Notes: a model not told the origin generated them from the sequence alone. A stretch of DNA of 64,000 nucleotides from Zygnema circumcarinatum SAG 698-1b (GCA_037447605.1 CM074816.1:697873-761872), one strand, 5' to 3'; shown: positions 1-64,000, numbered from the stretch's first letter. Translations and numbers: made by a program.

Positions 1-326
1 AAGAATCTTTTGCGAATCTGTATGATTTTTGTGATTTGTATGGCTTTTTTTCTGAATTTAGAAGTGCAGTGACTCATTGCATCTTGCAAAGCAGCAACTT
101 TTGATGTTGTGTGTCCGTGATTGCGTGGAAAACCTTTGTCGTGTAGTTGTTTTCACTCTTGGTGTGTGTACACGAGTACGTTTTAATCTCGCACTGCGTT
201 TTTGTGAGACTGCGTTTGAGTATTAGACTATAGAACGTGGAGTTGAATACCTGATTTATTCCTGTTCAGTCCAAAACCAGCCTTATCCTCTTCGTTGATT
301 TTTTTTGTCGTTGCGTATGTCTGTAG

Positions 327-3300
327 GGACCTAGGCAACAACAAACTGGAGGGGAGAGTGTCCGGCTTCATCTCTAAACTCACCCATCTGTGGTACCTGT
401 AAGCACCACTGCATCGATAACGTTGTATCTGCAGTTTGAATTTTTGCTCTCGGCCGAGCATTTGTACCTCTCAAACTATCACATTTATTTCGCGCTTGCA
501 TGAGCTTTAAGTTTATGCCATATTTTTGGTCACTTCTGTCACGGCGTGGGCTTTTTTGACGCCCAAGAACGCGCACTTTTTGCATGCAAGAGATTGGACT
601 TCGTCGTAGAGAGTTTAGGATTTAGAGTTTACGGATTAGGGTTTGGGTTCAGACTCTAAATTGTAGGCCATAAAGTTCGAGGGGTTTTAGGGGCTTATCA
701 GTTAAAGGATTCAGTATCTATGGGGGGTTAGTGGGTTCAGGGTTGATGGGATTGCAGGCAGAATGGGTGTAGGGAAAGGCTTAGAGGTTTAGGGGTTAAC
801 TATTTGCAGGCTGAAGGTTGCGTAGGGTCGTGAAGGAGTGAGAAACTTTGCAGACAGCACAAGCAAATATTTTCAGTGGCTATGACACAAGGAAGACTTG
901 AACGGGTTCTGTTGGAAAGTTCCTCTCTCTCTCTCTCTCTCTCTAACGCGCCACCCTTATTGTCATCAGGTACTTCAACAACAACAAATTGACTGGCTCC
1001 ATAACTCTTGCGAGCGATTACCTTCAGGACCTAGAGATCCAAGACAACTACTTCTCTGGGCCAATCAACATTACAAAGAATGGGCAACCTTATTGCTCCT
1101 CCAACTATGCCAACAACTGCATTTATCGCGATATCGTAGGATGTGGCGCAGCTGAAGGGGAGAGATCTCCGCAAGAGTGCGCGGCCTTCTGCCATAGCGG
1201 TTCTCCTGTGGGAGCGTGCGGGGGCCGCGGCACGTGCGGGTACGATACGGCCACGTGCACATGCGACAAGGGATATGCGCTGACATCGGGCACGTGCGGT
1301 GAGCTGCAACCTGCTGCTTGTAGATACTCGCAAGAAATGAAAAGTAATGGGTGGGAGAAGTTTTGGAAACTATCGCATTGCTATCAACTTTTACGCAGTC
1401 TTGCTGTCAAAGCACACTTAATGCGATCCATGTGATTCAGCCAATAGTAGAGGTTCACTTCTCGAAATTCTAGAAGTATATCGCAAATATTACTTGGTGA
1501 ACTCTGCAAGCTCATTCAGAACATGGTGTAGGGTTTACTAGGATGTATCAAGAGTGCCGCTTCGATATCATGTTTGAAGCTTTTGATAACCTTTTCGACC
1601 CATCCAAATCGCGTGCAAGCTACAACATATCTCGGCTCCATTTGCAATAGCTAGACAACCTGCGAGTTTGACTGTTGCGGATCTGGATGTAAAACAGCGT
1701 TTGGAAGACGCGGTGGGAGGCTCTCACTCCTCCCTTCCCTCTGCAATGTCGGAGTTTAAGTCTTTTCTTAAGCAAATTGAGCAAAGCTTTGGCGACTGCA
1801 CGAAGGTGCTCTTGTCGTCGTCTTATTTTTGGAGAGATCACATGTTTGTTGAAATCGAATGAAGGTGCTGGTGGTGCTAAAGGTGGTGGTTGTTTCAAAT
1901 GACAGTCAGTTGATACACTGCTCCACTTGGCTTTTCTTTGTCAATCGTTCTCCTTGTTCGCTCACTGTCTCTTTCTCCTTTCCCCTCGTTCTCCCGTGCG
2001 CAAACTCTCTTTTTCTCCTCTCCCCCTTCTCTTTCCTTCTCTCCCTTTCTCCTCGCCCGCTCTCTACCTTACTCTCTCTTGTGCACACGCACACACATCA
2101 ATTCCATGTCTTTGTGCTTGCAGTAAATCTGAAACTCTGGACGGATACCTCAATAGGGAACTTCCTCGTCGTGCCCTCGAATTCGTTCAACGCGTGGTCT
2201 GCCGAGGGAAACAATTCTAATATCGGAGCTCAAGTTCAGTTTTCTGACTGTACGTATTGCAACACAGCTTAGTGGGATTATCACTTGAGATATCCTTAAG
2301 CTAGTCCTGCCAATGCAACTTTCACAATACTTTCGAACCTCTCTTTAAGTGGCTACAACTTTTTCCGCCCCTTAGCATGCAGCATGCACGCGATTACTTC
2401 TACATGCATTTCTTTGGCTCGCTTTCGACGCATATAATTCATTGTCTCTGAACAAAGAAGCTCTGTTGCGATTGCAGATCCTAACGGATTTGATGGTAAC
2501 GTCGGAGCCCTGTGGTTCCTCAAGAAGGTCGGAAGTGCTTACTCTTTTCAGCAAACGCGGGGAACGTGTTTGGATGTTCCAAACAGTAGCACAGATGCCG
2601 ACACAATCTTGATTATATGGAGTGAGCTTCCGCCCTGGTTAAAACCAATACACACTACATAATTGAGCTTTCCTATACAGACTTTACGCTAGCTGGATAT
2701 TTGAGTTGATTACTTGGACATGAAACAGCGTTAAGGTACGGAAAGGATAACACGTGAGCAATGGAAGAATCGTCCAGATGCGTTTTTAGACGATTCTTTG
2801 AATGTTGTTGACTAGTCTTAGACGCTGGCATTATTCTCAAAACGCTGTGTTTGATGTCTACATGGGGTGGCCGGATGGGTTGCAGCATGCTCTGGCTCCA
2901 GCAATCAGCTGTGGACGCCCATCTTCAGCAGCTCTGTGGATTTCTCCGTTCAATGGCAGAACGTGAACTCCGGCCTGTGCCTCGACGCTACCGGGTCCCG
3001 CAATGGCGATTACTTAATTCAGTGGTATTGCAAGTCTAGTGATACTCCCGAAAACGCCAACCAGCTGTGGCTGCCACTAAAAAGTACACTTGTCAACAAC
3101 AAAGCCTGTGAGTGTCCCCGTCTTTGGCTTTGACTGAGCATGCCGGAATCGCTGCTTGCACCGCCTGCCCTGACCCTTGAGCGCTCGTCCCTGTCCCTGC
3201 CCTGTGCGTGTAGCCCCGTCCGGGCTGGCGGCGCCGCCCGCAGGCAGCGATAGCGGCACAACGCGCCTGAACGTGCTGTCGCGGCACGCGAGCTGGACGG

Positions 3301-6300
3301 ACGCCCTCCCGCCCGCCGTCGACTGGTCTCCGTACTTCGGCCCCGCCAAGGACCAGGGCGCATGCGGTGCCTAAACCCTAAACCCTCGACCCTAAACGCT
3401 ACCCCTCCACCCTCACATCCTAACCCTAAAAACCCTACACCCTTCACGCTAATGCCCTCAACTCTATACTCTTCTTCTCCACCCTCACATCCTAAACCCT
3501 AAACTCTCAACCCTACACCCTCCACCCTCACACCTCAAACCCTGAACCCTAACCCCTGTCCCGCAGGATCGTGCGCGGTGTTCGCGGCGGTGGCCGCGGT
3601 GGAGGGAGCGTTAGGCGTTACCGCACAGTTCGCGCCGTCGGCGAGCATCGCTCTCGCGGAGGCGCAGGTGGGGATGGCCTTTTCACGGGAATAGGGGGAG
3701 TCAGACCTTGACCATTGCTTACGAAATTTCCGAATTCCTTATACTAAAAGTCACTTCTTTCGTGTACGAATTCCGGGTCGGGATCCGCGGCTCCGCCTTA
3801 CACAGCCGTACCAAAATGCGTACCTAGCCAATGCTTAATTCGCCCGACAGGCTTACGAAATTGATTTGGCGATGGTCAAGGGGTCTGACTCCCCCTAATC
3901 GTAGCAAGGCGGCACCTCAGCCAAATAGTGAAAGTCAAACACTAATTGTACGGTCTTCTCTGAGAGCAGGTCGTGGATTGCTCCGTGGCCGGTTCGTGCC
4001 TGGGCGGTTGGCCCGCGCGCGTCCTCGATTGGCTCGCGGCGGCCTCGGGCGGACTCGCCACGGCGGCGGCGTACGGACCGTACAGCGCGCAGACCAAGGG
4101 CACCTGCCGGGTGGGTGGGCGTATGTGACTTTAACGGACGTGACTTTAACGGACGTGACTTTGATATGTTGTGGCGTCTTTTTAGAGATGACCTTGTGTA
4201 TACGAAATACGATTGTCGTCTTTATTGACTTTATAGGGCACGTTGACTAACTTGCATGACTTCATCAGACGTCAAATTCCCATATATGACTTTATCGAGA
4301 TAGTTCGTCGTCGCGTGCACTCGTGCTGATGCAAGCCTCCCCTTCGGCCATTTCCGAAGGTTTGATGACGTGCTTCAGGACTTTTAGGGTTTGCGCAATC
4401 TCTAGGGTTCGAAGTATGGAGGGGGGGGTTCGTACGGTTGACTGTTCTTCTGACCTGAAGTCACTTTGGTGGTGGGGACGCCGTGAATGCTGATGTACTT
4501 TTTGAGCTTGTGCGAATGCTGAGCAGGCTGCGGCCGTACAGCGGACAGTGTATGTGCTGAGATATGAGCAGGTTCCTGCGTCCAATGTTTTGGCCCTCAA
4601 AGCTGCTGTCAGCCAGCAGCCCGTCACAGCGTTCATAACTCTCACACAGCAGCTCATGGTGTGGAACACGGTGAGACAATAACACCTACTTTGAACCTCT
4701 GGTATGCGGGTTCAAGCCATCATGGCATGGGATATCCATTTTGACTGTTCATTTCTTCAATAAGTGAATCACCACGTTTCGAAGATGAAACTCTCTCTGC
4801 CTGGCTTACAAGGCTTTATATAGTATAACTGGACTTCCACGCTGCTCACTCTATTCATTGAGATTATGCTTAAAAATGTCCAAATGTCATACCCTGATTT
4901 GCTGCTTGTGTGTGTGTGTGTGTGTGTGTGTGTGTCTGTGAACACTGTGAAGTGGGACATTTTCACCGACTCAGAGGGAGCCTGCGAGGAGGACTCGCAG
5001 CTGAATCACGCCCTCGCCATCGTCGGGTACGGCAGCGAGAGCGGGGTTGCGTATTGGATCGTACGGAACTCGTTCGGCCCCGGGTGGGGCCGCAGCGGCT
5101 ACGCGCGCATCAAAGAGGGAATCTGCGGCCTCGCGGCCCTCTCCGCCCTCTACCCTGTCATCGCCCGTGAGTAGTTTCTCGCGCACGTTCCTCAAACTAG
5201 GTCTTCTAAGTATTCTGATTATAGTTATTTTTGGTATTGAGGATTGAAGCGTTGCAGGTAGTACGGTACGGCCTCTCTGTCTGGATGCTGCGTAGCAATG
5301 CAACCGTGGAACATGGCAAGTTGCATTTGTCGGGCAACGACAAGCAGTTGTTACAAACGGAGTTTCATGGCAAAATGTTGAACTCGCAAACCGTGTGCTC
5401 CTACCGGCCTTGAACGCTGCCACCTCTTACAACCTTGCACAGTTCGGACCAGTGGATCGGCAACCATTGGACAACCATTGGATGGCAATGGTTGGACGTC
5501 TACTGGTTGGCAACCAGTCGACAGGTTTGGAACCAGTGGATGCCACTGGTTGGCAACCAGTCGAATGGTTGTTTCGGTCCGCAACCACTGGTTGCCAACC
5601 AGTCAACTGGTTTGTCTAATGGTCCGATCTGTGCAACCTTGTCCAGATAGTCGCTTAGTCACAAGGCCTCTTTCCCTGCATGTGCAGCCCCTGACGGCAA
5701 CCCTTGCAATGTGAGAATCAACCCTTGTGGGAGAGGCACTTGCATAAACTCTGGGAGTTCCTACACGTGCCAATGCCCCATGCCCAAGTATGTCAATACT
5801 AGCAATACCGACAACACGCATACTTGCGCCCTCGGTAAGTGGCTTGCATTTCATTGTATCAATTGCTTTGCTTTCGTTTTTTGATCGTTACGATAGTCAG
5901 TACAGTTTGAAGCGCACTCAAAACAAGTCGTCCGATACATTTTCCATGTGCCTTTATTGAATGTCTGTTGTTGCGCTATCGCGCTCGTGGCAGTGAAAGT
6001 GTGTAGCGCCACAGCCGTGAACCCGTGCGGGGCGGGCTACTGTGTGAATGAGAACAACGGCTACTACCATTGCGTCTGCTCCGTCGGATATGTCAGTGCG
6101 AACAGCAGCGACGGCAGGCCCGTGTGCGTTCCGCGTAAGTGCTTGCTCTACTTACGGCTCCAATGTGAATGTGTGTGTTTTGGAGTTTGGAGGCATAGAA
6201 CATGAAGAAACGACTATGTATTTCTCGGTTGGGTCGTCTTTTTCGTCATTTCTAGGCGCAATTTTGCAGCTTTCATGGTTTTATTGGATTCTGCCGTATT

Positions 6301-7177
6301 GACAAAAATAAATGCTGCTGTGCAGCGGTGACAGCGAACTCGGCATTGCCGCAGACTTACACCGTCAAGGCGGGAGATTATTGCTACATGATCGCCTACG
6401 CTTACGGATTAACAATCACGCAACTGAGAAACCAAAACACGCAGGCCAATCAGGTACATGTGGCTGCTGCCGTAAAGGGCTGATGCAATAGGATGAATTT
6501 TGTTGTTACTCGCACCCTTCAATGGAAGTCCACTGGCAAAGCCTCAACTTCTCATGCGTCCTCATTTTTTTATTCCATTTATCTTCTCGTGTTGTGTCAA
6601 TGTGCAGAGCTGTGATCCGTTGATAACTGGTGTTGTCCTAAACATTCGAAATACAGCAGCAAAAACCTGCAAGGTTCTCTACACAATTCAGCAGGTCCGC
6701 TTCATGCCGACAACGCTCGAACTGCTTCTCTTTTTAAAATAGGACGAATGAAAGCCAATCTGTATGGCCAAGCTTGACCAATCAGACGCATTCTACAGTC
6801 GGAGACCGTACCTCCATTATGACATAGAAAGCAAATCACACTGTTCTTTCTAACGCTACAAAAAATCACTGTTAGTGACGGAGGTCAAATGTGTGAATGC
6901 AGGACGACTCGTGCTGGGCAATTGAAACCGTTGTCGGCCTCGCTATAGGCTCCCTCGTGAAGCTGAATCCAGGACTCATATGTGAACCCAAAAGCGGTCC
7001 TAATGGCGATCCCCTCGGCATTCAGCCAGGGCAGCAGGTGCAGTAGTACGCCAGGAACACCCCCCAAAGTGCTAATACCACCCGCCCTGAGTCTTCCTCC
7101 CCNNNNNNNNNNCTCCCCTCCCCTCCCCTCCCCTCCCCTCCCCTCCCCTGAACGAGCGAGGGAGAGCCCCCCCCGGC

Positions 7178-7209
<32 letters not shown>

Positions 7210-7822
7210 TCTGCAGGTGTGCCTGGTGGAGGGGAAGCCCGACAGCACGAAGGTGTGCATCAGCGCCGACACGGTCCTTGAGAGCGACCGCGGCAACAAG
7301 ACCTGCGCCGGCATCCTCAAGAGGACCCCCTCCTTGGCGCGCGTCGACTTCTTCGAAATCAACCGCGGCATCAACTGCGGGAACCTCTACGCGGGCCAGA
7401 CGGTACGGCACGCACATCCCATGCATGCATGCATGCATCATGCATGGGATGCACAAAGCATCCAATCACATGGCTCTAGCGTTTCTTCCCTGCCATTATG
7501 CAGCAATAGAGTACAGGATGGTTAAGGAAATCACGGGCTCTTTTGTGTGTGCTGCTGGGGAGGGCAGGTCTGCACCGGCTTCCAGGTGGTGCCTCCGGCC
7601 GCATGCAGGCCTTACTACACGTGGCAGCGAGGGGATACATGTTCGACTGTGGCTCAGCGTTTTTGCGGGGCGAGATCGCGGCTCAAGTGGAAGAAGTGCA
7701 TGGGACAAAAAACGGCTTTGTGTATCGGCTCCGGCCAGTGGGCCGTGGGGCAAGTCATCTGCGTGAAGCGACCGACGGGGTGCTTCCTTAATACGACGAG
7801 GGTGCCCTTTTGCACCGGCTGA
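327..7822 (+). CDS. Mosaic secreted-type protein A (5'-partial): LRR - EGF-like - ricin-B lectin - papain C1A protease - EGF x2 - LysM x4
   Basis: GT-AG exons join in frame: 327-398 (72-nt [27 protein letters not shown]), 970-1298 (LRR+EGF), 2124-2249/2478-2621/2886-3107 (ricin-[18 protein letters not shown]), 3214-3366 ([15 protein letters not shown]), 3567-3667 (SCAVF, Cys 3572), 3970-4110 (VVDC..CLGGWP), 4527-4670, 4953-5166 (NHA His 5007; RNS Asn 5067), 5688-5834 and 5994-6134 (EGF), 6326-6453/6608-6694/6903-7037/7217-7402/7568-7822 (Lys[14 protein letters not shown]; stop at 7822). Start codon lies left of the recognised exons. Confidence 0.88.
611..800 (+). repeat. Degenerate TTTAGGG-like (plant telomere-like) intronic tract
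   Basis: Imperfect runs such as tttaggatttagagtttacggattagggtttgggtt and ttagaggtttaggggtt inside an intron of gene A. Confidence 0.5.
3371..3556 (-). repeat. Degenerate CCCTAAA (plant telomere-like) intronic tract
   Basis: ctaaaccctaaaccctcgaccctaaac...cctaaccctaaaaaccct... fills most of the intron between two papain exons. Confidence 0.6.
3692..3897. mobile_element. MITE with GGGGG(A/T)GTCAGAC TIRs flanked by TA
   Basis: Left TA|GGGGGAGTCAGACCTTGACCAT, right ATGGTCAAGGGGTCTGACTCCCCC|TA; internal CTTACGAAA motifs; related copy at 25135-25295. Confidence 0.8.
5438..5633. mobile_element. 196-bp MITE with CACAG TIRs and 8-bp TSD (P-element-like or hAT)
   Basis: TIRs CACAGTTCGGACCA / TGGTCCGATCTGTG (1 mismatch); identical 8-bp flanks CAACCTTG at 5430-5437 and 5634-5641; three internal ACTGGTTGNCAACCAGT palindromes. 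Confidence 0.82.
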
Positions 7823-7976
7823 CGGCGGGGCGGTATCGAGCATCCGCGCTTGGGTTTGTCGCTCATTCGGCGCTGACTGCCGCCCTTGGTTGCGGCAAGG
7901 CAAATACTCCAAGCATTTTAATGTAAAGGGCAAAGATTTTCGTTTGCAGTTTCAAGGTAGGATCGGTTCTACTCAC

Positions 7977-8877
7977 ATTATCTTGCAACAACAAAGATGT
8001 AAGCTTGGTTTTTAAGTTAAGAAGAGGTGAAATGGATTAAAGGATAATTAGTTGGAATCTACTCACATCTCTGACCACAACGTCATCTTCGTCGACAAAG
8101 AATTGCCTGCGCAACAGCAACTGCAAAAATGAATACTTAATGTTCAAGGCCAAATTGACCCGACATAAACAGCCAAGTGGAACCAAGTGATAATCACTGC
8201 AATCAATCAAACAGAAATTTTACGGCGAAAAACTGCATTTTAACTGATTCAAATCGATATGAAAATGATTATCTGGAAAACTTACTCCACACAAGAATAG
8301 GCTGGATTCTTTTGCAACGGATTTGGATATTCCTGCATCCCGAAAGAACGACGACTGAGCTTAAGTAAAATTTTAAGAGCAAACTTTGAATCTCCATCTC
8401 CCCCTCTCTCTCCCTTTCCCTTCTCCCCCCCACCCCTTCCTCTCCCTCCCCCCTCCCCCCTCCCGCCTGCTCCCCTTCCCTCCCTCCGCCCGACGCCCTC
8501 CGCCAACATCCCAAAATGGATAAATCATGCATATTACAAGAAATGATATGCGGGGTAAGCCGCACCGGAAGACCTGCAAGCCAATCCGAGAGATGCGGGA
8601 CGTCATCCAGCAGCGCCATGCACGAAAGTTGAGGTCTTGACATTCCTCCTCGCCGCTGCGAGAACTTGCTTCCAAAGAGAGAGGAGGCCCTGCCACCGAT
8701 GCTGCTGCTGCTGCAGGCCGCTCTCTCTCCCCTGAAGACGGCAACTCCATTGCAGCACCCGCCATCGCCACCGCCGAGGCCGCCTTCCCTGCAAGGAATC
8801 TCTGCGATAGAATGTGCCTCCCTCCAGCCGCTAGCCAGACCGGCATTGCTGCCGCAGCTCAAGCGCAGAGCATCCAT
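7977..8877 (-). CDS. PFK: ATP-dependent 6-phosphofructokinase, 5' exons only (transit-peptide-like N-terminus)
   Basis: Exons 8877-8566 (M...ALLDDVPHLSDWLAGLP), 8332-8286 (EYPNPLQKNPAYSCVE) and 8106-8067 (QFFVDEDDVVVRD) match the plant PFK N-terminal motif VPHLxDxLPDLPxYPNPLQxNPAYSVVKQYFV..DD. Candidate 5-nt exon at 7981-7977. No catalytic exons recognised in the window. Confidence 0.85.
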
Positions 8878-9894
8878 GGCGCCTCTTCCCGCGTCTCCTT
8901 CTCTGCTGCTGCTGCGGGACTCCAGGTTCCAGCCGCACTTGTCACCAACAAGTAGCTTTGTTCAAGATTCTATGTCTATGCAGTTGAACGCTGTCCTGTT
9001 CGCAGTTAAACTAGTCGAACGCTAACGTGTTCCTTCCGCTCCAATAGTAATCCCTTGCCACACGTGTGAATGATATTTTGGTAAAAGGCGCAAGTCGGGA
9101 ATATTCCGTACGGCACGCTCCGAGGACCTTGGACGAGGCGGCCGTACGGATGGCTGGCGTTGCTTGCCCGGGCTGCCCTTTTGGCCTTTTCTTCCGCTAA
9201 AATAAGTCAAATTTGTCGTTTATGTCTGTCGCTGCGATGAAACTTCAGGAATCTTCTGATCGTACACGAACAAGGTGACAAGGCATAGCTGTACGGACCG
9301 GATCTTCGGATGAGTCGAGGTCGTTAGTCATTGGTCAATGACTTGCAGGCTTTGACCAGAAGGAATGCAAGCGAGGCCTGACCAACGAACGGCAGGCAGG
9401 GAGTCTGACCTCTCTGGCCAGCTTTGAACCCGTCGCCAGGTCTTGACTGACGGAGGACATAACAGGTCGAACCGGAACCCGATCTCAGGGGTCTTCATGT
9501 TTCAGCGTTTCTTTGGGTAGGGTTTAGGGTTTGGGGGTTAAGGGTTGAGGGATTCTAGGGTTCGTAACCATGTTGAAAGGTTTGATTAGAGGTAGAGGGG
9601 TGTGGATGGGGAGGCCGTGCGCGTGCAGACAAGTCCGTGGTAAAGTTGTGACTGGTCCCTAGAGCAAGGGCATCATTCCGTCGCCCCCAGCCCTAGCCCG
9701 ACTCGCCACATGACAGCAGCAAACCCAACATCAAAGTATATTCCTCTCACGCTTTGAACAAGCCGAGTTGCCGTCCTGCCCTGCGCGGCCACAGCGGCGC
9801 TTCGTGCACTTCAGCACTTCCTGCTCGCGGGTAACCGCGCTCGGGCGATATATCGCCGCGTATCGGATTCAGGGCGCGTGCTCATTCCACTGAT

Positions 9895-10105
9895 GGCCCC
9901 ATGACCGCAGGGCCCCATGACCGCAGGGCCCCATGACCGCAGGGCCCCATGACCGCAGGGCCCCATGACCTCATGGGGGCCATGGCCTTGGGCCGCATGG
10001 GCCATGGCCCCATGCCTCCATGGCCCCATGCCTCCATGGCCCCATGCCTCCGTGGCCCCATGCCTCTATGGTCCCATGCCTCCATGGCCCCATGCCCCCA
10101 TGGCC
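9895..10105. repeat. Two adjacent 16-bp minisatellites sharing a GGCCCCATG core
   Basis: GGCCCCATGACCGCAG x4+ (9895-9970) and TGGCCCCATGCCTCCA x~6 (about 10005-10105), just upstream of the EXO84 ATG. Confidence 0.9.
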
Positions 10106-10240
10106 GAGAAATGGAGGCGAACCGTCGCAGGACGAGAGGTTCGGTTAGTTCGGTAAGGCGAGGCATGAGGGAAGGCGAGGCATGAGGGAGGAGGCAGGAG
10201 GAAAGGAAGAAAGCAGGTGAGCGAGGAGCCTTCGGTAGCC

Positions 10241-13200
10241 ATGGCGGGCCTGAGTGTGCGCCTGAGCAGCTTTGGGAGGGCGGCGCGCAGTGCCAAGCCC
10301 TCCGACTCTGCAGAGGGCGCCATGGACGACCTCTCGGACGAGGTGAGCGAGCTCTGCAGCGGCTGGAGGGAACAGAGCCTCCTGAAGGACCTGGAGACCT
10401 TCGAGCCGCAGGAGTTTCAGGCAGAAAAGTATCTTGAAACCAAATGCGGCACCATGAATGAAAAGGTGCGCGGCTGGCCGCCATGGATTGGATACTCCCG
10501 TAGACGAGCTTTGCATTTTGGAAGGCGACCGGCTGGTTTAAGCATACTGACAATGCTGAGTAGGCGACAGGGATTGTATTGCGTTAAGTGAATTTTTTGC
10601 ATAACTTGAACTTTTTTTTTTTGGTTGGTTTCTTCATCTCTTCACAACCTGCATTCTGGCACTCTCATTTTCCGTCCTACTATCCCTAACTCATGTTTGA
10701 ACATCCTGAGTTAATCCTAATTGGCATTGTTTTCTTCAGTAACTTAGTAATTTTTGTGGCTTGACTTGCGATGTGAAGATACTCCAGAGCTAGAATTGCA
10801 AATGTGGAGCGTTTGCATTGATTTTTTATTCTTGCAGGTCGTACATAGCCTGCATAAGAAAACTTTTCCAGTCTATGATTAGATCAGACATTTTTTTAAG
10901 TCCACAGTTTATTCGAAGAACAGGTCACACTTTCCAGCTTTCAGTATCACTTCGTCAACGAAAGTTCAAAGCTGCTTTGTGCTTACACGAAAGGAATTTT
11001 TTGTCTTTATCTTTTTTAGTTTGACCATAGATTTTGTCCTGGAATTTACTCGACCCTTTATGATTCGGACCCCCTCTAACACTTTCTGGTTCCTCCCTTC
11101 TTTCAGTGATGAATTCTCCGGCCAATCATGATCTGCATAGCATTTCTTCCATTGTTGATTAGACCAATTAAATTGAGGAAACGATGTGACCTTTGTACCA
11201 TGATGTTTATTTATTTCTTAGGAACAGAAACTGAATACTTGGTGCTTAATGACGGCGAATAAGTAGATGTTTTGAAGGAATAGTTTTTCGGTGCTGATTT
11301 TTCCCAGAGTTACACTTAATTCATTCATTCTGGTAACTGGATTCACCTCTAAAGACCCATTAGTTACATTGAAACGGAAGCATGACTGGTTGTCATGCAG
11401 GCTCTGAAGCGATTGGGTGCACAACTGAAGCAGCACTCTCAGTTATCGTTGGAAGACATGAGGGCCACTGTGTTTGCAAACTATGCCGCCTTCATCAGGT
11501 GGGATTATAAAGCTGCGTTGTCATGCGCAAAGTTTCGTTAAAAAATGTCTACATGTTAGAAGTTATTGCACGGTTCTAATACATCCAAACCTAACCTTAT
11601 GCGTGTTTGACATATCGGATTGTTGCCCCTAGAAAGCTTACGACTACAAGCCCTTCATTTAGATGCAATTCAACCCCCCTCTTAGGACTCTCATCTAAGC
11701 ACATGGTGCCGCAGAACCTCCAAGGAGATATCAGACCTTGAGGGCGAACTCCGTGAGATGCGCTGTCTGCTAAACCTTCAAGCAGCTCTCATTCAGAGCT
11801 TAGCGGAGACCTCACAGCCTCCGCAAAGTATTGGTGACGATGCTGAATCCGAACCTTTGTGGGAGGACGAACCCGAGCTTCGGGATGTGGAGGTTGCAGC
11901 ACAGGCATTGCCTGATAAACTCGACATGTTGATTGCGGAAAGGAAGATCACAGAGGCAATATGCTTGTTAGAAGAAGGGCAGGAGATGGTGGTAGTGGGG
12001 AGACTTGAGGAGGGAGACGCGGAAAATAGGTTAACTATAAAGCAGGCAGAAGAGTTAGGGCAGGAATTAGCAATACGAAGAAGGGGCTTGGAGGAACAGC
12101 TCGCAGAATCAGCAAAACAGCCGTCAGTAAGAGGGGAGGAGTTACGAACAGTACTTTTGGCTCTTTGTAGATTAGGAGATCGGCAACGAGCCCATACACT
12201 TTTGCTAAACTCCCATGTCAATCGACTAAAGGCACAGGCCAGTTCCCTTAGACCTAATTCAACATCCTTTGGAGGAGCGTACACTGCTGCACTTGCACAA
12301 GCAGTCTTCTCCACCATTTCCCAAGCTGCACGAGATTCAGTAGCTATATGTAGCAGTGCACCTGAGTTTGCCTCAGAGCTTGTTTTGTGGGCACAAAAAG
12401 TAACTGAGTGGTTTGCAGAACGAATAAAGAAGTTTGCGCTAAGTTCTTCTGCAGCTGCCGGAGGTTTACATGCTGCAGCAGAGTGTGTGAGGATAGCGGT
12501 AGAGCACTGCTGCCTGCTTGAGGAACAGGGCTTCTCTCTCACTCCTGTTCTGACAAGACTTTTGCGACCTGCTATCATAGAAGCTTTAGAAGCAAACATA
12601 TTCCGTATTGAGGAAGCAACGATAGCAGCGGCTGCGTCGGACGATTGGGCTTTGTATTCATTGGCGGGAGCAAAAGGAGGAGGGAGAGAGACTAGCAGCT
12701 TGAAACTGTCAAATAGTGCCCTTCGATTGTACGACATGCTGCAGGTACGAAGAACGAAAGAAATATAAGGCAAGAGATGAATGGGAGACTGGGAAGACGC
12801 AGAAAATAGGTTTCGATTTTGCATGGCTTTTTTCAAAGTCTCTATGTTTATCTCCTCCGTTGCAGGACTTGGTTCAGGACATGGCCCCAGTTGCCAACCT
12901 GCAACTGTTGGGACCCACAATGCAGAAGATGGCAATATTGTTTGAGGAGTATGTAGAGCTGCTCAAGAGGGCGCTCCCTGCGGGAGTAGACAACGAAGAT
13001 GAGTGGCAGCAACAAGAAGTGAAAATTGCGTACGATGAAAGTCAACAACTCGCTCTTTTGGGGAATGCAGCTGCTTTAGCAGACGAACTGCTTCCCAGAC
13101 TTGCTATTCGGTTGGTTTCCATTTCAGAGGGCTTTGGGAAGGAGGTAGGAGTTTTGGGAGGTCGAAAGACTGCTCAAGGGTTGGAAGCGGAGGTGCGCCA

Positions 13201-13793
13201 AATTGGAGCCCGGTATGTGCTCGTATGACTCTTTATGGTCTTTAGGTCTTTAGGGTCGTTGACTTTCAGCGTTTGTAGGGTTCTAAGGGTTGGTTACAAA
13301 GTGTGATGGAAACTGGAGTTTGTGACGAGTTACGCGTCAGCAGGAAAAAACAATCATAAAGTCTTGGACATATGTATCCTCTTGTGATTTTGATCGACCA
13401 GAAATCATTTGAGACATAGTCTAAACGTCGCTGTGATCGTAGCTACATAATGGCCTTCTGAATTTACCGTGAAGAGAACTCTAAGCATATTGAATGTTGT
13501 ACGTGGTATATTTCTTCGCTTCCGCCTCCACCTAAACCCTTCGTCATATTGAAGTAGCTATACAGGTTGCTACCTAGCATCATAGGACGTTAATATATTA
13601 TTTGTAGACAATTTGTTTTCCGTCAAAGTGATGCCATTGCTGTCATGCATAATTCATTTTCACTTTTTCATGTGGACCTCTTCCTCTTCCTCACACACTA
13701 TTGTTTCCTTCATGGAGCAGCGGCTTCACTTCTCGTCCCTAACCTCAATTTTCAAACTGAAGCTACTCTCTCTGTTTGTGGGGTTGGTGGGTG

Positions 13794-13824
<31 letters not shown>

Positions 13825-15303
13825 CCTCTCTCTCTCTCTCTCTCCCTCTCTCTCTCTCTTCTCTCCGGGTGGGAGGGAGGTGGGGGTGATGGTTTGCGTT
13901 TGTGCAAGAAACCAAAATGAGTTGAAGGAGTGGAGGAGGAGGCTGCAGAAAGCGGTGGATAAACTGCGGGACATTCTCTGCTCCTGCTTAGTGGCGGACT
14001 TTATGTATGGCGACGATGGGCAGCCCTTGCTCACAGCGGAGGTTTACCTTCAGCTTGATGCGCAAATAGGGCCCGAAGACTGGCAGGTGCAGCCGGTCCC
14101 TTCTCCCGCCTTTCAGGTGGGTGGTAGTCTCCCACTAGGTTTGTCATAATGCCCTAATTTAGGGACCCAACCCAACATGTGACTTACAAATCATGTGTTC
14201 TTTCCTGTGTTTCACTCCTCTCATCACCGACACTTCGTAATTGATGCCGATTTTCAGCAAGCTCTCTTCCCAACTTGAACCCTTTGAAAGACGTTTGTTT
14301 GCAGGCGTTATGTGTGGCGATAAACGCAATATCTGCAACTGCTGTGGATGTGCTGGCGGAGAGAGAGAGAGTGGTGACTCTCCTTTTGATGCGGCTTGCG
14401 GAGTGGCTCATGATGGGTCTCATGGTGTATAGCGACTTTTGGGAGCAGCTTGAAGCAGCAGAATATGCGTTGGGCCCCACCGGGTTGCAGCAGGTGAGGT
14501 CCCCACCCCTCCCTCCATAGATACATGGCATTGAAACAAAAGGGCAAAAAAGTCTCTTTCTGTTTGAAATTTCCCACTCGGTCGTATTGCCTGTCTGACA
14601 TGCGGGAAGGTTTTGAGGGTTGGGTTGGGTTGGGATGCAGCTGGTATTAGATATGTATTTTGTAATGCAGATTGCAGCAAATGGCAAGTTCTCGTCACGG
14701 GCGATGCGGAAAGTTGCCCTTGACAGCATGGCCCGGGCCATCACCATGTACACAGAACAGACAGGGGATGATCCGTCCAGGTATGCCCAATACTCCCATC
14801 TAACCCTAAAGAGCTTCTATTCTCAGGTATAGTGATCGGTGCTAAGCGCATTCGTAGTGTTGGGGGGCTGCCTGGAAGGGAGGTGGGGGGGAGGGAGTGA
14901 GAGGAGCGCAGAAATTCACCCACTGCTATGTTTTAATGTGGCGATGTGGAGTAAGAATGTGAAACCGTGTGTAACATGTGCAGGACGTAAAATTAGTGTT
15001 GAAAGTAGATTTTAAGGATTCAACCATTTAAGGTTTAGGTTTGTGTAAGTGGCAAGGCTCAGGGATTCCTCTGTTTCGTGTTGTGTGGAGTAAGTTTGTG
15101 AAACTTGGAACTGTGTGTGCAGGTTGCTGCAGAGTGACGCGTGGTTTCAGGCGCGATGTCAGGAGGCCATCCACAGCTTGTTGGGCTCTCAAGCTCCGAA
15201 TGATGATGAGGAGGAGGAGGAGGAGGAGGAGGATGAAGGCGAGGAGGGCTCCCAGAGTCCGGGGGGCAGTGAAGCCCCTCACTTTGAGCAGCGCTATGCT
15301 TAG
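10241..15303 (+). CDS. EXO84: Exocyst complex component EXO84
   Basis: Exons 10241-10465 (FEPQEFQAEKYLETKC..EK), 11401-11498 (EDMRATVFANYAAFIR), 11715-12744 (TSKEISDLEGEL...AAAGGLHAAAECV), 12866-~13144, ~13909-14116, 14305-14493, 14641-14780, ~15123-15303. Motifs match plant EXO84 (YANYAAFIRTSKEIS, AAAGGLRAAAEC). Confidence 0.93.
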
Positions 15304-16605
15304 ACTCTGCTCCCTTTCTGTGTTCTCCAGCCCCTCTCATGGCCCTCTCAGACGCTCGCATGTAAATTGGTTATTGGCTGCCCTTAGAGAGGCATGAAGG
15401 TAGGGTGAAGGTCTGGGCAGTGATGAGGTTCGCATGCAGAATGTATAGTGTTCGCATAACAGGGGGGGGGGGTGGTGGGGAGGGGGGGGAAGGAGGGAGG
15501 GGAGGGGAGAGAGAACGAGAAGGAGCACGGGTGCTTTAGAGGTTCAGAAATGCAGGTGTAAGCATAGGGGTACTCGGACTTTCAGCCACGTGTCAAACAG
15601 GCATTGGCAGAAAATGTTGTTGAACATTATTTGTAAGCAAGGACATCAATATCATCATTTTGAATATCTTGAAAGCAAGATTTTTTAGGGTTTGGCTTCT
15701 GAACCTCTCTGAGGTGTGCCCATGTATATAAGGTGTGAGCATGGAGCGCAAAATTCCTCTACTTCCACCCAATTCTCGCCAGCAGCCCATGGCTGTCTTC
15801 AGCCATAAGGCGGCAGGGGCCTTCACTCACATGGAATTATTTTTTTTTTTTTTCCAACGACCAAGTACCAAACTCTAGCACCTTCCACCTTCTCCAACTT
15901 CCCAAAAAAAAAAAAAAAAAAACCCCAGACCCTTACTGTCTGCCTTTTTGCTGTGAGTACATTTCTCAGAACTAAATCCAGAGCCTTCTGTTATGGCTTT
16001 TTTACCCTTTTTCTTTCGTCTGAGAACAACGATGTTCGTCCTTGAAAAATCGACCGCCGGTGTGCACTCCACCGTTGACTTTTACCGTTGGATGTGCCAC
16101 ATCATGTACTCGTGCCAGAGCCCACGCGCGCCCTCCACCCGCTAAATGCACACGCCAAATCGCCTCGTGCAGTAGGCCGACAATGCAGGGGTGCGGGCCT
16201 AACGCTTTGGATGCCAGGACTTGCGGGCAAGGGCCCCCACCGACCTACGCGCCGCTAGCTTTTAGGGACAGACGATTGTAACACGTGGACCATTCATATC
16301 ATGCCACGTGTCACTGCTAGTGCGACAAAAACCGATTGTTCGTACAGTGTCGTGGTTGCTTCTGCAGGAAGCGACAAGTGCCAGCTGGCTTTTAGTACTG
16401 TCGGCCGGTTTGCTGCCGGCCGGCTGTCAGTTGGAATTCTGGCCGGCGAGGCCTCCCTGTACGAATTCCAGCTGCCGTACACGTCCAAGCGTTCGTACAG
16501 ATCCCACTTGCAGAGCCGCGGCTGGACGCGCGTCGCCGTCTTGGAGAGCCACGTGGCAGGGCAACGGGCAGAAAACTGGCACGTGGCGCTACCTCAGCCC
16601 CTAGG

Positions 16606-16606
<1 letters not shown>

Positions 16607-16690
<84 letters not shown>
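16607..16690. repeat. (CT)n microsatellite, about 42 units
   Basis: Uninterrupted CT run about 60 bp upstream of the ATG at 16750. Confidence 0.98.
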
Positions 16691-16692
<2 letters not shown>

Positions 16693-16749
16693 TGCCTTCT
16701 CTGACGCACTCTCCTCCTTACCTCCCTCCCGCCCGTCCCGCCAAGCGCT

Positions 16750-19700
16750 ATGCTTTCGCCCCGCGGCTCCGACCTGGACGAGCTGGAGGTGCGCCCTCCC
16801 TCCCTCCCTCTCCCTCGCTTGCCTCGCTGCGCCTCTCCCTACTCCTCCTCCCTCCGCCCCTTTGCAGCACTCCCCTTGCAGCGCTGCAGCCCAATACATG
16901 CCTCGATCAAGGTCACCCCTTCGCTTGCCAACCATGGGGCGGGCGGGCGGGAGGGTTGCAGGCGCAAGCGCGGGCATGGCTAGGGCACGTGGCGGTCCTC
17001 CCGCGGGACGTAGGGCTGGCGGAGGCTTTGGCGGGGGGGGAGGCCCTGCTTGGAGCCGCGCTGCAGCTCGCAACTATGGCGCTGCGCAGCGGGCGGGCGG
17101 ACCTGGGGGAGGCGGAAACAGGGGCGTTTCTGGCGAAGGTGCTTGAGCGGAGCGCGCTTTCTAAGGGAAAGCGAGGATCGTGGACTGCTTGGGAGAATGT
17201 GAACACCTTTTTGGAGGTGGGAAGGGGGGAGGCGGGAGAGGGGAGAGGGGAAGGGGGGGGTTGGGTATGGCTGAGCTGGAGGTGCTGTCTGCAGAGTGGC
17301 AAGTGAGTTTTCCTGGCTCGCAGATTGACTGAGGGATTTGAGTAAGTGTGGCTGAACACAAGAGGGGGTTGGCTGTGGGGATTGCCACACGTGTGCAGGT
17401 CTGTAAAGCTTTTGGGCTGCCGGATGTGGACTTGTTCTCAGTATCGGACGCGATGGAGGGGAAGAATACGAGGAGGGTCTGCCTTTGCCTGCGGGCACTG
17501 TCCCGAAAGGCGCGGGAAAAGGGACTGCCTGTAAGAGTTGGCCAGTCTTGCCTCCTCCTCCTGCTGCATGCAACTCTCACCAAACACAAGGGAAGGAAAG
17601 CTTCATGCTCTTACTCGCCAGAACTACTGCCTATCATAACATTGAAGGCGTGGCAAGGAGCGGACTTTCCTTCTCAGTCAAAGCTGGGATTTTTTTTGTG
17701 GAATTTTTCAGGTAGTCGATTTCGACAGAGTGCTGGATGCCCCCAAATCGCCACAAGTGAGCATACTCACACCATCCTCAAGCGTTTAAGAACCGATAAT
17801 ATAGACTCCATTCCAGGGAGGCTCAGTGCGGCGTTGTATGGTGTGATGGCTGTTCTTTCCTTTGGAGACTTCTCCTCTCTCATACGCAACATCTGGAAGT
17901 TTGCAGTCAGTGGGAGGCTCGTCGGGAGGGAATTCGCCACTCGGCTCCCCAACATGGCCTTCACCTGCAACAGTTATGGAGGTTAGTTGGTTGGTTGGTC
18001 GATTCTGCTCCATTCTGCTTTCACTCTGCCGATGCAACAAAGCTTTTGGGCTGTAATCTATTCACGTGATTCACGTGCCTCTAGAATGTGTGCATGTCGT
18101 CGGGTGGGGTTCGTGAGCCCTCTCGCCGTCTCTCCGTCTCTCCCTCTCTCTCTCCCTCCCTCCTCCCGCCCTCAGTACGCCCTCCCTCTCCCAAAGCTCT
18201 CTCTATGCCCTCAAAGTTGGGACTTGGTTTGTGGGGCAGCTGCTGGACATGGACGAACTCCCTCCGGGCCTGGGCGGCCGGAAAACGACAGAAATGCGCC
18301 GGATGCGGGCTGCAACCCCTCCGGTGAGTGCCACGTGGCGCCACGTGGTTTGCTGGAGAGGCTGCTTTGGAGCCGTCACACGTGTCTCTCAGCCCTGCCT
18401 TATCCTTATCCAGCGCTCATAGCTACAACATGCATTATTTTTGTTTTTATGAGAAGACTATGTCCAGGAGTCAAGGAGAACCTTCTTATCCATGCATGCA
18501 TATGCATGCATGAAGTCAAAAAGAGGTTTGAGTCGGAATGATAATGCGGGATGCTCACCCGCACACACCACCACCACCATCACCTGTTTCTATGCTCATG
18601 AATCCCCATGCATGCAAACTGAACTGCGTGAAGGTGAAATCCTACGCAGGATTTCGATTTCCGTGGAACGCTGAAGCGCATGGAGGCAGGCTGCCCCCTG
18701 CCGGCAGAAACTGCACCGCAGAAGGTAAAGCTGCTCTTTTTCGAACTTTTTTTATGTTTGAGACCAGCCTGCTGCCCCCATTGTTTCTTTGAGGGCCAAC
18801 CTGCAAGAGGGCGGGCTTTAGTCGAGCTTTAGGTGCCAAGCATTGGCTCGGAGCCAAGCATTGGCTCGGAATCTCCCCCTCACGGTGCAGTAGAAGGGGG
18901 TGGGGTTGGCAGGCTCAAAGGAATCAGGTGACAGCTGGCATTAGGGCTGCGCTGGAAGCCATGGCGGAACTGGCAGGAGGAGAGGAGGCGGTGGAGGGGG
19001 CGGGCAGCTCCAAAGAAAGGCAGGGAGGGGCTATAGGCGGAGCCTCGAGGGTGCAGGAGAAGAGGGAGAAGGAGAAGAGGGAGAAGGAAGAGGAGAAGGA
19101 GAAGGTGAAGGAGATGGTGCAGGGGAAGAGGCAGAAGGCGGAGGAGGAGAAGGTGCAGGAGAAGAGGGAGAAGGAAGAGGAGAAGGAGAAGGTCAAGGGG
19201 ATGGTGCAGGGGAAGAGGGAGAAGGCGGAGGAGGAGAAGGTGCAGGAGAAGAGGGAGAAGGAAGAGGAGAAGGAGAAGGTCAAGGGGATGGTGCAGGGGA
19301 AGAGGGAGAAGGCGGAGGAGGAGAAGGTGCAGGAGAAGAAGGAGAAGGAAGAGGAAAAGGAGAAGGTGAAGGAGATGGTGCAGGGGAAGAGGCAGAAGGC
19401 GGAGGAGAAGGTGCAGGAGAAGGAGAAGGAAGAGGAAAAGGAGACGGTGAAGGAGATGATGCAGGGGAAGTGGGAGAAGGCGGAGGAGGAGAAGGTGCAG
19501 GAGAAAGAGAAGGAAGAGGAAAAGGAGACGGTGAAGGAGATGATGCAGGGGAAGTGGGAGAAGGCGGAGGAGGAGAAGGTGCAGGAGAAGAAGGAGAAGG
19601 CAGAGGAGAAGGAGAAGGTCAAGGAGATGGTGCAGGGGAAGAGGGAGAAGGCGAAGGAGGAGAAGGTGCAGGAGAAGAAGGAGAAGGAAGAGGAAAAGGA

Positions 19701-21483
19701 GAAGGTGAAGGAGATGGTGCAGGGGAAGAGGGAGAAGGCGGAGGAGGAGAAGGTGCAGGAGAAGAAGGAGGAGAAGGAGGAGAAGGAGGAGGTGGTGCAG
19801 GAGGAGGAGGAGAAGGACAAGGCGAAGGGCAGTGACAAGGTTTGGGGGAGGGGGGGAGGCAGCGCAAGGCCGGAGACCACTTTGCCGGTGGGAAGGTCCA
19901 CCTCTAGGTATGCAAAGTCTCCCTCTGCAGTTTCGGGAGACTTACGACTGTCAGAAGTCAACGGACTGAAGTCAAATACTGAGCGCGAAAAGCAAACAGC
20001 AGGCATCCTGCCAACGGATTCAGTAGGTCAGAGCGCAGCTGAACCTGTAAGTCCACTGAAGGAAGTTGCAGACTCTCCTTTAGAGGAGAAATCGGAGCAG
20101 CACAAAACGCCAAAGTCGGAGGCATCCCGCCTTGCCTCCCAATACCGGCAGAAGTGGCTCACACGGGTAAAGGAGGAGGGACAGAATGGGGAAACAGACG
20201 ACAGCTCCAATGAACATGTGGAGACAACAGAGAAGGAATCGGGTGTCTTGTTATCAGATTTGAAGGGAGGAGAGGAGGGCAGTGAGAGGCCTGTATCTGT
20301 CAGCGAGAGGGCATCGTTCTCAGAGTCAGAGGCAGGTTATGAGGCGAGTGGGAGCTCAAGTTTGGGCTATCCTTCTGACCAAAGAGTTGATGAATGCCCA
20401 CATACTGCAATCTCCACAGTTGCGGAACGGAAGGAGCAGCTCCAAGCTGCAGCTCATGAGGATATTCTTGGGCCACTTGATGAGATTAGGAGGCGAAAAT
20501 CGCAAGCTGATGTTGGCACTCCGAATGGGCATTCCATAGTAAGACCCGTTAGGACCCCTTCATGCTTGAGTGGCACAAAGGAGGAGGTTTTAGAGAGTGA
20601 GGGCACTGCCCTTCTTCCAGCTTCAGTTGAGGAAGACGCACAACTCGCACCAAGAAGAAAGCATTGCCACGATAGTGGAGCACTGACTGAGAGAGTCAGC
20701 TTTGAATATTGGAATGCCGATCGAGGGGGAAAACACTCTAGAAAGAACAGTTTATCACCGGGAAAGCAGTTCGAGGGAAAGGCGGGTAAAGACCACCCTG
20801 CAGCGAGCTCAGGAAACATTGTAGAACTTTCATTTCGGGCACAAATTAGAGTTGAGCCCAACGGAGCGGACTCGCGGGAGGGAGCGAAAGAGGGGCAGAC
20901 AGTTGCAGCTGAAGGAGTGGCGAGAGAGAAACCGACGGAGGGAGAGGCGCGGTTTGCAGCCCTTGTGAGAGAGTGCAGGTCGTTTGTGGCCCAGCTTGAG
21001 GCATTGGAGGAGTGGGCGGGCGGCCGGGGGGGCAGCTTGGGAGGTAGAGACCGGGGAGGAACTCAGGCAGCGGGAGAGGGAGAGGGAGTGGGAGAGGGAG
21101 AGGGAGAGGGAGAGAGCGTGGTGGCGCTGCTGGAGGAGTTTCGAGAGGTGAGGAAGCGGCTTGAAGCGGCGGAGCACAAGCTGTCTCCTTCCTCCGAAGA
21201 GGAGATCTCTCCCAGATCGCTGCTGTTTGGTTGGATTCCTCTACCAAATCATGGGAAAGGCAGACACGAAAAAATGCCTACTTGTTTCGTGGAGGGAGAT
21301 AAGGAGAAGAAGTGGAGGGGAGAGAAGGGGAAGGGGAGTGACGTGATGCATCTGAAGCAGGCGATTCATGACGTCATGGGGGGGCCGGTGGAGGGTCCGG
21401 TGAAAGAGGCCGAATTAAGGAGCAGTTTGGGGCTCATCCATGGGCCTATGGGCGGCAGGCAGCTGCTGCTCTTCGGAGCATAA
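16750..21483 (+). CDS. Calponin-homology (CH) domain protein with long E/K-rich repeat and low-complexity tail
   Basis: Exons 16750-16788, 16962-17216 (AQARAWL...WENVNTFLE), 17399-17530 (VCKAFGLPDVDLFSVSDAMEGKNTRRVCLCLRALSRKA, CH-domain C-terminal helices), 17712-17756 (VVDFDRV), less certain small exons, and a large last exon 18928-21483. Confidence 0.75.
19048..19818 (+). repeat. Coding tandem repeat, 8 x 27-29 aa (about 87 nt)
   Basis: Unit KVKEMVQGKREKAEEEKVQEKKEKEEEKE repeated 8 times in ORF 18928-21483. Confidence 0.95.
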
Positions 21484-22024
21484 AATAGCAATTATAATTA
21501 AGTGTGGAGCAGAATGATATTCGATTTCACAATCGTAGCGTTTAATTATGGAAACATATTTGCGGGTATATATATAGAGCGATCCTAACGGCGAGGCAAA
21601 AGAAAAGAAGTTTTTACTAACACTTTGTGAAATTCAAAAAAATCGTCCATTCACGAGACACGTATTGAAAAAAAATTGCAGTTTTGCGCATTTCAGTTTC
21701 CACGAATGAACTTTGGTTAAATCACTCTAAAAGTACATTGTTCAGTTAGAAAGCCATTCTCGGATGTACCTTGTCGGTGGTCTGTCTGGAACAAGTGCCC
21801 TGCCGATGATGATCCAAAAAATGAAATGTGAAATGTGCTTCACAGCTGACAGGAGGATCATATGACAGACCTGTGCAGTTCGCATCTTTCACAGCCCCCT
21901 CCACCGGTCCAACCCCGTTCTAGGACAACATCCGAAGAGAGAAACCCCCCTCAGACGACATCTACAGCTTCTGGGAAGACCCATCCGTCATCTAATTCAC
22001 TCCAAAGTCGCAGAAGAGAAGCTG

Positions 22025-24810
22025 TTAAAGCCACGGCTTCACTGGCCCTCGCGCTCTGCCAATACCCCTCCCACCCCCCCCTCCCCACTTCTCGTCCTCC
22101 CCCTCCTGCTGCTTCGCCATTGTCCCCTCTTCGAAGGAGAGGTCGCCCGGCCAATAAGAGGCTGCCGATTCCTGCGCTCCCGAAAGTGCAATCTCATGCA
22201 GTCCCCTCTGACAGCCCTCCTCTCCCTCCCGCCACCATCTCCCACCCCCCTCCCGGACCCGCCCGCCTTCTCCCACCCCCCTCCACTCCTGCTGCCCCGC
22301 AGTGGGACTACCGAGGAGCTGCCCGGAGGGTCCTTTGCACGAGCAAATGCGGCAAGTAGATGCGGGGAAGGGCCTCTGCGAGGCAGTCTGCTCCAACCAG
22401 CCCCCTCCCGAGGGAGAGGGAGAGGGAGAGGGAGAGCCCCCACAGTCCAGCAAGGGCCCCTCCTCTCGCCTCACATTTGGGAGGACCAACCAAGTGAATG
22501 TTTTACGACCGGGGGAGGTAGAAGAAGGTGGGCTGCTGCTTTTAGGAAGTGCGTCTCTGAGAGGTGCACTATCGTTCTCAGTCAAACTATCGTTCTCAGT
22601 CAAACGTGGTCTGTTCGCTCTCTCTGCACTCTCTACGCTTTCGCCGCCATAGGGAGGGGTCCCCTCCAGCTCCCAGCTCTGTTGTTGGGGTCTTCTCAGA
22701 GTGCTGTCAGGCTCGAGCAAAACGTCATCTCCTCGGCGGCTCAGGAAGGAAAGCACAGATTGCTGCAGCACATCTTCGCCTTCTAACTCCAAAGAGAACC
22801 GCGATGACCGGGCAGCTGCAGAGCGACCATGGGGATGACAGTCATGGGTCACCTGCTCATACATATTCAGAGGCACGCCATGGGGATATAGGCTGTTCCA
22901 GAGATCGCTCACATTCTCCTTTGCCATCGTCACGTCGTATAGACCCTCTTCACTATCCTCAACTTCCCGCTGCTCTTCAAGAGACTGCCCCCTTTCCTCA
23001 CATCTGCCATTTGCTTCGGACCCTGCGTCAGTCTGCCTCTTCAGATCGCCGGCGATAGAAGCATGCACACTATTGCCTGCAGCCGTGAAGTCTGAGCTCT
23101 CTGCATCTTCCGCAGGGGGAGAAGCGGTAGTCGGAATGGTGAGTGGAGTTGGAGGAGTGAAGAACTGCGGCTGCCGAGGTGGGGCCTTCTCCAAAGAGGC
23201 TTTCCTTTGAAGGATGGCGCTGGGGAGACCGCTGCTCTCATATACAAAGTGAGTGAGCCAATCGGCGAGTCCCCACCCCGAGCTCAAAGCCATGTCCAGC
23301 GCTTCACGCTGCTCTGGGCTGAGCCCCCCCCTCTCTTGCACCGATAGGAGGGTGCCTGTTCATAGGGAGTTCATACAATGGCGAACCCAAAGAGCATGAG
23401 TGAGATTCTGGGAGGACTCGTGATGAGTTTAAGAGTCAACAGAAGCATCTCCAACCATGATGGCAACAGGGGAGGAACATCTTCTGAATGCCTGCCACGC
23501 CTATTGTGATGATTGTGGGATACAGAAGCTTGGAAGGTATCGCGAGGAAATCGCACTATTGTGCATGGGCAGGAGCAGAAAGACATGCCTAGAAGAAGGC
23601 CGTTCTTACCTATCGTACTGTTGAGAGGAGCGCACATCTCATTGTAAACTGAGTTCAAAAACTGCGTCTTGGCCTTCGCAGCCTCCTCCCCCGAGGCCTG
23701 CGCTTTAGTAAGCTGCTCCAACAGGCGAGACACCTGTCTCTCCAATGCGGAGGCGAACCGCCACATTGTGAGCAGGCAGCAGAGCAGCACGCCAATGGCG
23801 AAAAGGAAGCCCCCCCCGGCTATGCCCAGATCCGCTCCGAACCTGAACCCCTCCCCTCCCCCCCCCAAAGAAAAACCCAACCCTTCGTTCAATTCGGTCA
23901 GTCTACGCCTCAAGCTACTACCTTCCAGCCTTCACAGCTTGTCAAATCGGGTCCGCCATGATAGGTCCGCCACCCACCTGTGTGCTGAGGCTCTTCCTCG
24001 GTCGGCGGCGGAGATGGCGGCGATAAACAAAGCGGCGATGGCGACAGTTCCCGCGACTATGAGTGACCAGAAGGTGGTTAGGGCCTGCCGCCAAAAGGGC
24101 AAGGGAGAGGCCTCCCCAAGGAGGGACCCTCCCCCGGCAGACTGAGCAGGAGAGGGAGAGTTTTCAGTCCTGCTGGCCCTGTGCTTACTGGACCTCCGCC
24201 GCTGCATCCCTGCTCTGTCCTCCGTGGCGCAGCCATGGCTGTCGGCCCGGGGGCTGAAGGGGCTTAAGGGGCTTGGCGGAGCCTCCTCCGCCTCGGGAGG
24301 AAGGGTGAGACGGTACGTCCGCCTGGACCTGCTGCGCGGCGAGGCATTGGGCTCGCCTGCAGAAGATGGTTCTCCACTCCGTACCGCGGCGCTGAACCCC
24401 TGCTCCTGCTCGCCATGGCCGAGCGCAGGGCCCTCAACCCAAGGGAGCTCTAAAGACTGACGCGAAGATGGCAGCGACAGCGCGAGGTCCGTCTCTGGGG
24501 CCCAATCGAGGCAGGCAGAAAAAGTGGAAGCAAAGAGTTCCGCGCTGAGGATGGCAGAGGGGGTCGACGTGCTCGCCATGGCCCGCATCCAAGCCGAGTA
24601 ATACTCCTCAGACTGGAAGCGAAATCCGGTTTTCGAGAATCCTCCCCGAGCTTCCCCCTCCTCCTCCTCCTCCTCCTGCTGCTGCTGCAGCTGCTTGTCC
24701 TGCTTCTCCTCCTCCTCCTTCCCTCCTCCCGCCTGCGCTGGGTGAGGCCCCCTTTCCGGCCCCGCCGCTGGAGCCACCAGCGCGGGCCAGAAGGGCATGA
24801 CGACCGACAT
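22025..24810 (-). CDS. Two-TM protein with degenerate HisKA domain (pseudo-histidine kinase; His replaced by Asn, no HATPase or receiver seen)
   Basis: ATG in gcgccATGt context at 24810; TM1 FWSLIVAGTVAIAALFIAAISAA; TM2 IAGGGFLFAIGVLLCCLLTMW; AKAKTQFLNSVYNEMCAPLNSTIG (exon ends 23610) then LSPEQREALDMALSSGWGLADWL, aligning with the H-box KSxFLANMSHELRTPLNGIIG and helix 2. The 3' end of the model is uncertain. Confidence 0.68.
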
Positions 24811-25134
24811 GGCGCCCGCACGTGCGGAGGCGGACGGGCTTCCAAGAAGCAGCGGCGGGCACAAGCTCCGGCGACGCAGCCATGGCTGCCCCTGCCTTTC
24901 CGCCTTCTGCCAAGCAGGCTCCTTCGCTACACGCCAAAAGCCACCCAACGGTCGCGCCGGATTAGGGCGGACGTGGCGCCCTGGGAGTGGCGGTCAATGT
25001 ACGGACAGTGTATATAATGACAGGTGGCGGCAGTCGGTTGGCTGAAGGAGGATGAACGTACAGGGACCGTTCCGTACAGAATCTGGTGCTTGACTTGACT
25101 CGGGTCGTTGGTCACGTCACACTCATGAGCCAAA

Positions 25135-25295
25135 TAGGGGGTGTCAGACTTAAAAAATTTCAGTACGCGTGTTCGTAAGTTTGACATCAGAACGAGTACT
25201 CCAGTATAATCGCGATCCTCCTGCGGCGGAGTACTTTCGTAACCCTTTTTTTCGTAACGCTTTTCGTAAGATTTTGTTAAGTCTGACACCCCCTA
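25135..25295. mobile_element. MITE, same family as 3692-3897
   Basis: TA|GGGGGTGTCAGACTTAA ... TTAAGTCTGACACCCCC|TA; internal TTCGTAA(G/C) motifs, reverse complement of the CTTACGAA motif of the first copy. Confidence 0.82.
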
Positions 25296-25410
25296 ATGGA
25301 CCCACTTTCCCTTTACTTAAAAAAAAAGAAAATCTGAACCCTAAGAACCCTCAAATCAAATCTGACCGGTGAAAAAGGTGCGAATCTAGCCAAAAAAGGT
25401 GTGTAACTAG

Positions 25411-28400
25411 TAGGGATGGCCCGCGTTATAAATTCCGAATATATTATATAATTTACAACGGGTTTAAAATTAGTAATATATTACAAAATAAAACACTTTA
25501 TTACATATATTATACCCACTCGCTTTGAACAATTAATGACCGTACGACCAAAATTAGGTCGTTTTGGCGTTGGCGTTGCGAAATGCGTTCGCCGGTGTAG
25601 CACAAGATAAGTGGGGTTAAGAGGAGACTGCTGAGCTAGTTGTAGGTGCTGTACGGCCACTCGCGCGTGCGTACTGAAACTAATGAAGGGTTGGGTTGGT
25701 TCTGTGGGTCTGCCTGCAGCATAGAGCCAGGACCCGGGGGATTCAGAGGTACGCGCAGCGGNNNNNNNNNNGCAGCGTGCGAGTCATGACGTAGCGCAGA
25801 AGAGAGGAGTCAGAATGGACGTCATTGGCGCTGGGGAAATGGGGAGGAAGAAAGGGAGCTTCGCCATCGTCATCCATGAGGAGTTCCCACGGATCCGCAT
25901 GGGGGTGGCCGTGGGTGAAGTCAGGGTCCTGCCAGCGATGGAGGGTGGTGGCCGTGGCCGGAATATCGATCAGCCCATCCGCGAATATGACATCATGTAA
26001 GTCTTGATCTGCAATGAAAATCTCAATGGGAAGGTGCTCAGGGTTCAAGAGGGTGGGTGGAGGGACGGGTTCGAACGTGCCTGACAAGGATGCAGGAGGG
26101 AGCCGAGGGATCGGGCGGGCCGGCGTCGCCGCGATTGCCGCGACTACGCCTTCTGATGGTGAGTGACCTTGGGCACATTATACCTCCAACTTCATCACCC
26201 ATCGCAAACTTAGCGAGGGTAGCCAGCGACGCGCGTTCGCCAGTGAGGGCACGTGGGTCGGGCCCGATGATAATGGGTCAGCAGGCCGAAGAGCTTGAAC
26301 TTTTTCGAGTGCCCGAGGATACGCCTCACCCTCAAGAGGGCTGCATTTCTTGGTCTCGCTTATGAACAAACCCCGCAAGCATAACCGATCGCGTTCCTCA
26401 TCCGAAGGCTTGGATCGCCACGCCAAAGCCCGCTCCTACCCAGCCCGGCCAATGATGGTGGGCGTGGTGGGTCGAATTGATGCGCATAAGGAGCCTCGGC
26501 GCGAGGGCACTCTTGAGCGCTTGAAGGCCAAATCCCCGCTGCCGCTCCATCTCGTAGTGGACCTCGCGGCCCAAGGCATGTGGGGACGCTGACAAGGGCA
26601 TGTACCATGAATCGGGCGATGTATCGAGGTGAGTCCCAAGAAAGACTTGAGCCGAAAGGAGGTTCTCGTGGAATCGCATAAGGTCAATCGCTTCAATCTT
26701 GTCGAAAGTGATGGTTTCCTGTGCCATTGATGCCAGGGCGGTGCCCGTGATGAGCGACTCCTCGATGGCCCCATTTGCACTTTGGGTGCACCTCAAACGC
26801 GACCGATGCCGCAGACTTGGTCACTGTAGCTATGTGTGGAGGACCAGTCTTGCCGTGGAGGGAAGCATCATCCACGTAAGGCTCGCGTAGCGCCATTGTG
26901 GGCCGCATTACCTGGCTACCGTGCGCCGGGTGAGTCTGGTCGGGAATTTTGAGCCCAAAGGGAAGCACCGCCCATCGACGAAGCGCAGAGTCGTATGGCC
27001 CGCCTTTGCGCCGATCGGGCCCGTCGCGAAGGGGATTCACGTAGCACTTTGTGATGTCCAGGCTTCAGGAACCATCGGTCCTCGGGAGACGCCGGAGAAT
27101 CAGTCCACATCCGTAACGTGAGGCGATCCCACTTCGCTATGGCATTCGCTCGGTAGTTCCACAGAAGCGGAGTGTGCCATCCTATTGGGGTGAACGCCTG
27201 CCGGGCCTAAGGCTCTTTCTCCTGTTCCACCGGGGCCGCCGCCACGCTTCATCGACTGGTTGTTCGACACGTCACCGAAGCTCGGTAGGGAGTCAGTGGT
27301 CATCACGGAGGTGCATCCCGACGCATGTGGTGCTCAATCGTGGGTCTACGTCGAGTGAATGTCGTGCGAAAACTAGGTGATTTCGGCGCAGCACTTGGCG
27401 TATTTGAGAATGCTTGATCGGGTCTGAGAGTACTGCTGGCCCCAATCGCATCTGACTCTCTATCTCCAGCCACTCTTCATCACTGATGGTCTCGTGGGCT
27501 GGGAATCTGGGTGCAGCTATCACCGGCGGCCAAAGTTCCTTCGTCGGGCGCACGCAGGGCCGGACTGGGAGCAGGAAGCCCGCCCTCGGTATCGTAATTG
27601 GCCGACCATGTGATCTTTAATGGGGAGCCGGGCCAATCGACATGGTACATGGTGATCTCTGGGTAGGAGACCTGCGCCGTGGCGTGGCGTTTGGGGAAGG
27701 CGGAGGTGGCAAGGGACTCGAGGATGATGGGGAAGGAGCAGTCTGTCCCGCCAGTAGATAAGTGCAGCTGACACGTAGCAAAGTCGATTCGTGCTCCCAT
27801 CGCAATGAGCCAATCTGAGCCCAGCAAGATAGAATAGTGCTCAACAGCCGTGATGACCGCATTCACCGTGGGTTCTATCTCGCCATGTCATGATCACTTG
27901 GGCGCTGCCAAATCCTTCATGTAGACTCCCCTCAACCCCCACATATCGGGGGATGGGCTCAAGTGACTTGTCCAACTTAACCCCTGCAGCCTTCATTATT
28001 GGCTTGGACAGAACCGTGCGCATAGCTCCTGTGTCGATCATGGCTTTGCTGGGATGACCGTTTAGCCATACATTGACAATAATTCGCACGTTGGGTGTTG
28101 GGATCAGAGGGAGGATCTGAACGCGTAGGAGGATGGCGGGAGCTTAACCGGGTCCTGAGAGGCGCGGCTATGTGGTGTATGTCCGCCGCATGTAGGGATC
28201 CAGGAGGCGCGCTGGTAATCCTGGAGGCCGCAGGCCGGATCAGCGCCAGCTTACAACGCCGCAAGACTGAACCGCATCAACTCTGTGACAAGCAGCCCAT
28301 CTTTGCCTGTTCCCGAGCCATGAACCATGCGCTCAATCGTGATGCCATCTGCCGCGGCCGCCGGTCGCTGCCTCGGGGTAAAACGGGCTGCCCGAGGGCG

Positions 28401-31400
28401 ATGGGGAGGGTTGACGTGCATCTCTTCTGTCGCTGGTGCTCTCGGCTCTGGCTGCGCCGCTGTCGGCTCCTCCTCATTGAGATCGTCAATTTCCTCCTCA
28501 GGCATGGATCCCAAGGGATGACCCGTGGAAGGAGGGAGGACTGAAGTTCTCCGGACAGGGGTGGCGACCGGTGGAGCCGTGCCCGAGGAGCTGGCGCCGT
28601 TGACATTGGCAGGGAGGAATGGCAGGGGATGTGAATGAGGATCACTTTGGTTGACAGGGAGCCTGCGCAAGGCATTTGCAATCTCGGCGATCCGGGCTTG
28701 AGCACCTTCTTCAGAGTGATGGGGGATTCGGACCAAGCCGGTTGCAATGCTGCGGCAATCTGGGCAGTGCGTGAGCGGGCAGCAGGATCGGGCTCAGCAC
28801 CCAATGCGTTTGTCAGGGAAGGGGAGTCCATGGTGCGTGTGGATGGGCGACTGGGTGATGGTAAGCGGGTGAAGTAGGTGGAGGGGCGGCTTAAAAGGGA
28901 GCCGGAGTTCTCGCGGTGCGAGCAGCCCATACATCCATGAAGGTGACCCCAGTGAGCTCCCCGCTGGCCGTGATCTTCGCCTTCACTTGAGAGTCTCCTC
29001 AGTGATGCACACACGGGCATCATGTCCGCGGATCTCATAAGGTGCAGTCCATGGTCCGCACCCAACCGCTGGATTATGATTCAGCGCGGTGCAAGACAGA
29101 CGCCTTCCGGAACCTCGCCTTCGGCTATCCGGGACGTAGCGCAGACGGGGCCCCGGGCAGCCTCGTAAAAAGTGATCGAATAAGGAGCCCGAGCATCCCT
29201 CGCCGGACGAGAAACATCCGTATGTGAGGATTCACCGCTCAATGGGATGTGCGGTGATCATGAGGGTATGGGAAGTGTAAGGGCTTGATTGTGCTGGCTA
29301 TAGCCAGAGGCTGCACCACAGGGGCTGACCGGACGTCTTGAGCAGGGATGCCGGAGAAAGACAGCTTGTTCCTAGCAGATGTAGCATAGGGATCAGACAA
29401 CTGCTGATTCTGTGTCTTCAGGAACTGCTGGTAGAGTCGATCTTGTCGTGGATCTGTAGCGTTCATGTAATGTGGTCGTACATGTCGGTTGCCTCTCTCT
29501 TGATCCTTCAATTCGCTCTACCCTTTCTAACAATGCCCGGCATCCGCCGGTGGGTTGTCGCTACCACGCATCCGTGGAGATCCTCACGATGGCCTTGGCG
29601 GAACCACTGAGAACTTCGAAAGTCAGCAAGTTCTCAATCGTATTTGCCATGCGCGACAAAACGCTCTCGCCAAGTGAATTGTCACCGCCATCACCGTGAG
29701 TATTCTATGTAGCTTAAGTCGGTCCAAAGATGTTGATCGGATCCGGAATCCGGCCGTTGTCTCAAAGCTTGCTTTTGAATGTGTCCCTGTCGTGGTGCCG
29801 ACGACATCCATGAAGCGCTGGGACAAATTTCCAGCTGATCTGCCTCTCCTTCCAGCCGGCCCAAGGGCCGGATCCATTGGTCCTCCTTCAGTTCGCTTGC
29901 GTCAGCCTTCCCCTCAAGGTGTTCCCGTACCCATGCTTCTCGCAGATCTTCTGTTTGCCGTGAAGCCTCTTGTGATGATGCCCGTGGTATCCCTCACCTC
30001 ACTCTTTTCAAGCAGAATCATGGCCATCAGCTTTATTGTCACAATATCTCTTCCATCTTGCTAAAGAAACTCCGATCCGACACGCGGTGCTTCCCCTCGC
30101 AAAGCTGGTGCAAAAGCCGGAGGGTCCTGGCGATCGCCCCTCTTGCCCCCGCCGCTTCGCCCGCTGCCGGACGCTGCACGCTGTGAACGCCGAGGTGTGA
30201 GGGTGCAAGTCTTCCGGGAGGAATCCCTTGATCCGGGCCAGGACCGCCAGCTGCGGTAAGCCAAGGGACACCCCGGTGCGTGAGAGGTTATCCGGACCGG
30301 TGCCCCCGGTGGGTTCTGCCTTCCGTGGGGCCGTGGGACCTCGTGTTCGACCCATTACCTCTTTAACGGCATCTACGGCCGCGGATAGCCGATCGGGCAG
30401 GCCGCAAGCTTCGATCATCCGCTGCCAGCATATCGCCAAATATGTTTGTGGCCATCACCGCTTCTTAGATGAGTCAGCCGGCAGCCTCTTCAATCGACTC
30501 ATCCGCCAAGGTATGCATCGATAAGGATTCTCTTCGTGATGCCCATCTTCGCCTCTCTCCGGACGCTTCTTCTTCCGAAATCAATCCGCCTTCTGATTCG
30601 GGACGCCCGGCCCTTCTTGAGGTCCCAAGTCTTCATCTCAATACTCATGAAGACTGGCTTGTCCCCTGCTGTACCATCCATGGCGTTGTGACAAGGGTCA
30701 TGGACGGGCAGCCTCACACGCATCAAGGTACGCGGATCTCGCGAAACCCCGCACCGAGCACCAAGATAAGTGGGGTTAAGAGGAGATCACAGCCAGTTGT
30801 GGTGCGCCGCATCGTTACTTGGCGCCAAGTAAGGCGTATCAAAACTGTAATGAAGGGTTGGGTTGGTTCTGCGGGTTCCGCCTCGCAAAGATAGAGCCGT
30901 GACCCGATTCGTGAGGTACGCCGCAAATGAAGACGTAGATCCTCGGCGATGTTCCCACCGGGCGTCGGACTCGATGCCAGTTGTTCCCTTCCTTTTGGGG
31001 TTCTCCTCCCCCTCGCCCCTCTCCCTGCTAGTCTCTTAGCTAGGCTTCTAGTTATCATTGGTCATCGGGAGGAATGTAAGGCAGGATAGAACAAGATGGT
31101 AGCTTGGCATAGTGACAAAGAAAGGGAAAAATGTGACTCAACTTAGATAAAGGTTGTATTTTGAAAAGTCACCCCCAAATAAGTTGGTCGGCTTGTCATT
31201 ACAATGAAAGTATCTTCTCACTTAAATCTTTGTCTAGCTGGGCTGAATGGGACGTCTAAATGCTATCAGCAAGAAGACTCTTTCTCTCTCTCTCTCTCTA
31301 TCTATGGCATGGAACTCTCTCTCTCTCTCACACTTAGCATCTGTTGCTGGAACTAAAGAGGAAGAAGAGAAGAACAAGACAACAAACCACACAGCAAATA

Positions 31401-31937
31401 CAAATACTAAGCCCAGCACTAAAAGACAAACAAGCATCACTGACATCCCATCTACTTAACCCTGACAATAGATCTTGAGCCTTAGCAGTGACAGTCCCTG
31501 ATTGGCCTACTGCCCACTGAGAGGCCTGACTGACTACGTGGAGACTTCTGATAGGTCAATGAACGACAATCGGCGGCATCATGCGGCGCTTCCGAGTGCG
31601 CCTTGCTGGATGGTGTGCTGTTCCGTGGGCCGCCAATACATGGCGCCGCCTTTGCGCATTCTCCGTCGGCAACTCCTGGATTATGCCGGTCCGTGACACT
31701 GAATATGAATATGTCAAGTACAACTGAACGGACGCGGATCCGTCGAACGCAGCTCCGTTGTGCTACACCTGGTTTTCTGTCTGCTCGTGCTCGGGCCGCA
31801 TAATACCGTACAGTCGTACGACCGTACGACCGTACATGTTGGAAAGGCGTTGTAAATTAATATATATCAGCCGTTATCTATTCGTCACAGTTGTATAATA
31901 TAATATATAATATATAATCGTAACTAATCCATCCCTA
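25411..31937. mobile_element. Non-autonomous hAT DNA transposon carrying a nested retroelement
   Basis: TIRs TAGGGATGG (25411) / CCATCCCTA (ends 31937), Ac/Ds-like; exact 8-bp TSD GTAACTAG at 25403-25410 and 31938-31945; subterminal CCGTACGA repeats; no transposase ORF seen. Confidence 0.88.
25596..30957 (-). mobile_element. Decayed Ty3/gypsy LTR retrotransposon (gag-like, aspartic protease, RT remnants)
   Basis: Protease AMIDTGA..VLS (27841-28089) and LLGSDWL; RT remnants DGTLRFC, WAVLPFGLK, YVDD, KIEAI..FLG (about 26640-27400) broken by stops and frameshifts; LTR-like direct repeats from 25603 and 30762 (CAAGATAAGTGGGGTTAAGAGGAGA...TAATGAAGGGTTGGGTTGGTTCTG); PBS-like TGGTGCTCGGTGCGGGG on minus (about 30746-30763). 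No integrase recognised. Boundaries tentative. Confidence 0.82.
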
Positions 31938-34097
31938 GTAACTAGACGCTAAATTTTTCTTTCTTTTTAAGAAAATATTCGATATAGTTCCGATATGCTG
32001 CGGTACGGGGTAATATATCTCCGGATACCGGGTAATTCAGTACGATACGATAAACTCAAAAAACCGCAATCCGCAAACCGAAAACTGGAAACTGGAAACC
32101 TGCAAACTTATCAGCCTGCGTAAAAATGTCAAATGTAAAAAAAAAAAACATGTATATATATGTATATATATATATATGAAATGAAAAGCGCATGAACGAG
32201 TGCAGGGCATGCGCTCTGCATTCGATATCTTGCATTGGCTGCGCACAAATTGAGGAATACAGGGGACAAGTGTCGAGAATCGTTTAGCTTTGGCATTGAC
32301 CTCATGGTGTTTTTTTTCTTTTTTTTTAGTATTGATTTTACAAATGTTAAAGAAAGCACTGCTCTGGCTCACAACGGAAATGAGGGCTCTCTCTCTCTCT
32401 ACTTTGCTCTGGACATTGCCTTCATTTTGTTCTTCACTAGAGCTCCTCTGCGGGGGCAGCTCACGAAGGCGATGACAGGAAACCCAAATGGTGTAAGGTT
32501 TTAAAAAGTTAAACCGGAATCTTCGACTCCTGAACTACAACAGCACAGGAACCCTTTCAAACGAAATTTACATCCTGATGCGTTGTTTACCGGATAAGCT
32601 AGGCGTAACTTTCNNNNNNNNNNTTAGATAAAGGTTGTATTTTGGAAAGTCACCCCAGCCAGCGGTTGGCTGGGGCTTGTCATTACAATGAAAGTATCTT
32701 CTCACTTAAATCTTTGTCTAGCTGGGCTGAATGGGACGTCTAAATGCTATCAGCAAGAAGACTCTTTCTCTCTCTCTCTCTCTATCTATGGCATGGAACT
32801 CTCTCTCTCTCTCACACTTAGCATCTGTTGCTGGAACTAAAGAGGAAGAAGAGAAGAACAAGACAACAAACCACACAGCAAATACAAATACTAAGCCCAG
32901 CACTAAAAGACAAACAAGCATCACTGACATCCCATCTACTTAACCCTGACAATAGATCTTGAGCCTTAGCAGTGACAGTCCCTGATTGGCCTACTGCCCA
33001 CTGAGAGGCCTGACTGACTACGTGGAGACTTCTGATAGGTCAATGAACGACAATCGGCGGCATCATGCGGCGCTTCCGAGTGCGCCTTGCTGGATGGTGT
33101 GCTGTTCCGTGGGCCGCCAATACATGGCGCCGCCTTTGCGCATTCTCCGTCGGCAACTCCTGGATTATGCCGGTCCGTGACACTGAATATGAATATGTCA
33201 AGTACAACTGAACGGACGCGGATCCGTCGAACGCAGCTCCGTTGTGCTACACCTGGTTTTCTGTCTGCTCGTGCTCGGGCCGCATAATACCGTACAGTCG
33301 TACGACCGTACGACCGTACATGTTGGAAAGGCGTTGTAAATTAATATATATCAGCCGTTATCTATTCGTCACAGTTGTATAATATAATATATAATATATA
33401 ATCGTAACTAATCCATCCCTAGTAACTAGACGCTAAATTTTTCTTTCTTTTTAAGAAAATATTCGATATAGTTCCGATATGCTGCGGTACGGGGTAATAT
33501 ATCTCCGGATACCGGGTAATTCAGTACGATACGATAAACTCAAAAAACCGCAATCCGCAAACCGAAAACTGGAAACTGGAAACCTGCAAACTTATCAGCC
33601 TGCGTAAAAATGTCAAATGTAAAAAAAAAAAACATGTATATATATGTATATATATATATATGAAATGAAAAGCGCATGAACGAGTGCAGGGCATGCGCTC
33701 TGCATTCGATATCTTGCATTGGCTGCGCACAAATTGAGGAATACAGGGGACAAGTGTCGAGAATCGTTTAGCTTTGGCATTGACCTCATGGTGTTTTTTT
33801 TCTTTTTTTTTAGTATTGATTTTACAAATGTTAAAGAAAGCACTGCTCTGGCTCACAACGGAAATGAGGGCTCTCTCTCTCTCTACTTTGCTCTGGACAT
33901 TGCCTTCATTTTGTTCTTCACTAGAGCTCCTCTGCGGGGGCAGCTCACGAAGGCGATGACAGGAAACCCAAATGGTGTAAGGTTTTAAAAAGTTAAACCG
34001 GAATCTTCGACTCCTGAACTACAACAGCACAGGAACCCTTTCAAACGAAATTTACATCCTGATGCGTTGTTTACCGGATAAGCTAGGCGTAACTTTC
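31143..34097. repeat. Near-exact 1.47-kb direct duplication either side of an N gap (probable assembly artefact)
   Basis: 31143-32613 and 32624-34097 carry identical ORF sets offset by 1484 bp; the only differences I noticed are in the first ~50 bp next to the gap. Confidence 0.9.
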
Positions 34098-34827
34098 AGC
34101 CCCTCGCTTTTTCCATTTGTGCTTAGGTCCTTTGCGACCAGTTCCTCGTGGTTCCCCATGCTGGTTTTATGCATGCACATTTGATGGCATCATCGCCATC
34201 GTGAGATCAATGCGGCATCTCCCCTTCTTCGATTAAGCTCTGATGCTTGAAGCGTGAGGAGTTTTAGGTGGCAGTTTGAGGTTCTATGGTTGTGCATTCG
34301 ACTTTTTGTGATTCTTGCAGAACGTTCTCAACAGATGCCCCTCGTTTTACTTTCGGTCCTTAGCCGCCAGTAAGGTAAAAGGTTCAATTTGGGGGGGGTG
34401 GAGGGGGGGTATACGTGACATTGTAGAGCCCCCCATCTCTACTGGATACTGACATAATTGGGGCTGGGAATTCAGGAAAATTTGGGGTTTATAGCATTAC
34501 ACATGCCGGCCAGCTCGGGCTTGCCGGCCATGCATGGTGCTGCCATGCAGGAAATTTCGTAATGAGTCCGCGATTGTGCAATAAGAAACATAATATAAAC
34601 ATTTACATCAGAAGGCGATTCAGAGGCACTTGCCGTCTTTAACGCTCGGGCTTTGCCAGGAAAACACACTGCCCCTTCATTTCTCCAGCACCATCACCTG
34701 CGGCTCTCTCTACACTGAAATTAAAGCAAAGGAACGAAAGATTTTTTACAAAAGAAAGTTCTACAAAAGCACTGTTTCTGTCTTCATCTCGCAGTCTACT
34801 CAGTGATAGTCTAAAACACATTTCTAC

Positions 34828-36111
34828 CTACTGTGCTGCTAGCTTACAGATATCTTCATATTGCACAGCAGGCAATACCCTACCATCAAAGGCGCCTTTC
34901 AGAAGCTGCACTTTCGCACAAAACTCGTCTGCATTGATCCCCAATAGTTTTGCATTACATCCACGATACGCTCCGTTCACTATCTTAACCAAGCCTCCTA
35001 TTTGGGGAAGTACGGTCTCAAGTTCCTCCTGGTCAACTCGGAGCACATGACCAGAATCCAGCATCTTTATTTCACCTACATATTTTGAAATGACATTTTG
35101 AACAACACCCTTTTGTTTATAATATGTTCCTTCAAGGAGCGCCTTACTCATCACCTTCACCACAACCCCTTCACAAAGCCAATAATCTTTGCGATTACTC
35201 CGCTCTTTCGCACGCTCTTGCTCACGCATCATTTCGTCTAGGGTTCCCCTGCCTTTGCTGCTCGCGTCATGTTCCTCACCAGCTCTTCTACTTCCAGATA
35301 TCTTTCCGTCCTTCTCTCCACGGCCTCCTCTCCGCCCTCCATCACTTTCTAGCTTCTCTTTATCAACTTCATCATTATCAAAGATTGAAGCAAGTTTTGC
35401 ACCAACTTTTGGACCAGCTTTTGTACCACCTGCACCAGCACTGGCTCCGGTTTCTGCAGATTGCTGACCACCTTTTGGAAGCGCAAACGCAATCTTCTCG
35501 CCGTGTTCTTCGTCTCGCTGCAGCATCCGCTTCTCCTCTTCGATCGTCTCAACCGGCTTTGCCATCTTCGCTGCACGCTCTATTTGCTCTTCTAAAGCTC
35601 GATCATGTCGCTCCTCATCTGCCATGTCAGCCCTCTCTCTCTTCTTCTGGAGCCCTTCCTTGAGAAGAGTCTCCGGTTCTCTGTCAATATACGTCATGAA
35701 CCATCCCTTAGGCGTTTCGTCCACCTTGCACTTCCCTGTTCTTCCAAGATGCTTCACAAAGTCTGTCAGAGTCGTCCATTTAGTGGAATTCATATGAATA
35801 TGATGCCTGTCGTTGATGTACTCATTATACACAACTGTCGCAGCCACACGACTAAACCTGTGAGTCCGCTTCACATGCTCCAAAAAGGACTCCTCAAACT
35901 CCTCCGAATATCCATCTATAAATCGCTCTGGATTATGGCCGAACACCATCATCTGCCTCTGGTGCGATTCAGACATGCAATGACACTTGAATCCATTCTC
36001 ATCCCTGCACTGCTTCTGACACATCTGACAATACCAACGGAGCTTCTGCAACCCCTTCGCTTTAATGCGGTTTGCGATGGCTTTGGGAGTGAGAAAATCA
36101 TTTTTTCCCAT
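34828..36111 (-). CDS. KIN17: DNA/RNA-binding protein KIN17 (single exon, 427 aa)
   Basis: MGKNDFLTPKAIANRIKAKGLQKLRWYCQMCQKQCRDENGFKCHCMSESHQRQM zinc finger; HIHMNSTKWTTLTDFVK; C-terminal KOW/SH3-like region (DQEELETVLP, YEDICKL). Confidence 0.97.
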   Translation of the reverse strand: MGKNDFLTPKAIANRIKAKGLQKLRWYCQMCQKQCRDENGFKCHCMSESHQRQMMVFGHNPERFIDGYSEEFEESFLEHVKRTHRFSRVAATVVYNEYINDRHHIHMNSTKWTTLTDFVKHLGRTGKCKVDETPKGWFMTYIDREPETLLKEGLQKKRERADMADEERHDRALEEQIERAAKMAKPVETIEEEKRMLQRDEEHGEKIAFALPKGGQQSAETGASAGAGGTKAGPKVGAKLASIFDNDEVDKEKLESDGGRRGGRGEKDGKISGSRRAGEEHDASSKGRGTLDEMMREQERAKERSNRKDYWLCEGVVVKVMSKALLEGTYYKQKGVVQNVISKYVGEIKMLDSGHVLRVDQEELETVLPQIGGLVKIVNGAYRGCNAKLLGINADEFCAKVQLLKGAFDGRVLPAVQYEDICKLAAQ

Positions 36112-36424
36112 TGCTTCAGTCAGAAATTGCAGCAGGAACTGCAACCCCAACAGCAACCACAACCCTAATTCCCACCTTTCCCTCTCAGTGATGGAACCCT
36201 AAATTGTGCAGTGCAGACCTTTTTCCGCTCGTCTTGCACGGGCGTGCCAAGCTCTGGACTTCTCATGAAGGATTAGATAGAGCCAATACATCGCTTCCAA
36301 CCGTTTGTGAGGAATCCTTGGAGTACAAGAGTACTCTTTTTGAAACATATTCCCAACCTTCATGTCAAAAGTTTGACCCGGCAACTGTCTGAAGAGGAAA
36401 GCGGAGGGCTCCTCCTCCTTGAGG

Positions 36425-37880
36425 TCACGGCGCCCCCCCCGACCCGTGCCCCGGGGCATGTGCCCCCCCCCCCCCCCCNNNNNNNNNNCCCCCCCCCCCC
36501 CCCCGGTGCCCCTTTTTCGTGCACCGTGACGTGACTACATTGAGCAATTAGAGTCTATTTACACATCATTTTTGGCTGGATACACACCTTTTTTCGCTAG
36601 TCAGATTTTCTTTCTAGTTTTTAGGGCTTTGGAATTGTTTTTAAAGGTGTGTATCTAGCCAAAAAGATGTGTTAGTAATAAATCCTTAAAAATCGGGCTC
36701 AAAAAGGAGATAACGTTAAAAAAAAGGAGAATGTTACTGCACCCCCCTATTTTGGTTATTCTACCCATTTTTTGAAAAATTTCCCTGCCTAATTTGGCTA
36801 TCCCACCCCCTTGTTTTCGATATTTCACCCCCTTATTTTGGATATTCCACCCCCCTGTTTTGAATATTTCGGGAGGGAACCTTTTTCCCGCCCCTCCCCT
36901 CCCCTCCTCTTCTCTCCTCTTCTCTCCTCTTCTCGGTTTGCAGGCCACAATTTAAGAACTTGTCTTAATTAGGGGGTCTACAAACCTAACCTGAAAACAA
37001 AGAGTAACGGTTGCCCCACATCGGTGACCTTTTCCGTTGCGTTTAAGGCTGCGTTTTTGCGCTTAGGCTTAGTTTAGTTTAGCTTTTATTTTAATTTTTT
37101 GCTCCTAGTTTTTTTATTTTGTGCTTAGGTCCTTTGCGACTAGTTTCTCGTGGTTCCCCATGTTGACTTCGTCCATGTTCATTTGATGGCCTCACCATCT
37201 TGAGATCAATGCAAATCCCCTTTACTTTTGTCGCACAATGTTGGAAGTCAGAAGTGAAAAGGAGAAAACGGGGGTGGGACATCCAAAATATGGGAGTGAA
37301 ATATCCAAAATAGGGGAGATGGGATAACCAAAATGGACAGGCAAAATTTTCATAAAGGGGGGAGGGGTGGAATAACCAAAAGAGGGGGTGCAGTAGCATT
37401 TTCCTAAAAAACGGTAAGACAGAAGGTACGGAAAGTACAATGTATGTACAATGTGCACGGACCCATTGTACTGGTCCGTACAATAGGTCCACAGCAGACT
37501 CAGCACAGCCCTCTAGATAGTGCACCAATCCCAAACTTGTCAAAGAAAATTTGGAAAGATTTGAACCATAATAACATTCAGTTAAATATTGACGAACGAT
37601 TTTCCATTTCTGCCTTCAATGCAAACTCGTTGTGGAAATCGGACTCCCCACTTTCGGCCCCCTCCCAAGCGCCTGCCAATGCTGGGACAACACGTGGCAC
37701 CCCTTCCATATCCCACTGCTCTCAACTAGGACTATTGAAAGAACGAGATGTGGTGGGGCAGTGGTCCTGCCAATGGTTGCGATGGAAGCATCACGTGACA
37801 GGGGGCACGGGGGGGCACGAGATATATGGGCCCCGGGGCACGGACGGTCATGGGGGGGCATGGCCCCCCCCGGTGCATAG
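36425..37880. mobile_element. Putative non-autonomous element with imperfect GC-rich terminal inverted repeats
   Basis: Left GACCCGTGCCCCGGGG..GTGCCCCCC..GTGCCC..TGACGTGA resembles the reverse complement of 37790-37880. The interior shares blocks with 34120-34230 and with 25330-25402/48250-48350. An N gap lies in the left end; no TSD established. Confidence 0.45.
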
Positions 37881-37950
37881 CGGTCCCCCCTCATGCCCCA
37901 ACCCTGCGGAGGAGGCGGAGGAGGCGGAGGAAGGAGGGGGGTTTGAAGCC

Positions 37951-40153
37951 ATGGCCGCCGCTGTGATTAGCGCACTGACTGAGAAACTGGCTCTTGCGGA
38001 GGCCGCTGAGGAGAAGCATGAATCAGGTCTTTGGCCTGACACGCCAGAACCATTTGGCTGAGTCGCTAAGGGTTTTTCAGTTTTTGGTTAGGTTTTGAAA
38101 CTGATGCGTTGTGATGATGTCTGAAGGCGAGCTGTGATGCTCAGGTGCAAGAGTTCGTGTCGTGAATGCGGTATTTATTTGTATGATTGAAAAGGATTTG
38201 TTGTTTGCATGAACGGTTTAGTTATTGCTGCAGTAGAATAAACTTTGGTAATCTGCAATAGATAGTGGTTACAGTCGAAGTGCGAAGCGTCTCACCTAAC
38301 AATGTAATTTTGAAATGTGCTTTTTATGCTTCTCTTGCGCACAGCACGTATCATTGATGCTTGGAGTGATGCTTCATTTGCTACGTCTGACGGTTTGGAA
38401 GGCAATGTATGGTTGAATGGTCGCCGTTTGATATCAGGCTAAGTGGAGTGTGTTGCTTCACCTGAAGTAAGTTTGGTTGTTCAGATTTCTAACCGTTTCT
38501 TATCACATTTTTCATGTCGGGTACAGCTGCTGAGGCAACAATAAACAAGAAAGCTGAAGGGGAGGAAAATGAGGAAGATGACGACGAGGTCCTTGTGCTT
38601 CTTTGTATTCTACATCAGGATCCAAACATTCTTGAAGGTCGTCACATTTGGCGCAGGATTGCGGTCCCCGCGGAATTCTCCTTGTTGGAACTGCATGTTG
38701 CTTTGCAGGTGAGGAAGTTGTGTGTAGAAGGAGTAGAGGCATTTCCTATCTTGCTATCTGAGAAGGCCGTTCCATGACTGGTATACCGGCTATTAACTTG
38801 GTTCTAGTTTTCATGTTTTCCAGAATGCTTTTGACTGGGAGAATATGCACCTGCACAATTTCCAGCAGCCACGGAAGCCTGTTGACGTGAAGTTGCCTGC
38901 TTTCTCTGGTTTCGGCACCACAAACATTGCGAGTGCTTCGACACTTGATATGGACGTTCTGAATCCGAAGGACGTACGCACATTTCAGTCCGTCGTGGGC
39001 ATAAGGGATGCGGGCGAAAATCTCATAGCTGCAACTTCAAAGGGAGGGAATGAAGAGGAGGCAATTGTGTATGTGCAACAATCGCTTTTCGCTACGGAGG
39101 GACAACTATCCGCCTCTGACTTCAAGGAGGTAAAGGACTGAGCATGGACTGTACTTGCAAGTCAAGAAAGGGAGCCTGGCACCTCCATGCTTTATGACCT
39201 GTACACAAAAACGGTGTACTTTTGAAGGAAATGATATAAGATATATCTAGCATCCATAGAAACGCAGAGCACCATCGCTAACAAATCGCTTGCCTTTCTC
39301 TCTCATAAGTTTCTTGTAAGGTTCGCACGCTCTATTTTCCTCGGGGGTCCTCATGTTTTTTTCCTTTGACAGGTTTTGGACGAGAGAGCATTCTTTGTGC
39401 AAGATGTTCTTAACTCGAAAAGTCGCGCTCTCGTTTATGAGTATGACTTTGGCATAAGCCACGAAATGACGATTTTGTTCGAAGGAGCGTATCGGCCAAC
39501 TGAAGGGGTCAACTATCCTACTTGTCTAGCTGGGTCGGGAGCCAGCAGAGCAGAAGATGGAAACGATGTAGATGATGATGGAAATCTGCTTTCGTCATAT
39601 GACTATGACAACTTTGCAGTTCTTGAGGTGAGAGAACCCAGTGGATTTATTGCTTGCTAGTTAGCTTTAGGATTACACTTTTCATGCTACAAACTTTGTA
39701 AGAGTTGTTTTCTTCTAACATCCATGTGCATTGCTCAGGTGATTGCTAACTATACGGATACATACTCCGACAGTTGGCCCATGGGTCCGGGGGAAGAGGA
39801 TATCTCGGATGTCGCACGCTGTTATATGTGCCGGTAAGAGCTCCGTTACTTCTATATACAATTACAATTAGAGAACAAGATAACAAAGTTACTGCCTAGG
39901 CAAGAATGAATGAATTTGAAAGAAAGCTTTTGAATCTTTTGCGTTCTTTCTTGCTCGTAGTCTTCATGAAGCGAAATCAAATGTCGTTTGGTGCAGGTAC
40001 AACCGTGAATGTGGCCGGAGAAGGGAATGCAACGGAACATGCTGCGACTATTGCTTAAAGTCCAGCATCCATTTTGCTGCGGGAACTTTAGAGTTGGAGG
40101 AGGCGGATGCTTTATACCAAACAACTGTTTCAGCAATTACATCGACAACATAA
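37951..40153 (+). CDS. pRiA4b ORF-3-like (MM3350-like) protein with C-terminal Cys-rich motif
   Basis: Exons 37951-38026, 38527-38708 (IWRRIAVPAEFSLLELHVALQ), 38824-39129 (NAFDWENMHLHNF), ~39373-39627 (YEYDFG..HEMTILFEG..YPTCLAGSGA.RAED), ~39739-39833 and ~39997-40153 (CYMCRYNRECGRRRECNGTCCDYC). Motifs match the PRiA4_ORF3 family signature as recalled. Confidence 0.8.
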
Positions 40154-41124
40154 AGAGCGTAGATTCAGCGCCTAAAGGACTTAGACGTTGTGCATGTTCG
40201 AGGAGGGGTAACGCGATCCATAATTTGTCGCAATTTTCGTTGTAAGTGATTGGACAATTGCTGTTGTACAAAGTTTCTTGTGTCAAGGAGAGAAAAAAGG
40301 ATAGGGTCAGGTCTGATGTCAGATTTTGGGGATTTGGGACACTTAATTTCTGCTTTACAACACAGGATATTACAGACACGTTCTTGGTTTGCGAAAATGC
40401 AAGAAAAAAAAAAGAATCAGAACTTGTAAAACCTTAACCTCTTAAAGACTTCACGTCTGTGTCTGTAAGTATGCTTACTTAGGAGCATTGGTTTTTCTTG
40501 GTGATTTGGAGTCCAAGTTTCAATTACAATCGCCACAAACTGAAATTCTTGATTAAGTGGTTTATTTGACGAAGGCATTCTCATATGTGCATGCAAACAA
40601 GAATTGATCGCCCTTCAAAGCCGATAGAACCCATATTTAACAATACTACTAAACGATGCCTAGTCGCCACTTGACTCATCATAATGGAAAGAAAGGGTCT
40701 CTCAAAAAAGAAAGGGAGATGGAGAAGGGGAGAGGGGGAAGGATAAAGAGTCCCTCAAGACAGATCGGAGAAAGGCTTCTCCAAAGGCGAGAGTCACAGA
40801 GGACAGAGACGAAAGGAGAGGGTTTCCCAAAGAAACCTTATTACAGCATTTATTTATCGCCTGAATGATGTCAGGCACCGTTCACCAAAGAGCTCAAAGC
40901 CACTCGCGTTCTCAAGACGAAATCGTTTCCAAAGCCTAAAAAAAATAGAATCAAAACAAACAGTCCCACCGATCACCTAATAATGACCTCCCACACAGAA
41001 TTGGAGGGATCCCAGTCTCTTATTTCCGACTTCTCCACAATGACAGTAGAGAAGGGTCAATCATCAAATCCCAAATAAAGTATTTTCAGACTCGTCCTCC
41101 TTCCAACACTTTCCGATAAAGGGC

Positions 41125-44100
41125 TTACGACCTCCCGCGGCCCCTGAACCCGCCTCCCCCGTTTGCCCTGAAGGAACCGCCGCCCCTCCCTCTGCCTCTC
41201 CCTTGCCCCCTCCCGCCCCCTCTCCCTCCCCCATAGCCTTCACTTCTGAAGCCCCCACGCCCACCTCCGCGCCCTCCTCCAAAGCCAGGGCTGTAGGGAC
41301 ATACATTTAATCAACAATGCAAAATTTGAGAGAGGAAGGGAGGGAGGGCGAGTGAGGGAAACAGTATAACAAAGCCAAGTGCATTTGACCATACTCTGTT
41401 GGAAAGCAACTTGAGTCAAAGGAAACAATTGGATTCCCTAAAAGCACCCCTCAATTTGACACCGACAGAGAGAGAGGGAGAGGGAGAAAGAAAGAGAGGG
41501 AGAGAGCGAGAGATGAAGCATAGCTCATAGGAACATAAAGGCATAGTCCTTGATCTATGAGAAGTAATCGCCGCAAAGAAGTACCTTCGTGCCGCGTCAG
41601 GCCGAGTTTGCAGCTCCGGGAGTGATGTCGCAATCTCAATAGTGATGCGGGTGTGCTGTGCTACCTCATCGTCCTTCTTGCTTGCTGCAGTTATTCAGAA
41701 ACGACCCAAACTGCTCAGATACGAGGCTCCCAAACAAACACATAAAGCAGGCCATTGCTATGTTTGAAAGTAGAAAGGATAAGACCCTTGAAGCATAGGA
41801 CAAAGGCTGAGGTGATAGTCTGCTGGGAAAGAGCAGGGCTGTAATCAGACTGTTGTATTCGTATGCATCAGAGTGCCACGCAGTGGCTTCAGCATGGTAC
41901 CTTAACAAGTCATCATATTGAATCTGCCCCTCCCAGTTGGTACTGAGAATATAAAATCTAGGCTTTGGACTCTATGCAAAAAGGGTGTGTGCATCCCTAA
42001 AACGCAAAACTCAATAAGTAGATATGTGTCCACTTTGGAGTTACTAATTCAGAATGAAAGCAGGATGGAAAACCTTCAACTGACTTCAGCTCTGAATAAG
42101 CAAATAATGGGCAGCATTCTCAGGCCTCAGTGGTAGTGACAATACAATTACGATATCCGCATGTGGCAGGATGCCATCGGATAATACGTGCGAAATAATC
42201 GTCATTGGCCCAAGTGTAAAAAAAGGTGTTACAGCCGAAGAGATATTCGACTGATGACGAATGCTATTGGTCAAACTATACGATGCTTATTACAGAGCAG
42301 TTCAATATGCATGACATCTAAAAGTCCCCGCACCTTCCATCGACAAAGCAAAAGATGCTGCCTCTAACATCGTTTCAAAGACTCCTAGGAGGCTGAGCAG
42401 CCAAATTGCAAAGCAGTTTCACTTGCATAGACACAAAATTCGTTCAAATGAGCAGAGTTGAAGCACTCACCCTCAACAAACTCCTTTGCCAACTCCGCCG
42501 GCACATCAAACACAGCTCCCATTCCGTCACTCGTCAAAGACATGCGCCGCACTTCCCCTACCGACTCTTCAGGCAACATCCGTCGAAGATACGCAAACAC
42601 ATACCTGCAAAAAAAAAAAAAAAGGAGAGAGGAAAGCAAACAAGGGCGGTACAAACGTAAGTCTTCCAACAAAAATAGGGAGAATCGGTGTCTTGACAAG
42701 TGCTCAGTGCGCGAAGATGAAGACTTCCAACGAATGACTTTACGCATTATGAAAAAAAGGGAAAGGGGGTAAAAGTCGGGAGAGGTTTGCAGCTCACGAT
42801 GGAGTCCGCACGGTGGTCTCCGCCTTAAAGTAGAGAGTGATTGCATCGTCATGCGCTGAAAGGAGGGACCGCGCCTTCATTTCTGTGTGGCCCTGCAGAG
42901 ACCCACAACTCGCTTTGTTCAAGGACAAGTGCATATAATGAAGCCTCGTACTACAAACCCACATATGGGCTACTATAAAATCACCACTATATGCCCTTGG
43001 TTCATCATTGCAAACACCCTCTATCCATCTTCTGAAGACAAGTAGCTGCTGCACATGTTGCGATGTTGTCCTAATCACTCACAGCTATTTTGGCGAGTGC
43101 CTTTGCGACAGCGTCCAAGGGAGAGGAGCAGGCGTCCACCAGTTCTTGGGCCGCTTCTCTGAATAGGGGCACTACACTGCAACCCAGAAAGAAAACCTCC
43201 TTTTGTAAGTCCCCAAGAGTGGTTATACTCCACCTGATGCTTCAAATAAATTAACGTCTTCCATACTTTTGGCACGGAAACGCGCGCAGGAGGCATAGTT
43301 CTATCTGCAGTCTATCCTGAGAACGTGATAAACACTTGATCTTTTACGGTCCGTATATTGCTCCTTCACAGAATCTAGTTTACGCAGATACGTGAGACAA
43401 TACTCAATAGGCCATACTGTTAGATAACATCGAAACAAGAAAAATGGCAACGCCTGCAGTTCTCAGCTCCGCACATTTCATAGCCCTTGACCTATTCTCC
43501 TTGCAGGATAGTACACGCATGCTGCCCTAAAGAGCCATTCATTACCTGTCGTCGACTGCCCGAACAACATCGAGAGCAGATGAGGCAGATGCACGCGCAA
43601 TGTCGGCCGGCTGGGGAGCACTGATTCGCTCAAATTTGACTCCTGCCTTCCTCTCAATTATGCTCACCATGTATTCCTTTTTGGCAGTCACCAGCATTAC
43701 CGACACACCAGTGTTTCCTGAAGACCATCAAAAGGGTTTTTAGGGTTAGAATACTGTCAAGCGTACGATGCCATCTGACAGAAAAACAACGCTGTGAGAC
43801 ACTGACTTGCAGTATCCGCATGTTATGCCTCTGTTAACAAGCAACGGCTGTTATTGTTAATTGTTAAAAGCTCGCATTTCATCCTCGTGGTTGATCTGCG
43901 TGATGACTAAAACAAACAAAAGCACAGAACTCATACTAACCTGCTCTGCCTGTGCGGCCGGAACGGTGAATGTAGGTTTCTTCAGTTTTTGGAGGCTCTA
44001 CCTGCGGGTAGAAAATCGAAATAAGTGTCCGAAAAGGCAAACAAACTTCCAGTCACCTTTCCAGTTGTTGAACTGTTCATTGCTTCAAAACAATGTCACA

Positions 44101-47100
44101 AAGGCTTACAGCACTTCAGTAGTACCTGGACAACAAGTTGCACATCTGTAATGTCCAGTCCACGAGCGGCAACATCAGTCGCCACAAGGATAAGAAATTT
44201 GCCTGAACGGAATCCTGCAAGGGTCGACTGCAGGCACATACAAGGGAATGAACCTTTCGTGAGTGTGAGCATAAACCTCGAGATGCTGATGCGTCTACTG
44301 AAAAAAGTAGACGCTTAAACAACAGAACGCAGTAAAGAACGCTGATTCGACTAAATCACTCCACACTGTTGTTGCATAAGTCTTTACCTCCCGCTGTCCC
44401 TGCGGTATGTCTCCGTGTAGAGCACGGGCAGAGAGGTGTGTCAAAGTTTGGGCTACTTCCGAAGCATCGTTCTTTGTTTCTGTAAATACAATTACCCTCC
44501 CGTTCCTGCGAGACGTGACGCAGCAAACTTTGATGAGGAACTGATGTTCCGTTGAAGTGAAAGTGAGTACGAGGCACTAATTTCATATGGACTAAAGACT
44601 TGATTTAGGTATGCAATGCATGAGATGCTCACCTGCCGTAGCAGCGGATTAGGTCTGAAACGATTTGTGTGCGCTGTGTCCAATGGCACGGCAGCAGTAA
44701 GTGGCGCACACTCGCACTTGCTTTCATCTTTTCTTGGCCCACCAGGTCCACTATACGCTTAGTACTCTTCAAGAAGCGATCAGAAATCTGCAAAACCACG
44801 ACAACACGATCCGCATAAGGCCCGATTCATAACGATTCTTGGCATATAGGGAATGAGAAACTTGCGAAACTGACTAGCATGCGGTAATGTAATGTAATTT
44901 AATGCTTCTGACATACCAAGTGACCGTGGGTGTCACTCTAGACTCCAGCAGAGAAACTGTTACTGAAAAAGTTTTAAAAAACTGAAAAGTGAACACAGAA
45001 ATCCACAGGACATTACCTTCTTCACCCATTCAGGCATGGTGGCGCTAAACAGAAGAGTCTGGACTTTAGAAGCATCATCCACCGAACCTGCGCACATTCA
45101 CCAACCATAAAAAAACTGGCACATCAGCCCATGGCAAGAAGACTTCAAAGGGGGTTGTTTCTAGCTGTCCTCTAGGGTTTCCACAATACCTAAGTTTATT
45201 CTCCAAGGTTTGCAACTAACCTGCACCTTCCTGCCTCATGCCTTCAATGGCAGGAAAGAATGCGTAATACTCTCCTCTCCCATCCGCCGCCCTGGCCGGC
45301 AAACGGAACTGCATGCACATAGCAATCATTCAGCGACAACAGTCCTAAGAACGTGTGGAATCCCTATGATCTAGAACTACTGCTGTGTGGAAATGCCTCT
45401 GTTTAAAATAACGTCCTGCACCTTCAGGATTCTTCCCTCTCCAGAAAAATCCTATCTGGAGACACGGGGAATGGGTCATCCTGACTGAGCTGATCTTCCA
45501 GTTTTTTTGTTTCTCATGCCCGCAGTTACCTTTCAAGTCGTTCTTCTTTAGACAAAACCGAACATCTCATAAAATGAGAGCTGCTTAGACGGAATAGAAG
45601 ACATCGATTGCCAATTCAAACATCTTCGGAACTCGATGTAAGAAGATTCTGTCCCGAACTATTCTCTAATCCAAAAGCTGCTAATTCTCTAATTCAAAAA
45701 CAGAAAAGTAGCAAGTACGTTGGCTAAATAAGATGACTTAAGCTTCACCATCTCCAACATTGCTGAGTGGTTACACAAGCAGAACATGAGACAAGGATAA
45801 CTCGTTAAGAAAAAGAGAACGCTTTGCTTGTAATTTCAGGTTTTCTCACTTGTGAAACGTCTGAACTAATCGACCACAAAGCCAGTCTTGGTTACTCAGA
45901 CTCCTTCCACCTACCGTATCTTTCATATTTCAGTAAAACCAGTACCAGCAGAGAGCTTGAGCAATGCAGTCTCCTTCACTTTCTTTCACTGTGAGACTCC
46001 ATGCATTGGTGGTGGAGACACCCACCAAAATCTTCCACCGAGCAATTTAAAGCATAGAACACACTTCAATTTTAACTGCAAACAGTCAGGCTCTCATCGC
46101 GCCTCTTCTCGCCTCACATTCAATTAAAAACCATTCTCTTCACTTCTCTCTTTTATTTTCCTTTTTTTGGGAGTAAGAGAGAGGCTAGAGTACTTACCCA
46201 GAATCTTCTCCACGTCATCCACGAAACCCATGTTAAGCATCTCATCAGCCTCGTCGAGCACCCGAAACTGAAGCGTTTTCAGCTGCAGACTCCCTCTCTC
46301 CAAGTGATCCTGGATTCAGCACGACCAAACAAATAAAAGGATCACTACCCAAGAAAGGAAAGCATTTCTTTCTCCTTTGGTTGGTTCAAAAAAAACCGCC
46401 AGAAAAGCGAAGAACAAAAAGCGCCATGGTCGACCACCTTTCTCACAAACGCGAATAATCCGAAAGCTTGTTTCAACTCAAACAACAAGTCCTCTCTCAA
46501 AATTAAACAAATTAGCAGTGAATAAGAATGAACAAACAAAAGAGGAAAATTAGAAAGAGGAATAGGAAGAGGACGAGGAGTTACCCATAAAAAGAACAAA
46601 CAAAACGAGGAGAAGAGAAAGAGAGATAGAGGAGAGAGGAGAAAGCAGAGAGAGAGAAGAGTGGGGAGAGAGAGAAAAGGATTGTCAATCACCTTGATGC
46701 GGCCAGGGGTGCCCACAACAATGTCCACGCCTCGGCGCAGAGAGCCCTCCTGCGGAGGCATGGGAGCCCCTCCATACACGCACAAGGTGGTGAGCCCCAC
46801 TGAGTTTCCGAGCCACTCGAAGTCCGCTCCCACCTGCAAAGCGAGCAACAACACAGATCAAAAAGGGGTGATCTTTCTCTCTCTCTCCCTCTCACTCTGT
46901 ACGTTACTTAAAACACGCAACGTCAAATAAAGCAGGCAGGGATGAACATGATAGGAGATAAAAAGTAAGGAACACAACAATTCTAAAATTCTTATTTTCC
47001 TAAACGAATTACACAAAGACATGTTTTTTTCTTTCATGAAATGAACGGAGGTAGTACCTGCTTAGCCAGCTCGCGTGTGGGAACCAGCACGATGACGCTC

Positions 47101-47907
47101 GGCTGCCTGCCGTATTGCCGCTTGCCGCTTCCTTTGGACACTAGAGCCTCCAAAATGGGGAGAACAAATGCAAGGGTCTTTCCCTGCATGGATCCAAAAG
47201 ACACAACATGTAAGAAAAAGAAAAAGAAAAAAAGCGACAATTACTTTGGCAAAACAAGAAAGGAAAACAGAAAAAATCGAGAATATAACTACAAAACTGC
47301 CTGGCTTCGTACAAGAGCATGCATTAAAATTGTAAGCCAGGGCGCCAACCAGAGCGAATTCAGAAGCAGTACTGACCTGACCGGTGCGGGCCCGCCCCAC
47401 CAAGTCATTGCCGTCCAAAGCGATATTGAACGTCTGCGCCTGAATAGGGAACAAAGAAAGGATACCCTTCTCCTTGAGCTTCGCCCTAATAGGTTCCGAA
47501 ATTCTAAAGCTTGTGACTGCGAGAGGGTCATCCTCCGCTTCGCCTTCGCCTGTCACAGCCGCGTCCTCCTCCATGCTCTCCCTCTCGCTCTCTTCCTCTG
47601 CTCCATTCGTCTCCTTCCCTCTTCCTTTCTTCGCGCTCGTTTCTTTTCCTTCCTTCATTTGTATCTCCCCTCCCTCCTCCCGCTTCACCTTCTTCTCCTT
47701 CAGCTTCAAACTGGCCCCTCCCTCCCCCTCCTCCACCTTCCGCTTCTTCTTCTTCGGTGTCACCAGCTTCTCCACTCCGTTCTCCACTTTCTCCCTCACC
47801 TCCTCATTCCCGCCCTCCTCTCCCTCGCTCTTCCTCCTCCCTCCCTTCCCACCCTTCCCCCCCTTAGCGCCCTCCTCTCCCTGCTTGGCCATGGCGATCC
47901 CAGGCAT
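41125..47907 (-). CDS. RH7: DEAD-box RNA helicase RH7/DDX21-like with GUCT domain and RGG tail
   Basis: K/E-rich N-terminus, LFPIQ..GRARTGQ|[61 protein letters not shown]-like exons (about 42465-42605 and 41563-41660), final exon [12 protein letters not shown]...GRGRS with stop at 41125. Confidence 0.95.
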
Positions 47908-48229
47908 GCCGCAGTTTTCCTCCCTCTCCAGCTAGGCGGATCCAAGCTTCTAAGCAGGTGCGGCTATGTCGGCGGCCTCCCTCTGTACTACTTCCCACTT
48001 CCCTTCCTCCCTTTCTCCTCGCTTCCTCGCTCCCTCCCCTCCCCTTGAGCGAGCGAGCGAGCGAGCGAGCGCCGCATTCCCCTGCAGGCGGCGCGGATGT
48101 CGGCGCAGGGTTCAAGGGTGCAAGCGGTACGGCAAGTACGGTCAAGTACGGAATTGGAGGGTTCAGGATCATAAATTGTACGGTAGGGTACGGAGAATCA
48201 CGGCATTTATTGTTCAAGATTGATACTGT

Positions 48230-48850
48230 ACCGTACTTGGGGAATTACTATTTAAACACCTTTTTTGTATAGATACACACCTTTAAAAAAAAAAAAATCC
48301 CCCAATACGGGCCCTAAAACAAAATCTGACCGGCGAGAAAAGGTGTGAAAAAATCATTTTTCGTACTTTGTTGAAACTTCATCCTGTACAGTAAACCCCC
48401 CAATATTTTCGCCATGGTTTTGGCAAATTTGGGCGAAAATCCTGCAATTTGTAAATACAGTATAAGGTCCGTGTTACCAATAGGCGAGCGGTATTACAGT
48501 ATGTTAGAGTTCATGTATGACCGTACGTATCTTACCGTACCATATCGTACCGTATTGTACCGTGCCGTGTCGTATCGTATCGTACCGTATCGTATTGAAG
48601 CCAAAAAGTAGGGGAGAGGAGCGAGCGCCTCTTACGGCGGCACGTACGACAAGTGTCCGTACGTATCATATCGTATCGTATTGTATCGTAAATTTAGATA
48701 CACGAGCTCCTACTGTATTGGTGCCGTACGTAAGCCGTAAGCCGTAAGCCGTAAGCTGTCGCGAGCTCCTATTGGTGCCGTATACATACCGTACGATTTG
48801 AAGATTTTATCCGTAGTTACCGTACAGCGTAATAGCGTGACCCATGTTCG
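48230..48850. repeat. AT-rich dispersed repeat with CGTATCGTAC/CCGTAAG motif arrays (transposon-end relic)
   Basis: 48250-48350 shares AAATCTGACCGG..AAAAGGTG with 25345-25400; arrays cgtatcgtaccgtat and gccgtaa x4 resemble the hAT subterminal motifs near 31800-31835. Confidence 0.55.
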
Positions 48851-49338
48851 AAATCCGTTTCGATTAACAGATATTGTATTGAAAAATAGGTCAGGTTAGG
48901 TTAACACCCCTAATACATTAACACAGACTTACCGTACTAAAAGTGGTTTCGGCAAAATCAGGGCGAATTTCTTGGGAAACGCAAGTATTTTAGGGTGGAA
49001 AATATTAGGGGTGCTTACTGTAGCAAAAAATCTGCTGTCCGTATGTATCTGACGATATACCGGAATATCGAGTCCTCTCCCAGCTCGGACGCAGCGCCAC
49101 GCCACGCCACGCTGTGCCACGTCAGTACATATGCAAGCAGGGAAATCTGAATCCAGTCCAGCATAACTGTGACTAGTCGCCGTTGAACAGGGTTTCATGG
49201 AGACCAAGAGGTCCACCCCGCTGAGGGGCTGGCCACTGAGGCACAATATGGCGAGGCTCTCCTGGTCCTGCTCACTCCGCGGCATGGCTGCGCTACTATC
49301 AGTTCACCGGGCTTTCGGTATGAATGACTGGCTCCTAG

Positions 49339-49765
49339 GGGAGGCGGGAGAGGGAGAGGGAGAGGGAGTGGGAGAGGGAGAGGGAGGAGAGGGAGAGGGA
49401 GAGGGAGAGGAGAGGGAGAGGGAGAGGAGAGGAGAGGGAGAGGGAGAGGGAGAGGAGAGGGAGAGGGAGAGGGAGAGGGAGAGGGAGAGGGAGAGGAGAG
49501 GGAGAGGAGAGGGAGAGGAGAGGGAGAGGGAGAGGGAGAGGGAGAGGGAGAGGGAGAGGGAGAGGGAGAGGAGAGGGAGAGGGAGAGGGAGAGGGAGAGG
49601 GAGAGGGAGAGGGAGAGGGAGAGAGGGAGGGAGAGGGAGAGGGAGAGGGCGATAAGAGAGGAGAGGAGGGAGAGGGAGATAAGAGAGAGGCCAAGAGAGA
49701 GAGAGGGAGAGGGAGAGGGAGATAAGAGAGAGGAGAGGAGAGACAGAGAGAGAGAGGGAGGGAGC
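49339..49765. repeat. (GAGAGG)n purine-rich satellite
   Basis: About 430 bp of imperfect GGAGAG hexamers. Confidence 0.97.
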
Positions 49766-50724
49766 CTCCACAGGGAGCTCCGCAAGTGGTTCCCGAAGTG
49801 AACCTGCAAGTACCAGGTCCACCATTTGATGTGAGGAGCCAATGGATGGCAACGTTCTGGGAGCTCAGCGGTGCTTTTCTGTTGTTGTTAACAAAATGGT
49901 GAGGGCTTGCACGAAGCAGAGACAGTTGCATCCGAGAGCAGAGACTCTGTAACAAGCAGGGCCTATGGCAGTGCAGGGATGCCCATTGGTCACTAACAAG
50001 GCGAGCAGAAACTCGGGAAGTTCAATACTACTGCTCGGAGCAGGTAATGGGCCTTCGAGCTTTCTGATGGAGCTTTTGGAGCTCAAGTCGTTTGTTTCTT
50101 CTACACATACACTTGCCGTAGGCGAGGTGAGAAACCCTGCCCAAGAGGAGGAAAAATGACTGCAGTCATTTTCCTGGAGGAGCAACTGATTCCTGTTGGG
50201 AGGGAGCTGTCTTTATAGAGGTAAGTTCTTGATTTCTATGTGTTGTGTTCCCTTCATGGTTCAACTTTCTTCAACTTGCTGAAGCTCTGGATTTGGAACC
50301 TGCAGCGGAGCGTTTGTCAGCCTCGGAAACGAGGTATTTCAGCTGCAACAACAACCGCGTACTGCCACAAAGGTCCCTGGCGAGAATGCGCCCGCCTGAG
50401 CTGAACTTCCGCTGGCACACTTTGCCACAGCCCGCTGTAACCCAGAGCCCACCACATCGGATAAAGTGTTCACATGGCATAGCCAGGGGTATGTATGTGC
50501 ATGTGTGTGGTGTACATGTACATGACAAGTGTATTGTACCTTTATCGACCAACCAATGGTTGCAACCATTGAATCTCATGATTGTAGCCATTGACAATAA
50601 CAAATTGGTTGGATCGTGAACCAATGGTTGGTCCAATAGTCCGTACGGTACTGGGCTACTGGCACCAACATTACGCAACGACCCCGAGATGTAACCTCGC
50701 AGGCCGTACCATCCATCACATGGC

Positions 50725-52344
50725 CACGTGTCATGGTCCCCATTGTGCCACGTGGGTCGTCGGCGGCTATTCAAGAGCCTCCCGCTGATCCGGCAGACCC
50801 GCTCTACGGACGTTACAAAAAGGGTGGCACGTTCCGCTCCTTTTCCACCACGTGTCACCGAGGGTGGTCGGCCAGGCTCGAACCGAGCGACGGCGGCTGA
50901 AACCGGCTGTTGTCATCCATCCATCCATGCATGCGTCCGTGTGTGCGTGCGTGTGTACAATGTTGAATTCACACCAATGAGGACTCATTGTTGTTGTTGT
51001 TGTAACCGTAATTCTTACTTTGTAAATGCCTATGCAACATAATGTCCTCTGTTTCCGTGACATAAACACAACAGCATCATGTGTGTACGCAGCATTGATA
51101 TCTCCTTATTCATACAGAACTTGTGTTTTATTGGTTATTGGTGTCGTATTGGTTCCTTTACCTTTTTGTACTAGTTTTTTTTTTTTTTCCGTTGTTGTGC
51201 ATTGTCGCAATACAACATTTTAGTCATAGATGAAAAAGACAATACTGTATATACGTACAAATCACGGTTACAAGAACAACATTGAGAGGCCGGTGTGGCA
51301 TTGATGTCACGATGGCGATGCCATCAAATGTCCATGGACAAAATCATAATGGGTCCCACGAGGAAACAACGTTGAGTTGTTCATGGAACCCATGGATGGA
51401 AACAAGAACAATGTGCTGCATGTTGCACATGACTTCATCCTCTAATTGTTTTCGCGTACCGGTAGCACGAAAATCGGCCAGGTCGTGATCCAAAGGGAAA
51501 ATGCCAAACAGACGATTGCACTGTACGATTTCGATGTACCGCAGGTCGACCGACGTCGCGGTTCACCCTCCGTCCTGCCGTCACTGTCCGTCATCGCCAG
51601 CTCCTCAAGGGGGATACGCCAGAGTTGCCCGCCCGATCGCCAGCTGTCGCAACATACCAGCTGGGGACACGTGTGTAAATCTAATTGGTCAACGTGCCAC
51701 AATCTGCCTGTTCGTACAGAGTGGGTCTGTCGTTTTCGCCCGGCCCTTCATGAGAGTGTCCACAGGTCCATTGCAAAGGCCTGACCCACCTGCTCGCCTA
51801 GCTGGGAAGGTGTTGGCGTGGTAGCCTGCCATTGCCATTCCTTCTCTCAAGCCGCAGTGGACACGTGGTAGTGGAGGCACTACGCGACAAGACTTGGGGA
51901 AACGCCTGACGGGGCGGGCGGCTTGGCGGCTTGGCGCCTTCTGGTTCTTAAGGCCGTACCGTACGGCTCCATCGTGGCAAACATTCCCTGACTTTTCCTG
52001 GCCTCGCGGGAGCCCGCGAATCAGATCCATGTTCGGCAATTCGTTATTCGCCATTCGCCGGATGTGGCATGATCACAGAGCTAAATCAGCGTCCGTACGA
52101 CTGCCGGCGGAATGACGCGAGGGGCCGTTACCGGCTGACCGCCCGCGCAGGACAAGCGCCGCGGCCGCCGCGCATTCAATGCTGGATGCGCCAAATCTAA
52201 TGCCCCCACAGGCCGCACTCGCAGCCGACACGTGTCCTCGATGAATCTCGTTGACGCGGTCGCGGATCTTCAGAGCGCAGATCCGCCCCATCCCGCCCGC
52301 CCGCCCGCCCGTCCATCAGCTGACCATTCTGCGGCCGACACGTG
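50725..52344. promoter_or_regulatory. Cluster of seven CACGTG (G-box/ABRE-like) sites upstream of gene B
   Basis: CACGTG at 50725, 50749, 50849, 51668, 51862, 52229 and 52339. Function not demonstrated. Confidence 0.35.
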
Positions 52345-52793
52345 GTCCTCGTGGCATGCGTGCGTCAGCAGCCCTTCCAGCGTCGGCGCTGCGGCCCGAG
52401 GCCACGTCAGCCGCGCATTCCGCCATGGTCCCGCGCCCATCCCGCGCCTTCTGAACGTTTTGGCCGTTAGCGCGGGGCGGGTCGGTCCGGGCGGGCGGGC
52501 CCGGGCCTGCCCGCCTTGATGGAGCCGCCAGCGCGGCGACGGCGGACGCCCGGCAACTTGCCGGAGGCCGCTTCGCGACAAAGCACGATCGGTCCGTACA
52601 CAATTTGGAGCGGGCGGCGGCTCCGGGGCGTGCGGCTATCGCATAGCGGGCGGGGTGTTATGCGGCGGGCGGAAGGCGAGGAGAGGGAGAGGGCGAGGGA
52701 GAAGGAGAGGGAGAGGGAGAAGGGGGGCGACTGGGAGAGAGAGAGGGGCAGGCAGGGTCGCCGAGGAACCAGAGCAGCTTTTTGATCGACGCC

Positions 52794-55700
52794 ATGGCGG
52801 CCGCCACGCGTCTCCTCGCCATCGTGCTTCTCTTGGCGAGGGCAATGTCTGCCTTGGCGGCAGGTGCGAGGGGCGGGAGTAATGGGAAGGGCGAGCGGGA
52901 GGTGGGGGGGATTGGAGGGGATTGAGTGNNNNNNNNNNAGGGCGGGCGGGCGCTGACTGCCTGCTCCTGCTCGCGGGTGGTGAGGGGGTGCAGACTCCCT
53001 GATCGCCGCGCAGGGCCTGTGGGTGCTCGCGCAAGGGCCCTCCTCCTCCTCCGCCTTCGCTTTCAGGCAGGCGCAGGGAAGCAAGTGCTTCGGCGTGCCT
53101 GGCGGCAGCAAACAAGGGAGCCTTGTCATACAGATTTTTGGTGCGTCTCCTGCATCCTGTACTGCAGAATACTGAGACAGAATCATAGTTCGATTTCGAA
53201 GCGAAATTAGCGAGTAGAATTTCAGCACTTTTCCTTGTAAGTTTGTATGCTTTGGATTTTAAGGTCACACTGAAAGATGGAGCTCCTTAAACCATCACGA
53301 TATTCACAATCATGTCCTTGCAGGAAAGCAAGAAGCAAGAAGCAAGGCTACTGTTCAAAATTTATAAAAGCTGTTGTTGCATTTTTTCTTGTCGTTCAAA
53401 CATGGTGTCACCTGGACCCCTCTTTTTGGTGATTACTGATTCGTCTTTTTTACTATCTGTGCTATGTGGTGTGTAGAGTGCGATTATGGCTCATCCCAAA
53501 TGTTCATTCCCATATACCAGCAGTCCGCAGGCCTTGCTGTGCAGTGGCAAAATGTGGCGTCGGGAAAGTGCCTGGACTCGAAGACTGGGACTAAAGGAAC
53601 CACTGTAGTTCAAAGGGCCTGTGCTGCTTCAGAGGCTACAATGACAAGCCAATTGTGGAGAGCTCTTTCTCTCGCTAGTTTCCAAATGCTGTGTGAGTAC
53701 CCTCTCCCTTCCCTCTCCTTTTCTCTCACTCACCTGTATGGCACACTCCTTTCCCTCTATTTCCTCCCCTCTCCTCTCCTCTTCTCTCACTTTCCCTTTC
53801 AATCTTCTTTCTCTTTCTTTTTCTTCCTTTCTTCTTTATCTTCCCTCTCCTATCTTCCTCCCTTTCTCTCTTTTCCCTCTACCTTCTCTCCCGACCCGGC
53901 CGCATTGTTGGAACATTGGCAGTAGTGATTCTGACTTTGGTAATAGCTTACTAGTGGACAGTCACCTAGTGCTTGTATAAATACTATCAACGTGAGGCCG
54001 GAGATTACGACAAATCGCCGAATTTAGTGAATCAGTGGCGGTGAAAGTACACCGTCTTCTTTGAACTCGACTGTCAGTTGAATCAAACTGCGAGTTGAAA
54101 GCTGAACTGGACATGTAATCAGGATTCAGTCAAATCCGCGCCATGGTTGAGCCCTGCGCATGCTTGGAGTACCGCATTATCTCTTCAGGGGAGGGGTCCT
54201 AAGTGGTGGAACCTGAAAGAGAACATGCGATTGTTTTGGGGCTGGATAGGGCGTGTAAGTCACTCCGAAAACGAATATTCTAAGAGTATATCAAGCATCA
54301 TGATGATGAATCGGAAAACATACTTTGGTCCTTACATATCACGCGTCCATTTCAACGATGACTCCTTGGAGTTCCATGATCGGCGTCACTGAATGAACAA
54401 CTTTTGAACGCTTGCACTCCTTATTGAAACTTTTACGTCCTACATTCTCAGCAAAGATTTATCTTCAAACTCATTTCAAGCATTGAAAGTAGGCCTGTTG
54501 CCTCGTTTGAAAGTAGAATCAACGTTCCGCTTACTAGAGGATCTGACTTGAAGTTGCCAGTTTCAACCCTCGCCTTCTTCGTGTTCTATGGATTGGATAC
54601 CAATCCATAATCTGCTGAAAGGGAGGATATACAGTCCGAGTTCCCACTCCATTCCTGCGTGGATTTGGAGTTTTATGGTATTTGAAAGCTTCACGGCTTC
54701 TATCTTGATAGCATTTTCAGGAAAGCGTCATTCCAGAAAGGATTTCGGAACCAAGCCATGGCACAAGAAAGAAAGAGCAAAAAAAGAGGGGAAACGACGG
54801 TGACATCGTTTCCATCGTTCACCTCTTAGTCCACATGGGCAAAAATGCTTGTGAGACGCATGAAATTAGAACGACTTCATTCTGAGTCCAGAATTTTGAC
54901 CCTGCTCCATTTTTCTGTTTATTTTCTGTTATGTTTCTCTTGCTTGTGCAGTTATCCCACCTCCCCCTCCTCTGAGGCCTCCCCCGCCCCCTCCAAGCCC
55001 GCCTCCACCTTCGCCTCCACCTCGACCTCCACCTCGATCTCCACCTCCAACTCGACCTCCACCTCGGTCTCCACCTCCACCTCGTTCTCCACCTCCTCTC
55101 AAACAAAGTCCACCACCAAGAATGCCTTCGCCTCCTCCACCCTCGCCTCCACCCCCGGCTCCGCCTGCGCCTCCCCCGCCTGCCCCTTCTGCAGAAGGTA
55201 ACGAACACCTGTACTTTGCCTTGAATTCGCCTTCCAAAAGGGATTCGTATTGTCAGTATGAAGGAAGAAGCGTATTCTCGCATCTATGNNNNNNNNNNTC
55301 AGCTCAGCGGCAGCATTTCACCTTCGATTGGCAACCTGGCGTTCCTGTTGACTTTGTGAGCAGCACTCTCCTTGGAACCATCAGAACTGAGGGAGGAAAA
55401 GTCAATGTTGATGTATTCTTTTGTTATCTACGAGAAGCTCTCTTCACCCCTTAACAGTAACACCCGAGGAGGAAGGTGCCTTGCCGTCTGCCCACATAGC
55501 GGAATTCTGAATCATTCGCTTTGCTTGTCAAAATGTTCACGATTGCATCTGAGATCACCGCGTTTCACATATTGCAACGAAGCCCTTACAATTCCGTGTG
55601 TTTCTCTGAACATTCAGGGATTTGTCAAACAATAACTTCACAGGCACTATACCGGATTCAATCGGAGGTCTGCAAAGCCTGAAACTACTGTATGTTGCTC

Positions 55701-58700
55701 CGTTTCACCCAATACTTCCAAGTCAATCCGGTGCAAAAATGATCTGCTGGAATGGCCTCTTATCTTGTTGCAACGTTGTCTACAGCCTGCCTGTTTTCCT
55801 ATGATTAGCCGAGTCCGTGATAGGATGGAAAAGCTAGTTCAGCTAGTAGTAGTAGCTAGTTTAGTAGCTAGTTTAGTTAGGAATGTGTTTTCAGACATGA
55901 AGGATTTGGCTTCCTTCTAATGCCAATCTGTTGCATACTGAGCAGTTGTGGGATGTTAAATAGTGGCTAGTCGTATTGAATGGTTTCCTCCAAAGATAGC
56001 TAGAAGTACTCTTTGGATGCAGCTGCGTGGGGAGAGCCATAAAATGTTGATGCACCATGGCAGTTTGTTTTAGTACCCACTTCTGAACGAATACATCAGG
56101 CAAAAATAACATGACGGAGCTATTGTAACATTTTTCTTTTCCCACTTGTTGCAGGGACTTGTCAAATAATCAATTGACTGGGAGCATTCCCTCTTCCCTT
56201 GGAAATGCCACTGCTCTAAGGACCCTGTGAGTGGCAAACCGGTTTCTAACCATGACTCTGCTTTTATCTGTGATCTGTAACACTGATGGTGCAGAATTTT
56301 AAGTTCTTGAAGGGGAATCAATCGGAAATGTTAATTCTCGAAATTCGTAGTTCTTTGGAGGGCATTTAAGGATTTTGAACTGCCTCCAGGTTTCAATTGT
56401 GTACATCTTTTGCATAAGTCTTTCACTTGCTGGGACCAGCTGAAGGCATTCTCATGAGCATCATAGCATATAGAGATGGATTGGATGATCTTGATCTTTC
56501 TACGTTTGGCTTAACGAAAATCGACAACTTGGCGCATGATTACAGAAACTTTGGCAACAATTTACTGAGCGGCGCCATTCCTCCAATAATTGGGACCCTC
56601 AACAGCCTCAAGTACTTGTAAGTGTGTGTGGCCTGTTTTCGTGGCAATGATCTCTCGTGCATTTTTTATTCGTTTCCAGGAAGGGAATGTAGAGGAGGTA
56701 GGAGCAGAAAAATGTGACTATAGGCCTCCGTGGCAGTCTGCCTCTCAGTAAAACACATGAGGTCAATTTCGAGTGATTTCTGGAATATTCCACAGGGTTC
56801 ATTGACTCTTTTGCGTCCTCATTCACAGGACTTTATCCTTCAATCAACTTACAGGTGGTGTTCCTGCAAGCCTCGGTGGGCTTTCGGCTATCAAGACGAT
56901 GTAAGCTGACTGAGGACGAACTGTACAATCAAACGCTCAACTCATTTGAAGTAGCTGAAGCTAAACTTTCATGAGGCAAATGATTTTCCAGACTTAGGCC
57001 TCATAGTTTAAGCGGGTTAGGCCATAGCTTGACCGATCCGTCCCATACGCTAAGCTCAATGCGCGAGCGCTGAAATTCAGAGTCCAAGTCAAATTCGGAA
57101 CGCTCAGAACGCGATCCTGTGCTGTGCTGTGCAGTTCTCTTGCAAATAATCTGCTCATTGGACCCCTAGTTGTCGACTTCGGGTTAATCGGACAGGCAAC
57201 CTTCGACTTCAGTAACAACTACTTGTCGGGTGAATACACCGTCAAAGTGAACGGGATTGTTGCACAGTGTACTGGCATTGGTATGAACTGCTTTTCCGAT
57301 TCAAATGTGAGTTCGTGCAGTCCTCAGAGAGACGCAGCTTCCTGCGCTCTGTTCTGCAATGCGACTCAGCCTCAAGGCGCATGCGGAGGAAACGGCTTCT
57401 GTTATCTTAACGGAAGCCAACCCACATGTGCATGCACTAGCGGCTTTGTACCCTCCGCCAATAATGTCTCCTGCGTGTTTGGTGAGTGCTACATACCTCT
57501 TTCCCCTTCTGACTCGCTCTCTACTCATAGACCTGTCAACATAGGAGCTTTAACTTGCTTACGTAACCGTTCAACCTGATCTGTAGATGGGCAGGTTGGA
57601 TGGTGTTCTTAATTTTTTTGAGCTTCCAGGTTCAAAGTCTGTTTACTTTTATGTGCTGTTGGATTCACACAGTGAAAAAAAATCTGTGCAGAGGGGCGTG
57701 GGTCTGGTCTCAATCTGACAACTGCCCTTATTACAAAGGTGAATCCCTATTTTCGGTATGTAAGCTCGGGCTATTTGAGGCGAAGAAGCGGCAAAGGTTC
57801 GTGGCAGGTCGCCATTTCGTGGAACTGGACTGAAGAGGGAGCTGTTCAGAGCATCAAAGATCAAAAAAATTGCAGTAAGTGCACTTTTTTTTAGCAGATT
57901 CTTGCTCAACTCGACTGCTTGTTCGTTTTTTAGTTCTTTTAGAAAGACTGGTCCTTTGATCCCTTCCTACAAATTAGCCTATGTTCATCAATGGCCTCCA
58001 AACCTCTAATCCTCATCTCATCTTCCTGCATACCGCATCGTCTCTTCCATCACAAGTGCTTCTCCTGTTCTGATGAACTGAACACGAGCGTTATGTTTTG
58101 CGTAATTGTAGGCACTTGTTGGATATTCGCTCCGATATCTGCGATAGAAAGCGCCCTGTACATCGCAAGCGGTGGGCAGTCTCCGGTGCCGCAATTGGCG
58201 GAGGATCAGGTCCTGACCTGCTCGGGGAGCAACAAAACGTGCGGGGCCGGAGGGTGGCCCACAGAGACGCTCGAATATGCCTTGAGCAACAACTTACTGC
58301 TGCAATCCAACTTCGTGGACTCTTCCAGCTGCGGACAGGTAAGAACATTCTAAAAGAGATACGATCAAACTTTTGTCACTGCATCTACTCATGGCGTTCG
58401 CCATTCACGAGACTCTTTAAAACCCCTGCCAACTGTATCGGCACTTCCCCGAGCTTACAGTTTGTGTGCGGAGTCTGCAGGGCGACAATGCGCTGAGAGT
58501 GTCCTCCTACGAGCAGGTGCAGTTCAACGGTTGGCTCGGCCTCCTGCTCATCCTGCAGCAGCAAGTGGCCGTTGTCACTATTGAGGCGTCCGGCGATAGC
58601 TTCATCAATTACAACGGAGTAAGATCAGTGTGAATGCTTCTGTTACCTTCCGTCCACATATTTTACGTCGCCGAACCATTTTGTGTCTTTCACGCCTGTA

Positions 58701-61700
58701 GAAACGTTTATTGATCAGTTAAACTTGATCATGCATCTGAAGATAGTGATTGACAGCGGGTAACCTGGAAAGAATGATGTCTCCGGAGACTTGAAAACCT
58801 TCGCAATTTGATCATATCCTTTATTTGGAAGACTGTAGATGGGCCCAGCTAATGAAAGCTGCATCATTCAGACCCCCCCCTATTTTCAGTGTGTAGATCT
58901 GTTTCAAGTCTACACCCTCGCCTTCCACAACCATCATAACTTTGCATTGTGCTGTTGGTATGCAGGGCGTATTCGACGACGAAGATTGCTTTTCGAACGG
59001 AGTGGATCACAGCGTGGTGGTGGTCGGATACGACCTGAGCGCGGATCCACCCTTTTGGATCCTCCGCAACTCGTGGGGGCGCAACTGGGGCGAGCAGGGT
59101 TACATGCGCCTCAAAATATCCGCCGGGGCGGGGATATGCGGGATCAATAGCCTGCCCGCCCTCATGCCCGTCGTCAGATCCCAAGGTAAGCTGCATTGTG
59201 CTGCATAGAGGGAGGGACTTGAGATGGATGTGATAGATTTGATGTGCGTTGTACTTTTGGAGCATCCGCAACGGGAGATTGGAGGGTCGTATGGGAACAT
59301 GCAATTAGCAGTTGGAAAGGCCCCTGCTTTTTGTTGAGAGTCGTCGTTCCTTTCACTGTAGGAGCGGTTCGCACTTTTTTGAAGTCCCCATCCTTCTCTG
59401 GGCTGACCACTGGGCCTCAAGCTATGGTAGAAGAAGTGCTTTCGCTACCCATTTCTGCATCTCACGGCAAATCTGGGAATTGGAAGCGTCTTCTAATGTG
59501 ACCTCTCCCTTCGGCCTTCGTTGAGTGCAGTTGGCGATCCATGCTTCAGGAATAACTATGCGAGTGTGGTCCTGAAGAATGTGAATGGCCCCGGCGGAGT
59601 GAACCCCTGTGGAAACGGCATCTGCATTCCTGCGGGGTCGACCAACCTCTGCCACTGCTCGGAGGGCTTTGTGGCGGTCACTAACAACGACTACTCGCAA
59701 ACCTGCGCACCCCGTGAGTGCTTCCTTCAACAAAGGGCTCTTTGGGTACCGTTTCACTGCTTAGATCATTCATTTCACTTATGATTTTCTCCTTCAATTT
59801 GCGTGAGGAATGTCAAACAGTGAATATGGGCACATCAGGACCCCCCTATGCCTGTGTGTGAATATCCTCCCCATCTTCACAGAGCCTTGTTCTCAAGTTG
59901 TATTGGCGGTCGTGCAGTGTCTCCATGCAAGTTTGCGTCACGGAATCCGTGCGGCGTTGGAGAGTGTTTGGATGCCGCGGCGCCTCTGGGAACGTACCAA
60001 TGCTTGTGCCCCATCGGCTATGCGCCCGACTCCCCGGAGGGCACGCTCACGTGCTTGCCAGGTAGATATCTCCTCGTCACTCGTCAATTGTAAACTATGT
60101 CAAAGAACTCCATTCTTGCATCCGGTATTATTAGCCTAAAACAGATGTGCCCCATTTGATTATCTTAAGCATAATTTGGCCGTTTCTGTGGCCCGTCGGT
60201 ACCTCATCCTAACTGAGCAACTTGTCAAACAAGGGAGGGCAGTCTGTGAGACTTCTCCGACTAACGGCTACCAACGTTCTGTGCAGCGGCTATGGTGGAC
60301 GGGCAGCAGAACTTTACAGTGCCCATTGGCACAAACATAAGTTGCCCTACCGTTTACAACATGTATGGCATCAGCAAAGCCACGTTTTTGGACCAGAACA
60401 AAGTAAGTAATGGTGAACGCTTCTCGCCCTCTCTAGCTCAGTCGTGCAGAAAATCTTCCCAATAGGTCTGTGTTGGCGCATCAACTCTCCGAAAAACGAA
60501 AAGTTATCTCCACGGTTTTTTTCTACCGCTGAGCCAAACCATCATTTCCTCTCACAAATTGAATTCCAAGGGGAATATGAAGCTGACGGAGACCTTCACA
60601 TCGTGCAGAACTTGAGTTGCCAATCGCCACTTCCAGAAGGCACGGTTGTGAATGTCACCAATTTCCAAAACTGCTCCGTCGTTTACGCCGTCAATGCGGT
60701 GAGCACCGTCTGCATGCTCAGCTCCCTGTTTATACTTGTCTCCGTTCTGTGTGCTTGCCTGCTCGCATTTACTCCATTGGTCTCCACTCATCCTAAAGCA
60801 CTGTGAGGAGGCTGAAGGCTACTTGTAAACTCACCTTCTGTCCTATCCATGCTGCAGGGTGACACGTGCGACTCCATCGCAACAGTGTTCAACGTGACTT
60901 CAATATCCGGCCCCGATTCACCAAATCCTGATTTGGACTGCTCACAGCTCATGCCTTTCCAACAGGTATGCCTGCTCAGACCTATCGTAGTAGGGCGACA
61001 TTTTGCTGCAGAGCATTCCATTTCCTGACTCACTGACGCATGGCAGTTGTTGAAGATGAAGAAAATGGGACTTTCGGTCGTTAATAATGTTCCAAGTGGG
61101 AGTAACCCGTGAGTTACTATGGAAGAGGTCAGCTTTACTTCTTTTGAGATTGATAGCATGTGAGCTCGTCGTGCAGGTCTGCATTCAAAGAGGGCCCCTC
61201 GAATACATCGGACCATGCGTTCGGCCATATGATGTTCAGAATGGCGAGTCCTGCTATTCGATAATATCAGAGTATCTCGATGATGATATTTGGAAATTTT
61301 ATAAGCTCAATCCTGGCGTCTTTTGTGGCAAACTGCTGCTTCCTACCAGCGGCAGCAGTGTGCTTGGCCAACAGGTGAGACGCTGCTCAAGCAAATGCAT
61401 TTCAACACCACTCAGTTTCATATTCATGTGATCTCAATGTTGGAGTATCACTACATGCCTCAAGTCGTCTACTCATCGAAACTGAACAGGAGATGAGTGG
61501 CTGACTTCACTGACTAATTGGCAAGTCAGACCTGCATTGACGGTCTTACTAACATAGCTAATCGCCAGGATTTACGATAGTTTTCTTTTTGGTCTTCTTG
61601 AGTGATCTGCTTGGTTCACTTATGTTTTTTTTTTAGATTTATTTTTTAATATCTTGCGCTGTCATTGCGTGCTTGTGCAGGTCTGTCTGGCAGCAGCGGA

Positions 61701-61887
61701 TGTGGGACTGAGTGCGACCTGCACGCAGAAATCCATCCTCCGAAAAGCAACGTACACCTGCGCCAGTCTGTCAAAGTGCTTCACGAAAACCTTAACCTTC
61801 AAGTCATTGAATGGCTTCGCGTGCACTGCAGCAGCGTTGAAAAAGAAGACGCAAGTATGCGTTCCGAAGACGAGTTCATGTAACTGA
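52794..61887 (+). CDS. Mosaic secreted protein B: signal peptide - ricin-B - Pro-rich linker - LRRs - EGF-like - papain C1A - EGF x2 - LysM x4
   Basis: Exons 52794-52863 ([23 protein letters not shown]), 52994-53140 and 53477-53692 (ricin-[18 protein letters not shown]), 54952-55197 (SPPP-rich), LRR exons 55299-55355 (cut by gap), 55618-55689, 56155-56226, 56546-56617, 56829-56900 (72 nt each), 57135-57481 (LRR+EGF), 57692-57874 ([18 protein letters not shown]), 58112-58338 (STCW, Cys 58117), 58481-58618, 58966-59185 (DHS His 59008, RNSW Asn 59068), 59531-59713 and 59918-60061 (EGF), 60287-60402/60609-60698/60858-60965/61177-61374/61681-61887 (LysM). Confidence 0.9.
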
Positions 61888-64000
61888 CGGGCAAGAGTAA
61901 GAGTTGAGTCGGGGATTATAAGAGTCAACCAAGAGGATGTAACCGAGGGGGGGTATGTACGCATAAGCAGTATGCAATTAAGGATGTGTGCTGTAGTTGA
62001 GGTCATGTTAGGGTTTTGAAATGCCGAGATGCAGAGGCGATTTATTAATTTTAGGCTTGTTTGACCTTGTTAGGAGGGGTAGCTTTGTGATTAGTTTGGC
62101 CGGTACAGTGCAGGGAGGGATTCTTTTTAGGAGCATCTAGAGCTTTACTTTCTTCAAGATTTTGCGTTCAGTAGGAAGAGAGTGAAGCAGGTTCAGGCCA
62201 TTCCAATCATTTGTTAATTTCCTCATGTGCTTTATATTACCGCGTCGCTGGAGCAATCACAATGAAAGGAATAGTGGAGGGGATAGATCCCACATGTCAT
62301 ATTGGCCATCGAGAAACCCTAAAATCCTTAGGGTGCGTTTTCATGGTCCAACTTCGTTTATTCAGTTGAACGAATGAGATGTGGTTCAACATTGCTCACG
62401 AAAAACGGTACAAGCACACAAACAAAAATACTAAGCTTCAGTATTAAACCACAAACTGCACCACCTAGCTAGCTGTCAATTCTAACTAATAAACTCGCCA
62501 CTAAATTGAGTCTTAATGTGCAGAGCAATGTGATTGGAGCATGAAAGCATGTGTATAATGGGCGGCTAAGGTTGCCAAGTCGACGTGGCGCTCCGTCATT
62601 GGCTCCGTTCCTTGGTAGTTTGTTTTACGGAAACAATGTTCCGTTGGCGGCCGTTCGCTGCGCTGCCGGTCGTGACCACCTGACGACTCCGCCGACTCGT
62701 TGTACGGACATAGGGCACCTCTCCAGTTCCCGCATACAAATCCACCTGCACGGAAATCTGAAGAACGGAAATCCGCGTGTGCGGATACTGTACAGTACCT
62801 GGACCTGTACGCACAAGCGAAATCGCCGAAGGCGCCATGTCTACGACCGACCAGTACGGCCAAAATTATGGATCGTGTGCTGACATGGCCTTGTCGGCCC
62901 TCGTTTGTCCCATTGCGGAAAGCCCCGGACGGCGCGGAACCAATGAGAGGCCGTCACGTGGTGGGCTGTCGGGAGGATCAGCGACTCGGTCAACGGGATT
63001 TGGGTTGCACACGTGCTGGTGAGCTAACGAGGCGGTCAGCGGACAGGCGACCACGGGGTCGTGCACGTGATTGGTCGAAACTGGATTTCGTTTGTCGGCG
63101 CTGTCGGTGGGCCGCCCGCCCCCTGCGAGGCGGGCCAGGGCAGAGCGGACGGCACGGCCAGCTATCCTACGGAGAGGATGCAAGTTCAACAAGGAGCGCG
63201 TAGGGACAAGAAAGCGAGAGGGGGAGAGTGAGGAGAGAGAGGAGAGAGAGGAGGGAAAGCAGGAGATGGAAGAAGAAAAAAGAGAGAGGGACATTGGGAG
63301 AGGTAAATTTTTAGTTTTCAATTGCAAATATTTTATTCGAGTTTTTCTTAACAACGATATTGTCTGAATTCTGTCTATAAAAGTCGTCCATATTTCAACC
63401 ATTTTTTGAATCATGAATCTGGATCTGGATCTGAATATGAATCATGTTATGATTCATGCAATGAAAACATTCCATGCTTTAACTCCTTTCGAAACCACAA
63501 GCATTGTAATTGATTGGTAAAATATCAATGTACAAAGTTGAGAGTAGGAGTTGGCGAGTTTGCAGCAATTCCTCGAGCCGTGTTGTTGTTGGGCCTAAAA
63601 GCGGACTTCATATGCATGGGATGCCATCGCCCTCGTAAGGTCAATCCCAGTCCACCCTCCCCCCAAGCAGGACCATGGCCGCCTGGCGACGGGCCCGCGG
63701 GGCCTAGCGCACATGTTGAACGCGCTCCCTCCAAGGTGAAGTCTCAGGCCGCACATTGTTCGCGCGGGCCACCGACACTACCGACAAACGCAATCTTATT
63801 GACCAATCATAGACTGCCAAGTCATCCCTCCACGCGGTCCAAAATATCGTTGACCGAGTCGCGGGCTTTCAGCCGCGCTCCGCCGCGCTGGCCGCCTCTC
63901 ATTGGCTCCGCCCCCGCCGCAAGTGGCCGCCACGGGCTGCCAGCGCGGCGATGGCGACAAACGCCACGTCATTGCTCTAATCTGCATATATGGCCGTACA

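Follow-up and report, generated by a model that had tools for sequence, protein, structure and literature searches.

The gene at positions 327-7822 on the forward strand of a 64,000-nt window (the whole stretch of DNA analysed) from Zygnema circumcarinatum SAG 698-1b, here called copy A, is a real, transcribed and correctly spliced single gene. Its product reads, in this order, as LRR, LRR+EGF, ricin-B lectin, papain protease, two EGF and four LysM modules. Comparison with a second gene on the same strand of the window (52794-61884, copy B) and with public proteins places it in a large Zygnematophyceae family with a constant protease-EGF-LysM chassis and exchangeable N-terminal heads. LRR and LysM ectodomains are the building modules of land-plant surface immune receptors. 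Among the algae most closely related to land plants, LRR, LysM and lectin modules are coupled to a protease where the receptors have a kinase, and this combination occurs in some hundred diverged genes from at least four genera.

Gene model and transcript support

The model of copy A was built by eye and by script. Its 3′ part with 17 exons is visible, and the 5′ end lies to the left of the window (Table 1). All introns (16 of 16) have GT..AG borders, and translation of the model gives an open, partial reading frame of 907 codons, free of stops and frameshifts up to a TGA codon at 7820-7822.

RNA contigs from three studies support about 15 of the 16 joints. Spliced contigs in runs X7, X10 and X12, which represent these three studies, cover joints 1298/2124 through 6694/6903. 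Among them are the joint of the LRR+EGF exon to ricin (1298/2124, in a contig of X7), 2249/2478, 2621/2886 (in three runs), the joint of ricin to protease (3107/3214), 3667/3970, 4110/4527 and 5166/5688; RNA joints also flank exons 7, 12, 13 and 14. Joints 4670/4953 and 7037/7217 were seen as loose contig ends, the letters of which are the start of the next exon. None of the spliced joints is present in the DNA run X1. One further joint found in three RNA runs, 2581/2902, has AA..AG borders and breaks the frame; it was rejected as splicing because its loose letters differ from the window at several places, and it represents a near-identical second copy or allele, aligned piecewise.

The assembly gap between exons 15 and 16 is surrounded by (CTCCC)n and (CTGC)n repeats, and these exons have phase 0 on both sides of it. 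In three RNA runs contigs pass from 7037 into TGCCTGGTGGAGGGGAAGCCCGACAGCACG, which corresponds to 7220-7249 of exon 16, indicating that the gap intron is spliced out and that the frame is continuous.

The gap, the missing 5′ end and the shortness of the RNA contigs (about 150-350 letters, no single one spanning the whole gene) could suggest an artefact, that is, a pseudogene, an assembly mis-joined at the gap, or lectin/LRR and protease genes read as one. This explanation is largely refuted. Overlapping spliced contigs chain exons 2-16 in frame across the gap intron, the 907 codons are uninterrupted, and in a relative that is 43% identical to copy A, P0009, a single 2.9-kb transcript contig encodes ricin, protease, EGF and LysM. 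We regard an artefact as extremely improbable.

Table 1. Coordinates of copy A, of the assembly gap and of copy B in the 64,000-nt window
Feature	Position	Strand	Content and evidence
Exon 1 (visible part)	327..398	+	One 24-residue plant-type LRR; 72 nt; phase 2 at both ends; AG/GT sites, open frame
Exon 2	970..1298	+	Last LRRs and Cys-rich EGF-like module; 329 nt; ends in phase 1; weak Pfam EGF matches
Exon 3	2124..2249	+	Ricin-B (beta-trefoil) lectin, first third; 126 nt; phase 1-1
Exon 4	2478..2621	+	Ricin-B lectin, second third; 144 nt; phase 1-1
Exon 5	2886..3107	+	Ricin-B lectin, last third; QxW-type motifs; 222 nt; phase 1-1
Exon 6	3214..3366	+	Linker with motif LN..SRHAS, then mature N-terminus of protease, VDW...KDQGAC
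Exon 7	3567..3667	+	Active-site helix of protease, GSCAVFAAV, with catalytic Cys; translation and alignment
Exon 8	3970..4110	+	Protease; Pfam Peptidase_C1 E 3.4e-5, 24.5 bits (cut-off 20.7)
Exon 9	4527..4670	+	Middle of protease; alignment
Exon 10	4953..5166	+	C-terminal part of protease with His (LNHA) and Asn (RNSF); Peptidase_C1 E 8.7e-16, 59.1 bits
Exon 11	5688..5834	+	EGF module 1; 147 nt; phase 1-1; Pfam EGF E 5.6e-5, 23.8 bits (cut-off 21.5)
Exon 12	5994..6134	+	EGF module 2; 141 nt; phase 1-1; weak Pfam EGF-type matches
Exon 13	6326..6453	+	Start of LysM 1; 128 nt; Pfam LysM E 2.6e-8, 34.1 bits (cut-off 20.9)
Exon 14	6608..6694	+	End of LysM 1 and start of LysM 2; 87 nt; family LysM profile
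Exon 15	6903..7037	+	Remainder of LysM 2; 135 nt; Pfam LysM E 0.023
Assembly gap	7103..7112		Within intron 7038-7216, among low-complexity repeats
Exon 16	7217..7402	+	LysM 3; 186 nt; weak Pfam LysM match and family LysM profile
Exon 17	7568..7822	+	LysM 4 and Cys-rich end; 255 nt; weak Pfam LysM match, family LysM profile
Copy B	52794..61884	+	Modelled gene; first exons tentative; Pfam matches
Copy B ricin-B exons	53014-53692	+	N-terminal
Copy B Pro-rich extensin-like exon	54952-55197	+
Copy B LRR exons		+	Five, 72-nt class
Copy B LRR+EGF exon	57135-57481	+	347 nt
Copy B protease	57692-59185	+
Copy B LysM	end 61884	+	Five exons, 116/90/108/198/204 nt

The protease domain

Pfam was run on copy A exon by exon, and Peptidase_C1 lies above its cut-off in exons 8 and 10; the relative P0009 reaches 128 bits. 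Translation and alignment show that the catalytic Gln19, Cys25, His159 and Asn175 (papain numbering) are all kept in copy A, in the motifs KDQGACGSC, LNHA and RNSF, together with partner cysteines of the three conserved C1A disulfides (in DC, SCLGGW, GTC, GAC and GICG).

Pfam gave no match to an Inhibitor_I29 prodomain in the upstream exon or in the relatives, even at E 10. Solved papains and pro-enzymes align from mature residue 1 to the C-terminus (E ~1e-31) and nowhere upstream. In the alignment, a short conserved motif alone, LN..SRHAS or NPYFRYAS, precedes the mature protease, and we speculate that LN.F..H might be a relic of the I29 GxNxFxD motif. Papain-like proteases normally rely on their prodomain for folding, and activity of the predicted protease without one is not certain.

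The missing prodomain, used for folding and latency, would fit a protein that does not work through its protease but binds, provides a scaffold or acts as a decoy for inhibitors that parasites produce, with the papain fold serving as structural core. The same can be said of three Mesotaenium relatives that have lost the catalytic Cys, P0151 and P0152 with Ser and P0154 with Gly in its place, which means that part of the family can do without catalysis. Against this stands the retention of Gln, Cys, His and Asn and of the disulfide cysteines in copy A and equally in copy B and in P0009 and P0019, the closest relatives of copy A, and we consider such a non-proteolytic role very unlikely.

LysM, ricin-B and LRR modules

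A LysM profile built from the family detects four LysM modules in the joined copy A protein. The modules are split by introns, and in the per-exon scan exon 13 is above the Pfam cut-off and three of the four modules fall below it. Structure tests were done on a relative of copy A. For P0009 and its tail, AlphaFold gave mediocre models (mean pLDDT 63 and 66); they leave the head unmodelled and do not show how it lies relative to the active site. The P0009 model contains LysM strand-helix-helix-strand units, and its single LysM superimposes on those of fern, horsetail and Volvox chitinases with 1.1-1.3 A rmsd at 31-33% identity. The best multi-LysM structure matches were chitin-binding Ecp6, NFP, CEBiP and the LysM part of an NlpC/P60 endopeptidase.

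The ricin exons were scored singly and stay under the Pfam cut-offs. For exon 5 the shortfall is small for both Ricin_B_lectin (E 1.2e-5, 25.9 bits against a cut-off of 29) and RicinB_lectin_2 (E 2.8e-5, 25.1 against 25.6), and exon 4 matches RicinB_lectin_2 with E 0.0016 (19.5 bits against 25.6). QLW and QWQ motifs are visible in the region, and exon 3 aligns with the ricin region of P0009.

The LRR motif L..L..L.L..N.L.G.IP is visible in copy A, with only about two repeats lying within the window. The LRR exon alone (23 residues) has no Pfam match; the copy A LRR can be aligned both to the LRR exons of copy B and to P0152, itself a protein with Pfam LRR matches. The C-terminus of copy A shows neither a membrane span nor a GPI-type tail and has no hydrophobic stretch.

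Comparison with copy B

The first-pass annotation had recognised an independent gene built on one exon scheme in both copies: a 72-nt LRR exon, an LRR+EGF exon, two EGF exons and five LysM exons with matching boundaries. Our models agree. The LRR, LRR+EGF, EGF and LysM exons of both copies share alignment place and phase, and 12 of 13 comparable introns are common to both at the same place and phase. The EGF exons measure 183 and 144 nt in copy B and 147 and 141 nt in copy A. A papain intron of copy A, 3668-3969, is absent from copy B.

The same annotation also ascribed one module set to the two genes. The modules are indeed shared, but their order differs, and the three ricin-B exons of copy A (2124-3107) had been overlooked. 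Copy B starts with a signal peptide, followed by ricin-B, a Pro-rich extensin-like region, LRR, LRR+EGF, protease, two EGF and LysM, so that ricin is N-terminal in copy B and stands directly before the protease in copy A. The Pro-rich extensin-like exon was seen only in copy B, the 5′ end of copy A being off the window. The ricin cassette of copy A consists of three symmetric phase 1-1 exons placed in a phase-1 intron, and in copy B the same phase-1 intron joins the EGF exon straight to the protease exon. Such an arrangement bears the signature of exon shuffling.

Strong divergence of the two proteins, noted at first pass, is borne out by 30.5% identity over 518 residues, a level at which dN/dS between the copies is saturated; the LRR+EGF exons are 29% identical, and exon 5 of copy A and its N-terminal ricin exon counterpart in copy B share 35% of their residues. 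The copies are separated, again as first described, by unrelated genes, namely Exo84, KIN17 and a DEAD-box helicase, and by retroelement remains. Both copies are expressed according to the RNA runs. For copy B, a fraction of 0.34-0.36 of its words is present in RNA runs of two studies, approximately the expectation from exons alone.

Phylogeny, size and distribution of the family

A tree of the protease together with the tail, with ordinary plant papain-like proteases as the root, recovers the family as one clade (SH-aLRT 99, and 94 for the protease alone). The two papain domains thus belong to a single C1A clade, a result that speaks against convergent fusions in unrelated clades and for the earlier view that the architecture is not a chance fusion. 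Copy A lies in clade I with two transcript-derived proteins, and copy B groups with proteins of Closterium and Mesotaenium in clade III (support 99). As the copies fall into separate deep clades of one rooted family, their split predates the divergence of the genera Closterium and Mesotaenium, in line with the old age proposed for the family.

The proposed expansion is supported as well: the papain-then-LysM layout occurs in at least 95 public 90%-identity protein clusters. Closterium, Mesotaenium and Spirogloea account for nearly all of these, and every one is labelled hypothetical or unnamed. Genetic transformation and gene editing are reported for Closterium, so the family is accessible to experiment. 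The heads found among the clusters include LRR, legume-lectin, chitin-binding and EF-hand types, and in copy A an LRR-EGF head is paired with a ricin cassette immediately upstream of the protease. Signal peptides are visible in copy B and P0152. To this picture the locus adds two deep clades 45 kb apart, the ricin exon cassette and a settled assembly gap.

The family had also been called diversifying. Swapped heads and deep divergence bear this out, but positive selection does not: variants in copy A across runs comprise 15 synonymous and 12 non-synonymous changes and look like purifying, not positive, selection.

The layout was reached by way of one relative. A HMMER search with the 71-residue protease exon returned mostly ordinary papains, a LysM tail being present in 4 of the best 150. 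Copy A's own protein was not among the HMMER matches, suggesting that the protein libraries lack the annotation of this genome. When P0009 served as query, whole or as tail only, word-based searches gave almost nothing, ESM Atlas returned plain papain clusters only, and the tail of P0152 revealed the family. In literature searches we found no description of a LysM-papain protein in streptophyte algae.

Proposed function

We consider the product of copy A to be, more likely than not, a secreted, sugar-anchored C1A protease carrying LRR, EGF, ricin-B and LysM modules, with defence as its most likely setting. Secretion is predicted from the signal peptides of copy B and relatives and from the modules, each of a disulfide-rich type belonging to extracellular proteins. 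The LysM tail and the lectin would hold the enzyme on GlcNAc- or galactose-bearing polymers, candidates for which are microbial chitin or peptidoglycan, or glycoproteins in the wall of the alga itself. The LRRs could supply protein or peptide contact, and the protease would then cut proteins at the docked surface, most likely in defence against wall-bearing parasites and bacteria. The recognition or defence role, which we infer, is the weakest step. Should docking and cutting on microbial walls be true, the family would constitute a separate effector-type branch of green-lineage defence, and also a clear case of domain shuffling via symmetric exons.

A secreted protein of the same architecture might instead act on the alga's own surface. 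The modules would hold it in the own wall, and its jobs could be wall or mucilage glycoprotein remodelling in growth, filament or cell separation, or conjugation, which would make it a new class of wall-remodelling enzyme. The extensin-like Pro-rich exon of copy B, typical of wall proteins, is consistent with this, as is the expression of both genes in RNA from presumed ordinary cultures of several studies, with no sign of a need for induction; the coding variants likewise appear constrained rather than shaped by an arms race. However, LysM is best known as a binder of GlcNAc polymers, and we know of no GlcNAc polymer in the walls of Zygnematophyceae algae. Large copy number and head swapping are also more typical of recognition families. 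We therefore hold action on the own surface to be possible though unlikely.

A more elaborate form of the defence reading, which we think improbable, is a kinase-free extracellular surveillance system in one molecule, in which the head replaces the prodomain and docking frees the protease. The LRR, lectin and EGF head would keep the protease shut until head and LysM tail had docked on a foreign wall or ligand, at which point the active site would open. One secreted protein would then both recognise and attack, or release signalling fragments, and new specificities could arise by exon shuffling of heads.

Relation to known systems

The C1A fold, catalytic residues and disulfides of copy A are those of RD21/oryzain-type proteases. 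In the tree these proteases form the nearest outgroups, with P0155, an oryzain alpha chain, branching just outside the family. Both groups have a Cys-rich C-terminal extension and use the secretory pathway (predicted for copy A). RD21-type enzymes, however, consist of an I29 prodomain, the protease and a granulin tail, whereas copy A has no prodomain and a tail of two EGF and four LysM modules, and its LRR, EGF and lectin heads stand where the RD21-type prodomain would be.

A hydrolase combined with tandem LysM modules that hold it on GlcNAc polymers, as predicted for copy A, is also known from the bacterial NlpC/P60 D,L-endopeptidases with LysM repeats (T. thermophilus 4uz2/4xcm, LytE 8i2e) and from the LysM chitinases of ferns, horsetail and Volvox (4pxv, 5ylg, 5bum, 5k2l). 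NlpC/P60 enzymes are Cys-His enzymes of the papain clan. Copy A differs from both groups in that its catalytic domain is a eukaryotic C1A protease, its LysM modules are C-terminal, four in number and Cys-rich, and LRR, EGF and ricin are added.

Amon, Haas and Sumper (Plant Cell 10:781) reportedly described in 1998 a pheromone- and wound-induced cysteine protease of Volvox carteri with LysM-type chitin-binding repeats and an extensin-like spacer. It is said to be secreted and papain-type, with N-terminal binding repeats and no LRR, EGF or ricin. If so, this protein would be the nearest described precedent for a LysM-protease fusion and would have arisen independently in a chlorophyte; no Volvox protein was among the sequence matches of our searches.

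Several disulfide-linked extracellular LysM modules are shared with the plant LysM receptors (CERK1, CEBiP, NFP, LYK3, EPR3). Relatives of copy A give weak Pfam matches to LysM_RLK, LysM3_LYK4_5 and LysM1_NFP_LYK, and Foldseek with the relative's model lists NFP, CEBiP and CERK1. The receptors carry three LysM in one globule with a membrane span and kinase or a GPI anchor, whereas copy A has four LysM and neither type of attachment. Agreement in overall fold is poor, with TM values of 0.2-0.3 on the mediocre model of the relative.

The 24-residue LRRs resemble those of plant LRR receptor-like proteins and kinases and of LRR-extensins, and LRX proteins combine extensin and LRR as copy B does. 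Unlike the LRR receptors, copy A has no membrane span or kinase, and its LRRs are followed by EGF and protease. Copy A carries one LRR per 72-nt exon, and one LRR per exon is found also in SERK-type genes.

Gene structure and expression

The gene at the left edge of the window (gene A) was modelled from the sequence and its stop-free stretches as 17 exons ending in a TGA at 7820-7822. All of its introns are GT..AG and the joined frame stays open over 907 codons; because the first visible exon begins in phase 2, the start of the gene lies left of the window. For 1260-7259, the contigs of a DNA run and of three further runs that appear to be RNA, these from three studies, were compared with the window. 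The RNA contigs carried the spliced joints listed in the table, none of which was present in the DNA run over this interval. A loose RNA contig end at 4670 bears the first letters of exon 10, and RNA-run depth tracks the exons. The RNA contigs are short, yet overlap exon by exon, and therefore the LRR/EGF, ricin and protease exons are chained in one frame. Joints 398/970 and 7402/7568 lie outside the RNA-covered joints (the latter beyond 1260-7259) and are taken from the sequence model.

The sole N run within gene A (7103-7112) falls in a low-complexity intron between exon 15 (end 7037) and exon 16 (start 7217). Each of the three RNA runs has a contig that extends to 7037-7040 and then on for another 154-176 letters beginning TGCCTGGTGGAGGGGAAGCCCGACAGCACG, which is exactly 7220-7249; this junction was read from the contig letters, as 7113-7259 is masked as a repeat and no joint was drawn there. 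The gap-bearing intron is thus removed by splicing, and since the exon edges on both sides are in phase 0, exon 15 reads on in frame into exon 16 and the gap costs no coding sequence.

Over gene A, the contigs of the four runs differ from the window at 27 exonic (15 synonymous, 12 non-synonymous) and 10 intronic positions, a crude count that suggests purifying selection and part of which may stem from a near-identical second copy, not from alleles. One RNA run (X10) has a cluster at 4991-5048 with eight differences in 131 letters, including E490D, N495S and I500L, and at the loose RNA contig end at 2581 (region 2581-2902) several letters differ from the window. The differing contigs point to a second expressed allele, a strain variant or a recent paralogue, roughly 94-95% identical.

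Features of gene A and of the second mosaic gene, copy B, in the window
Feature	Position	Strand	Basis or content
Gene A	327-7822	+	17-exon model
EGF-like	gene A, end of exon 2	+	Pfam, single exon
Ricin-B lectin	gene A, exons 4 and 5	+	Pfam, slightly below cut-offs
Peptidase_C1	gene A, exons 8 and 10	+	Pfam, above cut-off
EGF	gene A, exons 11 and 12	+	Pfam, single exons
LysM	gene A, exon 13; exons 15-17	+	Pfam, single exons; exon 13 above cut-off, exons 15-17 weakly
Spliced joints, 5′ part	1298/2124, 2249/2478, 2621/2886, 3107/3214, 3366/3567, 3667/3970	+	RNA contigs
Spliced joints, 3′ part	4110/4527, 5166/5688, 5834/5994, 6134/6326, 6453/6608, 6694/6903	+	RNA contigs
Copy B	52794-61884	+	signal peptide; two ricin-B exons; Pro-rich extensin-like exon; five 72-nt-class LRR exons; LRR+EGF exon; four protease exons; two EGF exons; five LysM exons
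Short high-copy element	3689-3900		gene A, intron 7
Short high-copy element	5440-5640		gene A, intron 10
TTTAGGG-like repeats	600-800		gene A, intron 1
CCCTAAA-like repeats	3370-3560		gene A, intron 6

Protein modules and protease domain

Pfam scans were run on single exons. With a LysM profile built from the family, the joined protein was found to hold four LysM modules, each split by an intron; its C-terminus has no hydrophobic stretch. Translation and alignment showed that the protease retains the Gln, Cys, His and Asn residues (KDQGACGSC, LNHA, RNSF) and the cysteines of all three papain disulfides. An I29 prodomain was absent from gene A, with no match even at E 10. Solved papains and pro-papains align with the family protease from mature residue 1 on only, and the approximately 30 residues upstream of the mature N-terminus hold a family-conserved motif, LN..SRHAS, with NPYFRYAS as its counterpart in the other clade.

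Comparison with the second gene of the window

A tblastn search of the window with the joined gene A protein located copy B at 53.4-60.1 kb. The first-pass annotation had described the two genes as sharing module set and exon scheme at high sequence divergence, with housekeeping genes between them. LRR, EGF, ricin, protease and LysM modules do occur in both; the position of ricin differs, being N-terminal in copy B. The common exon scheme is borne out by the family alignment, where 12 of 13 copy B introns from the LRR+EGF exon onward match gene A in place and phase; the protease intron 3668-3969 is extra in gene A. Divergence is high, with 30.5% identity over 518 residues (ricin 35%, LRR+EGF exons 29%), and Exo84, KIN17, a DEAD-box helicase and retroelement remains lie in between. 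The ricin cassette of gene A consists of three phase 1-1 exons, 126, 144 and 222 nt long, and occupies the exact site of the one phase-1 intron that separates EGF from protease in copy B; judged from this arrangement, it looks like a module insertion by exon shuffling.

Copy B is expressed as well: 0.34-0.36 of its sampled words are present in each of five runs from two studies, about the share expected from exons alone. One assembly gap of this gene (52929-52938) is inside the first intron, and the donor of the first exon is ambiguous (52863 or 52901). A second gap (55289-55298) interrupts the first LRR exon, in its 5′ part or at its acceptor, and hides how phase 1 of the extensin exon gives way to phase 2 of the LRR exons.

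Distribution and age of the family

In an exhaustive search with the protease exon, the 150 best hits included four relatives that share the tail: P0009 and P0019 (transcript-derived, runs SRR8128902-07), one Closterium and one Spirogloea protein. When the tail of a Mesotaenium protein served as query, 181 proteins were listed, and at least 97 public 90%-identity clusters among the fetched proteins combine a papain domain with one to four LysM modules. The opposite order is seen in two fungal (Rhizoctonia) clusters, leaving at least about 95 with LysM behind the protease, nearly all from several Closterium strains and Mesotaenium, with a few from Spirogloea and transcriptomes; every one of them goes by the name "hypothetical" or "unnamed". 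The heads of the relatives, according to precomputed Pfam lists, are LRR, PF00139 (which we take to be the legume-lectin family), PF00187 (presumably the hevein-type chitin-binding family), EF-hand families, or none.

In a protease-domain tree of 85 proteins all LysM-tailed members fell into one group (SH-aLRT 94), not into unrelated C1A clades as convergent fusions would have it. When protease and tail were used together (79 proteins of the family, with seven ordinary papain-like proteases of plants as the root), the family formed one clade (support 99). Gene A groups with P0009 and P0019 in clade I (support 99), Spirogloea, Closterium and transcriptome members make up clade II, and copy B joins Mesotaenium and most Closterium members in clade III (support 99). 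The split between gene A and copy B therefore predates the divergence of those genera; the finer branching is untrustworthy, as the trees come from quick searches and their branches are long. The earlier view of an old, expanded family, not a chance fusion or a pair of unexpressed copies, is upheld by these deep clades, the number of clusters and the expression of both genes.

A 1898-aa protein of Closterium sp. Naga37s-1 (P0015, CAI5502628.1) contains two complete LRR-EGF-protease units, with EGF and four LysM modules behind the second. Annotation has probably fused two tandem genes of the family here, in which case tandem arrays would exist in Closterium as well. EF-hand, Peptidase_C1 and LysM occur jointly in the precomputed Pfam lists of Closterium P0219 and P0228, and also in those of Rhizoctonia solani P0251 and P0260 and Pleurotus djamor P0265; in the two Rhizoctonia proteins LysM is N-terminal and the protease C-terminal. 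The basidiomycete proteins could reflect independent fusion or transfer.

We found no description of LysM-papain proteins in streptophyte algae in the literature. A Volvox LysM cysteine protease, reportedly described by Amon et al. in 1998, would be an independent case. What the gene A locus adds is the deep division of the family into clades, the cassette of ricin exons, the occurrence in several genera and a clear answer on the assembly gap.

Predicted structure and possible role

P0009 is 43% identical to gene A over 794 residues, and its AlphaFold models are good for the protease and LysM modules 2-3 only. With the tail model, Foldseek returned chitin-binding Ecp6 first, followed by NFP, CEBiP, SleL and the LysM part of an NlpC/P60 endopeptidase, with poor global scores for all of them. 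Taken singly, LysM domains from chitinases of fern, horsetail and Volvox match the model at 1.1-1.3 Å, which supports true LysM folds in the predicted modules. Plant LysM receptors form a packed three-LysM globule, whereas the P0009 tail model gives no support for such packing.

By descent, gene A stands closest to the oryzain/RD21 type of plant papain-like protease; in the way it would work, LysM-anchored wall hydrolases come nearest. Gene A is a spliced member of the family with the architecture given above and intact catalytic residues. Its product would most likely be secreted, its LysM and ricin modules may anchor it on glycans, and the protease would cut proteins at that surface. We rank defence against wall-bearing microbes as the first candidate role and remodelling of the alga's own wall as the second. 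In three Mesotaenium (Mesen1) relatives the catalytic Cys is replaced (GASWAF in P0151 and P0152, GGGWAF in P0154), with the remaining protease and four LysM modules kept; these may be pseudo-proteases. They would speak for a non-catalytic role, which is however unlikely for gene A, as it keeps its catalytic residues.

Repeats and other features of the window

The intron 7 element of gene A (approximately 212 bp, with 19-25-nt terminal inverted repeats) looks like a MITE by its structure, and the intron 10 element consists of nested ACTGGTTGSCAACCAGT palindromes. Summed contig depth of the DNA run is about 1.4e5 at the former and 4.7e5 at the latter vs. a few hundred nearby. Degenerate telomere-like repeats occur in introns 1 and 6, in opposite orientations. 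Elsewhere, an 896-codon stop-free stretch at 18793-21480 (+) overlaps Gly/Glu-rich and Pro/Ser-rich low-complexity frames and has no Pfam match. Identical open frames lie 1484 bases apart (31485-31856 and 32969-33340; 32040-32534 and 33524-34018) and flank a gap at 32614-32623; this repeat at 31485-34018 reflects either tandem duplication or an error of the assembly.
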